From: Chloroflexota bacterium | Lineage (GTDB): Bacteria > Chloroflexota > Anaerolineae > UBA7937 > B3-Chlor | Assembly: GCA_030603665.1 (NCBI GenBank) | Contig: JAUVXJ010000008.1 | Location: 94,900-158,899, forward strand | Direction: 5' to 3' | Length of the DNA stretch: 64,000 nt | Shown here: piece after piece, positions 1 to 64,000 of the stretch | Layout of the letters: the number at the start of each line of letters is the position of its first letter | Numbering within the stretch: position 1 is the first letter of the stretch | The notes under the pieces: model-generated | What the model saw: only the letters and a program-made list of their open reading frames with translations | Told to the model about the DNA's origin: nothing | Database searches by the model: none | Made by a program: the position numbers and the translations under genes

Positions 1-821
1 AGGACGCGGGAGTCCTACTAAAGGGCCGGCTGATACTGGAAAGCGTCATCGGCGAGGAGGATGGAGGGGTGGGTACGCTGGCTGCGGTGTTGCGAGGTTA
101 CTCGGCCGACGGGGCCATAGTGGCCGAGCCCACCGAGTTGGCGGTGGCTCCCGCCCAGGCAGGAGCTTTCAACTTCCGCGTGACCATCCCCGGCAAGGCG
201 GCTCACGGCTGCGTGAGGGAGGAGGGGGTCAGCCCCATCGAGAAGTTCATTCCCATCCACGAAGCGTTGATGACCCTGGAGTGCGAGAGAAACGAGGGAC
301 ACCAGGATCCTCTCTATGCGCGATACAAGCTGCCCAATGCTCTGTGCATCGGCACCGTCAGGGCTGGCACCTGGGCCTCATCTGTGGCAGAAAGCCTGGT
401 CTTCGAGGGACGGTATGGCATCGCTGTGGACGAAGACCAGGAGGCGGCCCGCCGCGCCTTGGAGGAAGTGGTGGCCGAGGCTGCGCAGGCTGATCCGTGG
501 TTGCGGGATCACCCGCCGGTCGTGGAGTGGTGGGGAGGGCAGTTCTACCCGGCTCGCACCCCAGTGGAGCACCCCCTGGTCCAGGCCATCTCGGGGGCTT
601 TGGGGGACGTCGCAGGAGGCGATCCCATCCTGGAGGGCATGACCTACGGGGCCGACATGGGCTTGCTGGTCAATGTGGGCCACACTCCCACGGTGCTCTT
701 CGGACCCGGAGATGTCAGGGTCTCCCACCGGCCAGACGAGTACGTGGCGGTGAGAGAGTTGGAGACAGCGGTCAGGACGCTGGCTCTCACGGCGCTGCGT
801 TTCTGCGGATACGAGGCCTGA
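1..821 (+). CDS. M20-family metallopeptidase (ArgE/DapE/acetylornithine deacetylase-like), 5' end outside window
   Basis: ORF 69..821 stays open to the window edge in the same frame. The C-terminal block GADMGLLVNVGHTPTVLFGPGDVRVSHRPDEYV is typical of M20 deacetylases/peptidases. Confidence 0.8.
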   Translation, partial: DAGVLLKGRLILESVIGEEDGGVGTLAAVLRGYSADGAIVAEPTELAVAPAQAGAFNFRVTIPGKAAHGCVREEGVSPIEKFIPIHEALMTLECERNEGHQDPLYARYKLPNALCIGTVRAGTWASSVAESLVFEGRYGIAVDEDQEAARRALEEVVAEAAQADPWLRDHPPVVEWWGGQFYPARTPVEHPLVQAISGALGDVAGGDPILEGMTYGADMGLLVNVGHTPTVLFGPGDVRVSHRPDEYVAVRELETAVRTLALTALRFCGYEA

Positions 822-1004
822 TAAGTACGATTGACAGACGCGACTTCAGTTGACCCCAATCGCCCGCTGTGCTATGCTCGTGGTTGCCCCCTAGAGAGCG
901 TGGTTTGCGGCGGGTTCACACCCCACTGAACCACTGGCCGACGGGCGCACGCTGCAGGGCCATGCTCTCTCCTGTGTCAGAGCCCATAGACGAGGAGGTG
1001 GAGG

Positions 1005-1457
1005 ATGAGAGTGCGGCACAGGTTCCCCATGGTGATTCTTCCCCTGGTCTTTCTAGGCCTCGCGGCAGCTGTCATCTCGTGTGCCTCAGCCGAGGTCGGA
1101 CCCCGAGCCTGGATCGACTGGCCTACCGAGGGATTCGAGACCGACGTGGGCTCCACAGTCACTGTGATCGCCCACGCCTACGCTGAGGCAGGTGTGGGAG
1201 AGGTGCGGCTGGAGGTAGATAGACAGCCGTACAGAGTCGTCACACCCGATCGAGCGGGAGAGCAGTTCGTCGACGTCTCCATGGAATGGTTCGCCGATGA
1301 GCCAGGTTTGCACCTGCTCTCTGTCACCTCTCTCGACGTCAACGGCCAGGCGAGCAACCCAGCCAGCGTCGCTGTGAGCGTCACGGGCGAGGGGGCGGGG
1401 TTGATCCTGACCCCTCAGGGGTCGGCCACGGTGGTGACCACGTCGCTGGGAATCTAG
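1005..1457 (+). CDS. secreted/lipoprotein with Ig-like beta-sandwich domain (hypothetical)
   Basis: GGAGG lies directly upstream of the ATG. The signal peptide ends in a lipobox-like AVISC and is followed by a roughly 110-aa beta-rich domain. Confidence 0.55.
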   Translation: MRVRHRFPMVILPLVFLGLAAAVISCASAEVGPRAWIDWPTEGFETDVGSTVTVIAHAYAEAGVGEVRLEVDRQPYRVVTPDRAGEQFVDVSMEWFADEPGLHLLSVTSLDVNGQASNPASVAVSVTGEGAGLILTPQGSATVVTTSLGI

Positions 1458-1626
1458 CGGTCCCCGTGCTACAATGTGATTACCAGGCGGGTTCCGCCTC
1501 GCCCGTGCTACCAAGGGCTTGGTCGGTACGCTGGGCCCGCCCTGGACGTAGCGTCCGTGGCCAAGAGATGGCGCCGAGGGAGCGCAGCGTTCGGGTGCAT
1601 GACGAAATCATGGGGAGAGTTCAGGC

Positions 1627-2094
1627 ATGCCGCAGCTCGACAGAGGTGATAAGTACGTATTCGGATGGTCGAGAGTAAGCGAAGTTGGGAGGATCGCTAT
1701 CCCCGCAGAGGCCATGGACGAGTATGGCCTCAAGGAGCACGACAAGGTGATTGTGATGAGTGGAAGCCGCCGATCTGGCGGCTTTGCTGTCACTACCCCA
1801 CGATTACTGTCGGGGTCGCCCCTCTCCGCAGCGTTGCAGAGGTTTCCCAGGCTTCGCACCTTCCAGATGCCCCAGGCCAGAGTGGTTAGAGTGGAGGGCA
1901 GGTCTTTCTGCTGGACGAGCATAGACGAGGAAGGCTACATCACTCTGCCCGAGGAGACTCTGAGGGAATACGAGATTCTACCTGGAGCCCGCCTGCTGAC
2001 TGTGAGGGGCAGTGGTCTCGCCTTGGGCTTCGCACTCATGGGCCCCCTTGTGGACGAAGCTCTGACGCACGCCGGGATAGAGGTGCTCGAGTAG
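1627..2094 (+). CDS. protein with two SpoVT/AbrB-like swapped-hairpin domains
   Basis: There is an internal duplication: GRIAIPAEAMDEYGLKEHDKVIVMSG and GYITLPEETLREYEILPGARLLTVRG. Both match the AbrB/MazE looped-hinge signature (G.I.IP.E.....L..GD.V). Confidence 0.6.
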   Translation: MPQLDRGDKYVFGWSRVSEVGRIAIPAEAMDEYGLKEHDKVIVMSGSRRSGGFAVTTPRLLSGSPLSAALQRFPRLRTFQMPQARVVRVEGRSFCWTSIDEEGYITLPEETLREYEILPGARLLTVRGSGLALGFALMGPLVDEALTHAGIEVLE

Positions 2095-2122
2095 ACCGCC
2101 ACCTCTTGCGAACACGATCAGA

Positions 2123-3397
2123 GTGGAGGTGCGGGTGAGTTCGTGGCGCGGACGCTCTCTCCGGTCAGCATTCACTTTCTGCTTTGCCGCTCTCTTGTCC
2201 CTCTTCTGCTTCGGACCTCGCGTCACGCCGTCGACAGCCACGGCCCCTTTCCGGGTGACTTTCATCGACGTAGGCCAGGGGGACTCTGCCTGGCTCAGCA
2301 CTCCGGATGGATGGGACATACTGATAGACGGAGGCAGGGAGAGCGAGGGGCCTGGCTTGGTCTCCTACCTTCAGTCCCAGGGTGTCAGCGACATAGAGGT
2401 TCTGGTACTGACGCATCCCCATGCCGATCACGTGGGTGGCCTGGTCGAAGTGGTCGAGAACCTGGAGGTCGATCAAGCGCTCACCAATTGCCAGCCCTAC
2501 TCCACCGACATCTACCAGGACTTCCTGGACCTGCTTGTCAGCGAGGGCATCCCGATCGTTTGTGTTCAGGACGGGGACACGTTCGCGTGGGGGGCGTACG
2601 TGTCTGGGGTGACCCTGCATCCTCCAGACCCGTTGATGTCGGGGACGGGATCGGATGCTAACAACAACTCCATCGTACTCCTGGTCACCTATGGCACCAT
2701 CGACTTCCTGTTCACAGGAGACATCGAGTCCGAGGCGGAGGTTGCCATTCTCTCAGGTGGGCCGGCACCTGATGCGGAAATCCTGAAGGTGGCCCATCAC
2801 GGCAGCAATACGTCGTCCACCGCGTCGTTCCTCGCGGCTGTGGGCGCGCAGGACGCCATGGTGTCTGTAGGAATCGACAACCGGTTCGCGCTCCCCAGCC
2901 CCTTGGCGTTGGAGCGCGTGCGTGCGACTGGAGCTGCCGTTCACAGGACCGACTTGCAGGGCAACCTCGTTGTGCAGACGGATGGCAACACTTACACGGT
3001 CTCCCCGGAGAGATATGTGCAGATCCAGATGCCGGTGGCCTTCCAGGCCTGGCCCGCTGACCTGCCTGAGGTGCGGGTTGACCCTGGCTGTTCTCAGTTC
3101 GACGCCCCCGGCAGCGACAACCACAACTTGAATCAGGAGTATGTCTGTTTCACCAACTGGGGTGGGTCACCACAACTCATGACCGACTGGCGCGTGGAGG
3201 ACGAAAGGGGCCATACGTTCACCTTCCCATCTTTCGCTCTGAACGCAGGCGCAAGCGTTGTGCTCCACACCGGCTCAGGTGCAGATTCCTCAACTGATCT
3301 GTACTGGGGGCAAGCTCGGGCGGTATGGAACAACGCTGGAGACAGGGCCTACCTGTACGATGCGACATGGAGCCTTGTGGACACCTATTCGTACTGA
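2123..3397 (+). CDS. ComEC-C-terminal-type MBL-fold hydrolase fused to a lamin-tail (LTD) domain
   Basis: N-terminal hydrophobic anchor. HPHADHVGG metallo-beta-lactamase motif, with AHHGS later in the sequence. The C-terminal NQEYVCFTNWG...WRVEDERGHTFTFP...VVLHTGSG matches the LTD pattern. Confidence 0.8.
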   Translation: MEVRVSSWRGRSLRSAFTFCFAALLSLFCFGPRVTPSTATAPFRVTFIDVGQGDSAWLSTPDGWDILIDGGRESEGPGLVSYLQSQGVSDIEVLVLTHPHADHVGGLVEVVENLEVDQALTNCQPYSTDIYQDFLDLLVSEGIPIVCVQDGDTFAWGAYVSGVTLHPPDPLMSGTGSDANNNSIVLLVTYGTIDFLFTGDIESEAEVAILSGGPAPDAEILKVAHHGSNTSSTASFLAAVGAQDAMVSVGIDNRFALPSPLALERVRATGAAVHRTDLQGNLVVQTDGNTYTVSPERYVQIQMPVAFQAWPADLPEVRVDPGCSQFDAPGSDNHNLNQEYVCFTNWGGSPQLMTDWRVEDERGHTFTFPSFALNAGASVVLHTGSGADSSTDLYWGQARAVWNNAGDRAYLYDATWSLVDTYSY

Positions 3398-3611
3398 AAG
3401 GTCTTCACGAGCGATAGTAGTTCTGGAGACCGGGCTCCACCCCGTACCATCGGCTCCTGAATCCCCTCTGGACAGCCAAGGAAACAGGGGATTCTGTCTG
3501 CGATGTCCATGGCGTTGGCGATCGACCAAGCGGCAGTTCAGCACCGCCCCTCAGCCGTACTCGCCACAGCGGCTGTGTCGTGCTATAATCCGACCAGGCT
3601 CCTTCGGCCGC

Positions 3612-4316
3612 ATGGCGCTGCCGCAGATGACCGCCACTTCGATTGACAGGGCCAACCGAATGCTCACCTGCTTCTACCTGTCTCTACTGATTCTCGGCGG
3701 CGGCTACATCGCCACCACCTTCATCGTCGGTGAGCTGGTGGACTTCGGCGAGGGCGTCGCCCACGCCATAGAAGGGCTCGGCGGCGGTGTTGCTGAGGCG
3801 CTGTCTAGCCTGGGGGGCGCGCTGGAGGGCGTGCTGGGAGACGCCGAGGCTGTCGGCGTCGATGTGGGTGACATCGATCTGCCCGACATCGGCGAGATCG
3901 AACTGGGTCACGAGGTGGAGGGACCCAGCCCTTTCTCATTGCGGACGCTCTCCATGTTTGCGGTGGGGTTTGGTGCCGGCGGGCTGATGGGTAAGGGCCT
4001 GGGCATGTCGGACCCCGTCAGCTTGGTGCCGGCGAGCGGAATGGCCTTCGCGGGAGCGGCCACGATGTGGCTTTGCCTCCGCTTTCTGTACGCCGCTCAG
4101 GGCTCGAGTTCTATCAAGGCCACGGACTATCATGGCCTAGTGGGCCGAGTTACCGTCGCTGTCCCAGACGGCAGACTGGGTCGGGTGGCTCTCAACGTGA
4201 AGGGGCAGAGGATCAACGTCCCCGCTCGCTCTGAGAATGGCTGCACCATCCGCGCTCACGCGGAGGTCGAGGTGCTTGCGAAGGAGGGGGCGACGGTTGT
4301 GGTCAGGGAGTTGTAG
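3612..4316 (+). CDS. NfeD-like membrane protein (OB-fold C-terminus), partner of the downstream flotillin
   Basis: Internal ATG of ORF 3258..4316. It has TM segments and then GLVGRVTVAVPDGRLGRVALNVKGQRINVPARS...VEVL...G..VVV, an NfeD C-terminal beta-barrel pattern. An extended -10 (TGcTATAAT) sits at 3578-3586. The start could alternatively be 3660. Confidence 0.7.
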   Translation: MALPQMTATSIDRANRMLTCFYLSLLILGGGYIATTFIVGELVDFGEGVAHAIEGLGGGVAEALSSLGGALEGVLGDAEAVGVDVGDIDLPDIGEIELGHEVEGPSPFSLRTLSMFAVGFGAGGLMGKGLGMSDPVSLVPASGMAFAGAATMWLCLRFLYAAQGSSSIKATDYHGLVGRVTVAVPDGRLGRVALNVKGQRINVPARSENGCTIRAHAEVEVLAKEGATVVVREL

Positions 4317-4342
4317 TAGGCTTGGGAATGTAGAAGGAGGTT

Positions 4343-6091
4343 TTGGACGTGGGCATCATTGAGAGCTTTCTGGGTTTGCTGGGCAGCGGTACTCTCCTCG
4401 TCGCTTTTGCAGTTCTCTTCGTCGGGTTCTTCCTTCTTTTGGCTCTCGGCAGAGCACTGCGGTTCATCAGAAAGGTGCCACCAAACAGGGCTCTGCTGGT
4501 CTACGGCGTGCGCACTCACACCAGGGTGACGGTCGTGCGCAGGACTAGAAAGCTCAAAGCTTCGGAGGAGGGTGCGGCCGAGCCTCCGCCAGAGAGGCAC
4601 GAGCCGGAGTTCCAGGAGTGGGAGTATGAGACTAAGACGGAGGAAGTGACCGTCAACTACAAGATGGTCAAGGGTGGCATGACCGTCGTCATGCCCTTCG
4701 TGCACGATGTGAAGGAACTGGACCTCAGTCTGATCACGCTGGACGTGGCGGTGCATAACGTGCTCAGCAGCAACGCGGTACCGATCACCGTGGATGGCAT
4801 CGCCCAGATCAAGATCGGCAGCGATGATACCTCTATCGCCACCGCCGCCGAGCAACTGCTGGACAAGAGTACAGAGGATATCAAATATGTGGCCATCCAA
4901 ACGCTTCAGGGTCACCTGCGCGCCATCATCGGCCTGATGACGGTGGAGGAGGTGTACAAGGACCGTGAGGCCTTTGCCCAGATGGTCCTGCAGGTGGCCG
5001 TTGACGACCTGGCTGGGATAGGTTTGCAGATCGTCTCCTTCACTATCAAGGAGATCGGTGATGACAAGGGCTATCTGGAGGCCCTGGGTAGGCCGGAGAT
5101 AGCGGCCAAGCTGCGCGACGCCCGGAGGGCGGAAGCGCAGGCCGAGCAGGAGGCCACGGAGAAAGAGCAGCAGGCGGAGAAGGAAAAGGCAGGATACACC
5201 AAAGAGGCGAACGTGGCCAAGGCCCAGTACAACGCGGAGGTGTCCCGGGAAAGGGCGGTGGCGGAAAGGGCCCAGGCGATTTCTCTAGCTGAGCAGGACA
5301 AGACGCTGGAGGAAAGGAAGGCCGCGGCAGCCCGCGCTGCGGCTGAGCGCCGGGACAAGGAACTTGACGCCGAGGAGCGTCGTCCGGCTGACGCATCCCT
5401 ATACCGGGCGGAGCAGGAGGCCTCGGCAACCAAGGCCACGGGTTTCGCGGAAGCTGACGTGGACCGCAAGACGGGCGAGGCCCAGGCTGCGGCCGACAAG
5501 GCCAAGGGACTGGCGGGAGCTGATGTGACCAAGGCCCAACTCCTGGCCGAGGCCGAGGGCAGACGAAACCTCGCCGAGGCGCTGAACGCCTACAAGGCGG
5601 GAGCACTGCGATTGGTGCTCGGACAGGCCTTGCTGGAGAAGGTGCCGGACGTGGCTTTGGCCTTCGGGGAGGCCTTTGCCAATATCGAGCAGATCCGCCT
5701 CATCGATATTGGCGGGCCGGGTGCCCGCGGTGAGGGCGTGGAAGGGTCTGTGGAGCGATTCCTGGATACTCTGCCCAACACCATGTTCAAGTTCTTCCAG
5801 GGGGCGTCGGCATTGCTGGGCGGGCCGATCGATGATCTCGTGGCCGCCTGGATCGTAGAAGAGGCGGAGAAGCGAGGTGTTGAAGTAGCTCCGGAACAGC
5901 AGGAGTCCATAAGAGAGATGGTAGCGGCCAAGGTGGCTGACGAGGCAGAGACAGATGAGGAGCAAACTGAGCGCGGCGTGGCCGAGGCTGAACCAGCCGC
6001 CGAGACTGAGGCTGCCGCTGAAGAGGGATCTGAGGCAGAGCTGGACGCTGGTGAGCCGGAGTCTGAGGCCTCTTCACCGTCGGAGGAGTAA
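4343..6091 (+). CDS. flotillin-family SPFH/Band 7 protein
   Basis: N-terminal TM, an SPFH core and a long Ala/Glu-rich coiled-coil (EA repeats), typical of bacterial flotillins (FloT/YqiK-like). It lies immediately after an NfeD gene. Confidence 0.85.
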   Translation: MDVGIIESFLGLLGSGTLLVAFAVLFVGFFLLLALGRALRFIRKVPPNRALLVYGVRTHTRVTVVRRTRKLKASEEGAAEPPPERHEPEFQEWEYETKTEEVTVNYKMVKGGMTVVMPFVHDVKELDLSLITLDVAVHNVLSSNAVPITVDGIAQIKIGSDDTSIATAAEQLLDKSTEDIKYVAIQTLQGHLRAIIGLMTVEEVYKDREAFAQMVLQVAVDDLAGIGLQIVSFTIKEIGDDKGYLEALGRPEIAAKLRDARRAEAQAEQEATEKEQQAEKEKAGYTKEANVAKAQYNAEVSRERAVAERAQAISLAEQDKTLEERKAAAARAAAERRDKELDAEERRPADASLYRAEQEASATKATGFAEADVDRKTGEAQAAADKAKGLAGADVTKAQLLAEAEGRRNLAEALNAYKAGALRLVLGQALLEKVPDVALAFGEAFANIEQIRLIDIGGPGARGEGVEGSVERFLDTLPNTMFKFFQGASALLGGPIDDLVAAWIVEEAEKRGVEVAPEQQESIREMVAAKVADEAETDEEQTERGVAEAEPAAETEAAAEEGSEAELDAGEPESEASSPSEE

Positions 6092-6410
6092 CGGGAGGAA
6101 CGTACACTGAAGGAACGAGAGCGCTTCAGCGCCACGCTGGATGAATTGGCCCCGCTTCTGAGCCAGCTGCCCCGGGGGCGCAGTCAAGAGATCGTGGATT
6201 CCCTGACAGGGATATCACGACTCTTGGGCGATCTCGAGGTGGCGGAGTCAGAACTTGAGCGAAGGTTGGCCCTCATCGAGGCGGAGCATATCGTCACCGC
6301 ACGATGAGAGGGATCCGGTGACTGGCCGCACAAATGGGCCGCACGCCAGTGATAGGCATCGGTCGGAAGCTCAGGCGGCGGGGACGAGAAGCTGATTTGG
6401 AGGCGTAGCG

Positions 6411-7037
6411 GTGTCTTCTGATGGAGCCAAGTTGGACCTGAAGTGGAAAGAGGTAGGTCCCTGGGGGACCAACGCCTACGCGCTGGTGTGCCCCACAACA
6501 GGGCAGAGTCTGCTTATCGACCCTGCAGGAGAGCCCGAAACTCTACGCGCGATGCTCGGAGGCAGCGACTTGGCAGGCATCCTCATTACCCACGGGCACG
6601 TGGATCACATCGGTGCGCTTCTCGAGATGCGAGGAGCATCGAAGGTTCCGGTCATGGCCCACCGGGGCGGCGGAAGTCTGAAGGCGGATCGCTGGCTCGA
6701 GGATGGCGACGTTGTGCAGATCGGAGAGCACACAGTGAGTGTCCACTACACCCCCGGCCACACCGACGACAGTGTCTGCTACTCCCTGGAGGGTGACAAC
6801 CGCGTTCTGGTTGGCGACGCGATTTTCGAGGGCGGCCCTGGGCACACGTCTTCGCCCGAGGCCTTTGAACTGACCGTGCGAACGCTGCGCCAGACGATTC
6901 TTGCGTGGCCGGACGACACCGTGTGCTATCCAGGTCACGGGCCGAGTTTCCGGCTGGGTGACAAGCGCGCTGCCATCGAAGCGTTTCTCGCCGCAGACCA
7001 CGGTGACTTCTGCGGCGACGCCACCTGGGAGATGTAG
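6411..7037 (+). CDS. MBL-fold metallo-hydrolase (glyoxalase II-like)
   Basis: THGHVDHIGA motif with downstream PGHT and a GD...G spacing typical of hydroxyacylglutathione hydrolase-like proteins. Confidence 0.8.
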   Translation: MSSDGAKLDLKWKEVGPWGTNAYALVCPTTGQSLLIDPAGEPETLRAMLGGSDLAGILITHGHVDHIGALLEMRGASKVPVMAHRGGGSLKADRWLEDGDVVQIGEHTVSVHYTPGHTDDSVCYSLEGDNRVLVGDAIFEGGPGHTSSPEAFELTVRTLRQTILAWPDDTVCYPGHGPSFRLGDKRAAIEAFLAADHGDFCGDATWEM

Positions 7038-7225
7038 AGACCCATAGACATCCATCAGCTGATCAGCAAGTAGGCAGCCACAGATGCGCCCCATCTCCTG
7101 GCGCGATCCCCAGAGTCTGATCGCCTTCAGGTCGCTCGTTTCCCCCTGAGACCCGGGGCTTCGTTCCTTGTCGCGCATGGGTTTTCCATATCCCCGGTGG
7201 GAGTCCGTTGACTGTGGAGGTCGAT

Positions 7226-7861
7226 ATGATCACCTGTCCTTGGTGTGGCACGAACTACACATCGTTCCAGCCAAACTGCGACAACTGTGGTGGCTCTCTC
7301 CCCCTTCCGCCCGAGGTGGTGCCTGCCGCATCCAGTGTCAGCCTAGCCACTCCTCCACCACCACCTCGCGACGTGCCACGCCAGGCCGTCTGGCACATCC
7401 TATCCAGCGACGGCTGGGCCATCTCCGGTCTCGTCTTCTCGCTGCTGGGCCTGGTCTTCGTGGTGGTGGGCATTCCTCTGACCGTCTCTCTGGTCGCTGC
7501 GTTCGTTGGCCTCCCCTTCGGTGGGTTGGGAGTTCTCTTCCTGAGTGGGGGGATACCCGTCCTGGTGTGGCGATATCAGATGGCCCACAGCACAGTGGAA
7601 GTACTGAGGGAAGGGGAAGCGACGGTGGGAGAGATCATAAGCGTGACCCAGAACTACCACGTGCGGGTCAATGGCCGCTATCCATGGGCGGTGGAGTACG
7701 ACTATGAGGTGGGAGGGCGTCTCTACGCTGACAAGGTCACCACCCTGAGCAGGCCCGATCTGAGTCAGCAGCCTGGGAGTCCAGTGTACGTGCTGTACAT
7801 GAGGGACGATCCTGAGCAGAGCACAGTCTACCCCAGTCCCTACGGTTACTACGGTCTATGA
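7226..7861 (+). CDS. zinc-ribbon + DUF3592-like membrane protein
   Basis: GGAGG lies 5 nt before the ATG. CPWCG...CDNCGG zinc ribbon, a Pro-rich linker, 2 TM segments, then a beta-rich C-terminal domain resembling DUF3592. Confidence 0.65.
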   Translation: MITCPWCGTNYTSFQPNCDNCGGSLPLPPEVVPAASSVSLATPPPPPRDVPRQAVWHILSSDGWAISGLVFSLLGLVFVVVGIPLTVSLVAAFVGLPFGGLGVLFLSGGIPVLVWRYQMAHSTVEVLREGEATVGEIISVTQNYHVRVNGRYPWAVEYDYEVGGRLYADKVTTLSRPDLSQQPGSPVYVLYMRDDPEQSTVYPSPYGYYGL

Positions 7862-8057
7862 CCAACGGACGTTCGGGAAGGTGGTCTGTTCCGGACTTCA
7901 TCCGACACGTGCAACGGTCCCCAGATGGCCACTTGGCCTCGACTGGACCATCGGCATGGCCAGTGACTCGAGATAGCGAAGAATGGCCTCTTGATCCGGC
8001 TCCGGATGACACGCAGCGGGCGCCATGGAGGCCAGAACAAGCAAGGAGGATTGGTGG

Positions 8058-8375
8058 ATGATCAGTAGAGTGTGGCATGGTTGGACTACGCCGAAGAACG
8101 CCGACGCTTATGAGGGACTCCTGAAGAGCGAGATCTTCCAGGGAATACAGAGCCGCCAGATCGCCGGATACCGGGGGATTCATCTCTTTCGGCGCAGTCT
8201 GGAGGATGAGGTGGAGTTCATCACCATCATGTGGTTTGACTCAATCGAGGCGGTGCGAGAATTCGCAGGGGAAGATCACGAGGTGGCGGTGGTTCCTCCC
8301 ACGGCAAGAGCTCTGCTATCAAGGTTTGACGCGCGCTCGCAGCATTATGACGTTGAGGTGGACATGAAAGCCTGA
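8058..8375 (+). CDS. ABM (antibiotic biosynthesis monooxygenase-like) domain protein
   Basis: AAGGAGG precedes the ATG at 8058. The roughly 100-aa ferredoxin-like pattern ISRVWHG......Y...L.....G......G..G..LFRR....EVEFITIMWFDS.EAV..FAG fits the ABM fold. Confidence 0.6.
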   Translation: MISRVWHGWTTPKNADAYEGLLKSEIFQGIQSRQIAGYRGIHLFRRSLEDEVEFITIMWFDSIEAVREFAGEDHEVAVVPPTARALLSRFDARSQHYDVEVDMKA

Positions 8376-8533
8376 TCGTGCAGCGCGTCAAGTATGTTGC
8401 ACGGTGAACGGAGGCGCTGGGTGACGTGATCTCAGCTCGTTGCGCGCCAGTGAAGGGGGCATATGGAAGAGCCCGGCCCAGGCGTGAGAAGCTTCCAGTG
8501 TGCACACTCACTTGTTACAGAGGAGATGTCTAG

Positions 8534-9460
8534 ATGAAGCAGAGGATACTATCTCAACTAAAGGAAGGGGGCTACGAGGGGCGAATCGTATCCGCGGAAC
8601 GCCTCCCCGAGCTTCAGGAAGGTATCGAAGGGCCACACAGACAGGGTCTCCTCGATGAGGAGCTATACCAGGACTACCTTGCCGGGTTTGAGTTCAACCC
8701 GCCAGACAGCTTGCCCGATGCTAGGTCGCTGGTGGTCGTGGCCATTCCGCATCCCCAGACCCAGATCACATTCACGTGGCACGGGGAGCCGGTGCCTGTG
8801 CTGATGCCGCCAACGTATCTACATTCGGAGGAGGCCGACCAGCAGGTAGAAGACCTCCTGGCGGACGCTCTTTCCACAGTGGGCCACCGCGTGGCTCGAG
8901 CAACGGTTCCCAAGAAGCTGCTCTCTGTGCGCAGCGGACTGGGGCGGTATGGAAGAAACAACGTGTCCTACGTCCCTGACATGGGTAGCTTTCACCGGCT
9001 TGTCGCCTTCCACTCCGACTTGCCGTGCCCGGACGACGACTGGACCGAGCCGCAGATGCTGGAGAGATGCGAGACCTGCAAGGCCTGTCTCCGGGGTTGT
9101 CCGACTGAGGTCATCTCCATGGAGCGCTTCTTGGTGCAAGCGGGGCGCTGCCTCACCTACCATAACGAGAAGCCCGGTGACGTCCCTTTCCCTTCGTGGA
9201 TCAGTTCCTCTGCCCACAACTGCTTGGTGGGCTGCCTCCACTGCCAGAGGGTGTGCCCCGAGAATAAGGGTGTCGTGGAATGGATCGAGGACGGCCAAGG
9301 CTTCTCCGAGGACGAGACCGCTGAGATCCTGGAGGGTGTTCCCCGCGACCGACTCTCAGCTTCCGTCGTAGAGAAGCTCCAGCGGGCTGACCTGATCGGT
9401 TATCTTGAGATTCTACCGCGAAACCTCAGAGCTCTTCTCAGCACCATGGCGGAGGGTTGA
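8534..9460 (+). CDS. QueG-like (epoxyqueuosine reductase family) 4Fe-4S protein
   Basis: Two ferredoxin-type cluster motifs, CETCKACLRGCPTEVI and CLVGCLHCQRVCPENK, in the arrangement seen in QueG and reductive-dehalogenase relatives. Confidence 0.6.
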   Translation: MKQRILSQLKEGGYEGRIVSAERLPELQEGIEGPHRQGLLDEELYQDYLAGFEFNPPDSLPDARSLVVVAIPHPQTQITFTWHGEPVPVLMPPTYLHSEEADQQVEDLLADALSTVGHRVARATVPKKLLSVRSGLGRYGRNNVSYVPDMGSFHRLVAFHSDLPCPDDDWTEPQMLERCETCKACLRGCPTEVISMERFLVQAGRCLTYHNEKPGDVPFPSWISSSAHNCLVGCLHCQRVCPENKGVVEWIEDGQGFSEDETAEILEGVPRDRLSASVVEKLQRADLIGYLEILPRNLRALLSTMAEG

Positions 9461-9544
9461 GTCTCGCGGCTGGCGCTGATACCGCGGGCAAGTGTCGGTT
9501 CGCGGGGTTGGCCACCCTCCATAGCCCTCCTATTGCCACGAGAA

Positions 9545-9576
9545 GAAGCCCCCAGAGACGCTGCGCTGGGGGCTTC
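9545..9576 (+). terminator. strong hairpin (11-bp perfect stem GAAGCCCCCAG/CTGGGGGCTTC), possible terminator
   Basis: Perfect inverted repeat read directly from the sequence, about 85 nt after the QueG-like stop. The U-tract is poor on the plus strand. Confidence 0.45.
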
Positions 9577-9660
9577 CTCATCCCATCAGCATCGTGCCTT
9601 TTAGTTTCGGTCTCCACGGCATTGACCGAAACGATGGACAGGCCCAGGTCTCGGAGTTAG

Positions 9661-9837
9661 GCCAGCAGACCATGGAGCGCTGCCTGGTCGGCCGACGGCA
9701 GGTACGTCGCCTTCGTGTCCTACCGCGATCCCGGCCCCTGGGGCGAGATCTACGTCATTAGCGCGGACGGAACCTGGCTGATGAACGTGACCAACAATCC
9801 GGCAAGCGACAACGAGCCTTCCTGGTCTTCTAGGTGA
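9661..9837 (+). pseudogene. orphan PD40/TolB-type beta-propeller repeat fragment
   Basis: This 59-codon open frame has no start codon. It translates to WSADGRYVAFVSYRDPGPWGEIYVISADGTWLMNVTNNPASDNEPSWSS, which matches the repeat unit of the intact PD40 proteins at 32646 and 35162. Confidence 0.6.
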
Positions 9838-10025
9838 CGGGCGTGCCAGAAGCGATGGTGGGTTGCAGGAGCAGACACCGTCGAAGCAGTGGCCTTCAGG
9901 CGCCAATCTATCGGCGCTGAGGTCATCCGATGCCCGAGTTTGCTGATGAGACTGTGGACGCAGCCGAGGGCGCACACGCCGCCCTCGGCTGCTGTTGCCG
10001 TGCGTCGTTGTCTCTATGACGAGCT

Positions 10026-10547
10026 CTACTGTCCGCCCTTGGCCTCTACACCGCGTCGCCATTCGAAGAGGTACCAGATGGCCACGGCCGACGGGATGAG
10101 CGGGACCATGACGCTCCAGAGGCGCTCGCGCCCAAGGACGCCCTCCAGCACCAGGAGGACGCCTATGGCCAAGAGGAGGGCGCCAGGCACGAGGGGCCAG
10201 TACCGGCTCTCGATCTCCTCGACCTCGGTTAGTGTGCCCGTGATGTAGATGCCCATGAAGGCTAGCCCCAGGCCAAGCAGGGTCAACGGGAGGCTCTGCA
10301 CAGCAAGGGCTTCCAGGCTCACGGCCCAGAAACTCAAGCCAAAGCCGGTCAGCAACCAACCGGTGATCAGCGTCAACGGTTCGCGTATCCAGTTGGCGAA
10401 GTAGAGAACGAGAAAGACCAGCCCGATGACGAAGAGCATCAACCCGGGATGGATGAGGCCGGGGGCGAGGAGTTGGACCATGCTGACCACGGCCATCACA
10501 ATGATGATCAGCACTGGCAGAGTGGATGGAACCTGTTTTGTAGTCAT
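10026..10547 (-). CDS. integral membrane protein (hypothetical, about 6 TM)
   Basis: AAGGAG lies before the internal ATG (MTTKQ). The sequence is strongly hydrophobic and helix-rich. The overlapping ORF 9601..10359 is Arg/Pro-rich and is taken to be a shadow ORF. Confidence 0.6.
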   Translation of the reverse strand: MTTKQVPSTLPVLIIIVMAVVSMVQLLAPGLIHPGLMLFVIGLVFLVLYFANWIREPLTLITGWLLTGFGLSFWAVSLEALAVQSLPLTLLGLGLAFMGIYITGTLTEVEEIESRYWPLVPGALLLAIGVLLVLEGVLGRERLWSVMVPLIPSAVAIWYLFEWRRGVEAKGGQ

Positions 10548-10732
10548 CTTCCTACTCCTTTGATGTGAGATCATCTGTCGGGATACTGCCTACACCAGTG
10601 GAGCAACCCCACCTCGGATTCTCGATCCATCAGGCGCGGATGCCCCTCTTCTCTAGCTCGATGCGTCTACCTCCTTTCTCTTGGCGATTTCACACGAACA
10701 AAGACTACTCAGTCACAAGACTCCACACCCCT

Positions 10733-12454
10733 CTATTCCTCTCGCACCTCTGCTGGCCTCGGCCTCGCCAGAGGTATCCGATCGGTGACCGCCCTGGTCG
10801 CCAGGGCTATCACTGGCGCGATCAACGCTGCCAAACCAGTAGGGAGCAGTTGCAGGAGATCGAGGTAGTACTTCATGCCCCACTTCAAATCGGGCAGATA
10901 CCAGTTCCACTCCAGGCCGTAGAACCAATAGAAGAGTCCCACCTGCAACAGCAGCCCCAACCCTACGAAGAGGGACATGTTGACCGCGCCCATGGCGGTT
11001 TGCAGAATGGTCCTGCCCCTCATCAAGATGCCCACCACAACTGCACCGATGAGCAGGCAAATCGCCCCTTCGATGATCCTTTGCTGGAGGAAACCAGGGA
11101 TCAGGTACTCCTCGTTGAAGGTGCTCAAAGACCACGCGAACCCTCGGATGAAGAAGTACCCGTTGTAGAGGAGGAAGTAGGTCGCAGCGCCGATGAGGGG
11201 GACCAGCAGCTCGCGCTTCCTGGGGTAGAAGGCCAGATAGAGGGCAGGAATGACCAGGATCAGAAGCACGACGGGCAGGCGGCCCAGCCTCTCCCTCCAA
11301 AGCCTGCTCTGCCTGGCTTCCTCGGCGTGCCGCCGGATCGCTGTGGCGAACTCCGTGGCGCGCTCATAGGCACTCTCATAATCGCCTTGCGCCAGCGCTT
11401 GGGCGGCCTCCGCCAACTCCTCGCCTGCGTAGGCGCCGGCCCCAATCTCGCTCAGGTATTGGGTGTAGAACAGATCTTGTTGTTTGGCCGTATCCACAGC
11501 CCGCCCGGCTCTGCTCTGCGAGGACGTCTGTAGGAGGTCGAAGAGGGGCTGACCCTGGTTGTGAGTCGGCATGGCTATCCCCAGCAGGGCGGCCACCGTG
11601 GGGGCGATACGTGCCTGCTCCACCTCGCCATAGAAGCCCGGCGTGATACCCTCGCCGGCGATGACCAGCGGCGTGAGTATCACCTCCTCTTCCCAACCGC
11701 CATGCCCGCCAGTGTCGAGGTGCCCATGGTCTGAGTTGAGGATGAGCACCGATGAATTGAGATCCATCGCCGCGGCGATCTTGGCGATGCGCGAGTCGAT
11801 CTCCCTGGCGAACTGGGCATACTCCTCGCTGGCACCTCCATAGTGATGTCCGGACCAGTCGGAACCTGAGAAGTGGATCCAGAGCAGGTTGGGCTTCGCC
11901 TCCAGGGCGACCAGGCTCTCCTCCAGTATGATGTCGTCGGCGGCCTTGCGGTTGTCCTTGGGAATCTCCGGGAAGATGGGTGAATCCAAGCAAGTCTCGA
12001 AGAGTTTCGGTCCCCCAGCCTCCTGCACCATGGCCGTGGTCAAACCCATCGCTTGCGCGGCGCAATAGATGCTGTCCACCGGGGGTATGGGACCATCATA
12101 CCAGTTGGTCGTCACCCCGCTCATTTCCTGATAGGTGCCAGAGTTGATCACCGCGAACGAGGGTATGGAGAGGGACGGCTGACCAACCCGAACGGCGAGA
12201 TCGGCGCCCTGAGCCCGGAGGCTGTTCCAAGCTTCCAGATCCTGCGAGGTGTCCAGGCGCAGGCCATCCTGAAGGACGATGACTACCTGATCTGTGACTG
12301 GCTCCCCTCCCTGACCGGCAGGAAGAGGGGCTGTATACGAGCTCTGATAGTCCACCAGCCCGTCCCAGCTGTGCTGCATGATCTTCTGGCCGCCAAAGCC
12401 CATGACTGCAAGCAGCAGTGGGACTATCACCAGAACTGCAATCCTCTTAGCCAT
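10733..12454 (-). CDS. alkaline-phosphatase-superfamily enzyme (type I phosphodiesterase/nucleotide pyrophosphatase-like) with C-terminal polytopic membrane domain
   Basis: GGGAGG SD. N-terminal anchor, HFSGSDWSGHHYG and LNSDHGHLDTGGHGGWE metal-site motifs, then about 6 TM helices. Confidence 0.7.
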   Translation of the reverse strand: MAKRIAVLVIVPLLLAVMGFGGQKIMQHSWDGLVDYQSSYTAPLPAGQGGEPVTDQVVIVLQDGLRLDTSQDLEAWNSLRAQGADLAVRVGQPSLSIPSFAVINSGTYQEMSGVTTNWYDGPIPPVDSIYCAAQAMGLTTAMVQEAGGPKLFETCLDSPIFPEIPKDNRKAADDIILEESLVALEAKPNLLWIHFSGSDWSGHHYGGASEEYAQFAREIDSRIAKIAAAMDLNSSVLILNSDHGHLDTGGHGGWEEEVILTPLVIAGEGITPGFYGEVEQARIAPTVAALLGIAMPTHNQGQPLFDLLQTSSQSRAGRAVDTAKQQDLFYTQYLSEIGAGAYAGEELAEAAQALAQGDYESAYERATEFATAIRRHAEEARQSRLWRERLGRLPVVLLILVIPALYLAFYPRKRELLVPLIGAATYFLLYNGYFFIRGFAWSLSTFNEEYLIPGFLQQRIIEGAICLLIGAVVVGILMRGRTILQTAMGAVNMSLFVGLGLLLQVGLFYWFYGLEWNWYLPDLKWGMKYYLDLLQLLPTGLAALIAPVIALATRAVTDRIPLARPRPAEVREE

Positions 12455-12665
12455 GATCGTACCTCCCTCTCAGAAATGTGTGTGTCAATGCCAGTATCCG
12501 TGATCCGCCTCGCGGGCACGTTGCTTCTCGGCCTGTGGTGTCCTGAGCTTCTGTCATGGTTCGTCCTCCCACTTGCCCCGGGTAGTGCACACCTCCCTGG
12601 ATTACCGCAGCGCCTGTCTCTTGAGCTATGAGGGCTAGTTCTTCAGCGGCGGATTTGAGTGTCAT
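12447..12665 (-). pseudogene. decayed tandem duplicate of the leader module (small ORF + first ~25 codons of the zinc-ribbon gene)
   Basis: MTLKSAAEELALIAQE...GGRTMTEAQDTTGREATCPRGG parallels MTLKSNAEELAPKAQE... + MTEAEDSTDRAAEPVACPECG at 13438..13280. This copy is truncated where the phosphodiesterase gene begins. Confidence 0.45.
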
Positions 12666-12668
12666 GGT

Positions 12669-13349
12669 TCACTTGCCTTTGCCATATGCCCATCGAGCCC
12701 GGGCGGTTTGAGGTACCGAGGCACCGCACTCTTCGCAGTTCGTTCCCCCGACTGGATTGTAGAGCCCACAGTCATAGCAGATAAGCGTCCCGCTCTTCTC
12801 CTTGGTCTCTTTCAGCATACGTTCAAAGTCTGCGAATTCCTCTGGCATCGGTGAGAAGTCTGTGAATCTCTCTGGCTTCGGTGCAAAGTCCGCCCATTCT
12901 TCTTGGTCTGCGGAGAGGAGGTCTCGTACCTCGTGCAGCGGACTAGTGGACGTTCCGCCTGGTATGAATGCCACCTCGTCTCTGGGACAGAAGTACAAAC
13001 GCTTCCAGAACCTCATACCTTCTTCCCATTTCGACCTTTGCTGCCCTCTGGATGCCAGTCGTTTAAGGCCCCAGCCAATAGGAAGAACCGCCACCCAGAG
13101 TACAATCTCGAAGGCGTCCAGGTCTGCGCCGACAGATAAGAGAACGCATGCCAGGGCTACTGCCAAGAGGAGACCGCCCACCACTAAAACAACCCCCCAC
13201 GAATCAAGCGAACTAGGTCTGTCTGGTGGACCGTACTCGGCGGGCCAGTCGGGGATGGTGGCTATCTTCTGGACAAGGTCAGCCTCGCCGCATTCTGGAC
13301 ACGCAACAGGTTCTGCCGCTCGGTCTGTGCTGTCTTCAGCTTCTGTCAT
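12669..13349 (-). CDS. double zinc-ribbon membrane protein (hypothetical)
   Basis: AGGGAGGA SD before the ATG at 13349 (MTEAED). CPECG near the N-terminus, two TM helices, and a C-terminal CYDCG...CEECG ribbon. Confidence 0.6.
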   Translation of the reverse strand: MTEAEDSTDRAAEPVACPECGEADLVQKIATIPDWPAEYGPPDRPSSLDSWGVVLVVGGLLLAVALACVLLSVGADLDAFEIVLWVAVLPIGWGLKRLASRGQQRSKWEEGMRFWKRLYFCPRDEVAFIPGGTSTSPLHEVRDLLSADQEEWADFAPKPERFTDFSPMPEEFADFERMLKETKEKSGTLICYDCGLYNPVGGTNCEECGASVPQTARARWAYGKGK

Positions 13350-13438
13350 GGTTCTTCCTCCCTGTAGGCAACGCACTCCGCACCGCCAATCTCTTGAGCT
13401 TTGGGGGCTAGTTCTTCAGCGTTGGATTTGAGTGTCAT
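13346..13438 (-). CDS. 30-codon upstream ORF (MTLKSNAEELAPKAQEIGGAECVAYREEEP) overlapping the next start by ATGA
   Basis: Its N-terminal 16 residues are conserved in the duplicated copy at 12665. The stop overlaps the start of the zinc-ribbon gene. Function unknown. Confidence 0.35.
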   Translation of the reverse strand: MTLKSNAEELAPKAQEIGGAECVAYREEEP

Positions 13439-13511
13439 TGATCACCCCGTTATCTCTGCACTGTCGAGAGCAGGCCGGAACAGCCGTGAGTCGTCGGCTT
13501 GTTGTGTCGAC

Positions 13512-14498
13512 TTATGGCTTGCGTGCGACCGTCTCTTCCCACCCTTCGGGCATGACCGTTGAATCATCCAGCGTTGCTCCTTCGAGAACGGCCTTCAACA
13601 GGTCGGCCTTATGGAGATTGGCCCTCCAGAGGTTGGCTCCTTGTAGGTTGGCATCATCGAGGTTCGCGGTGGAAAGGTCCGCCCCTTCCAGGTTCGCCCT
13701 GGACAGGTCGGCGCTCATGAGGTTGGCCCCTCGAAGGTCGGCGCTGGACAGATCTATCCCCGTAAGGTCACGACGTGACAAGTCAACGCCTTTCAGGCTC
13801 TCTCTCGCCTGATGGTATCGCTTGGCAGCCTCGTAAGCCTCTCGTTTCACCCGCTCTCTCTGTTCTATGTCGGCTGCTCTTGACCTCCACCAGCTTGCGA
13901 GAAGCAGGGGGCCAGCTACCAGCGGAAGCAGGACGCTAGTTCCGGCCACCAGTCTGGCGGCATATGAATGCCCGGGAATATGCCCGGCGACTGGGTCCCA
14001 GACCAAGACAATCCACAATAAGCCATCCAGTATCAGCACCACTCCTCCAACAGCCTCGGAGCGACCTAGGATGAAGACGGTGACGAAGACAGGCAACAAG
14101 AATAGTCCCGCAGAGCAGACAACCTCATCCGGCGTTAACCCCTTTGTACCAGGGCCAAACGCCAAGTAGAGGAATGCGTACGCTGCCCAGGTGACTGTCA
14201 AGCCCCATGCGACATGCCGCGTCAACGTTGGCCTTCGGTCTGCGGTAGGCTTCAGTAGGGACTCAGTCAGCCCTAGTGCGCTCAGAATCAGCTCCACTAG
14301 TGTGGCCACAATTACCTCCTTTCCACCACGGGTCAGGTGACAATGATTCGCCTTGTCTAGGACGAGGTAACGTATGCCAGCAGGTCCGTGAAGTAGGGGA
14401 ATCAGGGGCCCCACCACGATGTTGACACCCGCGGCTACCAACGAACTGCCGGTGCGTAGCTGACTTTCGTCCCTTGCTCGGCGCCACTCTTGCCTCAC
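13512..14498 (-). CDS. polytopic membrane protein with C-terminal pentapeptide-repeat domain
   Basis: Multiple TM helices followed by A(D/N)LxxA(N/D)L repeats (DLSSADLRGANLMSADLSRANLEGADLSTANL...). Confidence 0.75.
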   Translation of the reverse strand: MRQEWRRARDESQLRTGSSLVAAGVNIVVGPLIPLLHGPAGIRYLVLDKANHCHLTRGGKEVIVATLVELILSALGLTESLLKPTADRRPTLTRHVAWGLTVTWAAYAFLYLAFGPGTKGLTPDEVVCSAGLFLLPVFVTVFILGRSEAVGGVVLILDGLLWIVLVWDPVAGHIPGHSYAARLVAGTSVLLPLVAGPLLLASWWRSRAADIEQRERVKREAYEAAKRYHQARESLKGVDLSRRDLTGIDLSSADLRGANLMSADLSRANLEGADLSTANLDDANLQGANLWRANLHKADLLKAVLEGATLDDSTVMPEGWEETVARKP

Positions 14499-15205
14499 CT
14501 GATGGGAACAAAGTCCTCTCCTGCGGGAGGTATCCCCAGAAGGACCACCCTGACGTAATCCTGGGAGGTCCGACGGAACACGTTCACATAGCCCTCGCGA
14601 GTCCTTCGTGCCGACACATACATCACCATGTTTGGGTCAAAGATGGTCTTGCTCACTGCGCTCAACCGGATTCCAAGATCGATGTCCTCAGCAGAGAGCA
14701 GCGATGTGTTGAATCCTCCCACCCTCCAATAGTCACGTGTTCGCACGGCGAAGTTGTTGCCCATGATCATGCCTCTGCCGAGGGTGTAGCTCAGTCTCGT
14801 CCCCCAGTTGCATACGTACCTCGCAGCCCAGCGCTCAAAGCTGTTCCCGTCGTGGACCAGTATGCGACCAGTCACTGCGCCCAGTGTCTCGTCGCTGCGG
14901 AAGGCCCTGGCGATCTGCTGCAACCAGGTCGGCGGGGCGATGGTGTCCGCATCGGTGCCGGCGATGATCTCACCCCTGGCCTCTTGAGCCCCTCGGTGTC
15001 TCGTCCAGCCGACACCCCTCTGCGGCTCGTGAACGACCTTGACTCCGAACCCTCGTGAGATTTCGGCGGTGCGATCTGTACTTGCGTTGTCTGCCACGAT
15101 TATCTCATAGAGTTCGGCCGGGTAGCTCTGGGCGCAGAGCGAAGAGAGGCACTGCCCTATGTACTCTTCCTCGTTGAGCGCTGGTATCACGACTGATATG
15201 AGCAT
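14495..15205 (-). CDS. family 2 glycosyltransferase
   Basis: N-terminal ISVVIPALNEE, with DNASTD and DAD motifs. There is a 4-nt overlap with the downstream pentapeptide gene. Confidence 0.85.
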   Translation of the reverse strand: MLISVVIPALNEEEYIGQCLSSLCAQSYPAELYEIIVADNASTDRTAEISRGFGVKVVHEPQRGVGWTRHRGAQEARGEIIAGTDADTIAPPTWLQQIARAFRSDETLGAVTGRILVHDGNSFERWAARYVCNWGTRLSYTLGRGMIMGNNFAVRTRDYWRVGGFNTSLLSAEDIDLGIRLSAVSKTIFDPNMVMYVSARRTREGYVNVFRRTSQDYVRVVLLGIPPAGEDFVPIR

Positions 15206-15296
15206 CCTCAGCCTCCCATTTCAGACAGTATTCCGGCTGACATCAATGTTGAAGCCTTTCGCGAAGGTAACCTCGCGCGCCGCAGATGCGGTAGGG

Positions 15297-16307
15297 TCAG
15301 GGATTCTCCTCGGCAGAGCCAGTGTTGACCATTTCCCCCGGCCTCTTTGCGGCCTGCGCCAAGCCAAAGCCCGGCACGTATCGGTCCAAGAAATCGTCGA
15401 TGTAGGCCTTGAAGGTCACGGGATCCGTCCTCATGCACTGAGCATGGGGCGCGCCCCAGTCCGTCACATACAGCACCTTGCGATCATGTTTGACATTCGC
15501 GTAGATGGCTTCGGTATGGGCCGGCGATATTGCATCATCTTGCAGGGAATGGATCAAGAAGATGGGGGCCTCTATGTCTCGCGCTGCCAGCATGGGAGAA
15601 ACAGCCGCGGGGTCGAAGTCGGCGCGCCAGCCCGCGAAGAGAAGGACGGTGGGCATCAGGATGGCTCTGGCCAGCGGGCCATATCGTTGCTCCGCCTGTT
15701 CCCCGATAAGCGTTGGCAAGTCCTGGAAGGGCGCTTCGGCGGCCACGAAGGCCAAATCTGGCTCCAACGCGGTCGCTTGCAAGACCGTTGCTGCGCCATA
15801 CGACAGTCCCATCAGGCCGATCTGGGAGACCTCCAGCCCAGTGCGTTCGGCGAACCAGTTCAGTACGGCAAGCGAGTCTTCCTTTTCGTAGTGGCCGTAG
15901 GTGGAGTACTCACCGGTGCTATCGCCGTGGTGCCGCGAATCGAACATCATCAGGTCGCAGCCGCGGTCCCAGAACAGAGGCGCGTACATGAGAGTCTCGA
16001 CTCGAGCGCCGCCGCGACCATGGTGCAGAATCACGCCACAGTCTCCGTTCAACTCGTTCTCGAATAGCCACCCGGAGAGCACGATCCCCTCGCCCAGGTC
16101 GAGCGAGACATCTTCGGGTTGCGGCAGGCCGAGCCCATCCAGGTCATAGGGGCCCATGAACGGCTCTGTACGCTCCCAGGCCTCCTCCAGAGTTTCATGT
16201 TTGTAGGCCACCACCTCAGTGGAGAAGTACCAGCAGTTCCACAGGTAGTAGGCTACAGCCAGGGACACGACGACCGGAATAGCGACCCCAAACACTTTTC
16301 GTTTCAT
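15297..16307 (-). CDS. membrane-anchored alpha/beta hydrolase (paralogue of 33853..34818)
   Basis: SD GAGGAT before the internal ATG (MKRKVFG). N-terminal TM, a GLMGLSYGA nucleophile elbow, and later D and H residues. It is roughly three-quarters identical to the second copy, by eye alignment. Confidence 0.8.
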   Translation of the reverse strand: MKRKVFGVAIPVVVSLAVAYYLWNCWYFSTEVVAYKHETLEEAWERTEPFMGPYDLDGLGLPQPEDVSLDLGEGIVLSGWLFENELNGDCGVILHHGRGGARVETLMYAPLFWDRGCDLMMFDSRHHGDSTGEYSTYGHYEKEDSLAVLNWFAERTGLEVSQIGLMGLSYGAATVLQATALEPDLAFVAAEAPFQDLPTLIGEQAEQRYGPLARAILMPTVLLFAGWRADFDPAAVSPMLAARDIEAPIFLIHSLQDDAISPAHTEAIYANVKHDRKVLYVTDWGAPHAQCMRTDPVTFKAYIDDFLDRYVPGFGLAQAAKRPGEMVNTGSAEENP

Positions 16308-16370
16308 TGAGATATCCTCATTTAGCATCAGCGCCAGCCCGCCTGGGGGCATAACCTGCCAAAGCCCTTG

Positions 16371-17630
16371 CTAGTGTGGATCTTCCTCTGGCTTGCTGGC
16401 GACGATGTTCTTCCAGCCTTGGGGCATGATAGTCCCATCGCTCACCTTTGCTCCAGCGAGGTGAGCGCCCTCTAGGTTAGCCGATTCCAACCGGGCACCT
16501 TGCAGGTTTGCACGAAAGAGGTTCGCGTTGGAAAGGTCTGACCCCTCCAGGTTGGCACGGGATAGATTCGCCTCCGACAGATTCGCCCCTGCCAGTCTCG
16601 CCTCCAAGAGAATCGCTCGCTCCAGATTTGCCCACTGAAGGTTGGCCTCTGTGAGGACCGCGCTCCGCAAGTTGGCAGAGTGGAGGTGGGCTTCCATCAG
16701 GGCGGCCGATCCCAAGTGGGCACCTTGGAGGTTCGCCCGATAGAGGTTCGCATGGGACAGGTCTGACCCTCTGAGGCGGGCACCGGTTAGGTTCGCGTTT
16801 CTGAGGTTTGCTCCTGCGAGAAGAGCGCCCTCTAGATTGGCCCCTTCCAGGTCGCCATACCGCAGATCAGCCTCTTCGAGGTCTGCTCCTTTGAGGACCG
16901 CACTCTGCAAGCTAGCACGGTAGAGGTATGCTGCCTGCAGGTTCGCTCCCTCCAAGTTGGCCTCTTGGAGGTTGGCCCCAAAGAGGTTCGCATTCGACAG
17001 GTCAGACCTTTCGAGGTTGGCACGGGATAGATTCGCCTCCCTGAGACTTGCCCCTACCAAGGAGGCCTCCGGAAGAATCGCCCCCTCCAGATCTGCCCCC
17101 GGTGCGTACGCCCCTTGGAGCTCGGCCTTGGAGAGCTCCATCCCCGTCAAATGACTACGGATCATGTCAGCCCCGAGCCGGCGCGCCCCTCGCGATGCCT
17201 CTCGCGATGCCGCTATTCGGTCCCACATCTCAGCGACCTCAGCGCCCAGGCCTTTCGCCGCCCTCCAGCCTAAGACAGCGACGAGAGCCAGCAGAGTCCC
17301 GAAGATAAGGACCATCTGCAGGCAGGCGGCGCTGGGATTCGAGGAGACCCACTCCGGGAAAGTTTCCACCGCTCCCTCCCAAAGCCCGAACAACACGCAA
17401 ACTGCTGTCGAAATCAGCAAACCTCCAAGGGGGCCCAGCACCTTGTACGTAGCGGGGACTCGCCGTTTTGGCTGCGGCCTACTTCCCTCCGGACGGGACT
17501 CCGCCTGAAACGCCCTTTTCAACTTCATGGCCTCCTCACCAGAGGGGGCCTGTGTCAGGCTCATACCGCACTCGGAACAGAAAACCGCGTCAAGGGCGTT
17601 CTCGGTCTGGCAGTTGATACAAAGCTTCAT
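16371..17630 (-). CDS. zinc-ribbon / 3-TM / long pentapeptide-repeat protein
   Basis: CINCQTEN...CSECG ribbon, TM helices, then about 230 aa of uninterrupted pentapeptide repeats. Confidence 0.8.
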   Translation of the reverse strand: MKLCINCQTENALDAVFCSECGMSLTQAPSGEEAMKLKRAFQAESRPEGSRPQPKRRVPATYKVLGPLGGLLISTAVCVLFGLWEGAVETFPEWVSSNPSAACLQMVLIFGTLLALVAVLGWRAAKGLGAEVAEMWDRIAASREASRGARRLGADMIRSHLTGMELSKAELQGAYAPGADLEGAILPEASLVGASLREANLSRANLERSDLSNANLFGANLQEANLEGANLQAAYLYRASLQSAVLKGADLEEADLRYGDLEGANLEGALLAGANLRNANLTGARLRGSDLSHANLYRANLQGAHLGSAALMEAHLHSANLRSAVLTEANLQWANLERAILLEARLAGANLSEANLSRANLEGSDLSNANLFRANLQGARLESANLEGAHLAGAKVSDGTIMPQGWKNIVASKPEEDPH

Positions 17631-17723
17631 CGTGATTCTCCTACCAGCCTCTGGTCTCCGAACACCACGCTATCTCCCTGGTCGATTGACGGATTGCTCC
17701 TCTGCAAAGTCGCGGAGGGCCGA

Positions 17724-18335
17724 CTACTTCCTCCGCGGCATGGTCAGGAACCTCCTCAGGCCCGACCACCGCTTCTTGATGATCAAGTGGTCGTCTGTCT
17801 TGCGCTCATGTGTCGTCATGAAGAGCAGACTGAATGCCACCCCCAGCAGCAGGTACCACCACGACCGCGTGAGCAACCCGATGATGACGGGACCCGCCAC
17901 GAGGTTGACGCGCGTGGCGATGAACGAACTGCCGGTGAGCAAGCGGATCAGGAGCCACAGGACGCCGACCGCCACCGCCGCGGGCCAGGAGATAATAAGG
18001 AGGGAGGTCGCCGCGATGGTGTTGCCGCGCCCGCCGGCGCCCCGCAACCAGATAGGCCAGCGCGTGCCTGCGAAGGTGGCCAGCACTGCTAGGCCGATAG
18101 CCATGTCTCCGCCTACTAGAGAGCGGGCCAGGTAGATAGCCAGCACCGCCTTGGAGATCTCGGCCAGGAAGACCAGCACCCCTGCCCAGCGAGCCACGCT
18201 GATCCCCACGTTCATCACGCCCACATTGCCGCTGCCCATCTGTCGCAAGTCCTGGCCGGTGACGAGCTTGGCCACAATCCAGGCGACGGGGATGGAGCCG
18301 ATCAAGTAACAAGCCGCAATCAACGCCAGTATCAT
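17724..18335 (-). CDS. plsY: glycerol-3-phosphate acyltransferase PlsY
   Basis: The N-terminus YLIGSIPVAWIVAKL..G.DLRQ.GSGN.G..N and the roughly 200-aa polytopic layout are characteristic of PlsY. Confidence 0.85.
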   Translation of the reverse strand: MILALIAACYLIGSIPVAWIVAKLVTGQDLRQMGSGNVGVMNVGISVARWAGVLVFLAEISKAVLAIYLARSLVGGDMAIGLAVLATFAGTRWPIWLRGAGGRGNTIAATSLLIISWPAAVAVGVLWLLIRLLTGSSFIATRVNLVAGPVIIGLLTRSWWYLLLGVAFSLLFMTTHERKTDDHLIIKKRWSGLRRFLTMPRRK

Positions 18336-21007
18336 GCTGCCGCCTCCACCTCCAAATGCACGATGCCCTTGTTCCCATCTACTGCGATCATTTCCCCCTC
18401 CGGCACCAAGTCCGTCGCGCCTGGTATCCCCATCACCGACGGAATGCCATACTCCCGCGCCACGATGGCCCCGTGGGACAGCATGCCGCCAACCTCGGTC
18501 ACGACCCCGGCCGCTATCGCGAAGAGCGGCGTCCAGATCGGATTGGTGAACGGTGCGACCAGAATGTCACCCTTCTTCAGCTCGCCAAACTCCTCTGGGC
18601 CCCGGATCACGCGGGCCACCCCGGTGGCCAGGCCAGGGCTGGCCCCCAAGCCGCCCAGTTGGCCTTCGGACACCACGGCAGTCTCCCGGCCCTCAGCCTG
18701 GAGCTCCTCGTCGCCGCGGATGATGTCTGGCCATACCGGGCCTTTGTTGGCCTCGAACTCGGATCGCCGCTGTGCTATCAGCTCCTGCACTGGGCGAGGC
18801 GACCGAGCCTTTTCCGCCAGCTCGTCCAGGCCGAGGAAGAAGACGTCCTCGGGTTGGGCGAAGAGGCCCCGCTCTGCCCAGCGCCGCCCCAACTCCAGCA
18901 GCAGCAAACGGAATGGTGGAAAGAGACGCGTCAGCTCGAAGTGCATGGTGTCCCGCTCCCGGGTATGGATCTGGGTCTGCTTCAGCGCCCAGCGGAAGAT
19001 CGGCCAGATCAGGAAACGACCGCGGAGGCCCTGCGCCAGCCGTGACCCCACCACTTCCATCAGTTCTTGCCGCTCCTTGACCAACCGCTCCTGCTGCCGA
19101 TGAGGACTCTGCGCCTCGTCGACGTCGAGGTAACCGCGCACAAAGCTCAGGACCGGTGCAGGATCCTCCCCCCAGGTGGGGTACAGGATGTCCATCCTGA
19201 TCTCGCGGTGGCCGTATTCGCTCAAGAACCGCTCCATTTCATCGAGGAAGGCACGCCCTTGGGGCGTCTCCTCCAGGTGTGCTATGACCTCGCTCTCGTC
19301 GTATCGGCGCAGCATCTCGCTGACCACGGGAGAGGCCTTGGCCTTCTGCCCCAGGTCCCACAAGGCCTTGTTCGTGTTCATGGTCGCGTTGCCTGTCACC
19401 CCGGAGATGAGCTTGATACGCAGCTCCTGGGTGCTCTCTTCGAAGTACGGCTCCAGCAGCCTGCCCAGCATCTGATACGCCCTGTTGCAGAGGGTGATCA
19501 TGATGAAGTCGTAGTTCAACAGCCGGCTGGCTGTGCCAAGAACGAGTTGGTGGATGTGCTCTACGATATCCTCATCGGGAATCGTGTCCAAGGGAAGGGC
19601 CGCGACTTCCGCCACCTCAGTCTGGTAGCGAGCCACCAGATGAGGGAGTTGACCGGGGAAGATAACCATGAAGCGCAGGAACTGGGCTGCCACACGCAGA
19701 TAGGGCAGATTGAGTCCGCCGCGAGGCCCTTCCTCATAGCGCGTGAATGGGTTCACGACCTGAGCCACCATCTGCTCTCGTACCCACTGTGGGAGAGGCT
19801 CCAATGCCGCCTCTATGTAGTCGCGGTTGAAGTAAGGCTGGTTGTAGAACACGCCCACAGCCTCCATCCCCTCAGGTGGCTTGAGGCCCACAGCCTCGAA
19901 GAAGAAGGCCAGCATCCCAGCCAACATAGGCTGAATCGCCGACAGGAAGATGGGGGAGAGAGGGTCTGGGAACATCTCCACGAACATGGTCCGGTTGTAC
20001 TCCGTCTCGGCGGCCGCCTCCTCGGCTAGCGGCGGCGCAAGCGTGGTGATGGGTCGTGACTGGAGGACGTAGAGGCGCCCCTGGGCATAGGTCCATTCGA
20101 TGTCCTGCGGCACCCCATAGTGGCTCTCGATCCGCTGACCCAGGGCTGCCACCTCCGCCACCTGTTCGTCGGTCAGGGCCGGAACCTCCCTTCGCTCGGG
20201 AGGCGTCTCCCGCTCCACCGTGCCCCCTTCCTTCGCGTACTCGATGACCCGGTCCTTGCTCCCCATCTGCCGTGAGACGATGTGACCATCGCTCTTGCGA
20301 ACGGTGAAGCTGTCCGGGGTGACCAGACCGGAGACGATGGCCTCTCCAAGGCCCCAACTGGCGTTGATGACCACCTCGTCAGGGTTGCCGGTCATGGGGT
20401 TGGCCGTGAAAATGATCCCCGAGATCTCGGAGTCGATCATGGCCTGAACCACCACCGCCAGATACACCTTGTGATGGTCGAAGCCCTGCCGGGCACGGTA
20501 GGTCACCGCCCGGGCCGTCCACAGCGAGGCCCAACAGTTCTTGACGCACTCCACCAGCTCCTCGGTCCCGCAGACGTTGAGATACGTATCCTGCTGGCCC
20601 GCGAAGGAGGCGGTGGGCAGGTCTTCGGCAGTGGCCGAGGAGCGCACCGCCACCGGGACCTCAGACACGTCCGTCTTGCCCAGCTCCATGGCTAGGCGGT
20701 GGTAGGCCTTCAGGATCTGCTCGACCATCGGCGCCGGCACTTCCTGTTGTGCGATGAGATCGCGAATGCGTGCCGTCTTGGCCTCCACGTCGGCGGGGTC
20801 GTCTTGGCGAGTCTCGGCGAGGATGTCGCGGATTGGCTCATCCAGAGCTGCCGCCTGGATGAAGTCCCGATAAGCGCCTGCCGCAAGGCAGAATCCCGGC
20901 GGCACAGGCAGGCGCGCCACCGCCATCTCTCCCAGGTTGGCCGCCTTACCGCCCACCAGGCCCACGTCGCCCGCCCCGACTTCTTCAAACCAACGTATGT
21001 AGGTCAT
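18332..21007 (-). CDS. PEP-utilising enzyme, rifampin-phosphotransferase-like architecture (ATP-grasp N-terminus, swivel His domain at C-terminus, no TIM-barrel domain)
   Basis: The internal ATG gives MTYIRWFEEVGAGDVGLVGGKAANLGEM (PPDK_N). The C-terminus GGMLSHGAIVAREYGIPSV is the phosphohistidine swivel, and the protein ends about 40 aa later. Confidence 0.85.
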   Translation of the reverse strand: MTYIRWFEEVGAGDVGLVGGKAANLGEMAVARLPVPPGFCLAAGAYRDFIQAAALDEPIRDILAETRQDDPADVEAKTARIRDLIAQQEVPAPMVEQILKAYHRLAMELGKTDVSEVPVAVRSSATAEDLPTASFAGQQDTYLNVCGTEELVECVKNCWASLWTARAVTYRARQGFDHHKVYLAVVVQAMIDSEISGIIFTANPMTGNPDEVVINASWGLGEAIVSGLVTPDSFTVRKSDGHIVSRQMGSKDRVIEYAKEGGTVERETPPERREVPALTDEQVAEVAALGQRIESHYGVPQDIEWTYAQGRLYVLQSRPITTLAPPLAEEAAAETEYNRTMFVEMFPDPLSPIFLSAIQPMLAGMLAFFFEAVGLKPPEGMEAVGVFYNQPYFNRDYIEAALEPLPQWVREQMVAQVVNPFTRYEEGPRGGLNLPYLRVAAQFLRFMVIFPGQLPHLVARYQTEVAEVAALPLDTIPDEDIVEHIHQLVLGTASRLLNYDFIMITLCNRAYQMLGRLLEPYFEESTQELRIKLISGVTGNATMNTNKALWDLGQKAKASPVVSEMLRRYDESEVIAHLEETPQGRAFLDEMERFLSEYGHREIRMDILYPTWGEDPAPVLSFVRGYLDVDEAQSPHRQQERLVKERQELMEVVGSRLAQGLRGRFLIWPIFRWALKQTQIHTRERDTMHFELTRLFPPFRLLLLELGRRWAERGLFAQPEDVFFLGLDELAEKARSPRPVQELIAQRRSEFEANKGPVWPDIIRGDEELQAEGRETAVVSEGQLGGLGASPGLATGVARVIRGPEEFGELKKGDILVAPFTNPIWTPLFAIAAGVVTEVGGMLSHGAIVAREYGIPSVMGIPGATDLVPEGEMIAVDGNKGIVHLEVEAAA

Positions 21008-21023
21008 TGTGTACCTCGCTTTC

Positions 21024-21082
21024 AGTCTTTCGCCATACTGTGAACACACTCTCGAATGAGCCCCAGTTCGCTGAACTCCCGG
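21024..21082 (-). promoter_or_regulatory. copy A (degenerate) of the dispersed palindrome + phased-heptamer + -10 element, upstream of the PEP-utilising gene
   Basis: Minus sense: GGAGTTCAGCGAACTGGGGCTCAT-TCGAGAG-N4-TTCACAG-N8-AAGACT, then 16 nt to the ATG at 21007. Confidence 0.45.
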
Positions 21083-21093
21083 GAACCTCGCAC

Positions 21094-21795
21094 CTAGCAC
21101 ATGCCAGGCTGGGTTTCATCCGCTGGTGCGGATCGTTGCCTGCCCCGAAGCCACTCCACGATAAGCACGATTCCGGCCACCAGGGGAGCAGCGAACAAGC
21201 TGCCAACAACGAGAAACAGCAGCCGCTGCTCTTCGGCTTCAGTGCCCATAGCCCCGAACGATAGGCTGAACCACCATAAGCCGACACAGAGCCATGCAGC
21301 AGCCACAGCGACGCTCGTCAGAAGCCCCGCGGCAAGGGCCGCTGCCCACTTGCGACGCGGTATCCTGTGCGTGGCGTTCGCGCGGAGCCTCGCGCCGGAC
21401 CACAGCATCCATGCCCCCGCACCCGCGAGAATGGTGGAGAAAAGAGATGCCCCAAGGTAAGGTACCACCTCTAGAGCCCGCGCAGTGGGCAGAAACTTCA
21501 ACCAATGAAAGAGCGAGGGGAGCCAATATACCATCGCTGGCACGCCCAGAACTACCAAGACTCCGCCCCACACGAACCTGGTCATCCGACCACGTTGCGA
21601 TGCGCTCCAGTCACTCCTCCACCTGCCTGCCCCGGACGACACCATCCACGCCCCCAGACCGGCGTTGACGATAGCGCCGAGCAGAGGGATCAGAAAGATC
21701 AGGGGCTCCCCCCCCCAATCGCCCACGCCCACTCGAACATGAAAAGAGAAACAAACGTCGCTGGCACACCGACACCCAGCAAGACCCAGCCACAC
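21094..21795 (-). CDS. integral membrane protein (hypothetical)
   Basis: Long ORF with about 6 hydrophobic helices rich in Trp and Gly. The exact start is uncertain. Confidence 0.5.
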   Translation of the reverse strand: MWLGLAGCRCASDVCFSFHVRVGVGDWGGEPLIFLIPLLGAIVNAGLGAWMVSSGAGRWRSDWSASQRGRMTRFVWGGVLVVLGVPAMVYWLPSLFHWLKFLPTARALEVVPYLGASLFSTILAGAGAWMLWSGARLRANATHRIPRRKWAAALAAGLLTSVAVAAAWLCVGLWWFSLSFGAMGTEAEEQRLLFLVVGSLFAAPLVAGIVLIVEWLRGRQRSAPADETQPGMC

Positions 21796-21867
21796 ATGAA
21801 CCTAGCCATCAAATCATCCTCCTTTCCCCTTCTATCCTCCTCCGGTGTTTAACAACCCTTCACTCTC

Positions 21868-21924
21868 AGTCTGCCACATGGATTTCAAACTGCTCTCAAA
21901 CGGGTCCCAATTCGCTGAACGCTG
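21868..21924 (-). promoter_or_regulatory. copy B of the dispersed element, upstream of membrane-protein gene 21094..21795
   Basis: Minus sense: CGTTCAGCGAATTGGGACCCGT-TTGAGAG-N4-TTGAAAT-CCATGTGG-CAGACT. Confidence 0.5.
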
Positions 21925-22015
21925 ATAAGCCGCATTCCCCTTGAGTCCCTCGGGCTCCGCGATCTCAGGCCAGTGAATGTTGGCGCGGGTTTTCGGGCAC
22001 TGTCCGATCTCCGAG

Positions 22016-22768
22016 TCACTCGCTGTCAAGCCATAATCCAAGCAATCCCAGTAGGATGAACGGTATGTCCGAGGGTCTCAGTTCCAGGCGCTCCTTTGGG
22101 AGAAACCCAGCAGCGATTTCCTCCACCAGCCGGGTGCGAAGATCGGTGTTTGCGCTGGCAAAGGCTTCTAGCGTGCTCTTGAGGGTTTCCGCTTCTCCAG
22201 CCAGGGGCACGATGGCTTCCTCGTAGGCTAACCAGTGGACTTTCGGCGGTCCGTAAGGGCGTTCCTCTGCCTCGCGCCACAGGTAGTCTGCGTCCGCCAA
22301 TCCCTGTATTACGTAATCCACCACCCACTTGCACGTTTGAACCACGTCTCCGGCGATCCCCACTGGGCTTGACGTGACGGGCCGTCGCAACTCTCCACCT
22401 ATCACCCTCGCCACCACAACTGGGACGGGATCCGATCTTGGGGCGCCGCTGAGCGCATCCATAATGGCCCTCTCCAGGCTGGGAGGTAGGTCAGCGCCCT
22501 CGCTCTGCGCATATACGGCCACTGGTGGCCTGGCGAGAGACAGTGGAAGATCTGTCTTCTCCATTTCCAGAGAGATGTACCCTTGCGCTGCGAGGGAGAT
22601 GAAAGCGGCCTCGAAGAGCTTGTAGGCCAAACTCGTGGTTTGCACTACTGCTCGGCCTCTGTGAGCCAGCAGTGTCTGGCCCCCCAAGAATGGGCTGCCC
22701 GGTAGGTGCACAAAGTCATCCCCGAAGAGATAGACCAAACCGCTGGCAGTCACACGCTCGCTTTCCAC
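22016..22768 (-). CDS. hypothetical protein (250 aa, no recognised domain)
   Basis: Clean ORF with protein-like composition. No motif was recognised. Confidence 0.5.
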   Translation of the reverse strand: MESERVTASGLVYLFGDDFVHLPGSPFLGGQTLLAHRGRAVVQTTSLAYKLFEAAFISLAAQGYISLEMEKTDLPLSLARPPVAVYAQSEGADLPPSLERAIMDALSGAPRSDPVPVVVARVIGGELRRPVTSSPVGIAGDVVQTCKWVVDYVIQGLADADYLWREAEERPYGPPKVHWLAYEEAIVPLAGEAETLKSTLEAFASANTDLRTRLVEEIAAGFLPKERLELRPSDIPFILLGLLGLWLDSE

Positions 22769-22774
22769 CTACAC

Positions 22775-22893
22775 CTCTCTTTGAGTTCTTCGCTATCCTC
22801 TCTAGGGAGCCCAAGTGCGCTGAACTCCGGTAATCCTACTCAATAGATCGCCCGGCCAGCGAAGAAGATCATCGCAAGTATGTAGCTGACCAT
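22775..22893 (-). repeat. copy C of the dispersed element plus a decayed duplicate of the last ~28 codons of gene 24730..25431
   Basis: 22807-22893 aligns with 24736-24822 at roughly 75% identity by eye. It translates MVSYILAMIFFAGRAIY*VGLPEFSALGL, against SYVVAMLFFAGWGIYWGGLPEFSELGLI in the intact gene. Confidence 0.6.
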
Positions 22894-22947
22894 AGCTCCA
22901 CAGCGCTCCAGCGCTCTGCCGCGCCAGCCAACTTGCCCCTGCGACGT

Positions 22948-24468
22948 TCACGAACCAGGCAGCACACTGCTCCGTTGGTGCACCGGCTGCCGATCCTCAT
23001 TTGACAACAGGGTGGCATACGGGCCGAGAAGATCCTCGTACAGGCGGTGATAGAACTCCGGCAAACTCTGTGACTCTCCCTCGTGAAAGGCCCTGAACTG
23101 CGGATCTGTCTTCATCTGGTGTACGAAGCCTCTGAGTCTTGCGACCATTTGTCGCATGCCCAGGGCTCGTGTGAGATGTATCAAGCGTACGATGCCCGAC
23201 GTAGACTCCAGTCTCCTGCGCAGCATCTTGCCGGATGTCAAGTGCGAAAGGATCTCGATGTATCTCTCATAGTAGGTCATGGGGCTGTAGTGCTTCAGTC
23301 TGGTCGCCAGGTAGGGACCCCAATAGAAGGCGAAGGGCATGGAGGTGAGCACCCGTCCTTCGTCTAGATGCTGCTCATATAGTGGTGTCCCTCCGAAGGG
23401 AGTGGGGACGCTGATCAGCGGCCAGACGAATGGAGCTCGGGTGATGAACTCCTTGGTCAACTCCACAGGTTCATCGCCTTCGTCTACGTCAAGCCCAAAG
23501 ATGAAGTTGGCCTGTAGCGCCGGAACATGGTCCCGTATCTGCTCGAAGTGCTCCACCACCCGCTCCAGCTTCTCTCTCCCTGTCACCGCAGACCCAGCAC
23601 CAGCCTTGTTCGAGTAAGCCTTCCACGATTCAACTCCCGGAGCGATGGCGACGAAGCCGACATCTCCGAGTCGCTGCAATCGGGTGGGGCGCAGGATGGA
23701 TAGGGAGCACTCCATGACGTATCGTTTGCGCCCGTCGTGAGATACGCTCTCTAACACCTCTAGCACCTGGTCGAACTTGATGCCGAAGTTGGCGTCGTGG
23801 AAGGCGACCAGCACCCCGGGATACTCCTGCAGGATGAAGCGCAGATCCGACTCCAGTCGCTCCAGAGAGTGTGGTACGTAGGGAGTGTTCCAGTCGACGC
23901 AGAAGTCACAGCTGTATGGACAGCCCGTACTTGTCAGCAATGGGATTGAGGCCAAAGCATGGGGCCTGCCTCGCCAGAAACTGGAGGCGCGGATATACGG
24001 CATTCGCTCTTCCACGCTGGGGACATCCGTGAGCATGCGGCCGCTGGTCACGATCCGCCCCACGGGAGGTTCAAACAGGATGTCGGCGATCAACCTCTTG
24101 TCGCAGTGACGCACTACCACGTCAAAGAACCGCGCGCAGTCATCCGGGAATCCCTTGGCGTGAGCGCCGCCGATGACGGTAAGTGTGTTCTCCCGCCGGT
24201 AGAGCTTCGCCAAAGCATAGGCCAAAGGACTGGCCTGTGTATGGCTTGAGATGAATACCAAATCGAGATCGTTCGGGAGGAGCTGTTTGGGATCCTTCTG
24301 TCCGTAGTAGGTAGCATAGAACACCTCATGGCCAAGGCTCTGGCACCACACGCTCACGGCCTGGGGCATGACGCTGGCGTTCTGCTTAAGGGCCAGATGT
24401 GCATATCCCTTCTGATTCCAAGGGGTATTGACCGCGGCGTTCAGTAGCTCGAGGACTCCTACCCTCAT
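22948..24468 (-). CDS. B12-binding-domain radical SAM protein
   Basis: AGAGGAG SD before the internal ATG (MRVGVLEL). N-terminal Rossmann-like B12-binding-type domain (VFISSHT...TVIGGAH), then the CPYSCDFC CxxxCxxC motif. Confidence 0.85.
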   Translation of the reverse strand: MRVGVLELLNAAVNTPWNQKGYAHLALKQNASVMPQAVSVWCQSLGHEVFYATYYGQKDPKQLLPNDLDLVFISSHTQASPLAYALAKLYRRENTLTVIGGAHAKGFPDDCARFFDVVVRHCDKRLIADILFEPPVGRIVTSGRMLTDVPSVEERMPYIRASSFWRGRPHALASIPLLTSTGCPYSCDFCVDWNTPYVPHSLERLESDLRFILQEYPGVLVAFHDANFGIKFDQVLEVLESVSHDGRKRYVMECSLSILRPTRLQRLGDVGFVAIAPGVESWKAYSNKAGAGSAVTGREKLERVVEHFEQIRDHVPALQANFIFGLDVDEGDEPVELTKEFITRAPFVWPLISVPTPFGGTPLYEQHLDEGRVLTSMPFAFYWGPYLATRLKHYSPMTYYERYIEILSHLTSGKMLRRRLESTSGIVRLIHLTRALGMRQMVARLRGFVHQMKTDPQFRAFHEGESQSLPEFYHRLYEDLLGPYATLLSNEDRQPVHQRSSVLPGS

Positions 24469-24668
24469 GCACAAATCTCCTCTTGGCCAGCGCCAGGCCA
24501 TGCCTGCACGTGCATTGGCTGGGAGGTTCCGCCAGCCTACTCACACGGCACAGGCATTGCCGCCGGGGTTCGCGACGACAGAGGAAGGCATGTGCACCGC
24601 TGTCCCCGTATCATCGCTCACCCCCTTGCGAGACCGCTTTCCTCGTGATTTTGATAGTCTACAGTTAC

Positions 24669-24759
24669 AGTCTAGCAGACAGGTCTCAAGAAGATCTCAA
24701 ATCGCGTCCTTGCGGGTCTCAAGAAGGCCTCAAATGAGCCCCAGTTCACTGAACTCCGG
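24669..24759 (-). promoter_or_regulatory. copy a/D (best copy) of the dispersed element: palindrome AGTTCAGTGAACT, four TTGAG(A/G)N heptamers on an 11-bp grid, N8, TAGACT
   Basis: Heptamers sit at 24733-24727, 24722-24716, 24700-24694 and 24689-24683 (minus sense). The hexamer is at 24674-24669. The upstream part overlaps the last codons of gene 24730..25431. Confidence 0.6.
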
Positions 24760-25431
24760 TAGTCCTCCCCAGTAGATCCCCCAGCCTGCAAAGAACAGCA
24801 TCGCGACCACGTAGCTGAAAAGGAAGAAGAGCAGGAGGGGCTCCTCGCGAAGCTTGTGCCTCCCCCATACCAGACCAGCCATTGTCACTGCAATAGCGAA
24901 GGGAATGCCCAAGAGCGCGGTTTCGCCTTCAACGACTATGGCGAAGAACGTCAGGCCGTGGATGATCCCTGCCAGGACCACAATACCTGGCGATGATCTC
25001 TCTCCCGTGAACGGGTTTTGCCATTGCCGAATCAGCAACAGGGCGGAAAGCCCCACAACCCCCAGGTGCCACAAGTAGTGGCTCAAGACCTCGTCATAGA
25101 AACTGGTGAGGATAGAGGCATCACTGCCAGTCATCTCCTCCAGCAGATGGCCAATGGAGTTGGCGGCCAGGTGCATGCCTTGACCCTGAACCCAAAGTGC
25201 CGCCAGAACCATGAAGGCCACGCCTTCGCCAAGGCTGGGTTTCTTCTCTTGCCCAACCTGGTACAAGAGCCAATAGAGAGGGATGAGGAGCAAGGGGGTT
25301 AGGAGGTCAAAGACATCGCCCAGCTTCATCAAGGGGTATGGGCCAAACTGAGTCTCTAGGACGGGCGGCCCCATGAAGAACACCGCGAAGGCTACAGAGA
25401 ATACGAGGATCAAGCGATGCAAGCGAGACAT
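24730..25431 (-). CDS. integral membrane protein (hypothetical, about 7 TM)
   Basis: AGGAGG lies 6 nt before the ATG at 25431 (MSRLHRLILVF). The protein is hydrophobic throughout and ends LPEFSELGLI. Confidence 0.65.
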   Translation of the reverse strand: MSRLHRLILVFSVAFAVFFMGPPVLETQFGPYPLMKLGDVFDLLTPLLLIPLYWLLYQVGQEKKPSLGEGVAFMVLAALWVQGQGMHLAANSIGHLLEEMTGSDASILTSFYDEVLSHYLWHLGVVGLSALLLIRQWQNPFTGERSSPGIVVLAGIIHGLTFFAIVVEGETALLGIPFAIAVTMAGLVWGRHKLREEPLLLFFLFSYVVAMLFFAGWGIYWGGLPEFSELGLI

Positions 25432-25782
25432 AGCAGGCCTCCTATTCACTGGGGACGCCCGGCGCCAAGTCACCGGCATGGGCCTTCCAAGCCATATACC
25501 GTCCTACGAGGTAGCCGCCCTTCGTCTCTTCATCTGAGCCCTCCTTTGATCGCAGCTCAGTCTCATATATACGTGAGAGGCGACTATGGCGCGCCGGTGC
25601 ATTCTCTGGCCGGTCAGGGGTCAGCGCACACGGCGAGATCCTCGGTCTGTGCGATTGGTGCCAATGGAGCAGTCTAGCTGCGCTCAACGTCGGCAGGCGC
25701 TCCTCTTCCGGCGCCCGTCGGTCGTGGTCTAGACTCCAGGGGTCCCTCCTCCCATGTGGAGTCCTTGGAATCAAGAGCAGGC

Positions 25783-25815
25783 AACGAAAAGCCCGCCTGC
25801 TTGCGGCAGACGGGC
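25783..25815 (-). terminator. intrinsic terminator GCCCGUCUGC-CGCAA-GCAGGCGGGC-UUUUCGUU
   Basis: 10-bp GC-rich stem (one G-U pair), a 5-nt loop, and a U-tract immediately 3'. Confidence 0.6.
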
Positions 25816-25919
25816 GTCTGTGGTAAGGTAGCACGCAGCCGAGGTGCCCGTCCCGCGCCTTGGCCATAGCCTCACCGGTTCTGCAGGACCAGGTGAGGCT
25901 TCCTTTTGTGGAGCGTTGT
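25783..25919 (-). ncRNA. candidate ~135-nt small RNA or terminator/antiterminator leader
   Basis: Bounded by a consensus promoter (25954-25926) and an intrinsic terminator (25815-25783). It contains a 9-bp hairpin AGCCUCACC/GGUGAGGCU, and a GACGGGC segment able to pair with the 5' arm of the terminator. Confidence 0.45.
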
Positions 25920-25925
25920 GGAACT

Positions 25926-25954
25926 AGTATACCAGATGCTGCCACATTTGTCAA
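25926..25954 (-). promoter_or_regulatory. sigma70-type promoter TTGACA-17 nt-TATACT
   Basis: Read directly on the minus strand: TTGACAaatgtggcagcatctggTATACT. Confidence 0.6.
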
Positions 25955-26168
25955 GCACTCTAGATAGTACGTACGATACATTAGACACTGGCACAGTCCT
26001 GGCTCTGCATGCGGAACCAGATCATGGGGCGGACGTGGCGTACTGCCAGTGCGGCGGAGGCGAAGAACCCTTCGGCCGCCGTATCCCGTTACGCCTCTCG
26101 TCGCCCTTCGTCGTTGCATCCTACATCACCCCACTGCACACAAACCTCGCTCGGGTTTGTCGACCAAC

Positions 26169-26200
26169 AGCCTAGCATAAGGGTCTCAAAATCGTCTCCG
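26169..26200 (-). promoter_or_regulatory. copy c of the dispersed element (short form), divergent from the SARP-like regulator gene
   Basis: Minus sense: GGAGACGATT-TTGAGAC-CCTTATGC-TAGGCT. Confidence 0.5.
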
Positions 26201-26328
26201 TGATTTGGCTTGACCTTGATCTCTCCGAGTGGATTCGCAGCAGGGATCGTCTCTTGCGGCAGGAATCATCATCATGAATGCTCTGTGTGCCATGCCCAGG
26301 CGCGCAGTTGCTTCAAGCGGAAGAAAGG

Positions 26329-26357
26329 TTGCGTTGGTCTTCCCATTGTGGTAAACT
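26329..26357 (+). promoter_or_regulatory. possible promoter of the regulator gene (TTGCGT-17 nt-TGgTAAACT)
   Basis: Hexamers and an extended -10 TG read from the sequence, about 90 nt before the ATG at 26446. Confidence 0.3.
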
Positions 26358-26445
26358 GAGGCATCACGCCTGGGCGTAGAAGTCGGCCTCATGACGATGT
26401 AGCCGCGCGTGCAGCTACGGGCAGTTTCTTGAAGGAGGTCTTACG

Positions 26446-29400
26446 ATGCCTACACTGCGCTTCTACTTGCTGGGTACGTTGGACATCCACCGCGATGGCG
26501 ACCGCCTGCCGAAGCCCCCGACGCTCAAGTCTCAGTCCTTGCTGGCCTACCTGGTCGTCCATCGTCACAGGCCACAGTCCCGGGATCGGCTGGTCGGGCT
26601 CTTCTGGGGAGACCGCCCAGAGCGCAAGGCGCGCGGATCTCTATCTACCGCCCTCTGGCACATCCGTCGTTGTCTCCCCGGAGACTGCGTGGACAGCGAT
26701 CCCCAGGCGGTACAGTTTGACCCCGAGAGTGATGTCTGGCTGGACGTTGAAGAGTTCGAGTCCTGCGTCTCCCAAGATGACATCACTGCCCTTCAATCGG
26801 CGGTGGCACTGTACCGTGGTGACCTCCTGGACGGCTTCTACCATGAGTGGGTGATCGATGAGCGGTACCGGTTGGAGACGCTGTTCATGGAGGCGCTGGC
26901 GCGACTGATGGCGGGACTCGAGGCGAGGGGAGTGAGCGATTCCTCTCTAAGCGTGGCCCTGCGGTTGCTCGAGAGAGACCCGCTGCGCGAGGATGCGCAC
27001 CGGTTGGCGATGCGAGCGTACTGCCGTCTGGGTCACCGCAACGCCGCGTTGGAGCAGTACCGCCGTTGCTGTGAGATCGTGCGGGAGGAGCTGGGCGCGG
27101 ATCCGATGGTGGAGACCACCGAGCTGTACGAAGAGATCATGGAAGGGCACTTCCCAGCTGGCCCAGTGCCGGAGGTAGTTCCGCCCACCGCGGCAGAGAT
27201 CCGACCGGCGCCCATCGCTGGGCGTAGTCCGTTGGACGTCATGGGACGTAGCAGGCTGCTAGGCAGGGATGACGAACTGGCGTTCCTGGACGAATGCTGG
27301 CAGCAGGCGGAAGAGGGGCGGGGAAAACTGGTGCTGATGAGCGGCGAGGCGGGCGTGGGCAAGAGTCTCATCGCGGAGGAGTGCGCCAATCGCCTTCGGG
27401 CGCAGGGCGTGCGCGTCCTGTGGGGTAACTGCTACGAATACGGCAGGGCCTTGCCCTATCAACCCGTTGCCGAAGCGCTGCGAACGGTTCTGCCGAGCCT
27501 GACATCGCAGGAACTGACGGACTTCCCTTCCTGGTCGCTGCAGGAGGCGGCTCGTCTCGTGCCAGAGGTGCTGGAAAAGCGCCCTGGGCTCGAAGTCACG
27601 CCATCCATTCCCTCGGACGAGCAGCGAGCGCGGCTTTACGAGGGAGTGGCGCGTGTGCTTACTGGAATGTGTTCTCTTGGACCCATCCTCATCGTCCTGG
27701 AGGACCTTCAGTGGGCCGGCGGTTCCACGCTGCAACTGATCCACTATCTGGCCAGGCGACTGACTGATCATCGCGTACTGATGCTGTGCAGCTTCCGGTC
27801 TGAAGAGGTTGGGCTAGGGCACCCTTTGCAGGCCTTGCGGCGGCGACTGATTCGGGACGGGCTGGCGGTGCTTCTCCGCGTGTCACGCCTGTCTCCGTCG
27901 GCGGTGGAAGCGGTGGTTAGGGATATGTCGGGGGCGGGGGATGAGGTGCTACCCCTGGCGAAGAGGCTGTATCGAGAGACGGAGGGCAACGCGTTCTTCT
28001 TGATAGAGACGGTCAAGGGTTTGTTTGAAACAGGCGCCATAAGGTTGGAGGGAGGAGTCTGGAGGGGCGACTTTGCCGGGATCAGCGAGGGGAAACTTGC
28101 CTTGCCCTCCAGCCTGAGTGAGGCCATCGGGGCACGGGTTCTCAACGTGACTGAAGACGCGCAGGAGGCGGTGTGTCTCGCCTCTGTCCTTGGTCGCGAG
28201 TTCGATTTCGACTTACTCGACGCTGTCTGGGGTCAAGGTGAAGGGGCGACGTTGGAAGCATTGGACGATCTGCTTCGCAGTCGACTGATAGACGAGGGCA
28301 GCGGGGCCGAGGCACGCGATTACGTCTTCACCCATCACAAGATCCAGGAGGTTATCTACTCTTCGATGTCACGCCGCCGGCGACAGCGGGCACACGCACT
28401 TGTGGGGACGGCGATGGAGAGTCTCTATCGCGCCCCCACGGAGGATTTGGCTGGTGAACTCGCCTTCCACTTCCAGGAGGGACGGCGGCACGACAAGGGG
28501 CTGACGGAGAAGGCGATCACCTACCGGCTTCAGGCGGGGGATCGGGCGCGCACGCTGTACGCCCACCAGGAAGCGATCGACCACTACGAGCAGGCCCTCG
28601 CGTTGTTGAAAGAAGAGATGAACTATGAAAAGGCTGCGAGGACGCTGATGAAGCTGGGGCTGACCCATCACAATGCCTTTGACTTCCAGCAGGCGCGCGA
28701 GGCCTTCAACCAGGGGTTTGCGCTACGGCAGCTGGCGGGCGAAGACCGGCCCTCAGATGCGCGTGCGCCAGCACCTCAGTCCCTCAGAGCGGCCTGGCAC
28801 GTTTTTGCGGTTGACCCAGCCATGGCCGAGGACTTTCCTTCGGTCGAAGTTGTAAGGCAGCTCTTCAGCGGCTTGGTAGACCAGAGTGCAGAGATGGACG
28901 TAGTACCGGACGTGGCCAGAAGTTGGGAGGTGTTGGAGGGCGGGCGCAAGTACGTCTTCCATCTGCGGGACGACGTGCACTGGAGCGACGGCAAGCCGGT
29001 GACGGCCGGGGACTATGAGTATGCCTGGAAGCGGGTGCTCAACCCGAAGGGCGGATCGGCCGGCGCTCTGATCCTGTACGACATCAAGGGAGCGAAGGCT
29101 TTTCATCGGGGAGAGATCACCGATCCGGGCATGGTTGGCGTGCGCGCTCAGGATCCGCTCACCCTGGTCGTGGAACTAGAGGGACCAACCAACTATCTCC
29201 CCCATTTGATGAACCACTGGCTAACATACCCTGTGCCCCGCCATGCCGTTGAACGATACGGAGAGGGTTGGACGGAGGTTGAGAACATCGTCACCAATGG
29301 CCCTTTCAGGTTGGAGTCCTGGCGGCCGGGGAGGTCCATGACCCTGGTGCTTAACTCCGACTACCATGGCCGGTTCAGGGGCAACGTGACGCGGGTCGAA

Positions 29401-30267
29401 CTGGCCTTGGACGTCGAGCCCCGCGACGAGTTGCGGATGTACGAGGCTGACGACCTCGACATCGGCTATCTCTGGGAGTTGTCGCCCCTGGAGATGGACC
29501 GCGCTCGCCAGCGTTACGCGGATGAATACCTGTCCGGACCCAGTCTCGCCACCTGGCTTGTGGACTTCAACATGGGTGAGCCGCCATTCGACGATGTTCA
29601 GGTGCGGCGAGCCTTCGTTATGGCGACCGACCGAGAGACGTTGGCCGGAGTGGACATGAGAGGGCACTTCTTCCCGGCCACAGGTGGGGTCATTCCTCCC
29701 GGCATGCCGGCACACTCGGTGGGGATCGCACTTCAATACGATGTTGAAGGGGCACGACAGCTCTTGGCCGAGGCAGGCTATCCAGAGGGCAGCGGCTTCC
29801 CCGCAGCTGTCTTCCTGTCACCACCAAGTCCTGCCGTTCAGCAGGCCATTGAACGGCTGCAGGTTCATTGGGAGGAGAAGCTGGGTGTGGAGATCTCGGT
29901 GGACACAAGGGACTGGCCAGACTACTTCGATAGACTCCGCAAAGGGCAGGGCCAACTGTTCTTCAGCTCATTCATGGCGCGCTACCCCGATCCCGACCAC
30001 TGCCTGCGAGGGCTTTCCAGCGGGCAGCGCACACGGGGGTGGAACGAAGCCTACGCTGGGTTGCTCGAGAAAGCCAGACGGGCCATGGACCAAGAGGTCA
30101 GGATGACGTTGTATCGGCAGGCGGATCGAATCCTGATCGAAGAAGCACCGGTCATACCCATAGGCTATGGACGACAGCACCTGTTGGTGAAACCGTGGGT
30201 GGGCAAGCTCCCTACCTCGGCGATCAAGTACTTCTTCTGGAAGGACGTGACCATCGAGCCACACTAG
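26446..30267 (+). CDS. SARP-type wHTH + BTAD + AAA/NB-ARC-like ATPase + TPR regulator fused to a C-terminal family-5 solute-binding (OppA/DppA-like) domain
   Basis: GAAGGAGG SD. The N-terminus LLGTLDIHRDG....P..KSQSLLAYLVVH......R..L..LFW is OmpR/SARP-like. BTAD helices run to about residue 240, followed by a GEAGVGKS Walker A and TPR-like helices. From about residue 800, VPDVARSWEV..GGRKYVFHLRDDVHWSDGKPVTAGDYEYAWKR continues to the end and is SBP_bac_5-like. No TM or signal peptide was seen. Confidence 0.85.
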   Translation: MPTLRFYLLGTLDIHRDGDRLPKPPTLKSQSLLAYLVVHRHRPQSRDRLVGLFWGDRPERKARGSLSTALWHIRRCLPGDCVDSDPQAVQFDPESDVWLDVEEFESCVSQDDITALQSAVALYRGDLLDGFYHEWVIDERYRLETLFMEALARLMAGLEARGVSDSSLSVALRLLERDPLREDAHRLAMRAYCRLGHRNAALEQYRRCCEIVREELGADPMVETTELYEEIMEGHFPAGPVPEVVPPTAAEIRPAPIAGRSPLDVMGRSRLLGRDDELAFLDECWQQAEEGRGKLVLMSGEAGVGKSLIAEECANRLRAQGVRVLWGNCYEYGRALPYQPVAEALRTVLPSLTSQELTDFPSWSLQEAARLVPEVLEKRPGLEVTPSIPSDEQRARLYEGVARVLTGMCSLGPILIVLEDLQWAGGSTLQLIHYLARRLTDHRVLMLCSFRSEEVGLGHPLQALRRRLIRDGLAVLLRVSRLSPSAVEAVVRDMSGAGDEVLPLAKRLYRETEGNAFFLIETVKGLFETGAIRLEGGVWRGDFAGISEGKLALPSSLSEAIGARVLNVTEDAQEAVCLASVLGREFDFDLLDAVWGQGEGATLEALDDLLRSRLIDEGSGAEARDYVFTHHKIQEVIYSSMSRRRRQRAHALVGTAMESLYRAPTEDLAGELAFHFQEGRRHDKGLTEKAITYRLQAGDRARTLYAHQEAIDHYEQALALLKEEMNYEKAARTLMKLGLTHHNAFDFQQAREAFNQGFALRQLAGEDRPSDARAPAPQSLRAAWHVFAVDPAMAEDFPSVEVVRQLFSGLVDQSAEMDVVPDVARSWEVLEGGRKYVFHLRDDVHWSDGKPVTAGDYEYAWKRVLNPKGGSAGALILYDIKGAKAFHRGEITDPGMVGVRAQDPLTLVVELEGPTNYLPHLMNHWLTYPVPRHAVERYGEGWTEVENIVTNGPFRLESWRPGRSMTLVLNSDYHGRFRGNVTRVELALDVEPRDELRMYEADDLDIGYLWELSPLEMDRARQRYADEYLSGPSLATWLVDFNMGEPPFDDVQVRRAFVMATDRETLAGVDMRGHFFPATGGVIPPGMPAHSVGIALQYDVEGARQLLAEAGYPEGSGFPAAVFLSPPSPAVQQAIERLQVHWEEKLGVEISVDTRDWPDYFDRLRKGQGQLFFSSFMARYPDPDHCLRGLSSGQRTRGWNEAYAGLLEKARRAMDQEVRMTLYRQADRILIEEAPVIPIGYGRQHLLVKPWVGKLPTSAIKYFFWKDVTIEPH

Positions 30268-30317
30268 CCCTCGTGGAGGAAAGAGTCCCTTTCCCAATGT
30301 GACCAATCGACTAGACC

Positions 30318-30347
30318 GAGCCCCGGCTCCTCAATAGAGCGGGGCTC
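30318..30347 (+). terminator. hairpin GAGCCCCG-N14-CGGGGCTC after the regulator gene
   Basis: 8-bp perfect stem about 50 nt after the stop, followed by TCTATGTGTGG (a weak U-tract). Confidence 0.4.
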
Positions 30348-30463
30348 TCTATGTGTGGCGCTGGCGCAGACATGTGGCACTGGGTGCCCTTGCCAGCGTG
30401 CCTCCTTCGAGGAGCATCGAGGAAGGAGGCGATTTTCTTCGAACTGTGAGATGACCGAGCGAT

Positions 30464-30495
30464 TTGAGAATCTTTTGAGACCGCCGTGGTACCAT
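30464..30495 (+). promoter_or_regulatory. copy d of the dispersed element (plus orientation): TTGAGAA-N4-TTGAGAC-CGCCGTGG-TACCAT
   Basis: Same heptamer spacing (11 bp) and the same 8-nt gap to a TAnnAT hexamer as the minus-strand copies. It lies about 200 nt upstream of ORF 30699. Confidence 0.5.
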
Positions 30496-30698
30496 GCTAC
30501 TGCAGCAAGTCGTGGCATGATGCGCAGACACGCTACCTGGCAGTTGGTCGACGTGCAAGCATCTCTCGGCACAGCTGCGATATTGCCGAAACCTTGCCGG
30601 GCGAGTCTAAGTAGGTGCTTGCTGCTCCGGCAGACACGGGAACACTCCGAGCTTCGGCCGGACTGTGCCTCGGTAGATAAGGAAGAAGAGGACCCTAT

Positions 30699-30914
30699 AT
30701 GACCGAACCATCCGGAGTTCCCCGCGTGATCACCTTTGTGGTCCGTTTCTGGCGAGAGTGGTCCGCTGCTGGCATGCGCTGGCGGGGACGCATTCAACAC
30801 GTGGAGAGTGGGGACGCGGCCTCATTCACGGATTTGAACAAGATGATGCGCTTCCTTCGTTCTTCAGGTGCATTGGGCGAGGACGAGAGCCTGCCCGAAG
30901 AGCTAGAGGAGTGA
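30699..30914 (+). CDS. small conserved-looking hypothetical protein (71 aa)
   Basis: Purine-rich SD. The pattern VITFVVRFWRE....WRGRIQHVESGDAASF.DL..MMRFL resembles small proteins I recall from Chloroflexota and cyanobacteria. That comparison is from memory and unverified. Confidence 0.45.
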   Translation: MTEPSGVPRVITFVVRFWREWSAAGMRWRGRIQHVESGDAASFTDLNKMMRFLRSSGALGEDESLPEELEE

Positions 30915-31047
30915 AAGCCGCCCGTCGCCAAGCATCCGTAGCTGGCCACGCGGCCTTTCCCCAGCGGGCGAGCCCCGGAACGGACTGGTGACCCCCAACA
31001 TCAGGGACCAGAGATGCCTCATGCAGAGGAGCTCGAGCGAGTGAGCC

Positions 31048-32511
31048 TCATCCTGTTTGGGCGTGGCCAGGCGGTCTCGGCTCCCGAATCTTGAGCAGGG
31101 TCAGCGAAGAGAGGAGAAAGCACACGCCGTAGATGGAGAAGATCACCAAATAGCCCAACCCTGGACTGCTCATGTTGAAGAAGTCAGCCATGGGCCCGCC
31201 GATCCCCGCGCCCACCACGCCCGCGCCCGCACCTGCCAGGTTGGAGATACCGAGATACCGCCCTGCCTCGTCGGGGGGCACAAGGTCGGTCCCCAACGCC
31301 CAGTTGGTGGAGATGAAGAGCCCCGTGGCCGACCCGATGATCAAGCCGCTGAGGTAGATCGTAGACAGGTCTGTGGAGACGAGGAGCAGGAAAGTGCCTC
31401 CCGCAGCGAGCAGGCCAGCGATCAAAAGGAGGCGCTTGCGGCTGAATCGGTCGGCCAGGAAACCGCCAGCCAGAGCCGCGACGCCGGTGAACAGCCCTAC
31501 CACCGCAATGAGGAGGGCTGTGGCCTGACCAGGATTGGACAGCTTGACCACATCTTGAAGGAAGAACCGCGCGAAGCCCTGGATGGAGCCTACCGCTGCG
31601 AAGAATAGCAGACGGTTAACGACCCACCAGACGAAGGAGGGGTAGCGACGCACTCCCTCACCGATGCCCACCCGCGCGCTCAGCCAGACGCCCACCACGA
31701 TAGCGCCGGCCATGGCCACCAGCCCGGCCAGGCCCACAGCCACCAGTTGCAGGACTCCACTCTCCCTCAGCAGGGCACCCACCAAGCCCACCAATCCTCC
31801 GGAGACGCCGGTGGCCACCACGAAGATCAAGGTTAGCAGCACGATCCGTATCACGGGCGGCTTGAGCGGCGTCAGCGGGCTCTCTCGCAGCGGCTCCTCG
31901 CGAACCGTCATCGTGGGCAGCATGGTGATGAATAGCGGGATCATGACCACCAGGATGGCGAGCTCCACCCGCCCCTGATCGACAAGCACCCCGATACCTG
32001 GCAGGAAGAGCACCGGCAGTAGCTGCATCACCGCCATCACGCCCGAGGCTTTCCCGCGCTGATCCTCCGGAACCAGGTCGGGGATCAAGCCTTGATAGGC
32101 GCCATGGGCGATGTTCGAGGAGAATTGCAGGAAGAGAACGGCGATGAGGAGCATCCAGAAACTGCCTGACACGGCGACGAGGGCCAGGAAGACTAGGTCT
32201 AGGAGGGTGCCTGCGAAGATGAAAGGCCGTCGCCGACCCCATCGCAGCGTCGATCGATCGCTGAGCATGCCAGCCAGTGGCTGGACCAGGATAGCGACGA
32301 CGAGACCTGCGGATCTGAGACCACCATAGTAGGTGTTCTTCAAGGCTTCGGGCACGAACTGCTGCACCAGATAGGGCATGATGACGGGGGTCAGACTGAC
32401 AGTGACGAAGCCCATCCCCAGCCAGTATGCGTTGATGGTGAGGTACTCTATGCCTCGCAGCTTGGGCGTGCGTCCTTGCGCTTGATCTACTGTGGGTCTA
32501 GCTTCTGTCAT
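31048..32511 (-). CDS. MFS transporter
   Basis: 12-14 TM profile. The loop motif SDRSTLRWGRRRPFI between TM2 and TM3 is typical of MFS/GPH-like carriers. Confidence 0.85.
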   Translation of the reverse strand: MTEARPTVDQAQGRTPKLRGIEYLTINAYWLGMGFVTVSLTPVIMPYLVQQFVPEALKNTYYGGLRSAGLVVAILVQPLAGMLSDRSTLRWGRRRPFIFAGTLLDLVFLALVAVSGSFWMLLIAVLFLQFSSNIAHGAYQGLIPDLVPEDQRGKASGVMAVMQLLPVLFLPGIGVLVDQGRVELAILVVMIPLFITMLPTMTVREEPLRESPLTPLKPPVIRIVLLTLIFVVATGVSGGLVGLVGALLRESGVLQLVAVGLAGLVAMAGAIVVGVWLSARVGIGEGVRRYPSFVWWVVNRLLFFAAVGSIQGFARFFLQDVVKLSNPGQATALLIAVVGLFTGVAALAGGFLADRFSRKRLLLIAGLLAAGGTFLLLVSTDLSTIYLSGLIIGSATGLFISTNWALGTDLVPPDEAGRYLGISNLAGAGAGVVGAGIGGPMADFFNMSSPGLGYLVIFSIYGVCFLLSSLTLLKIREPRPPGHAQTG

Positions 32512-32645
32512 GATTCTTCCTCCTTCGTCACGCTGTCACCCAGGGCCTTCGACTAGAAGCCTCCGTCGGAGACCACACTCCAAGAGACGGAGAGGCGACA
32601 AGGGGACAGGGAGGTAGGGCAGGGGTAGAGCCTCTGCCCCTCGGT

Positions 32646-33794
32646 TCATGGGCCCCAGGCTGGTGCGTGGTCCCGACCAGTCTCAGGGCGGCCCACGATC
32701 GGAGGGTTGTGAGTGAGGCGGGTGACCTCACTGCCATCGGTCCTCACCTTGAATATCTCATATGTATACCCGCCGCAATGGGATACAAAGGCTATCCATT
32801 CCCCGTCGGGCGACCAGGAGAGATCCGTGTCTGACTCCGATATCGCGGTGGGTTCGCAGTCAGCGCTACTCGACTCGGTGAGGCGAGTGAGCTCGCTACC
32901 GTCGGCCCTCACCTTGTACATGTCCCAGCCGGCTTCAGCATCCATGGTCCCGTCCTTCGTCGACATCTCGTCGCCAAACGAGACAAAGGCTATCCACTGG
33001 CCGTCAGGAGACCAGCAGGTGTGGTCCGCAATGGCGCTGCCGGCGAGCCTGGTGACTTCGCTGCCGTCGACCCTCATGCTGTACACTTCATCGTTTCCAT
33101 CGTGCCTGGAGCCAAAGACTATCCACTCTCCGTCGGGTGACCAGGACGGACTCCTGTCCCAGCCAGGGTCATTCGTCAGGCGCGTGACCTGGCTGCCATC
33201 GGCCCTCGTCTTGTAGATCTCGAAGTTGCCATCGCGGTCAGAGACAAAGGCTATCCACCGACCTTCAGGTGACCAGGAAGGATCTGAGTCCGAGGCAGGG
33301 TTGTTGGTGAGATTGGTGAGGTGGCTGCCGTCGTCCGCTACCTTGAATATCTCCTCGTTCCCAAGAGGCGCCTCCGATGTGGCTTCAAGCTTCGACTCAA
33401 AGGCTATCCAATTGCCGTCCGGTGACCAAGACGGACTTCGCTCCCAGGAAGGGTCATTGGTGACAGCTATGACCTGGGTACCATCGGCCCTCATCTTGTA
33501 TATGTCGAACTTGCCATCGCGGCGCGACTCAAAGGCTATCCACTGGCCCTCAGGCGACCAGGAAGGGCAGGAGTCCGGGGCAGGGTTGTCGGTGAGGTTG
33601 GTGGGCTGGGTGCCATCCGGCCTCATTTTGTATATCTCCTGGTTCCCATCGCGACTGGAGACGAATGCTATCCACTGGCGGTCCCCCCAGGGAGTGGACT
33701 CCACTTCCGCTCCAGGGACTGCGGGCAGCGCTCCTCTACATCCACAAACCGCCAATAGGACCGCTAGTATCAACAGTGGTATCCACTTTCTCAT
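32646..33794 (-). CDS. PD40/TolB-like beta-propeller lipoprotein
   Basis: Lipobox LLAVCGC, then at least 6 repeats of WSPDG.WIAF.S.RDGN.EIY....DGS....LTN.P..D..PSWSPDG. Confidence 0.85.
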   Translation of the reverse strand: MRKWIPLLILAVLLAVCGCRGALPAVPGAEVESTPWGDRQWIAFVSSRDGNQEIYKMRPDGTQPTNLTDNPAPDSCPSWSPEGQWIAFESRRDGKFDIYKMRADGTQVIAVTNDPSWERSPSWSPDGNWIAFESKLEATSEAPLGNEEIFKVADDGSHLTNLTNNPASDSDPSWSPEGRWIAFVSDRDGNFEIYKTRADGSQVTRLTNDPGWDRSPSWSPDGEWIVFGSRHDGNDEVYSMRVDGSEVTRLAGSAIADHTCWSPDGQWIAFVSFGDEMSTKDGTMDAEAGWDMYKVRADGSELTRLTESSSADCEPTAISESDTDLSWSPDGEWIAFVSHCGGYTYEIFKVRTDGSEVTRLTHNPPIVGRPETGRDHAPAWGP

Positions 33795-33852
33795 CTCTTC
33801 CCCTCCTCCGCTTTGGACAGGCTCTGTTGGTTCACCCTGGCGAGGTGGTCAC

Positions 33853-34818
33853 TCACTCTTCGATCTCCACCACGCCAAACCCAGCGACGTACTGGTTCAG
33901 GAAAGCGTCCATGTAGCCTTTGAAGGCATCAGGGTCTGTCTTGATGCACTGAGCGTGGGGCGCATCCCAATCGGTCAGAAACAGCGCCTTCCGGTCGTGG
34001 GCGATGTTGGAATAGATGGCTTCGGAATGGGACGCGGGGATAGATTCGTCTTGCAGCGAGTGGATCAAGAAGACGGGTGCCCGGATGTCTCGCGCGGCCA
34101 ACATGGGCGAGACCGCCGCAGGCTCGAAGTCGGCGCGCCAGCTCGCAAAGAGAAGCACGGTGGGGATCAAGACGTACCTCCCGAGGGCGCCGTACCGCTC
34201 CTCCGCCTGTTCCCCGAGAAGTGTAGGCAAGTCCTGGAAGGGCGCTTCGGCAGCAACGAAGGCCAGGTCTGGCTCCAAAGCGGCTGCCTGCAAGACGGTT
34301 GCCGCGCCATAGGACACGCCCATCAGGCCAATCTGGGACGTCTCCAACTCGGTGCGCCGGGATAGCCAGTCCACGACCTGCAGGGTATCTTCCTTCTCGT
34401 AGTAGCCGAAGGTGGCGTACTCGCCAGTGCTCTCACCGTGGTGCCGGGCATCGAACATCACCAGGTGACAGCCGCGGTCCCAGAACAGAGGGGCGTACAT
34501 GAAGGTCTCCACTCGGGCGCCCCCACGACCATGGAGCAGCACGACGCCGCAGTCGTGGTCTAGCTCATTCTCGAAGAACCACCCTGAGAGGACGATGTCG
34601 GCGCCCACAGCGAGCGAGATATCTTCCGGTTCCGGCAGACCCAGTTCATCCAGGTCATACGGGCCCAGGACTGGCTCTGTGCGCTCGTGGATCTCTTCCA
34701 AGGTGCTTTGTTTGAAGGCCACGACGGCGCCGGATAAATACCAGCAATTCCAGAGGTAGAAGCCGGCCACCAACAGCAGGACGACCAACATAGCAGTCCC
34801 GAGCACCTTGCGTCTCAT
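33853..34818 (-). CDS. membrane-anchored alpha/beta hydrolase (paralogue of 15297..16307)
   Basis: GGAGGAGG SD before the internal ATG (MRRKVLG). GLMGVSYGA nucleophile elbow. It is collinear with the other copy over its full length. Confidence 0.8.
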   Translation of the reverse strand: MRRKVLGTAMLVVLLLVAGFYLWNCWYLSGAVVAFKQSTLEEIHERTEPVLGPYDLDELGLPEPEDISLAVGADIVLSGWFFENELDHDCGVVLLHGRGGARVETFMYAPLFWDRGCHLVMFDARHHGESTGEYATFGYYEKEDTLQVVDWLSRRTELETSQIGLMGVSYGAATVLQAAALEPDLAFVAAEAPFQDLPTLLGEQAEERYGALGRYVLIPTVLLFASWRADFEPAAVSPMLAARDIRAPVFLIHSLQDESIPASHSEAIYSNIAHDRKALFLTDWDAPHAQCIKTDPDAFKGYMDAFLNQYVAGFGVVEIEE

Positions 34819-35161
34819 CGACACATGCCTCCTCCAGTGTGGATGTCGAGCTTGTCGTCCGAGACTCAACCCCTGCCGGCTCTAGGGCGCGCCGGTTCAC
34901 TCCAGCTTGCCTGCCTCGTTGGCCATCGTGGCACCCGGCACCTCGTTGATCGGCAGCCTCGATTTGCGAACTGCGTAACCAAGTCTAGTACAATTGTCAC
35001 ATGGCAGCAAGGACGAGATCTCCCTGCACTATATGGCGCCATCACTGCGGAGAGGTTCCTCTGACTGCCTCCAGTGATGGACAACAGCCCGAGTGCTCTC
35101 CAGGGAGGCTTCGCAATCGGGCGCGCCGTCACCCTCCCGCACAGAGACGATCTGCCGTGGG

Positions 35162-36325
35162 CTACGGAGTAGGGGAGGGCCGATACTGGTCTGTCCAGCT
35201 TCCCACGACATCTGGACCCGGATCGCTCGTAATCCGCACGTCCGGCGAAAGCTCCGTGATGACGTAGTAGCAGTTGCCCTCTCGAAACAGAGGCACAACG
35301 CCGATGTCCAGGTTGCCACCCTGATAGAAGGTGTGGAAAGCCAGAGCCATGCCGTCGGGCGACCAGACGGGACCCACTGATTGAAGCCATACGAAGTGGC
35401 AAGCCCCCGGCTGAAGCCCTTCAACTCGAATGAGTGGCGCGGGCTCAGCTTGGACAAAGGGGAACGCCTCCACTGTGGTGTAGGCAAAGAACTCCCCATC
35501 CAGTGACCAGCCACCGCCAAACATCCCAAGCAGGTCGAGGTACTCCTCAGGAAGGTTTACCGGGAAGCGTGGCTCGACAGAGGAACCATCGGGCGCCATG
35601 AAGTACCACTGGAACTCTCCGGCCCTGTCAGAGAGAAAGGCTACCCGCTTGCCATCAGGGGACCACGCTGGATGTCCGTCAAACCCTGCGCTGTTGGTCA
35701 CGTTGGTCTGCTCCGAACCATCTGCGTTCATTACCAGCACCTCGGAGTCCCCGTCTAGAACTGATATGAAGGCGATGTGTTCGCCATCGGGGGACCAGAC
35801 AGGAAACGCGTCCTTGGCGGCGTTGTCTGTAAGGCGGGTCGCACCCGAGCCGTCGGCGTTCATCACGTAGATCTCCATGTTCCCGTCGCGCTCGGAGCTG
35901 AAGGCGATGCGCTTGCCGTCGGCGGAGAAGGCAGGGGTCGCGTCTGATCCTGGGCTGTTGGTGAGTCTGGTCCTGCCAGAGCCGTCGGGGTTGACGATGT
36001 AGATCTCGCCATCTGCGGCGGAATAGGCGATCCTCTGCTGAGGCGGCCCGGCAGTGACGGCCGTGGCTGTCGGCGGAACCGATGTCGGCGTGGGAGGATC
36101 GGGCGTTGGTTTGGGAGGCACCGCTGTCGGCGCAGGAGGCTTAGGCACCGGCGTCGGGGGGACTGATGTAGGCGTGGGAGGCAGCGGCGTCGCCGTTGGA
36201 GTCATTGGCGGTGGTGGATGAGGCTCAGGCGTGGCGGTCGCGGCGCTTGGTTCCTGACCGCAGGCCGTGGCCAGGAGCAATAGTAGCAGGACCACTACCG
36301 ACACCGCGCCAAGTGGGCTCTTCAT
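35162..36325 (-). CDS. PD40/TolB-like beta-propeller lipoprotein with Pro/Thr-rich linker
   Basis: AGGGAGGG SD before the internal ATG (MKSPLG). Lipobox LATAC, a PTPT-rich linker of about 80 aa, then PD40 repeats (FSADGKRIAFSSERDGNMEIYVMNADGS...). Confidence 0.85.
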   Translation of the reverse strand: MKSPLGAVSVVVLLLLLLATACGQEPSAATATPEPHPPPPMTPTATPLPPTPTSVPPTPVPKPPAPTAVPPKPTPDPPTPTSVPPTATAVTAGPPQQRIAYSAADGEIYIVNPDGSGRTRLTNSPGSDATPAFSADGKRIAFSSERDGNMEIYVMNADGSGATRLTDNAAKDAFPVWSPDGEHIAFISVLDGDSEVLVMNADGSEQTNVTNSAGFDGHPAWSPDGKRVAFLSDRAGEFQWYFMAPDGSSVEPRFPVNLPEEYLDLLGMFGGGWSLDGEFFAYTTVEAFPFVQAEPAPLIRVEGLQPGACHFVWLQSVGPVWSPDGMALAFHTFYQGGNLDIGVVPLFREGNCYYVITELSPDVRITSDPGPDVVGSWTDQYRPSPTP

Positions 36326-36363
36326 CTTGCCCTCCCTTGTCTCCAAGTCGTGCAGCCGGCCCG

Positions 36364-37023
36364 TCATTCAACTCCCATCCCGAATGTGGTGCCCCCCGTT
36401 GACGCGTCGAACACATACTCCACTCTGTAGGACACCAGGGTCCCGCAGCGGTCCACGGTCCAGCGCTCCGCCCAGGCTGCGTACACCAAGATTTCACCTT
36501 CCCATCGGAGGTCATGGGGATCCTCGATGACTTCTGTGTTGGCGATCCTACGGTCCGGGCAGGGCGAATCCGCGAACATCTCGCAGAAGCTCACCAGGAA
36601 GTTCATCACATCTCGTTGAAGTAGCGGATCGGCTGCGGTCTCACCCGGCAGGCCTTCTGCCAGTTGGATAGCGAAAGTGCGTATCCAGGGAGGAACGCCC
36701 ACAGTGGGAGATGGCGCCGGAATGGGCGTCGGAGGGACTGGTGTCGGCGTGGGAGGCTCTGGCGTGGGCGTCGGGGGGGGCGGTGTCGGTGTGGGAGGCT
36801 CGGGCGTGGGCGTCGGAGGGACTGGGGTTGGTGTGGGGGGTTCGGGCGTGGCTGTAGGAGGGATTGGTGTCGGCGTGGGAGGATTGGGCGTGACGGTCGG
36901 AGGGCGCGCTGTGGGTGTGGCCACTGCGGTCGGTTCGCTTGGCGCTTGGCCGCACGAGGCGGCCAGCAGGATGGCCAGCCCCAGAGCCATGAGCACCACA
37001 AGCCAGCTAGATCTACGAATCAT
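36364..37023 (-). CDS. lipoprotein with (PTPxPP)n linker and ~110-aa C-terminal domain of unknown function
   Basis: AGGAGG SD, lipobox LAASC, about 75 aa of PTP repeats, then a globular C-terminus containing Cys residues. Confidence 0.65.
36690..36900 (-). repeat. coding low-complexity tandem repeat (Pro/Thr linker)
   Basis: The reiterated GGCGTGGG/GGTGTCGG units on the plus strand encode [12 protein letters not shown]... on the minus strand. They also generate Gly-rich shadow ORFs. Confidence 0.8.
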
Positions 37024-37073
37024 CGTTCACCTCCTGGTTCTGACTACTCCTAACTCCTGATGCATACGACAGC

Positions 37074-37138
37074 AGGCTACCACAGCGGTCTCAAGAAAGG
37101 CTCAAATAGCGTCTCCACAGGTCTCAAAAGGGCCTCAA
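37074..37138 (-). promoter_or_regulatory. copy b of the dispersed element: TTGAGGC, TTGAGAC, (GGAGACG), TTGAGCC, TTGAGAC on an 11-bp grid, N8 (CGCTGTGG), TAGCCT
   Basis: Heptamers sit at 37138-37132, 37127-37121, 37116-37110, 37105-37099 and 37094-37088. The hexamer is at 37079-37074. The predicted TSS is about 45 nt before the ATG at 37023. Confidence 0.6.
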
Positions 37139-37351
37139 ACCGCCGCTTCGGCCCTCAGGTTCAGGTCGGCCAGGCCTCGTGGGAGCCCTGAACAGGAAAC
37201 CTCAAGGTCCCTCTTGCCCACGCCACGTGCCTTATTGCACGCTGGCGCTGACCTCTTCTGCTTGTTCTTGATCTCTTGGGTGGTTGTCCGCCTGTCGGTG
37301 CACCTCGCCATAAGAGAGCGATGGCAGAACCTGTTGGCCGCGACCACCAGA

Positions 37352-37381
37352 CTTGACAAGGTATACTGAGAGACTGCATAA
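37352..37381 (+). promoter_or_regulatory. sigma70-type promoter TTGACA-18 nt-CATAAT
   Basis: Read directly from the sequence, about 45 nt upstream of the ATG at 37426. Confidence 0.5.
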
Positions 37382-37425
37382 TCCCTTTGTTTATTGGGGA
37401 AGGACCGATATCTCAGGGAGGGGGT

Positions 37426-38229
37426 ATGGGGAGGGGACTCCGCTACACCCAGGCGTTTGCCGGCGTGCTGAAGAGGCGTACGGTGGGACGCGTCGGTTCC
37501 GCGCTCGGTTCTCTGGCCCTCTTGGATCGAAGCGCCAAGGTGCGAAGGCTGACGGACTGGGCTATCAGAGGTCTCGAAGTAGAACCTATCCCTCCCTCGT
37601 TGGAGGGCACGCGAGCGGCGATTCTGGTGAGCAACTACCCTACGGTCTCCCAATCGCTGCGGGCGGTGATCAAAGTTGGGTGCCGTATCTCCACCGAACA
37701 TCCCCGTTTGAGGGCCATCGCCCGACCGGAGATCGTGACCCAGGCCAATACGCTGTTCAAGGCGCTGGGGGTGGGGCAGTTTGTGTTCCCTGTGCACAAG
37801 GACCAGGCTGGCGCCTACAGGTTGGAGGGAAGACTGGTCAAGGACATCCTGCGGTGGTTGGATGGCCCCGGTAACGTGTTGTGGCTATCGATCACAGGAA
37901 GAACACGGGGATACGGTCTCCTGGAGGGCGACTTGAGGACCCGCGCCGCTATGTTCTCGCTCAAGAAGGGGGTGCCCCTGGTGCCCATGGGACTGGTGAC
38001 AAGAGAGAAGAAGGGCAAGCTCAGAGTGGTCGGGGTTAGATTCGGCGCACCAATCTACCCCCCTTCGGCTTCCGAACTGGACGACTTCCAGAGGACAGAC
38101 TACCTGATCGATCTCACCAAGCTGGCCATGTGCGAGGTGGCTCGTCTCTTGCCACCGGGGCAGAGGGGCGATTTCGAAGACGCTGAGGCGAAGCTGGAAG
38201 AGACCAACAGGAGATTGGGGATCTCCTGA
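37426..38229 (+). CDS. acyltransferase-like (LPLAT-superfamily-like) protein, uncertain
   Basis: GGGAGGGGG SD before the internal ATG. Weak resemblance to PlsC-type acyltransferases (LVSNYPT..., ITGRTRG, PLVPMGL), but no clear HxxxxD. Confidence 0.4.
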   Translation: MGRGLRYTQAFAGVLKRRTVGRVGSALGSLALLDRSAKVRRLTDWAIRGLEVEPIPPSLEGTRAAILVSNYPTVSQSLRAVIKVGCRISTEHPRLRAIARPEIVTQANTLFKALGVGQFVFPVHKDQAGAYRLEGRLVKDILRWLDGPGNVLWLSITGRTRGYGLLEGDLRTRAAMFSLKKGVPLVPMGLVTREKKGKLRVVGVRFGAPIYPPSASELDDFQRTDYLIDLTKLAMCEVARLLPPGQRGDFEDAEAKLEETNRRLGIS

Positions 38230-38637
38230 GAACAAGAGCGCGACTGCATCCGCATGGCCCGTATGGTGGCCAGAGGGATGCGGTGGCCAAGGGTCAGACG
38301 TGGCTGGTGGGGCCGTTGATCCTTCGGAAGAGACAGCGGCCTCTTTCTGTGTCTGCCAGAGGCAGCGTGACTTGACTCCTGGATGCTGCGACGCGTCTAG
38401 CACGAGTTGTGGAGAGGGCAACAATGCTCTGTGGTGGGGTGGACCTGCCGTTCGCATTCAACACGGGGGAGAGAACTTGCCGCGAGTACGCTTGGAGTCG
38501 GCTCGTGACTGTGTTGGCACGGCCCCAGCAAAGCCCCTATAATGGCATGGCGGAGGAGTAGCGGGATCATAGTGGGCGAGTGCGGAAAGCGACCAGGGGT
38601 TGTGACTACCCCTTGTCGACAAACCGGGAGGTGAGCA

Positions 38638-39429
38638 ATGGAGGGTCTTTTCGCCACGGGGAGCTGTCTGGTGATCATCTTCTTGTTCGTATTGATCGCC
38701 TTGTTCATGTTGCTCCTGTCGGGCATCAAACTGCTCTACGAGTATGAGAGGGGCGTTGTCTTCACCCTGGGCAAGTACTCCAGCACGCGCAAGCCTGGCC
38801 TGACGATCATCATTCCCGTCGTGCAGTCCATGCGCAAAGTGGACATGCGGATCAAGACGGCGGAGATCCCTCGCCAGGAGGTGATGACCAAGGACAACAT
38901 CCCCATGCTGGTGAACGCTGTGGTCTACTTCAAGGTTGTGCACCCCGCAGATGCCATCATCAAGATCGAGGACTACGTCTTTGCCGTGCGCCAATACACG
39001 CAGGCTGCGCTGCGAGACGTCATCGGGAATGCGGAGATGGACTTCGTCCTCACCGAGCGGGAGCGGGTGGCTGAAGGTATTAAGGAGATCGTGGATGCCG
39101 GGACGACCGACTGGGGAGTGGATATCGAGTCCATCAAGATCCAGGAGGTGGAACTGCCGGCGGAGATGAAGCGTGCCATGGCCAAGCAGGCGGAGGCTGA
39201 GCGGGAGCGCCGCGCCATCATCATCGCCTCCAAGGGCGAACTGTCGGCATCCGAGAACCTGAGAAAGGCGGCGGAGAACCTCTCCAAGAGCCGCGGTGCG
39301 CTGCACCTGCGTACGCTACAAACGATCCGGGCCATCGCCGCCGACCCCTCGGAGAAGATAGTCCTCTTCGTGCCGTCCGACCTCGGTCGCATCCTGGGTT
39401 CAGTGGTCGGGGGGCGAGAGGAGAACTGA
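38638..39429 (+). CDS. stomatin/prohibitin-like SPFH domain protein
   Basis: N-terminal TM, then YERGVVFTLGKY....KPGL.IIIP....M.KVDMR......P.QEV.TKDN and AEAERERRA.II.A.GE, typical of slipin/QmcA-type proteins. Confidence 0.85.
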   Translation: MEGLFATGSCLVIIFLFVLIALFMLLLSGIKLLYEYERGVVFTLGKYSSTRKPGLTIIIPVVQSMRKVDMRIKTAEIPRQEVMTKDNIPMLVNAVVYFKVVHPADAIIKIEDYVFAVRQYTQAALRDVIGNAEMDFVLTERERVAEGIKEIVDAGTTDWGVDIESIKIQEVELPAEMKRAMAKQAEAERERRAIIIASKGELSASENLRKAAENLSKSRGALHLRTLQTIRAIAADPSEKIVLFVPSDLGRILGSVVGGREEN

Positions 39430-39541
39430 AGGCTGAGTGGCGCCCGTTCTCTGGCTGAGGAGAATAGACCGCATGTCGTTTGTTCCTTCTAGCCTGGTAT
39501 TCCGGCGAGCGCGATCTCGCTGGGGTGCTGGATCTCCGTTG

Positions 39542-40210
39542 ATGATCCTCGACGAGAAGACGCGATATTTGCAGATCGCCTTCAACTACGATGTGGCCCT
39601 GGTCAGACGCGTCCTCCCCACCATCGTCCACAGCGAGCGGATCCTGATCGAGGCCGGGACCCCCTTCATCAAGCGGGAGGGTTCGGCCGGCATCAGAGCT
39701 ATTCGCAGTCTGTGGGACGGTCATGTTGTGGCCGATCTCAAGACGGTGGACGGGGCGCTGGGTGAGGTGCAGGAGGCACACGCTGCTGGCGCAAACGCCG
39801 CTACGGTCCTCGGCAGCTCTCCTCCGGAGGCCCTGGACCTTTTCATCGCCCACTGTGCTGCGCTGGGGATGAACTCCATGATCGACATGCTGGGTGTAAA
39901 GGACCCCTTGAAGGTGCTGATGCAACTGCAAACGCCACCGAACGTGGTGGTGCTGCATCTCGGACGCGATGAGGAGTCCACGCGTGGCAAGATGATCCAG
40001 TACCGCCACGTGAGCCGCGTGCGCAGCAAGTTCAACGTACTCATCTCCGCGGCGGGGGGTGTGGGCCTCAAGCAGGCGCGCAGTGCCATCTTCAACGGGG
40101 CCAACATCGTCGTCGCCAACCTCGTGCACCCTGACGATCCCTGGACGGGCATCAGCACCGAGACCGACGTGGCGGAGATGGCGCAGCAGTTTCTGGTCAC
40201 TATCGAATGA
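39542..40210 (+). CDS. 3-hexulose-6-phosphate synthase / OMP-decarboxylase-family (HUMPS-like) protein
   Basis: LQIAFNYD.......V.......ILIEAGTPFIKREG......ADLKT.DGA..E......AGANAATVLG parallels HPS (LQVAIDL...IIELGTPLIKAEG...ADMKTMDAG). The start was chosen at the internal ATG (MILDEK). Confidence 0.65.
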   Translation: MILDEKTRYLQIAFNYDVALVRRVLPTIVHSERILIEAGTPFIKREGSAGIRAIRSLWDGHVVADLKTVDGALGEVQEAHAAGANAATVLGSSPPEALDLFIAHCAALGMNSMIDMLGVKDPLKVLMQLQTPPNVVVLHLGRDEESTRGKMIQYRHVSRVRSKFNVLISAAGGVGLKQARSAIFNGANIVVANLVHPDDPWTGISTETDVAEMAQQFLVTIE

Positions 40211-40248
40211 GATGGGTCTCTCAAGAGTAGGGTTCGGCGGGGAAGGAT

Positions 40249-41172
40249 ATGTTGGAGGCAGAAGCGGGCTTGGCGCAGGTGGCCTTCGTCAAGACACGTG
40301 ACAGAGCCGAGGGAGTCCGCAGAGCATTGGCGTCGTTGGGCAAGGACGCGTTCGGCGGCAGAAATGTGCTCCTGAAACCCAACTTCAACAGTGCGCATCC
40401 TACGCCGGGTTCGACTCACAACGACGTTCTGCGGGCCCTGATCGAGGAGCTGAGGGAGAGGGGTGCCCGGTCGGTCACCGTTGGCGACCGCAGCGGGATG
40501 GGGGCGACACGGCGGGTGATGGAACAGAAAGGCGTATTCGCCATGGCTGGCGAACTGGGTTTCCAGACGCTGGTGTTCGACGAATTGGAGGAAGAGCAGT
40601 GGGTGATGATGCAGCCCCCAGACAGTCACTGGCAAGGAGGCTTCGCGTTTGCCCGGCCTATCCTGGAGGCTGACGCCGTGGTGCAGACTTGCTGCCTCAA
40701 GACCCACCGCTTCGGCGGGCACTTCACCATGTCTCTCAAGAACTCGGTGGGTATGGTGGCCAAGCAGGTTCCAGGTGATGGCCACGACTACATGAAGGAG
40801 TTACACCAATCGCCACATCAGAGGCTCATGATCGCCGAGATCAACACCGCCTACACCCCCGCTCTGATACTGCTGGACGGCGTCGACGCCTTCGCTAACG
40901 CTGGGCCCGACTCTGGCAAGCGAGTACGGACGGAGGTGGTGCTGGCCGGCACAGACCGGGTGGCCATCGATGCCGTGGGGGTGGCGGTGCTTCGTCATTG
41001 GGGCACTACTCCCGAGGTGACGACAGGGCCCATCTTCGAACAGGAGCAGATCGCTCGATCAGTGGAGTTGGGTCTAGGTGTCGACGGGCCCGAGAAGGTG
41101 CGATTCATCACTGGCGATGACGAAAGCAAGTCGTACGCCTCTGAGATCCGGGAGGTCTTGTCGCGCGGGTAG
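40249..41172 (+). CDS. DUF362 domain protein
   Basis: The pattern VAFVKT.DR..GV..AL..LG......VLLKPNFNSA.P..GSTH.DVL.AL.E.L, plus a later C..KTH...G....LKN..G, fits DUF362. Confidence 0.65.
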   Translation: MLEAEAGLAQVAFVKTRDRAEGVRRALASLGKDAFGGRNVLLKPNFNSAHPTPGSTHNDVLRALIEELRERGARSVTVGDRSGMGATRRVMEQKGVFAMAGELGFQTLVFDELEEEQWVMMQPPDSHWQGGFAFARPILEADAVVQTCCLKTHRFGGHFTMSLKNSVGMVAKQVPGDGHDYMKELHQSPHQRLMIAEINTAYTPALILLDGVDAFANAGPDSGKRVRTEVVLAGTDRVAIDAVGVAVLRHWGTTPEVTTGPIFEQEQIARSVELGLGVDGPEKVRFITGDDESKSYASEIREVLSRG

Positions 41173-41225
41173 CACCTAGAGCCCGGAGTTCAGTTCGCGC
41201 GGCACCCACAGCCACGCCCACTCCC

Positions 41226-41684
41226 TTGCCCACCGACACGCCGACGCCCACCCCGATCCGGGTCGGCGACGCGTATGAGGATGATGACCCGCCCAACTAC
41301 TCCGGCGGGGGCGGGTACGAGTACACCTACGACGCGGCCAACCGCTTGACCAACGTGGGCGGGGTGTCATACACTTGGAACGACAAAGGCAACCTCACCA
41401 GCGACGGTGTGCGCAGCTACACCTACGACCACGCCAACCGGCTGACCCAGGTCACGGAAGGGTTCCTCACCACCCAGTTCGCCTACAACGGCGACGGGGC
41501 AAAGACCAGCAAGACCTTCTTCCCCGTGAGAGTCTTCGGCAAGCTTGCCGAGACCTGTGAAGACACCAAGAAGGGTGCCAAGGTCTTGGTCGAGGGCAAA
41601 CTTGACATCTCAGACTACACCGACAAGGAAGGCCAGAAGAGGATCACCTTCAGGGTTTTGGCCGATACCTATCGGTTACTCTAA
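41226..41684 (+). pseudogene. chimeric gene fragment: PT-linker + RHS/YD repeats joined to the C-terminal half of an SSB OB-fold
   Basis: YTYDAANRLTNVGGVSYTWNDKGNLTSDGVRSYTYDHANRLTQV...FAYNGDGAKTSKT are YD repeats. From about 41520, FFPVRVFGKLAETCEDTKKGAKVLVEGKLDISDYTDKEGQKRITFRVLADTYRLL matches SSB. There is no credible start, and the frame is open back into the DUF362 gene. Confidence 0.6.
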
Positions 41685-41693
41685 ACACAAAAA

Positions 41694-41715
41694 GGGGAGG
41701 CTTGAAAGCCTCCCC
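41694..41715. terminator. bidirectional intrinsic terminator GGGGAGGC-TTGAAA-GCCTCCCC
   Basis: 8-bp perfect GC-rich stem. It is flanked by an A-run (5') and T-rich sequence (3'), so it gives a U-tract in either orientation. Confidence 0.7.
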
Positions 41716-41804
41716 TTCTCCCTCCTTCTTGATAGCGGTCAGCAGGTGTTCAAGGTGTTGCTGAGCATTACAGTCTATCTAGTCTAGGCAGCCCCGGAAT
41801 CGAC

Positions 41805-42245
41805 TCATGCTTGCTGTTTAGGCCACTTCCATGCATGCCAGACAATTAGTGCAATGAACACAGCTTCAAGAATCATATACAATCCCAAATAAGCCCAAAT
41901 CTCCGCTCCTGGTAGAAGCAATGGAGGGAGCAAAATAATAGCATGGAATATACCCACGATGATGTTTGTCCAGCGATTCACTTTAGCCGGCAATGCCAGG
42001 GACAGGAAAACCATAAAAATCGGAATCGCCATTAATATTGCAGTCCCAAACAACAGTGTTTGAGTAAACTGCATACCTGCTACTTCTCCCGCCATTACTT
42101 CCCCTATATGCCCCGGCTTATAAAATGCCTTAATATCCGCATATGCATATAGAAACATTAGAGCTACCCATAATGCTGAAAGCTTTATCTTCACATTTAT
42201 CTTCACGTCTTCTAAGACTCTTGCGGTCTTTTTGTTTGAATTCAT
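41805..42245 (-). CDS. small 4-TM membrane protein, markedly AT-rich gene
   Basis: A 146-aa hydrophobic ORF. Local composition is visibly lower in GC (about 40% by eye) than the rest of the window. Confidence 0.7.
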   Translation of the reverse strand: MNSNKKTARVLEDVKINVKIKLSALWVALMFLYAYADIKAFYKPGHIGEVMAGEVAGMQFTQTLLFGTAILMAIPIFMVFLSLALPAKVNRWTNIIVGIFHAIILLPPLLLPGAEIWAYLGLYMILEAVFIALIVWHAWKWPKQQA

Positions 42246-42463
42246 TTTCTTCCTCCTTTTCTTAAGCGATATTGATGAGTTTCATTTTGCCATCGCGCGG
42301 AATCAGAGCTTCCGCGCCAGCCACGTCTTCCTCTACTGCCAGGCAGGTCAGAAACACAACACGTATTATGTACCTTATCAAATGTGAATCGTGCTTCGCC
42401 TGTGGCTTGCGGCGAGCAAAGGTGGGCCGTGACGCGATAGGGTTGCCGGACCAGGTCCATGCA

Positions 42464-43576
42464 TCAATCGCCGACGGGCTCTATGTGGTCTGGGGTCACT
42501 CTTCTTCTGCTCTGATCGTAGGCGCCAGTTACCACGACTTCCCGCCCGTAGTATGTCCTGACCAGATCATCTATGCCTTCTGAGATCACAATTGTGTATT
42601 GTTCGCCCCCCTCAGTCGTCAGCCCGATCAAGTCCTTCGCTTTGCGGCTATCAGCGTAGTCAAGCTCACCCCGCACCTCGACGCGCTTGAGCCGCGTCTC
42701 AGTTGTTTCTTCCACAGGTTTGAGCATGGCTTCTCGTATCTCTGCCTTTGGCCTTTTCAGGGTGGCGGCCCTCGATCGACTGGCAAAACCAACAATGCTG
42801 ATCCTCTCACCGTCAGGAGCTATGGCAGACGTTAGCGTCACGAAGTTGAGGTAGTAGCTGTCATGCGCGATCATCTCACGAAGTGCTTGTTCATTCGCTT
42901 GCTCGATCAGCTCAACGCCCTTGACTAGCTGGTCTATGACATCCGAGGCTTCGAGCCACATAGGTAGCTGTTGCTGGTCAGGTTTGCCAAGCTTGATCGA
43001 CAGTACGAGACTGCCTGCCTTGGGCGCGCATAGCAGCGGAATCCAGGGACGCACGTCGCTCGGCGGACCCCCGCCTTTTCGGTACGGTCTGCTCAGCATC
43101 CTCGAAACGGTGCGCTCGATGAGGGATCGCAGAAACTCCAAGCGATCCGTGACTTCGCTCAGCGGGATAATCCCTGGACCCACGGATTTCCCTTCTAGGG
43201 AAACATCAAGGTCCTCATCTTGGAGCAACACTCCTCGACTCTGGAGATCCAACTCGAAGTCTATCATTCTAAGCAGGTCCTTCAGTTCGCCTGCAATGGC
43301 CGGAGGTGGATAGCCTGAGAGTCCATTGGCTATCTGTCGCTGCGCGGCTTCGTAGTCTTTGAACTGATACGCTAGTGATGCAGCGCTCCGATGCAGGATC
43401 GAAAGCGTAGGTTCTGACGAACGGTCTTCAGGAACCAGAGCAATAGCCTTAGTCTCAAGATCGTATGCCTGTTGGGCGAGTTCTTGCGCAAGACGAACAT
43501 CACCCCTACGCCGTGCTACCATGGCCTCCTGGGCGTGTAGCATTGCTTCTTGGTGGAGTTCACGAACGGTCGTCAC
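42464..43576 (-). CDS. hypothetical protein, helical TPR-like N-terminus, unknown C-terminal domains
   Basis: The GTG start overlaps the upstream stop (GTGA). The first ~110 aa form paired amphipathic helices. No nucleotide-binding or catalytic motif was recognised. Confidence 0.6.
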   Translation of the reverse strand: MTTVRELHQEAMLHAQEAMVARRRGDVRLAQELAQQAYDLETKAIALVPEDRSSEPTLSILHRSAASLAYQFKDYEAAQRQIANGLSGYPPPAIAGELKDLLRMIDFELDLQSRGVLLQDEDLDVSLEGKSVGPGIIPLSEVTDRLEFLRSLIERTVSRMLSRPYRKGGGPPSDVRPWIPLLCAPKAGSLVLSIKLGKPDQQQLPMWLEASDVIDQLVKGVELIEQANEQALREMIAHDSYYLNFVTLTSAIAPDGERISIVGFASRSRAATLKRPKAEIREAMLKPVEETTETRLKRVEVRGELDYADSRKAKDLIGLTTEGGEQYTIVISEGIDDLVRTYYGREVVVTGAYDQSRRRVTPDHIEPVGD

Positions 43577-44199
43577 GATTGCACCATCTTCGACTTGGGG
43601 CTGGCAAACTCGACAATCACGACGAGAGCCGGAAGGCTATCGTCCTTGAGTCGGCTGAGCTTCCTCTTGGCCCTGGCTGACACGGTGTTGCTTCCCTTCT
43701 CCTCCCTTATGCCCGAAGCCTCTAATCGGGCAGCATGGTTGAAAAGGAGAGTATCATCCAACGGCTGCTCAGCAAGGAAGTAGTCGATGGTAGTTCCGAT
43801 CGATGCCTGGCGCACCGCGGTGTAGTCTGTCAATTCACGAACAAGCAGGAGGGCAATAGCGCACGCACCAGAGTCAGTTGCCCTTGTGGTTTCATTATGA
43901 GCCGCTCTCATCTGGTCATCTACCGTGCCGAGCCAATGAACGGTGACATCCTCGTTGTTGCCTCCCCAGTCCACGGATAGGCGGACGCCACTTGGGTGGC
44001 CCTGACTATCGAAGCACACCATACAGGCTTCCTTGAAGTAACCAGCATAGGCCGAGGTCATTGCGGGTATCCCTGTTACCAGGGAGTTGAGATCAATCGC
44101 TTGCGTCTGAGAGATAGAGACCACGCCTTTTTCCATCGCCAGTGTCGTCGTGAGAGGCAGCCGGTTGAGGCACTGCTGGCCACAGACCACACGCGGCAT
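43573..44199 (-). CDS. hypothetical protein (208 aa), unknown family
   Basis: ORF with protein-like composition. Start uncertain (44199, 44136 or 44061). Possible D...E(A)S(G) motif (IDYFL...ARLEASGI), of unclear meaning. Confidence 0.5.
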   Translation of the reverse strand: MPRVVCGQQCLNRLPLTTTLAMEKGVVSISQTQAIDLNSLVTGIPAMTSAYAGYFKEACMVCFDSQGHPSGVRLSVDWGGNNEDVTVHWLGTVDDQMRAAHNETTRATDSGACAIALLLVRELTDYTAVRQASIGTTIDYFLAEQPLDDTLLFNHAARLEASGIREEKGSNTVSARAKRKLSRLKDDSLPALVVIVEFASPKSKMVQS

Positions 44200-44438
44200 G
44201 GGGGCCGATGAAAGGGGCTGCGCGACGTGAGGGGATTCCTAGAAAGGCTCTCCAGCCGCTCTCGCCGGACATACTCAACCCTATTTGTAATCGGCACGCC
44301 GACGGATGACTTGGGTCCTGTATCGCTGAGGAGCACCACGCGCTCCTCTCGGACTGACCCACGACGGCCATCTCCTCTGGACTCACGACACAGGGTGCTC
44401 AGGTTCCACCCAAAGCAAAGCATACCTGGCCTCGCTTG

Positions 44439-44459
44439 TCAAGCGAGGCACAACACCCG
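44439..44459. promoter_or_regulatory. perfect 10-1-10 palindrome GCCTCGCTTG-T-CAAGCGAGGC (operator or terminator)
   Basis: Read directly from the sequence. It lies between the small Cys-rich ORF (stop at 44678) and the two-gene cassette (start at or below 44199). Confidence 0.5.
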
Positions 44460-44677
44460 CTCTAACTCGATCGCCATATTTGCGCCGCACAGCGGCGGGC
44501 GCTGGTCACGAGGGGGCGACGAAGACAGAGTGCTATCAGTCTCGCAAGGACGGTTCGGAGGTCAGTAACCATATGCAAGCCTATGGCACCTCAACGGGCC
44601 AGCCGGCTGCCCTGCGGCCCCATTCTTGGCAAGTGGCGGATCCCACCCACCCCCTCTCAAACACCGACCGCTCGGAG

Positions 44678-44920
44678 TTACCAAAAGGTTGCGCGATGTT
44701 GTCGCGTTGCTCGAAGATCAAGCGCAACACGGCCTTTCTTCTTCTTCCTTTGGCATTTCATGGGAGCCCCGCAGTGCTTTGGCATCTCTATGCTTTCCGT
44801 GGGGCCCTCACAGGGGCAATAGAGTTTGTCCTCTGTGCCAGGACGTGGCACACCGGGCCCTCAATGCACAACGGGAACGGGCTGTTCAGCCTTACATACC
44901 TGACAAACCAACTTGGTCAT
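44678..44920 (-). CDS. candidate small Cys-rich selenoprotein (80 codons with in-frame TGA at codon 20)
   Basis: MTKLVCQVCKAEQPVPVVH-TGA-GPGVPRPGTEDKLYCPCEGPTESIEMPKHCGAPMKCQRKKKKG... There is an internal repeat, CxxC-x10-H-[TGA]-G versus CxC-x11-H-C-G. A hairpin lies 8 nt after the TGA. The ORF follows the 117-aa gene on the same strand. Confidence 0.35.
44834..44852 (-). promoter_or_regulatory. hairpin UGUGCCA-CGUCC-UGGCACA directly after the in-frame UGA (possible SECIS)
   Basis: 7-bp perfect stem. The loop begins 15 nt after the UGA at 44863-44861. Confidence 0.3.
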
Positions 44921-44969
44921 TGTTCTCTACTCTTTCTTACCAGTCACCCCGTTGCTACTGGTCTGCCAT

Positions 44970-45323
44970 TTATGGTGCCGGCTCCGTAACTTCCTTCATC
45001 AACCCCATAACCCCATCGGTGAGAAAGCATCCGGGGCCAATCTTACAGTTGCCAGCAGTCTTCTGGCACTCCGCTTCCTCGGCCACATCTAGCGCTGCAG
45101 CCAGTTTAGCGTAACGCTCGATCTGAGCCAGTATCTGCCTCTTATCCGAGTCCGAAACCGTTGACAGCTCCAGGTCTATCCTCAGTTTCTTTAAGCCTTT
45201 GCTCACCTTGACCTGGGAGCCAGACAGACCAATACAGCTTCGGCAGATATCCTGGGTGAAGGCCCGCAAGCCAGCCAGGACGACGTTATAGCCCCTTAGT
45301 TGGTTCCCCAAATAGGTAGCCAT
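44970..45323 (-). CDS. stand-alone paralogue of the Cys-rich C-terminal domain of the MtrA-like protein
   Basis: AGGAGGAG SD. MATYLGNQLRGYNVVLAGL...QDICRSC...ECQKTAGNCKIGPGCF...MKEVTEP aligns with ALYFANQLRGYSGVLAVL...QDICHGGC...PCQKTAGNCKIGSGCF...MKLITEP at the end of the upstream gene. Confidence 0.7.
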   Translation of the reverse strand: MATYLGNQLRGYNVVLAGLRAFTQDICRSCIGLSGSQVKVSKGLKKLRIDLELSTVSDSDKRQILAQIERYAKLAAALDVAEEAECQKTAGNCKIGPGCFLTDGVMGLMKEVTEPAP

Positions 45324-45336
45324 TTCTGCTCTCCTC

Positions 45337-54049: not shown

Positions 54050-57000
54050 GTGGACATCAGGGCTCCTCTGGCTATTGCGGCGGCTCTCGGCCTTGCGCTC
54101 GTGGGCCAGGCCTACTTCTCGCACGAAGGCCCAGCGATAGACGGCATTATCCTCTTCGGGCTGGCCACTTTGTGCCTGTTGTTGATCCCTCCGCGCCGGG
54201 AGAGTAGTCCGCGAAGCGCTGCCCAAGAGCCCCGGCTGGACAAGGTACATCTCCTCCTCGTGGGGCTCGGACTCCTCTCCATGGGCCTGTGCCTGGCGGA
54301 TCTGTACGTCAGCCGGGCCAGCAACAGGGCTCTCGTGGCCTGGGTGGTAGGTCTAGCCCTCTTCGTAACCGGCTTCTGGCTTGGCTCCTCCCGCCCGACG
54401 TGGCGGCCGGGGCGGCGTGAGGTGCTCCTTCTCCTGCTGATCTTGCTCGCCGCCCTCTTCGTACGCGCCTACCGACTGGGTGACATGCCTCCGGGGGTGT
54501 ACCTTGACGAGGCTGACAACGCCGTGTGGGGGCTGCGCTTTCTCGAAGGCCCATACTCGCCCTTCACCGAGCACAGGCACGGCAACGCCACCCTGCCTTT
54601 CCAGCTGCTGGGGGTCACACTGCAGGTGTTTGGGGTGGAGCCTTCGGTTCTTCGCGTTTTTGGTGTGATTGTCGGACTGGCAACGGTGGTGGTCTTCTAC
54701 TTTCTAGCCCGAGAGATGTTTGGCGTGCCCTCAGCCCTGATAGGTACGGCGTTGCTGGCCGTGTCGCGCTGGCACGTGCACTTCAGCCGCGTGGGCTTCG
54801 TGGACAATCTGCAGGTGCCGTTCTTTGAGGCGCTGACTCTCCTTTTCCTGTGGCGCGGTCTCCGCGATGGCCGCAGGCTGGACTATGCCTTCGCAGGGTT
54901 GAGCTTCGGCCTCGGTTTTCACACCTATATCGGGTATCGCATCTTCCCGCTGGTCATCGCCCTGTTTCTTCTGCACCGGTTGTTCTCCAGGAGGGGATGG
55001 ATCCGCGCACAGTTGGCTGGTCTGCTGATCTTCGCCCTTGCCACCTTCATGACACTATCGCCTCTGGCTCTGTACGCGGTGCAGAAGCCTGAGATATTCG
55101 TGCGCCGTGCTGAGGCCGCCTCTGTCCTGCTGGACATCGAAAGAGAGGGGAGCTACGAGCCGCTGCTCGAGAACGTGCGCAAGAGTCTGTTGATGTACAA
55201 CCAGCGAGGAGATCCTCGGCCGCGGCATAACCTGCCCCATGAGTCCATGCTTGATGGCTTATCCGCCGTGTTTTTCGGGCTCGGCCTGGGCTACAGCCTA
55301 TTGAGATGGCGTCGCGACCGCTACTTCCTTCTTGTGGCATGGCTCTTGCTAGGCCTGCTTCCTGGAATCCTCTCGCTGGCTGATTCCAACCCTCAGTCTC
55401 TGCGCACGCTGGGCAATGTGCCAGCAGTCTTCCTCCTGATCACTGCCTTCTGGGACCGAGCCTGGGCCACCTACGTGCCCCTCTTGAGGGCCGACGCACG
55501 TCGCTACCTCGTCCTGGCTGTGGCTGTCTTGCTGGCTGTCAGTTGCGGGACGAACCTCAACATCTACTTTGGTCGTCAGGCCTCCAACGAGTCGGTCTAC
55601 TACGACTTCGATCCGGCCCAGACGGAGGCGGGGAAGTACGTCAAGGCTCACGGCGCGGACAACCTGATGCTCGTCTCGCACGCGCTGGCCAATCATTCCG
55701 ACCTGAAGTTCATCCCCTACGGAGTGCCTTTCACCGTTCTGGATCTCAATGCACATGTGCCGCTGCGGGAGCAGGTAAGCAGTGACGTGATCTACGTTCT
55801 GGACTGGGGCCACGCTTCGCTCATCTCGCGCTTGAGCGAACTGTACCCTGGCGGCGCCTACATGGAGCATCTGGACCGGTACGGGCGCACCATGTTTCAC
55901 ACCTACGAAGTGAACCAGGAGGAGGTAGCCGGCGTTCAAGGGCTCCGGGCGGCCTACTATGAGGGATCGGACTTCGAGGAGCCTGCGCTGCTGGAACAAG
56001 TGGACAGGACCCTGGATTTCTCGTGGGAAGAGCCCCCTGCGTCCCCACCTTTCTCAGCGCGATGGCGGGGTTCTCTGTACGTGCCCCAGTATGGAGCGTA
56101 CACCTTCATTCTAGAGACCTCTGGCTCGGCCGTGCTGCGCGTGGGGCAGGACGTAGTGCTGGAGGTCGAGGGCGGCAGCGTTGAGCAGAGCGAGCAGATG
56201 GCGGCCGGGTTCTATGCTATCGAGGTGGAGACGGTGCAGCAGGAGGCTGGGCGCCTTCGAGTGGGCTGGGTCAAGCCCGGTACCGAGGAGGAGATCATCC
56301 CCAGCCATGCGCTGTACGTAGGAGAGCTGTATGGACATGGGTTGCTGGGCCTGTACAGGCGTGGCACCACCTGGGACGGAGAGGCGACGGTGGTGCAATT
56401 GGATGCATTCATCGCGCCCAATGATGTGCTACCCTCGCCCTTCAGCATAGAGTGGTTGGGGAAGATATATGTGCCGGTCAGTGGTCCCTACGTCTTCGGC
56501 ACCACATCTGATGACGGCTCCCATCTGTATCTGGATGGCCAATTGGTGGTCGACAATGGTGGTCATCACGGCGACGTGCACAGAGAGGGACGGATCCAGT
56601 TGGAGAAGGGTTTCCACGACATCCGGCTGCTGTACTTCCAGGATGGCGGTGGCCGCAAGATAGAGCTGTATTGGACACCACCAGGGGGTACCAGTGTCCA
56701 GGTGCCGCAGGAGCAATTCGTCCCGCCAGGGGCGGAACTGACTATCCCGTCGCCGCCGACGTCTGGCCCCGATCAGGTCGTAACTCCGTCCTCGTCGGTC
56801 CCAGCTCTTGGTGGAATCACCTTCCTCACCAGTTGGGGTGAGCGGGGCGACAGGCCAGGCCAGTTGAACGAACCACGAGGTGTTGCGGTCAGTCTGCAGG
56901 GCGTGGTGTATGTGGCCGACACTGGGAACGGCCGCCTCCAGGTCTTCGATGAGGCGGGCGAGCTCGTGGCAGAGTGGGGAGAGGGGGTGCTGGGTGAGCC

Positions 57001-57631
57001 TTTCGACCTGGCCGTCGGCGGTGATGGCCGGGTCTACGTGGTTGACACGGAGCACGACAGCCTCTTCATATTCTCCCCCGATGGGCGGTTGGAGAGCACT
57101 TGGGGAGACCGCTGGGGGCTGTTCGATCCCCGTGGTGTGGATGTGGACAGAGAAGGCAACATCTATATCGCCAACACAGGCGGAAACGTAGTGCTGAAGG
57201 TATCAGCCCAGGGAGAGGTACTGGAACGATACGGGACGACTGGATCAGGGCCGGGCCAGTTGAATCAGCCAACCGACGTCGCCGTGGACGGTGAGGGGAA
57301 TCTGTACGTGGTGGATACGGCAAATGAGAGGATCCAGGTCTTGAACAGAGGGGGCGAATACCTTCGGGAGTGGAGCATATCCCGGGCCAACACCTTCGAC
57401 AGTCCTCACATCGCCTGGGGCATGGAGGGTTTGCTCTTCCTGACAGACCCCGAGATGGCGCAGGTGCTCGTCTATGACGAGTGGGGAAGGCTTGTGACCT
57501 TGTGGGGTGAGAAGGGGTCATTGGAGGGGCAGTTCAGCAAACCCATCGGCATCGCCTTCGACCAGCGTGCGTCAGTGTACGTGGCGGACACCTACAATCA
57601 CAGGATTCAGAAGTTCGATCTCGCTAGGTGA
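54050..57631 (+). CDS. GT-C fold (family 39/83-like) membrane glycosyltransferase fused to two PA14 domains and C-terminal NHL repeats
   Basis: About 550 aa with more than 10 TM and an YLDEADN first-loop motif. Two GL.A.YY/GLLGLY...F..W.G.. PA14-type modules (the second ends IELYWTPPG). Then at least 6 NHL repeats (GQLNEPRGVAV...VYVADTGNGRLQVF). Confidence 0.75.
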   Translation: MDIRAPLAIAAALGLALVGQAYFSHEGPAIDGIILFGLATLCLLLIPPRRESSPRSAAQEPRLDKVHLLLVGLGLLSMGLCLADLYVSRASNRALVAWVVGLALFVTGFWLGSSRPTWRPGRREVLLLLLILLAALFVRAYRLGDMPPGVYLDEADNAVWGLRFLEGPYSPFTEHRHGNATLPFQLLGVTLQVFGVEPSVLRVFGVIVGLATVVVFYFLAREMFGVPSALIGTALLAVSRWHVHFSRVGFVDNLQVPFFEALTLLFLWRGLRDGRRLDYAFAGLSFGLGFHTYIGYRIFPLVIALFLLHRLFSRRGWIRAQLAGLLIFALATFMTLSPLALYAVQKPEIFVRRAEAASVLLDIEREGSYEPLLENVRKSLLMYNQRGDPRPRHNLPHESMLDGLSAVFFGLGLGYSLLRWRRDRYFLLVAWLLLGLLPGILSLADSNPQSLRTLGNVPAVFLLITAFWDRAWATYVPLLRADARRYLVLAVAVLLAVSCGTNLNIYFGRQASNESVYYDFDPAQTEAGKYVKAHGADNLMLVSHALANHSDLKFIPYGVPFTVLDLNAHVPLREQVSSDVIYVLDWGHASLISRLSELYPGGAYMEHLDRYGRTMFHTYEVNQEEVAGVQGLRAAYYEGSDFEEPALLEQVDRTLDFSWEEPPASPPFSARWRGSLYVPQYGAYTFILETSGSAVLRVGQDVVLEVEGGSVEQSEQMAAGFYAIEVETVQQEAGRLRVGWVKPGTEEEIIPSHALYVGELYGHGLLGLYRRGTTWDGEATVVQLDAFIAPNDVLPSPFSIEWLGKIYVPVSGPYVFGTTSDDGSHLYLDGQLVVDNGGHHGDVHREGRIQLEKGFHDIRLLYFQDGGGRKIELYWTPPGGTSVQVPQEQFVPPGAELTIPSPPTSGPDQVVTPSSSVPALGGITFLTSWGERGDRPGQLNEPRGVAVSLQGVVYVADTGNGRLQVFDEAGELVAEWGEGVLGEPFDLAVGGDGRVYVVDTEHDSLFIFSPDGRLESTWGDRWGLFDPRGVDVDREGNIYIANTGGNVVLKVSAQGEVLERYGTTGSGPGQLNQPTDVAVDGEGNLYVVDTANERIQVLNRGGEYLREWSISRANTFDSPHIAWGMEGLLFLTDPEMAQVLVYDEWGRLVTLWGEKGSLEGQFSKPIGIAFDQRASVYVADTYNHRIQKFDLAR

Positions 57632-57662
57632 CCCGCACCGGTCCAACCTGGTAGTCTGGAAC

Positions 57663-60461
57663 ATGTTGCCTCTTCTCCTGACCACTCTCGGATTCCTGCT
57701 GGCCTGTCTCGGTCAGGTCTGCTTGCATGGCCGAGTAAACGAGGCGGTCGCGGTAGTCTTGTTGGGCACCGCGGTGGCGCTGATCCTGGTCGCCTTTCGC
57801 TGCTTGCCTGGAGACGAGGTCGAGGCGACGCACGCAGTCACCTCTGCCTTGGACCGCCGAGGCATGCTGGCCCTGCTGGTAGCCTCATTGCCGGCCTGGG
57901 TTGCTGCATGGCTGCTGGCGCTGCGCTGGGACAGTCTGTACGTCGGTCTTCTGCTCTACGCCTGCGGCCTCGCTCTGGTCTTGGCGGTCTGTGCTCAGCG
58001 CGAGGGATGGAGCCTGCCCCCGCTCAGCGCCGCGCTCAGGGACCATTGGGCCGAATTGACCTTGGTGGGCCTGGTGCTGGCCCTGGGCCTCTTCCTGCGG
58101 CTGTACCGCCTGGACTACTACCCTCCGCCGGGCAGCATCTCCTGGAATGACGAGGCACAGATCGGTAAGGACGCCTATGGCGCTATTCATCACGGCTACC
58201 GACCGTGGCAGTTCCCCTTCTCCGTCTATGCTACTCGCGTCTCCTTCGTGGTGCTGGGGCCAACGGTCATCGCTCTGCGGCTAACCTTCGTTCTTCTCGG
58301 ATTCCTGACTCTCGTTGTGTTCCACTTCCTGGCGAGAGAGCTATTTCGCTTCCCGGTGGCCCTTACGGCTACGTTTCTCTTCGCCGTCTCCCGTTGGCAC
58401 ATCGCCTTCAGCAGGCTGGTGCTACCCTCCACGCCGGCTATGCTGCTCGAGGTGTCCACCTTCTACCTGTTGCTTCGGGGTAGGCGCACCGGTGGGATGA
58501 TGAACTATGTCTTGGCCGGGGTGGCCATGGGCCTGGGGTTGTACAGCCATGCCTCCTTTCGCATCGTCCCCATCCTCGTGCTGCTACTCTTCATCGGCCA
58601 GGGCTGGTGCTGGTTTCGTGCACGGAGGGCGTGCGATGCCAGCCTGTCCTCCAGCATTGTGGCTCCCTGGCTGGCTTTCCTTGCCTCGTTTGTCGTGGTC
58701 TCGCTTCCCCTGGCTGCCATCATCTGGCGTGAGCCGCGCCTGGCCTTCGGCGAGCGGTTCAGTTCCGTGATGCCGGTGCTATTTGGAGGTGGAGGGGCCT
58801 TGCCCTCCTGGGATCTACAGGAGCGCGTGGTGCGGTTGGTGGGGTTCTTCAACTACAAGGGCGAGGCTTGGGGGGCGGTCAATCTGCCCGATCTGCCTAT
58901 GCTGGACCTGTGGACAGGGGCGCTCTTTGTACTGGGATTCGGCTACTGTCTGTTCTACTTCTGGCGGAACAGGCACCTCTTCTATCTGAGCTGGTTCACG
59001 ATCACTGTCATCGGCGGCGGTTTGTTGACCGCGGATTTGCGCAGCCATCGTTTCGCGGGAGTGTTGCCGGTGCTCTTCATCTTCGCCGGTGTCTTCGTAG
59101 AGGGCGCATGGGTTAGCTTCCGCCGTGGTTTTGGAGAGTCCCGCCGTGGCTACTTCGCGCTGTTCCTGCTGCCTGTTCTGATGCTTGCGGGGTTCGCCAA
59201 CTACTACGTCTTCTTTGAGAGGCAGATCCACGCTGACTCTGTCCGCATCGAGTTCACCAGAGAGATTGCAGCGGTCGCCAATTACATCTCTTCTGTGGGG
59301 CGGGGCCACTACTTCTATCTTTTCGCTAACTATCCCTACTACAGTCCTGGGATGGACTTTGCCTGGATGGCGGGCGAAGCCCCTGGAGAGCGGGGAGTGG
59401 ACGTGCTGGACGTCATCCCCAGCCGTCGAACGGCCGGTGACGAGGACGTGGTCTACATCTTCACCACCCCCTACAACGTGCAAGCCCTCGCTGAGGTAGT
59501 TGAGTACTTCTATCCCCACGCTCAGACGGAGGCATTTCAGGGGGAGTATGAACGGTATACGTTCGTCGCTGCCCACGTTGCAGCGGAAGAGGTGTGGAGG
59601 TCTCAGGGGTTGCTTGGCTACTACTACTCGGTGGATGACATAGAGGCTGAGCCGGACGTGGTTCGGCAGGACAGGCAACTAGACTTCGACTGGACAGCGG
59701 ATGAACTCCCGCTACCGTTCCCTTTCAGTGCGCAGTGGCGGGGAACTCTCTACGCACCGGAAGAGAGTACCTACATGTTAGAGATTGAGCCGTCGGGACC
59801 GTGCCAGATTCACGTCGATGATCTCGCTGTGGAAGATGGAGAGGCCATAGGTCTGGTCAAGGGGTGGCATCGCTTAAGGGTGACCTGCTTGGGGCTGGAG
59901 GAGGGACACTCGCTGAGGCTGGTGTGGACAGCGCCAGGGCGCGAGCGGGAGGTGGTGTCCGCTGAGTTTCTGAACCCGAACGAGCAGGTCCACGGCGTCC
60001 TGGTCTCGGTGTACGAGGGTCCTGACTGGAGCGGAGATCCCGTAGAGCGGAGCATCCAGCCGGTGTTGTCGCTCTTGAGGATGCCCACGGCCTGGCAGTC
60101 TGCCTTCGTGCCAGAACTGGAGGGGGAGCTGTACAGCCTGGACTGTCGCGGCCAGTTCAGGGTGGACGAGGGAGGCGTCTACCGTTTCGATCTCGTGCCC
60201 TGGAACGGAAAGGCCAGTCTGTACATCGACGGGGCGGAGGTAGTGGCCGTGGAACGGGAGGGAAGAACGGCAGGCTCTGACGAGGTGAATCTAGGATCTG
60301 GGTGGCACGACCTGTGGCTGAGATACTCGTACCATGGAGGCGAGTACAGCGGAGTGGAAGTCCTGTGGACCCCACCGGGTGCAGAGACCCAGATCATCCC
60401 TCCGGCGTTGATGCGGCCCACAGGTGACCTGATTGCAGGGTCGGTCAGCCAGGCCCCCTGA
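57663..60461 (+). CDS. second GT-C fold membrane glycosyltransferase fused to PA14 domains (paralogue, no NHL region)
   Basis: Internal ATG (MLPLLLTTLGF). WNDEAQ loop motif, a polytopic N-terminus, and two PA14-like modules ending VEVLWTPPG. Confidence 0.75.
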   Translation: MLPLLLTTLGFLLACLGQVCLHGRVNEAVAVVLLGTAVALILVAFRCLPGDEVEATHAVTSALDRRGMLALLVASLPAWVAAWLLALRWDSLYVGLLLYACGLALVLAVCAQREGWSLPPLSAALRDHWAELTLVGLVLALGLFLRLYRLDYYPPPGSISWNDEAQIGKDAYGAIHHGYRPWQFPFSVYATRVSFVVLGPTVIALRLTFVLLGFLTLVVFHFLARELFRFPVALTATFLFAVSRWHIAFSRLVLPSTPAMLLEVSTFYLLLRGRRTGGMMNYVLAGVAMGLGLYSHASFRIVPILVLLLFIGQGWCWFRARRACDASLSSSIVAPWLAFLASFVVVSLPLAAIIWREPRLAFGERFSSVMPVLFGGGGALPSWDLQERVVRLVGFFNYKGEAWGAVNLPDLPMLDLWTGALFVLGFGYCLFYFWRNRHLFYLSWFTITVIGGGLLTADLRSHRFAGVLPVLFIFAGVFVEGAWVSFRRGFGESRRGYFALFLLPVLMLAGFANYYVFFERQIHADSVRIEFTREIAAVANYISSVGRGHYFYLFANYPYYSPGMDFAWMAGEAPGERGVDVLDVIPSRRTAGDEDVVYIFTTPYNVQALAEVVEYFYPHAQTEAFQGEYERYTFVAAHVAAEEVWRSQGLLGYYYSVDDIEAEPDVVRQDRQLDFDWTADELPLPFPFSAQWRGTLYAPEESTYMLEIEPSGPCQIHVDDLAVEDGEAIGLVKGWHRLRVTCLGLEEGHSLRLVWTAPGREREVVSAEFLNPNEQVHGVLVSVYEGPDWSGDPVERSIQPVLSLLRMPTAWQSAFVPELEGELYSLDCRGQFRVDEGGVYRFDLVPWNGKASLYIDGAEVVAVEREGRTAGSDEVNLGSGWHDLWLRYSYHGGEYSGVEVLWTPPGAETQIIPPALMRPTGDLIAGSVSQAP

Positions 60462-60656
60462 TGATCAAGTAGCTGCACACCAGGCCAATCAGCGCACCGA
60501 AGCCGTAGAGACCCCCAATTCAATCGGATATCATGGCCACGATGCAGACGAGAAGAGCGTTCCTGGCGTGGTGCCTGACGGCGATCCCCAGCAGAACGTT
60601 GGCGGCCAAGTAGAGGAGCACTCTTCCGCAGGCGAGGTCCAGGACCGCGGCCGTGT

Positions 60657-60791
60657 TCATTGCTGCCTGGCCCCGTCCCAGAATCGAATGGACAGAGTGG
60701 CAGGAACGAGGTTGAGGAACATCAGCCCGCTGTAGATCACCCCAACGGCACTTACCAGGAGACCGCCCCGCAGCACAGCCCTCTTTGCCAT
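60657..60791 (-). CDS. 44-aa hydrophobic peptide (hypothetical)
   Basis: GAGGAGAG SD before the internal ATG (MAKRAVLRGGLLVSAVGVIYSGLMFL...). Its stop overlaps the next ATG (ATGA). Confidence 0.3.
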   Translation of the reverse strand: MAKRAVLRGGLLVSAVGVIYSGLMFLNLVPATLSIRFWDGARQQ

Positions 60792-61041
60792 TGCTCGCTT
60801 CTCCTCTCCCTCGTCCGCGTCTCTGGCGTGATCCTTCTCAGCGTCCCATCGTAGTGTGAGCGACTGCATGAGGCAATCTCTGCCGGTGACCAGAGTCCCA
60901 TCGCGACGGTGCTAGTCGTAGAGTGAGGGTCATCAGGGCGAGCTCGTCAAGAACGAGAACCTCCCTCGGTTGGTGTGCCCGAGGGAGGTCTCAAAGAGGA
61001 AGAGAAGAATTCTAGTTCAGGCTTTGTGGCCCTTAAGGTGC

Positions 61042-62178
61042 TCACCGAGCCATGGTATAGACCAGCCTTGTCACAGCATCGCCGCGCTCCATGAGCTGTG
61101 GAATGCTAAGCTTCATGTCTGCGTTGTAGGCGTTGGCTTGAGCGGGCAGCGCTTCTTCCCACAGCATGGCGGCAAAGCGTCCGGTTCCGAACCGGTCGAA
61201 GAAGCCAGCGTACGCGGACTTGGCGATGTCGATGCTGTGGCCCTCTCGGGTCAGCTCCACATTCTCCGCCATCCAGGCGTCCCCGGCGGCCAGGTCGTCG
61301 TAGTACCTGACGAAGTTCTCCACGCCGAGCGACCAGCCTCTCTCCCCGTGGTCCTGTGCCATGTCGCTGCCGCGCCAGGCGCCCCACTTGCGCATGGCAC
61401 GCCTCACGATGTCCTCTGTCGGGTCCTGGTCCAGGGCGCGGAGGAGCTCATTGGCGATGGAATGATAGAACAGGCAGAAGAGGCGAGCCATCATGCGGTA
61501 GGTCGTCGCCGGGTCAGTCATCCCCGGTTCCTTCTCTCCCTCAATGGTCCGGCCTCCCGTCTTCGCCAGTGCTTGCAGGCGCTCAGCCTGATGAACAGCC
61601 CTCTCGGCCGCGTCGAGGGTCATGGAGAAGCGGAAGAGGCACTTGCTCTGGCCTCGGGTGAGGAGCGAGGGGTACCAGACGTCGACATCGGGGTTGAACT
61701 CCTTGGCCACGGCAACGTGTACCTCTTCGCACATCAAGACTGAAAGCTGTTGAGGGCATATGTAGCGCAGATAGTCGTGGAAGGGACAGCCCGGTAGATC
61801 GTACCCCTCGTAGTGGGGCGACCGATCTTTGTGCTGCATCTCCCAGGATTCTCCCACAGAGGGCAAGTCCCAGTATTCCATTAGTCTCTGGACATCGAGC
61901 GGCAGGCCGCGTTTCTCGACGTCGCGCCGGATGTCGTTGCCGCGGTAGCGGCCAAAGTCCTTCACGGCTTCGCGCAAGATGGAGTCGGCCTGATCCATGC
62001 CCAGCGTGTCGGCGATCTCGCTGGCCATGAACCCGTACATGGTGGTGTCCAGCCTGACGATGGCCTGCGTGACATCCTCTGTGTCACCCTCCAGGTGTCC
62101 TCCTTGTCCTACCGGTGCCTTCCTAGAGAGCAAGCGATCCACGATGTTGGTGTAGTTGCTTGGTACGTAGTCACTCAT
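61042..62178 (-). CDS. tandem ATC-hydrolase-like (L-2-amino-thiazoline-4-carboxylic acid hydrolase family-like) protein, uncertain
   Basis: The pattern LPGCPFHDYL...LMCEEVHVAVAKEFNPDVDVWYPSLLTRGQSKCLFRF resembles that family. The second half looks like a degenerate repeat. Confidence 0.45.
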   Translation of the reverse strand: MSDYVPSNYTNIVDRLLSRKAPVGQGGHLEGDTEDVTQAIVRLDTTMYGFMASEIADTLGMDQADSILREAVKDFGRYRGNDIRRDVEKRGLPLDVQRLMEYWDLPSVGESWEMQHKDRSPHYEGYDLPGCPFHDYLRYICPQQLSVLMCEEVHVAVAKEFNPDVDVWYPSLLTRGQSKCLFRFSMTLDAAERAVHQAERLQALAKTGGRTIEGEKEPGMTDPATTYRMMARLFCLFYHSIANELLRALDQDPTEDIVRRAMRKWGAWRGSDMAQDHGERGWSLGVENFVRYYDDLAAGDAWMAENVELTREGHSIDIAKSAYAGFFDRFGTGRFAAMLWEEALPAQANAYNADMKLSIPQLMERGDAVTRLVYTMAR

Positions 62179-62256
62179 GCAGATCTCTCCTTATGATCTG
62201 GGGACGCGGCCTCAGGCGGTGCGATGCTCGCCTAGTCCCTGGCCGCGGCCAGGAAG

Positions 62257-62400
62257 ATGCTGTTGCTGATCAGCTTCCAGGTGTTGGTCCACAGGGCTCT
62301 GAAGCCAGGTGAAGCGACCTATGGTGCCGATCACTCGAAGGTGGCGATTAGGGTGAACAACCTGGACTCTGTGCTCCAGGACCTGGAAGACGCAGTCGGT
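62257..62400 (+). pseudogene. isolated TPR_12-type repeat remnant
   Basis: LVHRALKPGEATYGADHSKVAIRVNNLDSVLQDLEDAVG matches the RAL...E...G.DHP.VA...NNLA.LL...G repeat. There is no intact gene context. Confidence 0.4.
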
Positions 62401-62744
62401 CCTACAGAGCCTCAAGGCGCTGGCAGGAGAACAAGACGGGTAGGCGCTCGTAAGGACCTCGAAGGGAAGCAGGAAGGAGCTGGGCCAGCAGTGGGACCGG
62501 CAAGGAGGATAGAGAGTCCGGGAGGGGCTTGTGCTACGTAGCGCGGGAACGAATCCCCGCGCGGTGGGGGTTGTCTTGTTTCACGACGACGGTTCCGCTG
62601 AGCCTTGGTGTATGCCAGGCTGCACGAAAGGGCTGAAGCCCTCACTACGAACCTGCCCGCTGAGGCGAACAAAGGCGAGCATCCTGAGTAGCTGCGGAGC
62701 AGTGTAACGAAGGGTGCGACTGGGCCTGAATGAATGGTCTTGCA

Positions 62745-63000
62745 CACCCACACCCTTCGATACGGCCTTCGGCCTACTCGGGATGCTTACTCGGCTTGCC
62801 CACGCGGGCTCGATTCGAGGGGTAGCCACTGGTCCTATCCGCCCCACAGATGAGACACCCCGTCTCCTTCGATACGGCCTTGGGCCTATCCCCTTCGGCT
62901 CTGCCCAGGGCAGGCTTCGGCGAGCTCAGGCCGCGGCTCAGGATGCTTGAGTGGCCGAGCCCATTCAGAGCCTGGCCCCTAGTCCTACCCGGCCCAAGAA
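62745..63000. repeat. two degenerate tandem units (~110 and ~150 bp) of a non-coding repeat
   Basis: Shared blocks are CCTTCGATACGGCCTT(C/G)GGCCTA, GGATGCTT and GTCCTA(T/C)CCG(C/G)CCCA.AGA..AGAC. An inverted GAGCATCCTGAG copy lies at about 62678. Confidence 0.6.
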
Positions 63001-63004
63001 GAGA

Positions 63005-63034
63005 CCCCCCGCGAGTCTTGCGACGTGCGGGGGG
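63005..63034. terminator. hairpin CCCCCCGC-N14-GCGGGGGG, likely terminator of the convergent/minus gene
   Basis: 8-bp G/C stem. In minus sense it is followed by UCUCUUCUU, about 200 nt after the stop at 63235. Confidence 0.45.
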
Positions 63035-63234
63035 TTTCAGGAGGAAAAGAATTGTAAGGACACGAGCAAATGAGTCAGCAACGGACCTGGCTCAGCTGTC
63101 CCGCTTCCGACCCTTGGCATCATTTCCACGGTCACATCCGCATCCCTCGCAACGGCCTCCGAGATGCTCGGGATGCAGACCGGACAGGGAAGACGCCGTG
63201 GGTAGAAGCACCGAGACCTCAGTCCCAGGCGACT

Positions 63235-63999
63235 CTACCCCGTGACCTCAATTCGCTCTACCCATTTAACCCATTTCGACCCATACTGGTTACGGGCAAC
63301 CAGCCTGATGGGATATCCATCCTTGCTGGGCAGGGTCTCTCCGTTCACCTCGTAGGCCAGGAAGACCCCGTCAGCCGTGGCGTCTTCCACCGTTATGGTC
63401 TGGGCATAACCGTCTCCGGCCACGAGGCGAACCCCTGACGCTTCGGGGGATACCCCGGCCTCTTCCAAGATCAAGCTGAGGGGCGTGCCAGTCCATGTGG
63501 CGTTGTTCCAGAAGACGCCAGAGCAGATGAGGAGTACCGTTTCCGTCACCTCGGGCCGGCTCAACAGGTCCTCGTAGGTCAGGCTCAAGGGGTTGTCCAC
63601 CAGACCATCCACCACCAGACGATAGGTGTCGATGTCATACTTCTGCGGTCTCCCCGTGCGGCCCAACTTCTCTATGGGAGTGATGGGCAGCGTGCTGTTG
63701 TCCACCTGGGAGGGATGCATGTCCTTGATGTTGTCAGGTATCGCACCCGCATCTTCTGCCGGTGTGGTTGTGGACGCGGCTGGTGACTGCTCCCCAGCGG
63801 TGGAGCGGGTATCGTCACCCGTTGCGGTTGCCGATGGAGACGGTGTCTGCTCCTCAACCGCAGACTCGGAATCATCGACCGTTTCCGTGGCAGACGAAGC
63901 CGGTGGCTGCACCTCTGTGTAAGAAGGGACATCTTCGTCTGGCGGCGCTGCCGGCGCCGAACACGCGACCAGGGCCGTGATGAGTAAGGTGAGAATCAA
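63235..63999 (-). CDS. molybdopterin-binding oxidoreductase-domain lipoprotein (sulfite oxidase/YedY-type fold); N-terminus at window edge
   Basis: Lipobox LVAC, an acidic Ser/Thr-rich linker, then ...TYRLVVDGLVDNPLSLTYEDLL.....T....L.C.......W.G.PL..IL..AGV........V.....DGY.......D.......LAYE.NGE.L....G.P.RLV......G.KWVKWV..IEV. Confidence 0.8.
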   Translation of the reverse strand: MILTLLITALVACSAPAAPPDEDVPSYTEVQPPASSATETVDDSESAVEEQTPSPSATATGDDTRSTAGEQSPAASTTTPAEDAGAIPDNIKDMHPSQVDNSTLPITPIEKLGRTGRPQKYDIDTYRLVVDGLVDNPLSLTYEDLLSRPEVTETVLLICSGVFWNNATWTGTPLSLILEEAGVSPEASGVRLVAGDGYAQTITVEDATADGVFLAYEVNGETLPSKDGYPIRLVARNQYGSKWVKWVERIEVTG

Positions 64000-64000
64000 T

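Follow-up and report, generated by a model that had tools for sequence, protein, structure and literature searches.

The closest described counterparts of the system reported here are the SARPs (Streptomyces antibiotic regulatory proteins), among them AfsR with its target afsS and the pathway-specific SARPs and SARP-LALs (ActII-ORF4, DnrI, PimR and SanG). The classical SARP consensus is TCGAGxx. SARPs have been described as exclusive to actinobacteria (PMC10972967). In SARP promoters the proximal repeat lies 8 bp from the -10 element, and the afsS promoter has a spacer of 20 nt (PMC11301090). Our search of the literature on SARPs together with Chloroflexi or Chloroflexota, which was incomplete in its coverage, returned nothing relevant.

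Here we analyse a 64-kb window of Chloroflexota DNA, that is, the whole stretch under study. The initial annotation had singled out seven copies of a promoter-like element in this window, with 11-bp-phased TTGAGAC heptamers ending 8 nt before a hexamer, and had pointed to a SARP-type regulator gene in their midst. Judging from the sequences, we consider it probable (about 0.82) that these elements serve a local regulon as promoters dependent on an activator, the SARP-type regulator encoded at 26446-30267. The TTGAGAC heptamers are very probably docking sites of this neighbouring AfsR-like (SARP) activator, and the promoter design, together with a matching change in the recognition helix, is conserved across a large family of Chloroflexota genomes. 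The motif, its geometry and conservation, its linkage to the regulator gene, the covariation of helix and site and the homology to AfsR are all observed or computed directly.

The regulator gene and the elements around it

The regulator and its domains, assigned from Pfam and from the alignment with AfsR and EmbR, are as follows.

26446-30267, + strand: regulator gene, 1273 aa (winged helix, BTAD, AAA_16, TPR, SBP_bac_5)
Residues about 1-100: OmpR-type winged helix, recognition helix A62-RGSLSTALWHIRR-C76
Residues 113-231: BTAD (PF03704, E=1.1e-25)
Residues 270-446: AAA_16 STAND ATPase (E=6.5e-29), Walker A GEAGVGKS
Residues about 700-760: TPR (TPR_12, marginal at 29.2 vs 30.1 bits)
Residues 819-1194: SBP_bac_5 (E=1.3e-70), C-terminal

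The presence of a SARP-type regulator amid the sites is borne out by the BTAD match and by the alignment of residues 3-380 to the AfsR structures 8k60, 8jke and 8hvr (E=1.6e-13) and to EmbR (E=1.3e-8); residues 3-101 are the part aligned to the AfsR DNA-binding domain. Since the Trans_reg_C match of the window protein in Pfam falls below the cut-off (18.0 vs 26.2 bits), we base the winged-helix call on the AfsR/EmbR alignment and on Pfam matches in homologues, for many of which PF00486 is recorded. NB-ARC gives no Pfam match in the regulator, AAA_16 being assigned instead, while the AfsR alignment runs on through the Walker A region to residue 380; we thus place the module in a different STAND ATPase subfamily, nearer to the SARP-LAL type. 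The TPR is not the last domain, as a full SBP_bac_5 comes after it. More than 1,288 full-length relatives of the regulator were found, the nearest named ones in Anaerolineae, Anaerolineales, Ardenticatenales, Caldilineae and other Chloroflexota MAGs. The restriction of SARPs to Actinobacteria is one of taxonomic habit, not of structure, and this regulator would break it.

The copies of the element, and the coding end from which part of them derives, are listed below.

24733->24669, - strand: copy a, TTGAGGC-CTTC-TTGAGAC-CCGC-AAGGACG-CGAT-TTGAGAT-CTTC-TTGAGAC-CTGTCTGC-TAGACT
24733-24716: distal pair of copy a, TTGAGGC/TTGAGAC, followed by the degenerate middle unit AAGGACG
24700-24683: proximal pair of copy a, TTGAGAT/TTGAGAC
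24674-24669: -10 hexamer of copy a, TAGACT, after the gap CTGTC+TGC; predicted TSS at ~24662
37138->37074, - strand: copy b, five-position layout as in copy a; -10 TAGCCT at 37079-37074
26200->26169, - strand: copy c, CGGAGAC-GATT-TTGAGAC-CCTTA+TGC-TAGGCT, divergent from the regulator gene
30464->30495, + strand: copy d, TTGAGAA-TCTT-TTGAGAC-CGCCG+TGG-TACCAT, 196 nt past the regulator stop codon
21899->21868, - strand: copy B, TTGAGAG-CAGT-TTGAAAT-CCATG+TGG-CAGACT, weakened, first -10 base non-consensus
21055->21024, - strand: copy A, TCGAGAG-TGTG-TTCACAG-TATGGCGA-AAGACT, a decayed duplicate
22889-22775, - strand: copy C, remnant of the 249-aa gene (its last ~30 codons, SYILAMIFFAGRAIY*VGLPEFSALGLP) and of a promoter, now destroyed
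24736-24818, - strand: 3' terminus of the coding sequence for the 249-aa membrane protein, ..FFAGWGIYWGGLPEFSELGLI*, the source of GAGTTCAGYGAACTGGGGCTC co-duplicated into A, B and C

On re-reading, the sequences and coordinates quoted for all seven copies proved correct. Copies a, b, c, d and B each carry at least two direct heptameric repeats. Copy c had been taken for a shortened site; its proximal TTGAGAC, 8-nt gap and hexamer are as described, but a distal heptamer, CGGAGAC, is present as well. Similarly, the statement that every copy is intergenic applies only partly to copy a, since the TGA stop of ORF 24730-25479 sits inside its first heptamer.

Within the 64-kb window, TTGAG-N6-TTGAGNC has five exact matches vs 1.25 expected even with one mismatch allowed, and TTGAGAC-N8-TANNNT has four vs 1.44 on the same terms. 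The lone heptamer TTGAGAC is not enriched (8 vs 7.7 expected), yet six of these eight fall in the four strong sites. We then ran over the window a PWM trained on 37 sites, all from other genomes. Copies a and b scored 43.0 each, d 41.5, c 25.8, B 21.9 and A 8.4, with the distal heptamer pairs of b and a at 16.3 and 11.1, respectively. The null, taken as the top score per shuffled window, had a mean of 2.9, an sd of 4.1 and a largest value of 14.5: copy B exceeds this maximum, copy A lies inside the null range and copy C gave no PWM signal. Seven copies therefore become four strong ones (a, b, c, d) and a moderate one (B), with A within chance and C dead. Copy B may retain some weak activity, copy A probably does not function as a SARP box, and copy C is non-functional. 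No further above-noise match was found across the 64 kb, and none outside 21-37 kb.

The weaker copies have a common history. The block GAGTTCAGYGAACTGGGGCTC is shared by A, B, C and a (four copies vs 0.09 expected) and encodes the C-terminus (..LPEFSELGLI*) of the 249-aa protein; in copy C it translates with an in-frame stop, the relic being 78% identical over 90 nt. Given this shared coding end, copies A, B and C are paralogous to promoter a: all three arose from it by segmental duplication and have decayed, and they do not count as independent occurrences. We also considered GTTCAGYGAAC as a palindromic operator or RNA hairpin, but rejected this reading: the translation of copy C, a stop-interrupted version of the C-terminus of the 249-aa protein, points to a coding relic instead.

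Promoter geometry and its conservation in related loci

For comparison we assembled the window and 80 related loci from Anaerolineae and other Chloroflexota MAGs, all of them metagenome-assembled. In these 81 sequences TTGnnAn-N4-TTGnnAn-N8-TAnnnT has 49 matches, vs 0-1 in each of 24 off-geometry controls, which upholds both the 11-bp phasing and the 8-nt gap to the hexamer. Spacers of 2, 3, 5 or 6 nt between the heptamers, in place of 4, gave 0-1 matches each, as did gaps of 6, 7, 9 or 10 nt, in place of 8, between the proximal heptamer and the hexamer. Start-to-start distances between TTGAG pentamers are concentrated at 11 nt (22 matches) and 33 nt (11 matches) over a background of ~2, and TTGAGAC-Ng-TANNNT peaks at g=8 (22/106) and g=19 (11), with ~1 at the remaining gaps. 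The 8-nt gap is itself composite, N5 + TGn: its last three nucleotides are usually TGn, enriched before the hexamer, so that the hexamer is an extended -10. At three loci (L003, L026 and L028) the ATG of the small (~70-aa) gene lies 7-8 nt after the hexamer, which makes it leaderless.

The sites are linked to the regulator gene. Directly 3' of the gene (up to one mismatch, no more than 700 nt past the stop, same strand) a site is present in 34 of 45 intact regulators, exact in 27, vs about 1.3% of random segments; the other 11 have no recognisable site there. Among the metagenome contigs listed as matching the exact motif, the regulator is present on 8/25 high-GC vs 0/95 low-GC contigs; one unrelated conserved low-GC gut-bacterial sequence (~45 contigs) swamps these matches, and only the high-GC subset is informative. 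In a five-genome alignment around copy d, no variation is seen in heptamers, -10 or RBS, whereas the leader of ~200 nt has been scrambled, and more generally sites are retained beside orthologous and distantly related regulators although their flanks diverge. Copy c is orthologous to sites in four loci (L002 9523, L004 1163, L005 831 and L006 182), and the copy a promoter, taken with ~60 nt of its leader, matches L003 15592-15682 at 77% identity. The family norm is a single heptamer pair. Besides L002 3754, only copies a and b have a second pair at -33, which rules it out as a family feature; the two-pair, 65-nt layout of a and b is a local elaboration.

Could these be ordinary or alternative-sigma promoters spread as a duplicated cassette, their heptamers being tandem -35-like relatives of TTGACA with no dedicated activator? 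A, B, C and a are indeed segmental duplicates that include part of the upstream gene, identity between copies a and b reaches 76% over 67 nt, and TTGACAC, the ancestral heptamer, has the canonical -35 hexamer within it. Moreover, an extended -10 can work without a -35. However, the hexamer-to-hexamer spacers are 9 and 20 nt, with no heptamer 16-18 nt from the hexamer, so neither heptamer is usable as an ordinary -35 (the spacer of 20 nt is also that of afsS), and a sigma-70 consensus scan called none of the window sites. The N4/N8 geometry is kept in about 30 genomes with unalignable flanks, and so does not stem from recent duplication. Finally, both heptamers change together, in step with the regulator helix (see below), as they would not under a sigma factor shared by the whole genome. 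We regard such a cassette as highly improbable.

The sequence-testable elements of the SARP-box interpretation (geometry, defective -35, a regulator with a SARP domain) thus hold. In the mechanism that we propose, two regulator winged helices would bind side by side on one DNA face, on 11-bp-phased heptamers that would span about -38..-32 and -27..-21, taking the hexamer as -12..-7. The bound domains would take the place of the -35 and recruit the RNA polymerase holoenzyme, as structurally shown for AfsR at afsS, and the extended -10 (TGnTAnnnT) would give the remaining promoter contacts. In copies a and b another dimer probably sits on the additional pair, which lies three helical turns further upstream; this would fit oligomerisation of the STAND ATPase. 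Control of activity would presumably fall to the AAA_16/TPR module and to a ligand recognised by SBP_bac_5, the cytoplasmic C-terminal domain. What we infer here from sequence is that the regulator binds and activates, along with the stoichiometry, the role of a ligand and the TSS positions.

The same binding might instead serve mainly for repression or as an autoregulatory roadblock, for example by promoter occlusion. The bound region overlaps the -35 position, as is typical of repressors (PMC11301090), and AfsR and AfsS are repressors of avermectin production in S. avermitilis (PMC10832544). Against this, the promoters have no usable -35 unless protein is bound, the BTAD and the 8-bp offset typify SARP activation, in which RNAP is contacted directly, and the phasing with the -10 is conserved exactly, which activation needs and simple occlusion does not. 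We give repression as the main role very little credence.

Covariation of the site with the recognition helix

The heptamers in related loci vary at positions 4-5, and this variation follows regulator residues 64 and 67. Regulators with G/A64+S67 are accompanied by TTGAGAC in 14/14 cases, those with R64+S67 by TTGACAC in 8/10 and those with R64+A67 by TTGACAC in 4/4; R64+T67 goes with TTGGCAC (10/11) and H64+A67 with TTGATAG (3/3). In 40 of 49 sites the two heptamers have the same free dinucleotide. Residue 67 aligns with R87 of AfsR, which makes a base-specific contact. The covariation is partly confounded by shared ancestry: in a regulator tree built without the DNA-binding domain we count about 6-7 concordant helix/heptamer switches, and it is these, not 49, that are the independent events.

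This pattern bears on whether the repeats belong to another OmpR/PhoB-type response regulator encoded elsewhere, PhoP-like for instance, with the SARP gene a mere neighbour or target. The TTGACAC variant resembles Gram-positive PhoP half-sites, and the window contains phosphate-related genes, namely a PstS-like PBP_like_2 gene (48202-49164) and a phosphodiesterase gene (10733-12454). PHO boxes are also 11-bp-phased direct repeats, an architecture generic to winged helices of the OmpR/PhoB family (PMC11301090), and in Streptomyces PhoP and AfsR overlap at afsS and compete for the same sites (PMC10972967). However, there is no PWM match upstream of the PstS-like gene, any more than elsewhere outside 21-37 kb; no other Trans_reg_C regulator was found among the 40 window ORFs scanned, and no such response regulator is common to loci L001-L003. 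The site tracks the SARP gene in 34/45 genomes, and its variable bases co-vary with the SARP recognition helix, which an unlinked regulator would not predict. We consider a PhoP-like owner of the sites very unlikely, and retain the SARP-type regulator as their probable activator.

A broader proposal is tentative, and we hold it to be rather doubtful: that these proteins are Chloroflexota-wide one-component NLR/STAND-like sensors, each paired with a ~70-aa partner through the SARP box, with a specificity code at residues 64/67. Such a sensor would combine a SARP winged helix, BTAD, AAA_16, TPR and a cytoplasmic SBP_bac_5 ligand-binding domain in an AfsR-AfsS-like feed-forward loop, which would have arisen or been retained outside Actinobacteria. 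The code would match helix residues 64/67 to heptamer bases 4/5 and give at least five orthogonal pairs (TTGAGAC, TTGACAC, TTGGCAC, TTGATAG and TTGCGAC). For the ~70-aa protein, one possible role is that of a co-activator that binds to TPR or SBP; another is that it gives rise, with the regulon's radical SAM enzyme, peptidases and MFS exporter, to a peptide signal for the SBP domain.

Predicted targets and comparison with known systems

The genes downstream of the copies are as follows.

30699-30914, + strand: 71-aa gene, predicted target of copy d; core TFVVRFWREWSAAG.RWRGRIQHVESG...F.DL..M..FL; unannotated family
24501/24468-22948, - strand: B12-binding radical SAM gene, predicted target of copy a
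25479-24730, - strand: 249-aa membrane-protein gene, candidate target of copy c after ~690 nt without coding signal
37023-36364, - strand: PT-rich lipoprotein gene, predicted target of copy b
Down to 31048, - strand: remainder of the copy b operon after the lipoprotein gene (PD40, S15/S9 hydrolase, PD40 and MFS genes)
ATG 21809, - strand: membrane-protein gene downstream of copy B, split by a frameshift at a G9 run
ATG 21007, - strand: PEP-utilising (PPDK_N) gene, with plsY, downstream of copy A

The predicted regulon would comprise, under copy d, the ~70-aa protein; under a, the B12-radical SAM enzyme; under c, a membrane protein, an untranslated RNA or both; and under b, an envelope/proteolysis operon. 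The stretch after copy c (25480-26170) has no codon periodicity, contains a terminator-like hairpin and shows no blastn or tblastx conservation except at its promoter end. A search of the window against Rfam gave no match at gathering thresholds, nor, for 24400-26450, any at E<=1, so that the long leaders do not correspond to known riboswitches. We do not accept as genes two mechanical ORFs, 25442-26119 and 37135-37797, whose translations are Arg-rich and junk-like and which have neither a Pfam match nor codon periodicity.

Sites 3' of regulators often precede the conserved ~70-aa gene, although a site lies directly upstream in only 14/51 of the small genes. The 71-aa family is present in about 50 related loci and comprises 1,351 clusters at 50% identity. 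The protein is predicted to form a beta-hairpin and a helix (pLDDT 76); it has no Pfam match (E<=10) and no PDB fold match by Foldseek, and a word-indexed homologue search gave no lead. The family alignment has no visible internal repeats which, with the predicted fold, makes homology to AfsS look unlikely.

If our reading is correct, the more than 1,000 full-length Chloroflexota relatives that keep the heptamer pair, the 11-bp phase, the 8-bp offset and the defective -35 would extend the SARP mechanism to a second phylum, one that is largely uncultured and has hardly any known transcription-factor binding sites. The covariation of two helix positions with two heptamer positions amounts to a specificity code for the SARP winged helix that lends itself to direct testing, and to a possible set of orthogonal activator/promoter pairs, and the conserved small partner protein, which has no annotation, would gain its first functional context.

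Among known systems, AfsR-afsS of Streptomyces coelicolor is similar in its protein, where a winged helix and BTAD are followed by a STAND-type ATPase and TPR, and in its promoter, where two direct repeats lie on one face, the proximal one 8 bp from the -10 and the distal one over a non-functional -35 (20-bp spacer). The likeness extends, in topology only, to the best-conserved target, a small protein gene adjoining the regulator gene. The differences are several: the host here is a member of the Chloroflexota (Anaerolineae-type), the regulator has AAA_16 instead of NB-ARC and an extra C-terminal SBP_bac_5 of about 450 aa, the consensus is TTGAsAC and not the afs box CGTT(T/C)ATCGNN, and no Ser/Thr-kinase input is evident. 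The SBP_bac_5 fusion, which is not among the architectures given in the 2024 SARP review, suggests a ligand-gated SARP.

PhoB/PhoP at PHO boxes likewise place tandem winged helices on 11-bp direct repeats that replace the -35; in contrast to these proteins, our regulator lacks a receiver domain and has BTAD and STAND modules, and there is no site at the pstS-like gene. ActII-ORF4, DnrI, PimR and SanG share with the present system heptameric direct repeats with 4-nt spacers (an 11-bp unit) that overlap the -35 region, and, as for other pathway-specific SARPs, the regulator gene lies inside the cluster predicted to be under its control. Unlike theirs, the heptamer here is TTGAGAC in place of TCGAGxx, and the targets are envelope, protease and radical SAM genes and a small protein, with no obvious antibiotic cluster. 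In its combination of a SARP domain with an AAA-type ATPase, the regulator resembles the SARP-LALs.

Heptamer copies around a SARP-type regulator gene

The ORF at 26446-30267 (+) encodes a 1273-aa AfsR-like regulator that has both defining SARP domains.

Domains of the regulator (residues; E-value)
Trans_reg_C: 28-80; 0.003, sub-threshold (18.0 vs 26.2 bits)
BTAD: 113-231; 1.1e-25
AAA_16: 270-446; 6.5e-29
TPR_12: 707-761; 1e-06, marginal
SBP_bac_5: 819-1194; 1.3e-70

AfsR structures 8k60, 8jke and 8hvr match residues 3-380 (E=1.6e-13) and EmbR 2fez also aligns (1.3e-8), both beginning at the winged helix. Full-length relatives number more than 1,288; the named ones are 'SARP family/ABC oligopeptide substrate-binding' proteins from Chloroflexi or Anaerolineae bins, the nearest being from Anaerolineae bacteria (81-82% identity), which places the window almost certainly in that class. 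A scan of 40 window ORFs turned up no further Trans_reg_C regulator.

Around this gene the initial annotation had placed seven intergenic SARP-box-like elements, in which heptamers precede a TAGNCT hexamer, taken here as the -10. Copy a reads, as reported, TTGAGGC-CTTC-TTGAGAC-CCGC-AAGGACG-CGAT-TTGAGAT-CTTC-TTGAGAC-CTGTCTGC-TAGACT on the minus strand (24733->24669), and the remaining six were likewise found where they had been located. We scored them with a 39-column weight matrix trained on 37 sites, all from other genomes.

Heptamer copies (coordinates, strand; matrix score; predicted target)
a: 24733->24669 (-); 43.0, distal pair 11.1; B12-binding radical SAM gene
b: 37138->37074 (-); 43.0, distal pair 16.3; PT-rich lipoprotein gene, then PD40 propeller, S15/S9 hydrolase, PD40 and MFS genes on the same strand
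d: 30464->30495 (+); 41.5; 71-aa protein (small gene, 30699-30914, +)
c: 26200->26169 (-); 25.8; 249-aa membrane protein, after ~690 nt without codon periodicity
B: 21899->21868 (-); 21.9; frameshift-split membrane-protein gene
A: 21055->21024 (-); 8.4; PPDK_N/PEP-utilising enzyme and plsY
C: no signal

Measured against the top scores of shuffled windows (n=30; mean 2.9, sd 4.1, maximum 14.5), copies a, b, c and d are strong and B is moderate, while A is at chance level and C is dead, so that the count of seven stands only in part. Apart from these copies nothing in the 64 kb scores above 2.6. The real hits all lie within 21.8-37.1 kb, surrounding the regulator gene, and each has a downstream gene in its direction, as had been claimed; the intergenic placement is not complete for copy a, whose first heptamer contains the TGA stop of ORF 24730-25479. 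By itself, TTGAGAC shows no enrichment across the window (8 against 7.7 expected), and sites a, b, c and d hold six of these eight. TTGAG-N6-TTGAGNC occurs exactly five times, with 1.25 expected even with one mismatch, and TTGAGAC-N8-TANNNT exactly four times (1.44 expected with one mismatch).

A feature absent from the initial annotation concerns the weak copies: the block GAGTTCAGYGAACTGGGGCTC lies upstream of a, A, B and C (4 copies against 0.09 expected; repeat families D10 and D12). At copy a it forms the end of the coding sequence of ORF 24730-25479 (3' side; ..FFAGWGIYWGGLPEFSELGLI*), and the homologous 90 nt upstream of C translate as SYILAMIFFAGRAIY*VGLPEFSALGLP, the same C-terminus with a stop codon inside. 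Given this common block and the broken C-terminus, A, B and C are decayed segmental duplicates of the gene end plus promoter a. Their heptamers match the distal pair of copy a; copies a and b share 76% identity over 67 nt (family D16).

Site geometry and linkage in related genomes

We compared the window with three orthologous metagenome loci and a further 77 taken from named genomes (1.145 Mb with the window), almost all of them Anaerolineae, Anaerolineales, Ardenticatenales, Caldilineae, Thermoflexales or other Chloroflexota MAGs. Distances between TTGAG motifs peak sharply at 11 nt (22 vs ~2) and 33 nt (11), with no peak at 22 nt, and the gap from TTGAGAC to TANNNT peaks at 8 nt (22/106) and 19 nt (11), other gaps occurring about once. 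With positions 4-5 left free, TTGnnAn-N4-TTGnnAn-N8-TAnnnT occurs 49 times, and 24 control geometries with spacer or gap moved by 1-2 nt give 0-1 matches each; both heptamers carry the identical free dinucleotide in 40 of the 49 sites. In the consensus, T-TTGAsAC-yTTT-TTGAsAC-C-N3-gTGs-TAnnCT, the gTGs ahead of the hexamer supplies an extended -10 TGn, so the gap of exactly 8 nt is not a plain spacer. Heptamer-to-hexamer distances are 9 nt (proximal) and 20 nt (distal), and a sigma-70 consensus scan called none of the sites. On every point that sequence can address, the elements look like the SARP boxes originally proposed. A second heptamer pair at -33/-44 is found at copies a and b and elsewhere only at L002 3754. 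When five genomes are aligned across the stretch preceding the small gene, the heptamers, the hexamer and the ribosome-binding site are invariant, and the intervening ~200-nt leader is rich in substitutions and indels.

The sites are linked to the regulator. Of the 45 relatives whose ORF and 3' flank are intact, 34 carry a site (at most one mismatch; exact in 27) less than 700 nt past the regulator stop on the same strand, as do ~1.3% of random 480-nt segments. The commonest gene 3' of this site encodes a ~70-aa protein (TFVVRFWREWSAAG.RWRGRIEHVQSG...F.DL..ML.FLRRFG), present in ~50 loci even where regulator identity is only 30-37%, with a site directly upstream in 14 of 51. In three loci (L003, L026, L028) its ATG lies 7-8 nt past the hexamer, a leaderless-mRNA geometry that independently supports the -10 assignment. 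The family (60-100 aa, 1,351 clusters at 50% identity) is unannotated and has no Pfam model; the 71-aa member has no PDB fold match, and its predicted structure pairs a long beta-hairpin with a helix (pLDDT 76). Genes of the family are nearly always near a SARP-STAND regulator, sometimes upstream of it (L030, L055, L062 and L080) and sometimes a few kb downstream.

A metagenome scan for the exact motif returned at least 120 loci. Among the matches listed, the regulator is on the short contig in 8 of 25 high-GC loci and in none of 95 low-GC loci, ~45 of the latter being one unrelated gut-bacterial sequence. This element (within L082-L200; ~45 contigs among the matches listed, many from human-gut metagenomes) reads identically TTGAGAC-TAAC-TTGAGAC-TGTCTCAT-TACAAT; it fits the search pattern by coincidence, with no SARP regulator nearby.

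Covariation of recognition helix and heptamer

Heptamer positions 4-5 vary by lineage, and the recognition helix (A62-RGSLSTALWHIRR-C76 in the window) varies alongside.

Helix residues 64/67, heptamer and sites in agreement
G or A/S: TTGAGAC, 14/14
R/S: TTGACAC, 8/10
R/A: TTGACAC, 4/4
R/T: TTGGCAC, 10/11
H/A: TTGATAG, 3/3
S/S: TTGCGAC/TTGAGAG, 2/2

In the HMMER alignment residues 67 and 68 lie opposite AfsR R87 and T88, which, with Q81 and R92, are listed as the residues of AfsR helix alpha-3 in base-specific contact (PMC11301090). In a neighbour-joining tree of residues 111-760, which leaves out the DNA-binding domain, the classes do not each form a single event: R64 paired with TTGACAC lies deep in the tree and is widespread; RT with GC forms one clade, in which L016 (RA with AC) is nested, and turns up again in the distant L049; AG-type sites occur with G/A64 and, apart from these, with H64 (L075). 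We estimate some 6-7 concordant helix-site switches. One locus, L030 (CAYMKL010000021.1), carries two paralogous regulator/small-gene modules in tandem (regulators 3482-6826 and 10001-13378) with R64 and H64 helices and sites at 6858, 7509 and 13558 that mix TTGAGAC and TTGACAC; it may show specificity caught in the course of diverging after a duplication.

This covariation is the strongest in-silico argument that the regulator itself, not another factor, would read the heptamers, and we put at about four in five the probability that the sites are SARP boxes of activator-dependent promoters served by it. A PhoP-like response regulator binding the repeats instead is disfavoured: the PstS-like gene has no site, no such regulator turned up among the 40 window ORFs scanned, and it is the SARP helix that co-varies with the sites. 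Were the copies a duplicated promoter cassette read by sigma only, the real duplication of A, B and C would fit, but neither the cross-genome geometry nor the covariation can be explained in this way. Repression is possible in principle, against which stand the missing -35 and the conserved phasing to the -10.

Activation by the regulator would follow AfsR at afsS (PMC11301090). Two winged helices would sit side by side on two repeats; 8 bp would separate the downstream one from the -10, and the upstream one would cover a non-functional -35 whose spacer is 20 bp. The SARP domains would recruit RNA polymerase by touching sigma region 4, the beta flap and alpha-CTD. The extended -10 should boost promoter strength, and the second heptamer pair of a and b would leave room for a second dimer if the STAND protein oligomerises. 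Control by ATP through AAA_16/TPR and by ligand through a cytoplasmic SBP_bac_5 is conceivable.

Neighbouring genes and known SARP systems

Several observations concern the surroundings of the sites (window GC ~0.60). Within the ~690-nt non-coding stretch after copy c, at 25785-25954 (-), a near-consensus sigma-70 promoter (25954->25926, -; TTGACA-17-TG-TATACT, 11/12 matches) and a strong terminator-like hairpin (25815->25791, -; 10 bp, 8 GC, then TTTTCG) suggest a small RNA of ~135 nt. Its folding energy is -62.1 kcal/mol (z = -2.5), no Rfam model matches it, and it is not conserved in the 80 related loci; copy c transcripts would reach the terminator after ~370 nt. The membrane-protein gene after copy B (21094-21809, -; ATG 21809, MARFMCGWVLLGVGVPA...) shifts frame at a G9 homopolymer, GATTGGGGGGGGGAGCCCC (21697-21720), which may mark a pseudogene, a mistake in the assembly or a slippage tract, and has an internal duplication (21534-21586 vs 21758-21810, 77%). 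Sequence past the -10 of copy a (24610-24700, -) is conserved at L003 15592-15682 (TAGACTGTAACTGTAGACT vs TAGACTGTTACTGTACACT) and includes a second -10-like hexamer 13 nt past the first; the L003 counterpart runs straight into a 391-aa gene, and the window has just a 25-aa stub ORF (24614-24537) ahead of the radical SAM gene, with a leader of ~160-200 nt.

Gene 5' ends including RBS and start codon (reverse complement ...GGGAGGA-N-CCATGACAGAAGC...) are repeated at 12522-12570, 13314-13362 and 32476-32524, and 12605-12672 resembles 13378-13445. Two neighbouring genes on the minus strand at 12.6-13.4 kb have these ends in common at 86-87% identity, and in the b operon the MFS gene carries them with weaker likeness. 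A 300-nt direct repeat (15345-15644 vs 33856-34155, 76%) joins the b-operon S15/S9-type hydrolase gene to its paralogue at 15159-16067, and two paralogues with pentapeptide repeats occupy 13512-14498 and 16371-17630. The window further encodes a 475-aa protein with an MtrA (tetrahydromethanopterin S-methyltransferase subunit A) domain (45337-46764, -), unusual outside methanogens, and a 1193-aa protein uniting PMT_2/STT3 glycosyltransferase, PA14 and NHL-propeller domains (54050-57631, +).

A 2024 review describes SARPs as 'exclusively found in actinobacteria' (PMC10972967), and nothing relevant on SARP with Chloroflexi or Chloroflexota turned up in the literature searched. In topology the module resembles AfsR-afsS, likewise a regulator gene with an adjacent small target gene, whose product AfsS binds AfsR and increases its promoter affinity (PMC10972967; PMC10832544); judged by its own features, the small protein shows no sign of homology to AfsS. 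The regulator here differs from described, actinobacterial SARPs in its Chloroflexota host, its AAA_16 rather than NB-ARC ATPase, its SBP_bac_5 fusion (missing among the architectures in the 2024 review), its heptamer consensus and its small partner protein. The mechanism is familiar; what is unexpected, and open to direct test, is how far it reaches across taxa, how large the family is and how readable its recognition code.

Follow-up and report, generated by a model that had tools for sequence, protein, structure and literature searches.

What does a solute-binding domain of a type normally found outside the cytoplasm do at the C terminus of a DNA-binding regulator? This question is raised by a gene in a 64,000-nt stretch of DNA from a Chloroflexota bacterium (GCA_030603665.1, JAUVXJ010000008.1:94900-158899; hereafter the window). 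We analyzed the regulator, its homologs, and their surroundings in silico. The reading that we favor, to which we give a probability of roughly 0.7, is that the protein is a cytoplasmic ligand-gated SARP-STAND activator of a local regulon, in which the TPR sensor array of large SARP and SARP-LAL regulators has given way to a complete solute-binding protein (SBP, Venus-flytrap) domain. It builds on features observed in silico, i.e., the architecture, the intact NTPase motifs, the SBP fold, the swap in the sensor slot, the diversification of the pocket, and the layout, conservation, and covariation of the operators (Table 1).

Domain architecture and distribution of the regulator

SARP-STAND-SBP regulators are a real and widespread Chloroflexota gene type. 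The ORF in the window starts with ATG and has no internal stop or frameshift. Its product begins with a winged helix followed by a BTAD, the order typical of the SARP family, as seen with both Pfam and phmmer, in which aa 3-380 align to AfsR and aa 4-232 to EmbR. The Trans_reg_C match in the winged helix (aa 28-80, E 3e-3) is under the Pfam curated cutoff, and a PF00486 match is precomputed for some homologs. After the BTAD come a P-loop NOD with its Walker A and B motifs, a helical arm, and finally the sensor at the C terminus, an order that corresponds to a STAND layout, and TIGR03903 matches aa 263-730 at 3e-48. Among the matches listed, G303, G305, K306, and R451 are invariant in 120/120 homologs and D420 is kept in 118/120, with the motifs GEAGVGK[ST] and LEDLHW (nearly) invariant in the same set. 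Since the NOD is AAA_16/LAL-like and not the NB-ARC of AfsR, the chassis is nearer to SARP-LAL regulators. The BTAD, AAA_16, and AfsR matches bear out the AfsR-like SARP/STAND N-terminal half, including the GEAGVGKS P-loop, that a first-pass annotation had described, and the TPR helices that it had reported come down to about one or two repeats (TPR_12, E 1e-6, just under the Pfam curated cutoff).

The C-terminal part is a complete SBP_bac_5 domain, as had been claimed from the segment VPDVARSWEV..GGRKYVFHLRDDVHWSDGKPVTAGDYEYAWKR, which is indeed present. The Pfam match extends over aa 819-1194 (1.3e-70) and profile positions 2-364 of 368, and in phmmer this part aligns with almost the entire mature DppE, OppA, and MppA proteins (E 1e-58 to 1e-54). 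An AF2 model of the domain (pLDDT 91.7, pTM 0.89), a structure prediction such as the first-pass annotation had suggested, superimposes on DppE, OppA, and MppA with TM 0.85-0.88 over about 510 columns at 26-27% identity, and both the two-lobed fold and the scaffold residues are strongly conserved. By sequence, the sensor groups with the peptide-type SBPs OppA, MppA, and DppE; the previous assignment to peptide/oligosaccharide binders of family 5 holds for the peptide clade, and we found no evidence for oligosaccharides.

Where this domain resides is suggested by what precedes it. The protein has no signal peptide or lipobox by sequence and hydropathy, its N terminus being the SARP winged helix, and 783 cytoplasmic-type residues come before the SBP. 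No TM-grade segment was found in the regulator, in agreement with the original description: the top 19-residue hydrophobic window (KD 1.8) is the Walker-B strand, and a KD scan of the TPR-SBP linker, which in the homolog comparison has the highest entropy among all protein regions, yielded no TM-grade window either. Annotated neighbors within ~10 kb, and the loci L080-L083, contain no BPD_transp_1 or ABC_tran match. These findings support the prediction that the SBP domain is cytoplasmic. In the closest SBP-less paralogs, long TPR_12/TPR_MalT arrays follow aa ~720, and because this MalT-like array stands at the same position, we place the SBP in the STAND sensor slot.

At least 120 full-length homologs in JGI, ENA, NCBI, and Logan assemblies, and about 25 from named MAGs, share this layout down to 53% identity, which bears on the question of distribution raised by the first-pass annotation. 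Several paralogs occur per genome (L003, L007, and L013 in one MAG). A fusion of two genes near 28.7 kb had been considered as a possible artifact; besides the intact reading frame, independent unitigs of four metagenomes run through nt 28728-28795 without any gap or joint. The view that the fusion is functionally uncharacterized also held: our literature search found no publication on it, and a 2024 SARP review has no SBP class among SARPs. The architecture is, however, already in database annotation, under the IMG name 'ABC-type oligopeptide transport system substrate-binding subunit/DNA-binding SARP family transcr...', and is therefore uncharacterized rather than unseen.

Table 1. Features of the regulator locus, in window coordinates; promoters are predicted
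Feature	Position (nt)	Strand	Description
Weaker fifth site	21880..21912	-	TTGGGAC-N4-TTGAGAG-N4-TTGAAAT-N8-CAGACT; degenerate, low confidence; upstream of 21094..21795 and of PEP-utilizing enzyme gene 18332..21100
B12-binding radical-SAM enzyme gene	22948..24501	-	517 aa; conserved divergent predicted target in this clade
Promoter A	24669..24735	-	four heptamers (two pairs 33 nt apart), N8(..TGC)-TAGACT; upstream of radical-SAM gene
Two overlapping ORFs	24730..26119	-	225 and 249 aa; downstream of Promoter C
Promoter C	26169..26200	-	CGGAGAC-N4-TTGAGAC-N8(..TGC)-TAGGCT; divergent from regulator; ~45 nt upstream of ORF 25442..26119
Regulator gene	26446..30267	+	1273 aa; wHTH-BTAD-NOD(AAA_16)-arm/short TPR-linker-SBP_bac_5
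OmpR-type winged-helix domain	26446..26745	+	~aa 1-100; recognition helix holds ARGSLSTALWHIRR (aa 62-75)
BTAD	26782..27138	+	aa 113-231; Pfam E 1e-25, over cutoff; AfsR/EmbR alignment
AAA_16-type NOD	27253..27783	+	aa 270-446; Pfam E 6.5e-29
Walker A	27343..27366	+	GEAGVGKS, in AAA_16 NOD
Walker B	27691..27708	+	IVLEDL, in AAA_16 NOD
Helical arm and short TPR	27784..28740	+	TPR_12 match aa 707-761, nt 28564-28728
Pro-rich variable linker	28741..28794	+	~aa 766-783; no TM segment
SBP domain	28795..30264	+	aa 784-1273; complete cluster-C SBP (OppA/DppE/MppA type), fills STAND sensor slot
Arg1179 codon	29980..29982	+	OppA Asp419 position (peptide alpha-amino anchor)
Terminator-like GC hairpin	30318..30347		GAGCCCCG...CGGGGCTC; past regulator stop; weak T-tract
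Promoter D	30464..30495	+	TTGAGAA-N4-TTGAGAC-N8(..TGG)-TACCAT; upstream of 71-aa gene
Conserved small gene	30699..30914	+	71 aa, unannotated; FVVRFW...WRGRIQHVESG core, acidic disordered tail
Candidate operon	31048..37023	-	downstream of Promoter B; inferred from common strand and spacing only; unknown (219 aa), PD40 propeller (401 aa), S9/S15-type alpha/beta hydrolase (338 aa), PD40 propeller (382 aa), MFS transporter (487 aa)
Promoter B	37074..37138	-	four heptamers (two pairs 33 nt apart), N8(..TGG)-TAGCCT

The ligand pocket

Pocket residues were mapped by sequence alignment to OppA, using a residue list part of which we take as given. In the window protein, Asp419 of OppA is replaced by Arg, Arg413 by Phe1173, His371 by Ala1130, and Lys307 by Asp. 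The anchor residues of OppA, in which Asp419 holds the alpha-amino group of the ligand and Arg413/His371 its C-terminal carboxylate (PMC5736914, PMC6305025), are thus absent. Among the matches listed, Arg is found at the Asp419 position in 11/13 closest homologs, and the Asp anchor is kept in 77/120 (64%) family members. Because the Asp anchoring the alpha-amino group has become Arg in this clade, an ordinary oligopeptide with a free N terminus is an unlikely ligand, and the concomitant loss of the carboxylate anchors means that canonical peptide binding may be absent. Across the family, entropy in the pocket amounts to 2.69 vs 1.42 bits (p 6e-8); within the clade of the window protein, it is 0.70 vs 0.56. 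Pocket positions are therefore fixed inside clades and hypervariable across the family, which is a specificity-type diversification. The sampled loci of the regulator family revealed no functional theme among neighbors that would point to a ligand, and when the window and 21 full-length loci were compared (22 sequences), no neighbor family recurred. Together with the TPR array in the slot of the paralogs and the SARP-type operators nearby, the pocket diversification supports the original suggestion that the SBP is the intracellular sensor of a transcription activator.

Candidate operators and targets

Within 11 kb, four predicted promoters combine TTGAGAC heptamers phased by 11 nt with an extended -10 that follows after a spacer of 8 nt. 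The composite SARP promoter pattern has 4 matches in the window, vs 0.03 expected, and the operator pattern has 5, vs 0.08 expected, while 1.08 Mb of related loci contain 40 operator matches, mostly just past the regulator stop, vs 0-1 in shuffles. Predicted operators are found at the same positions in L001-L004, and the phylogenetic footprint agrees. In SARP promoters, the 3' repeat is 8 bp from the -10 and the repeats are 11 or 22 bp apart (PMC10936776), and the SARP-LAL box is 7+4+7 (PMC5930380); at the sequence level, the window sites fit the published repeat phase, the -10 spacing, and the 7+4+7 box. Residue 64 is non-Arg in 7/7 TTGAGAC loci and Arg in 15/15 TTGACAC/TTGGCAC loci, and residue 67 is Thr in 3/3 TTGGCAC loci, which suggests that the operator heptamer co-varies with these two recognition-helix residues in a comparison that ignores phylogenetic non-independence.

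Promoter D is an invariant block in four orthologs, at the same position in L001-L004, and an equivalent of Promoter A precedes the radical-SAM ortholog in L001/L002; in both cases, roughly 160-200 nt separate the promoter from its start codon. Promoter C is conserved in L003, and the two ORFs downstream, which have no family match, are absent from L001/L002. Conceivably, the predicted operators serve a different SARP paralog encoded in the same genome.

The small gene downstream of the regulator

The 71-aa gene accompanies SBP-type and TPR-type regulators alike in about 45/79 loci, on the strand of the regulator and either downstream or directly upstream of it, and the arrangement with the small gene 3' of the regulator and the box is found in 30 related loci. 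The GC hairpin between regulator and Promoter D is partly conserved in L001/L002. The conserved part of the small protein is predicted to be a folded beta-hairpin/helix core rather than the tail, and its N terminus, MTEPSGVPRVITFVVRFWREW, is a predicted beta-hairpin and not a signal peptide. The protein has no Pfam or NCBIfam match.

Proposed mechanism and alternative explanations

By analogy with MalT and AfsR, a ligand-gated activator of this type might work as follows. At rest, the C-terminal arm and the sensor would keep the AAA_16 NOD and the SARP domain autoinhibited. Binding of a small peptide-like ligand would shut the SBP lobes and release this inhibition, leading to ATP-dependent activation or oligomerization. 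SARP protomers would then sit side by side on the 11-nt-phased TTGAGAC heptamers, which would replace the -35 box, and from there, 8 nt upstream of the extended -10, they would recruit RNA polymerase. Predicted targets are the 71-aa gene, the divergent B12/radical-SAM gene, the two unknown ORFs, and the PD40/S9-hydrolase/MFS row.

A different possibility, which we consider unlikely, is that the SBP, or the TPR array in the paralogs, is a protein- or peptide-docking module rather than a sensor of small metabolites. The 71-aa protein would dock there through its disordered acidic C-terminal tail, or as a processed fragment, in an intracellular feedback loop of positive or negative sign. This would resemble RRNPP systems (PlcR-PapR, NprR-NprX, and Rap-Phr), where the regulator senses peptides through a repeat domain and activates a small gene located behind its own. 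The presence of the small gene next to both types of regulators and downstream of the family operator, the predicted disorder and acidity of its product's tail, and the ability of both OppA-type SBPs and TPRs to bind peptides would all fit, and Arg at the amino-anchor position in this clade would favor a carboxylate or acidic ligand. However, it is the core of the small protein that is conserved, and acidic tails occur with either pocket type, so no covariation of tail and pocket is evident. Linkage to regulators with differing sensors rather suggests a partner of the common N-terminal chassis, or a shared output gene. Moreover, a protein with no signal peptide and a folded conserved core is not a secreted signal of the RRNPP type, and unlike RRNPP regulators, the one studied here has an NTPase and a SARP domain. 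Quite improbable, in our view, is the wider proposal that regulator and 71-aa protein form an intracellular circuit in which the SBP/TPR reads the acidic tail or a fragment of it, the regulator both driving and sensing its partner. If true, this would be a cytoplasmic analog of RRNPP autoinduction on a SARP-STAND chassis, widespread in Chloroflexota and previously unrecognized, and the change from Asp to Arg at the ligand anchor would have adapted this clade to a ligand that ends in a carboxylate.

The four anchor substitutions in this clade also bring to mind that the SBP might have lost ligand binding and be just a structural or autoinhibitory lid, the input coming from elsewhere, e.g., phosphorylation (as in AfsK-AfsR) or nucleotide state, all the more as phosphorylation and ATP modulate AfsR, for which no inducer is known. 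This is very unlikely, since the whole two-lobed fold is strongly conserved with its scaffold residues, the pocket residues are constant per clade and differ between clades as expected for changing specificity and not decay, and most homologs among the matches listed retain the Asp anchor. There is a negligible chance that the ORF results from an assembly or annotation artifact joining a SARP gene to an oppA-like gene, or that the SBP is exported for transport, despite the unusual combination and the normally extracytoplasmic location of SBP_bac_5 domains. The homologs are independent and full length, and the locus shows neither stop nor frameshift, signal peptide, lipobox, TM segment, or ABC permease neighbors; an assembly chimera is refuted by the homologs and by the gap-free unitigs.

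Comparison with known systems

The favored ligand-gated activator shares several features with AfsR-AfsS from Streptomyces coelicolor: the order of SARP (winged helix and BTAD), NOD, arm, and C-terminal sensor; direct repeats phased by 11 bp that lie 8 bp from the -10; and a small gene directly 3' of the regulator that carries such a box, here a predicted one. AfsR (8k60) is also the best PDB sequence match for the N-terminal half. Unlike AfsR, an actinomycete protein with a TPR-array sensor and an NB-ARC NOD, the Chloroflexota regulator has an SBP_bac_5 sensor and an AAA_16/LAL-type NOD, and its score of 55.6 bits against the NCBIfam AfsR equivalog, vs a cutoff of 1430, sets it outside AfsR orthology. 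The 71-aa protein is set apart from AfsS by Pfam/NCBIfam profile matches only, of which it has none. SARP-LAL regulators (PimR, FilR, SanG, and PolR) similarly have a SARP domain fused to a LAL/guanylate-cyclase-like AAA_16 ATPase, operator heptamers with 4-nt spacers in 22-nt boxes, and a role as cluster-situated activators of neighboring genes, which for the regulator studied here is predicted. However, their C-terminal ends are helical/TPR-like, none having an SBP domain, their heptamer consensus is CGGCAAG vs TTGAGAC here, and the PimR operator does not overlap a -35 box.

MalT from E. coli and GutR provide the working model, in which an inducer-bound sensor relieves autoinhibition and allows ATP-dependent multimerization at arrays of repeated sites, and the TPR_MalT model matches the SBP-less paralogs of the regulator. 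Unlike the regulator in the window, MalT has a LuxR-type C-terminal DNA-binding domain and a superhelical-repeat sensor, not a periplasmic-binding-protein fold. With OppA, MppA, and DppE, the cluster C SBPs of ABC importers, the regulator shares the full three-domain fold, although its SBP is fused to a transcription factor and has no export signal or transporter partner. In LacI/GalR and LysR-type regulators, too, evolution has turned a transport-type binding fold into the pocket through which a transcription factor senses its effector inside the cell. These regulators have other DNA-binding domains and no NTPase switch, and their pockets are of SBP type I or II, with about 250-300 aa, vs the ~500-aa cluster C domain with its extra domain in the regulator described here.

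Architecture of the regulator

The 1273-aa product of ORF 26446..30267 combines, as established in silico, a SARP DNA-binding and activation module, an intact STAND NTPase and a substrate-binding protein (SBP) domain with clade-specific pockets in a single cytoplasmic protein. Pfam-A domain calls agree with the wHTH-BTAD-AAA-TPR-SBP_bac_5 layout proposed in the first-pass annotation, although two of the domains lie below cutoff, and the C-terminal SBP_bac_5 match on which that layout depended covers nearly the full profile (see table). A comparison with PDB sequences pairs the N-terminal 800 aa with AfsR (aa 3-380, E 1.7e-13) and EmbR, and the C-terminal part, over almost the entire mature proteins, with Bacillus subtilis DppE and Escherichia coli OppA and MppA (E 1e-58 to 1e-54). 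The latter matches are far better than those to DppA (~1e-29) or NikA (~1e-17), which assigns the sensor to the oligopeptide/murein-peptide clade. The two parts are joined by a short, variable and Pro-rich linker (about aa 766-783). The nucleotide-binding domain (NOD), which matches TIGR03903 at 3e-48, is AAA_16/LAL-like rather than NB-ARC, so the chassis (wHTH-BTAD-NOD-arm) is closer to SARP-LAL regulators than to AfsR itself. Judging from its motifs, the NOD looks functional: G303, G305 and K306 of Walker A (GEAGVGK[S/T]) are found in 120/120 homologues, D420 of Walker B (LEDLHW) in 118/120, and Arg451 is invariant among them.

A Kyte-Doolittle scan of the regulator revealed no TM-grade segment, its peak of 1.8 being the Walker-B β-strand, and it is the SARP wHTH, not a signal peptide, that forms the N terminus, in line with the earlier reading that both targeting features are absent. 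The regulator displays in silico all testable features of SARP and STAND proteins. The SBP_bac_5 fold is bona fide, yet it lacks the hallmarks of transport SBPs, namely an export signal, ABC partners and, in the window clade, peptide anchors.

Many relatives recovered in our genome survey match only aa 1 to about 720, although they are 1100-1310 aa long. Their C-terminal parts consist of long TPR_12/TPR_MalT arrays, to which a DUF1670/HTH_11 tail is added in some. Since these SBP-less paralogues carry TPR arrays after the shared N-terminal part, the SBP sits in the sensor slot of a common chassis. One TPR-type relative (L023, 65% identical over aa 1-722) shares a contig with an SBP-type copy (L004). 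Among the C termini of L053, L054, L058-L061, L065 and L075, several carry a second, DUF1670/HTH_11/DeoR-like HTH after their TPR arrays, and one relative (L033:9999-10910) has an α/β-hydrolase (UPF0227) instead of a sensor on the SARP-NOD chassis. These variants point to modular swapping of sensors and outputs in this family.

Features of the regulator and its surroundings
Feature	Position	Strand	Remarks
Regulator ORF	26446..30267	+	ATG start, no interruption
Trans_reg_C	aa 28-80		Pfam-A E 3e-3, weak, below cutoff
BTAD	aa 113-231		Pfam-A E 1e-25
AAA_16	aa 270-446		Pfam-A E 6.5e-29
TPR_12	aa 707-761		Pfam-A E 1e-6, just below cutoff
SBP_bac_5	aa 819-1194		Pfam-A E 1.3e-70, profile positions 2-364 of 368
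TPR/SBP junction	28728-28795
Site A	24669-24700	-	downstream: B12/radical-SAM gene
Site C	26169-26200	-	downstream: two ORFs without family match, divergent from regulator
Site D	30464-30495	+	downstream: small 71-aa ORF
Site B	37074-37105	-	downstream row: unknown protein, two PD40 propellers, S9/S15-type hydrolase, MFS transporter
Degenerate fifth site	21880-21912		three heptamers
TGgTAAACT (extended -10)	26349-26357		probable promoter of regulator
Small partner ORF	30699-30914	+	71 aa
Leader of small ORF	30496-30698		about 200 nt
ORFs over leader	30264..30800; 30355..30702	-; +	probably spurious
Two overlapping ORFs	24730-26119	-	249 and 225 aa
PEP-utilisers enzyme	18332-21100	-	922 aa
ORF overlapping the latter	21094-21795	-	233 aa
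Pentapeptide-repeat protein	16371-17630	-	419 aa
PD40 propellers and hydrolase	32646-36367	-	propellers of 382 and 401 aa

Distribution

The regulator has at least 1500 matches among 5.8 billion protein clusters, and the best 120 of these, which originate from JGI, ENA, NCBI and Logan assemblies, are all 1165-1325 aa long and share the same Pfam architecture at identities between 53% and 100%. When one genome per GTDB species was scanned with two N-terminal peptide patterns, a survey whose counts are lower bounds, about 25 full-length copies were found, nearly all in MAGs of Anaerolineae, Anaerolineales, Ardenticatenales, Caldilineales or 'Chloroflexia'. On the survey that the first-pass annotation had proposed, at least 120 homologues share the architecture, and the copies from the genome scan lie chiefly in Chloroflexota MAGs. 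Some genomes have several paralogues (e.g., L003, L007 and L013 all come from one MAG); there are no further ones within the window. The possibility raised earlier that two genes had been artificially fused near 28.7 kb did not hold, since the ORF is uninterrupted and unitigs from four metagenomes (marine-sediment or subsurface; three studies) run across the TPR/SBP junction with neither gaps nor joints. Family members also occur on contigs placed in bins of Desulfobacterales, 'beta proteobacterium', Syntrophothermus and Syntrophobacteraceae (L014, MNYK01000147.1, a 7-kb contig with a full-length fusion; L070, CAVPXB010000010.1; L073; L077), which could reflect mis-binning or horizontal transfer out of Chloroflexota.

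The ligand pocket

Structure prediction confirmed the SBP fold. The AlphaFold2 model of the domain, built on a 47-sequence alignment (pLDDT 91.7, pTM 0.89), aligns in Foldseek with DppE, OppA and MppA at TM 0.85-0.88 over about 510 columns. Comparison of the pocket with E. coli OppA (mature numbering), mapped by sequence alone with the WCAD419Y alignment checked, showed that the anchor residues are replaced. Lys307, which we take to serve the carboxylate of tetrapeptides, corresponds to Asp1070. Asp419, which hydrogen-bonds the N-terminal amine of the ligand (PMC5736914), becomes Arg1179, and Arg413 and His371, which contact its C-terminal residue (PMC6305025), become Phe1173 and Ala1130, respectively. 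Position 1179 is Arg in 11 of the 13 closest homologues, and the Asp is kept in 77/120. This charge reversal argues against an ordinary oligopeptide with a free N terminus in the window clade, for which a carboxylate-bearing or N-blocked ligand is plausible.

Across the family, the 21 pocket positions have a mean entropy of 2.69 bits vs 1.42 in the rest of the domain (Mann-Whitney p 6e-8; permutation p below 1e-4), while scaffold residues are invariant. Within the window clade (at least 75% identity), pocket and remainder are conserved about equally (0.70 vs 0.56). Read from the alignment, this is the pattern of a ligand specificity that diversifies between paralogue groups rather than of a decaying domain.

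Predicted operators

Two patterns are strongly over-represented in the window: GTCTCAA-N4-GNCTCAA with at most one mismatch (5 vs 0.08 expected; 0/100 shuffles), and the composite TTGAG-N6-TTGAGAC-N8-TAnnnT read toward the adjacent gene (4 vs 0.03 expected). Significance depends on this stringency or on the composite -10 pattern, as a relaxed 3-mismatch operator search is not significant by itself (11 vs 4.8 expected). The four composite sites (A-D) are all intergenic and at most 11 kb from the regulator, with none in the other roughly 40 kb. Their 8-nt spacers all end in TG-n directly 5' of the hexamer, i.e., an extended -10. At sites A and B the heptamer pair is preceded by another one, placed 33 nt (3 x 11) further upstream. 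The operator layout matches the SARP-LAL box, two heptamers separated by a 4-nt spacer (PMC5930380).

The same elements recur in related genomes. L001, L002 and L003 each contain an exact operator copy on either side of the regulator, the upstream one divergent and the downstream one about 200 nt past the regulator stop, and L004 has a copy downstream; when the downstream regions of orthologues are aligned, the block TTTGAGA-N4-TTTGAGACC...GTGGTA is invariant while its flanks drift. A relaxed scan (TTGA[G/C]AC pair, N8, TAnnnT) of 1.08 Mb of related loci gave 40 matches, vs 0-1 in 20 shuffles, spread over 30 loci and mostly on the regulator's strand. Most lie at distances of a few to about 600 nt (mostly <250 nt) past the stop, for SBP-type and TPR-type regulators alike. 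Moreover, lineages differ in their heptamer, in step with the recognition helix (window aa 62-71, ARGSLSTALW). In counts that ignore phylogenetic non-independence, residue 64 is G, A, Q or H in 7/7 TTGAGAC loci and Arg in 12/12 TTGACAC and 3/3 TTGGCAC loci, the latter three additionally having Thr67. L004 (G64, GAG) and L005 (R64, CAC) are roughly equally related to the window protein. Their position in orthologues, their generality across loci and this covariation lead us to take the operators as the regulator's own. Cognate-looking SARP operators precede at least four transcription units, with operon structures deduced from strand and spacing.

About 90 nt 5' of the regulator ATG, the extended -10 TGgTAAACT lies in a block conserved in L003, CCCATTGTGGTAAACTG, and probably serves as the promoter of the regulator itself. 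TTGAGAC repeats are absent 5' of it, which suggests that there is no direct autoregulation.

A conserved small partner gene

About 200 nt separate promoter D from the small ORF downstream of it, which has a purine-rich RBS and encodes MTEPSGVPRVITFVVRFWREWSAAGMRWRGRIQHVESGDAASFTDLNKMMRFLRSSGALGEDESLPEELEE. Homologues are found by tblastn (E below 1e-4) in about 45/79 related loci, such as L003:4697-4909 and L045:11646-11771; almost all share the strand of the regulator and lie 3' or occasionally just 5' of it, beside SBP-type and TPR-type regulators. The operator is only 45-66 nt before the start codon in L019, L021, L036 and L045. A strict rule that requires an identical heptamer pair no more than 350 nt from the small gene misses many loci because the small gene is there several genes 3' of the promoter. 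The protein, named 'hypothetical protein' in databases, has no Pfam or NCBIfam match. A profile search of 1.84 billion representatives (50% clustering) retrieved 1229 members (E at most 1e-3), almost all of 55-130 aa, sharing a core FVVRFW..WRGRIEHVQSGE..F followed by an acidic disordered tail. In the AF2 model (pLDDT 72), a β-hairpin (aa 9-39) and a helix (aa 40-56) precede the tail; Foldseek found nothing meaningful in the PDB (best E 0.47). The succession of regulator, terminator-like hairpin, SARP box and small gene makes this an afsR-afsS analogue by position alone.

The leader between promoter D and the small ORF is partly conserved and is 35 nt longer in L001/L002. An Rfam scan of the whole window, aimed at a riboswitch in this leader, gave no match; a structured regulatory RNA or a very short ORF might nonetheless be present in it.

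Likely mechanism and alternatives

We favor, with a probability of roughly 0.7, a cytoplasmic ligand-gated SARP-STAND activator with an SBP sensor, which in silico would work like a large SARP, SARP-LAL or MalT-type STAND activator. By analogy with MalT, GutR and AfsR, the C-terminal arm and sensor would autoinhibit the regulator at rest, ligand would close the SBP lobes and release this autoinhibition, and ATP binding would then activate or oligomerize the protein. SARP protomers on the heptamers would replace the -35 contact and recruit RNAP, and operator blocks paired 33 nt apart would suit cooperative binding. Peptide-related ligand chemistry is hinted at, and no more than that, by the peptide-clade sensor in combination with the peptidase-like, PD40 and MFS genes among the predicted targets.

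Alternatively, though this is improbable, the sensor might dock the tail of the small partner protein or a fragment thereof. The idea is attractive, as SBP and TPR modules both bind peptides and Arg1179 would suit a carboxylate, but the tail is the non-conserved part of that protein and no covariation between tail and pocket is evident. Less credible still is that the SBP is a ligand-blind lid with the true input coming from elsewhere, which is contradicted by pocket conservation within clades and diversification between them. An assembly chimera or frameshift near 28.7 kb is ruled out by full-length homologues and junction-spanning unitigs, as is export or membrane anchoring by the hydropathy scan, and we attach virtually no probability to an artefactual or exported protein.

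The fusion architecture is uncharacterized rather than unseen, because database pipelines already label it. A 2024 review recognizes only small, medium, large (TPR) and SARP-LAL classes of SARPs. Our literature searches found nothing on a SARP-SBP fusion, which upholds the earlier claim that this combination has not been functionally characterized. Large SARP/STAND regulators govern antibiotic and specialized metabolism, and what their sensor domains perceive is an open question. OppA-type proteins co-purify and co-crystallize with their ligands, so the question of what switches on a large SARP becomes experimentally tractable here. The recruitment of transport binding proteins into cytoplasmic transcription factors, for which LacI and LysR are precedents, now extends to the large cluster-C class, and SARPs with predictable operators extend well outside actinomycetes. 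With diversified pockets and a simple predicted recognition code (residues 64 and 67 vs heptamer positions 4-5), the paralogue series could yield orthogonal ligand-inducible activator/promoter pairs, and the small partner protein represents a new conserved family with a defined regulatory context.

Gene neighborhood

No family-wide conserved neighbor that could betray the ligand was found in the loci compared, and the regulator has no adjacent ABC permease or ATPase gene in the window or in the sampled related loci. Synteny is limited to orthologue subgroups (rSAM/MFS in the window clade; transglutaminase-core/DUF8292 in L013/L014/L055/L082), as expected for pathway-specific regulators. ORFs 21094-21795, 22016-22768, 24730-26119, 36364-37023 and 37135-40129 have no Pfam or NCBIfam matches. 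The overlapping 249- and 225-aa ORFs between the regulator and the radical-SAM gene have their own SARP-type promoter; in L001/L002 the radical-SAM gene directly faces the regulator without them, so they are a lineage-specific insertion in the divergent region.

The 922-aa enzyme (PPDK_N plus PEP-utilisers) is similar to PEP synthase, rifamycin phosphotransferase and PigC/RedH-type ligases, with every one of these matches scoring under its equivalog cutoff, and its gene overlaps the 233-aa ORF, which lies behind the degenerate fifth site. In the 419-aa protein, an N-terminal zinc ribbon is combined with 11 pentapeptide-repeat stretches; near the fusion in L082/L083 there is also a gene with pentapeptide repeats (5360-5989). 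The two PD40 β-propellers are paralogous and surround the S9/S15-type α/β hydrolase before the MFS transporter, whereas L003 keeps the MFS gene and one propeller and lacks the hydrolase and second propeller. Finally, one orthologue subgroup, 53-55% identical to the window protein, has downstream, behind its TTGACAC/TTGGCAC promoter, a conserved gene set (L013:5254-7630, L055:12092-14324, L082:11933-13869, L014:5977-6964) made up of transglutaminase-core, DUF8292 and one unknown gene, followed in L013 and L055 by the small partner.
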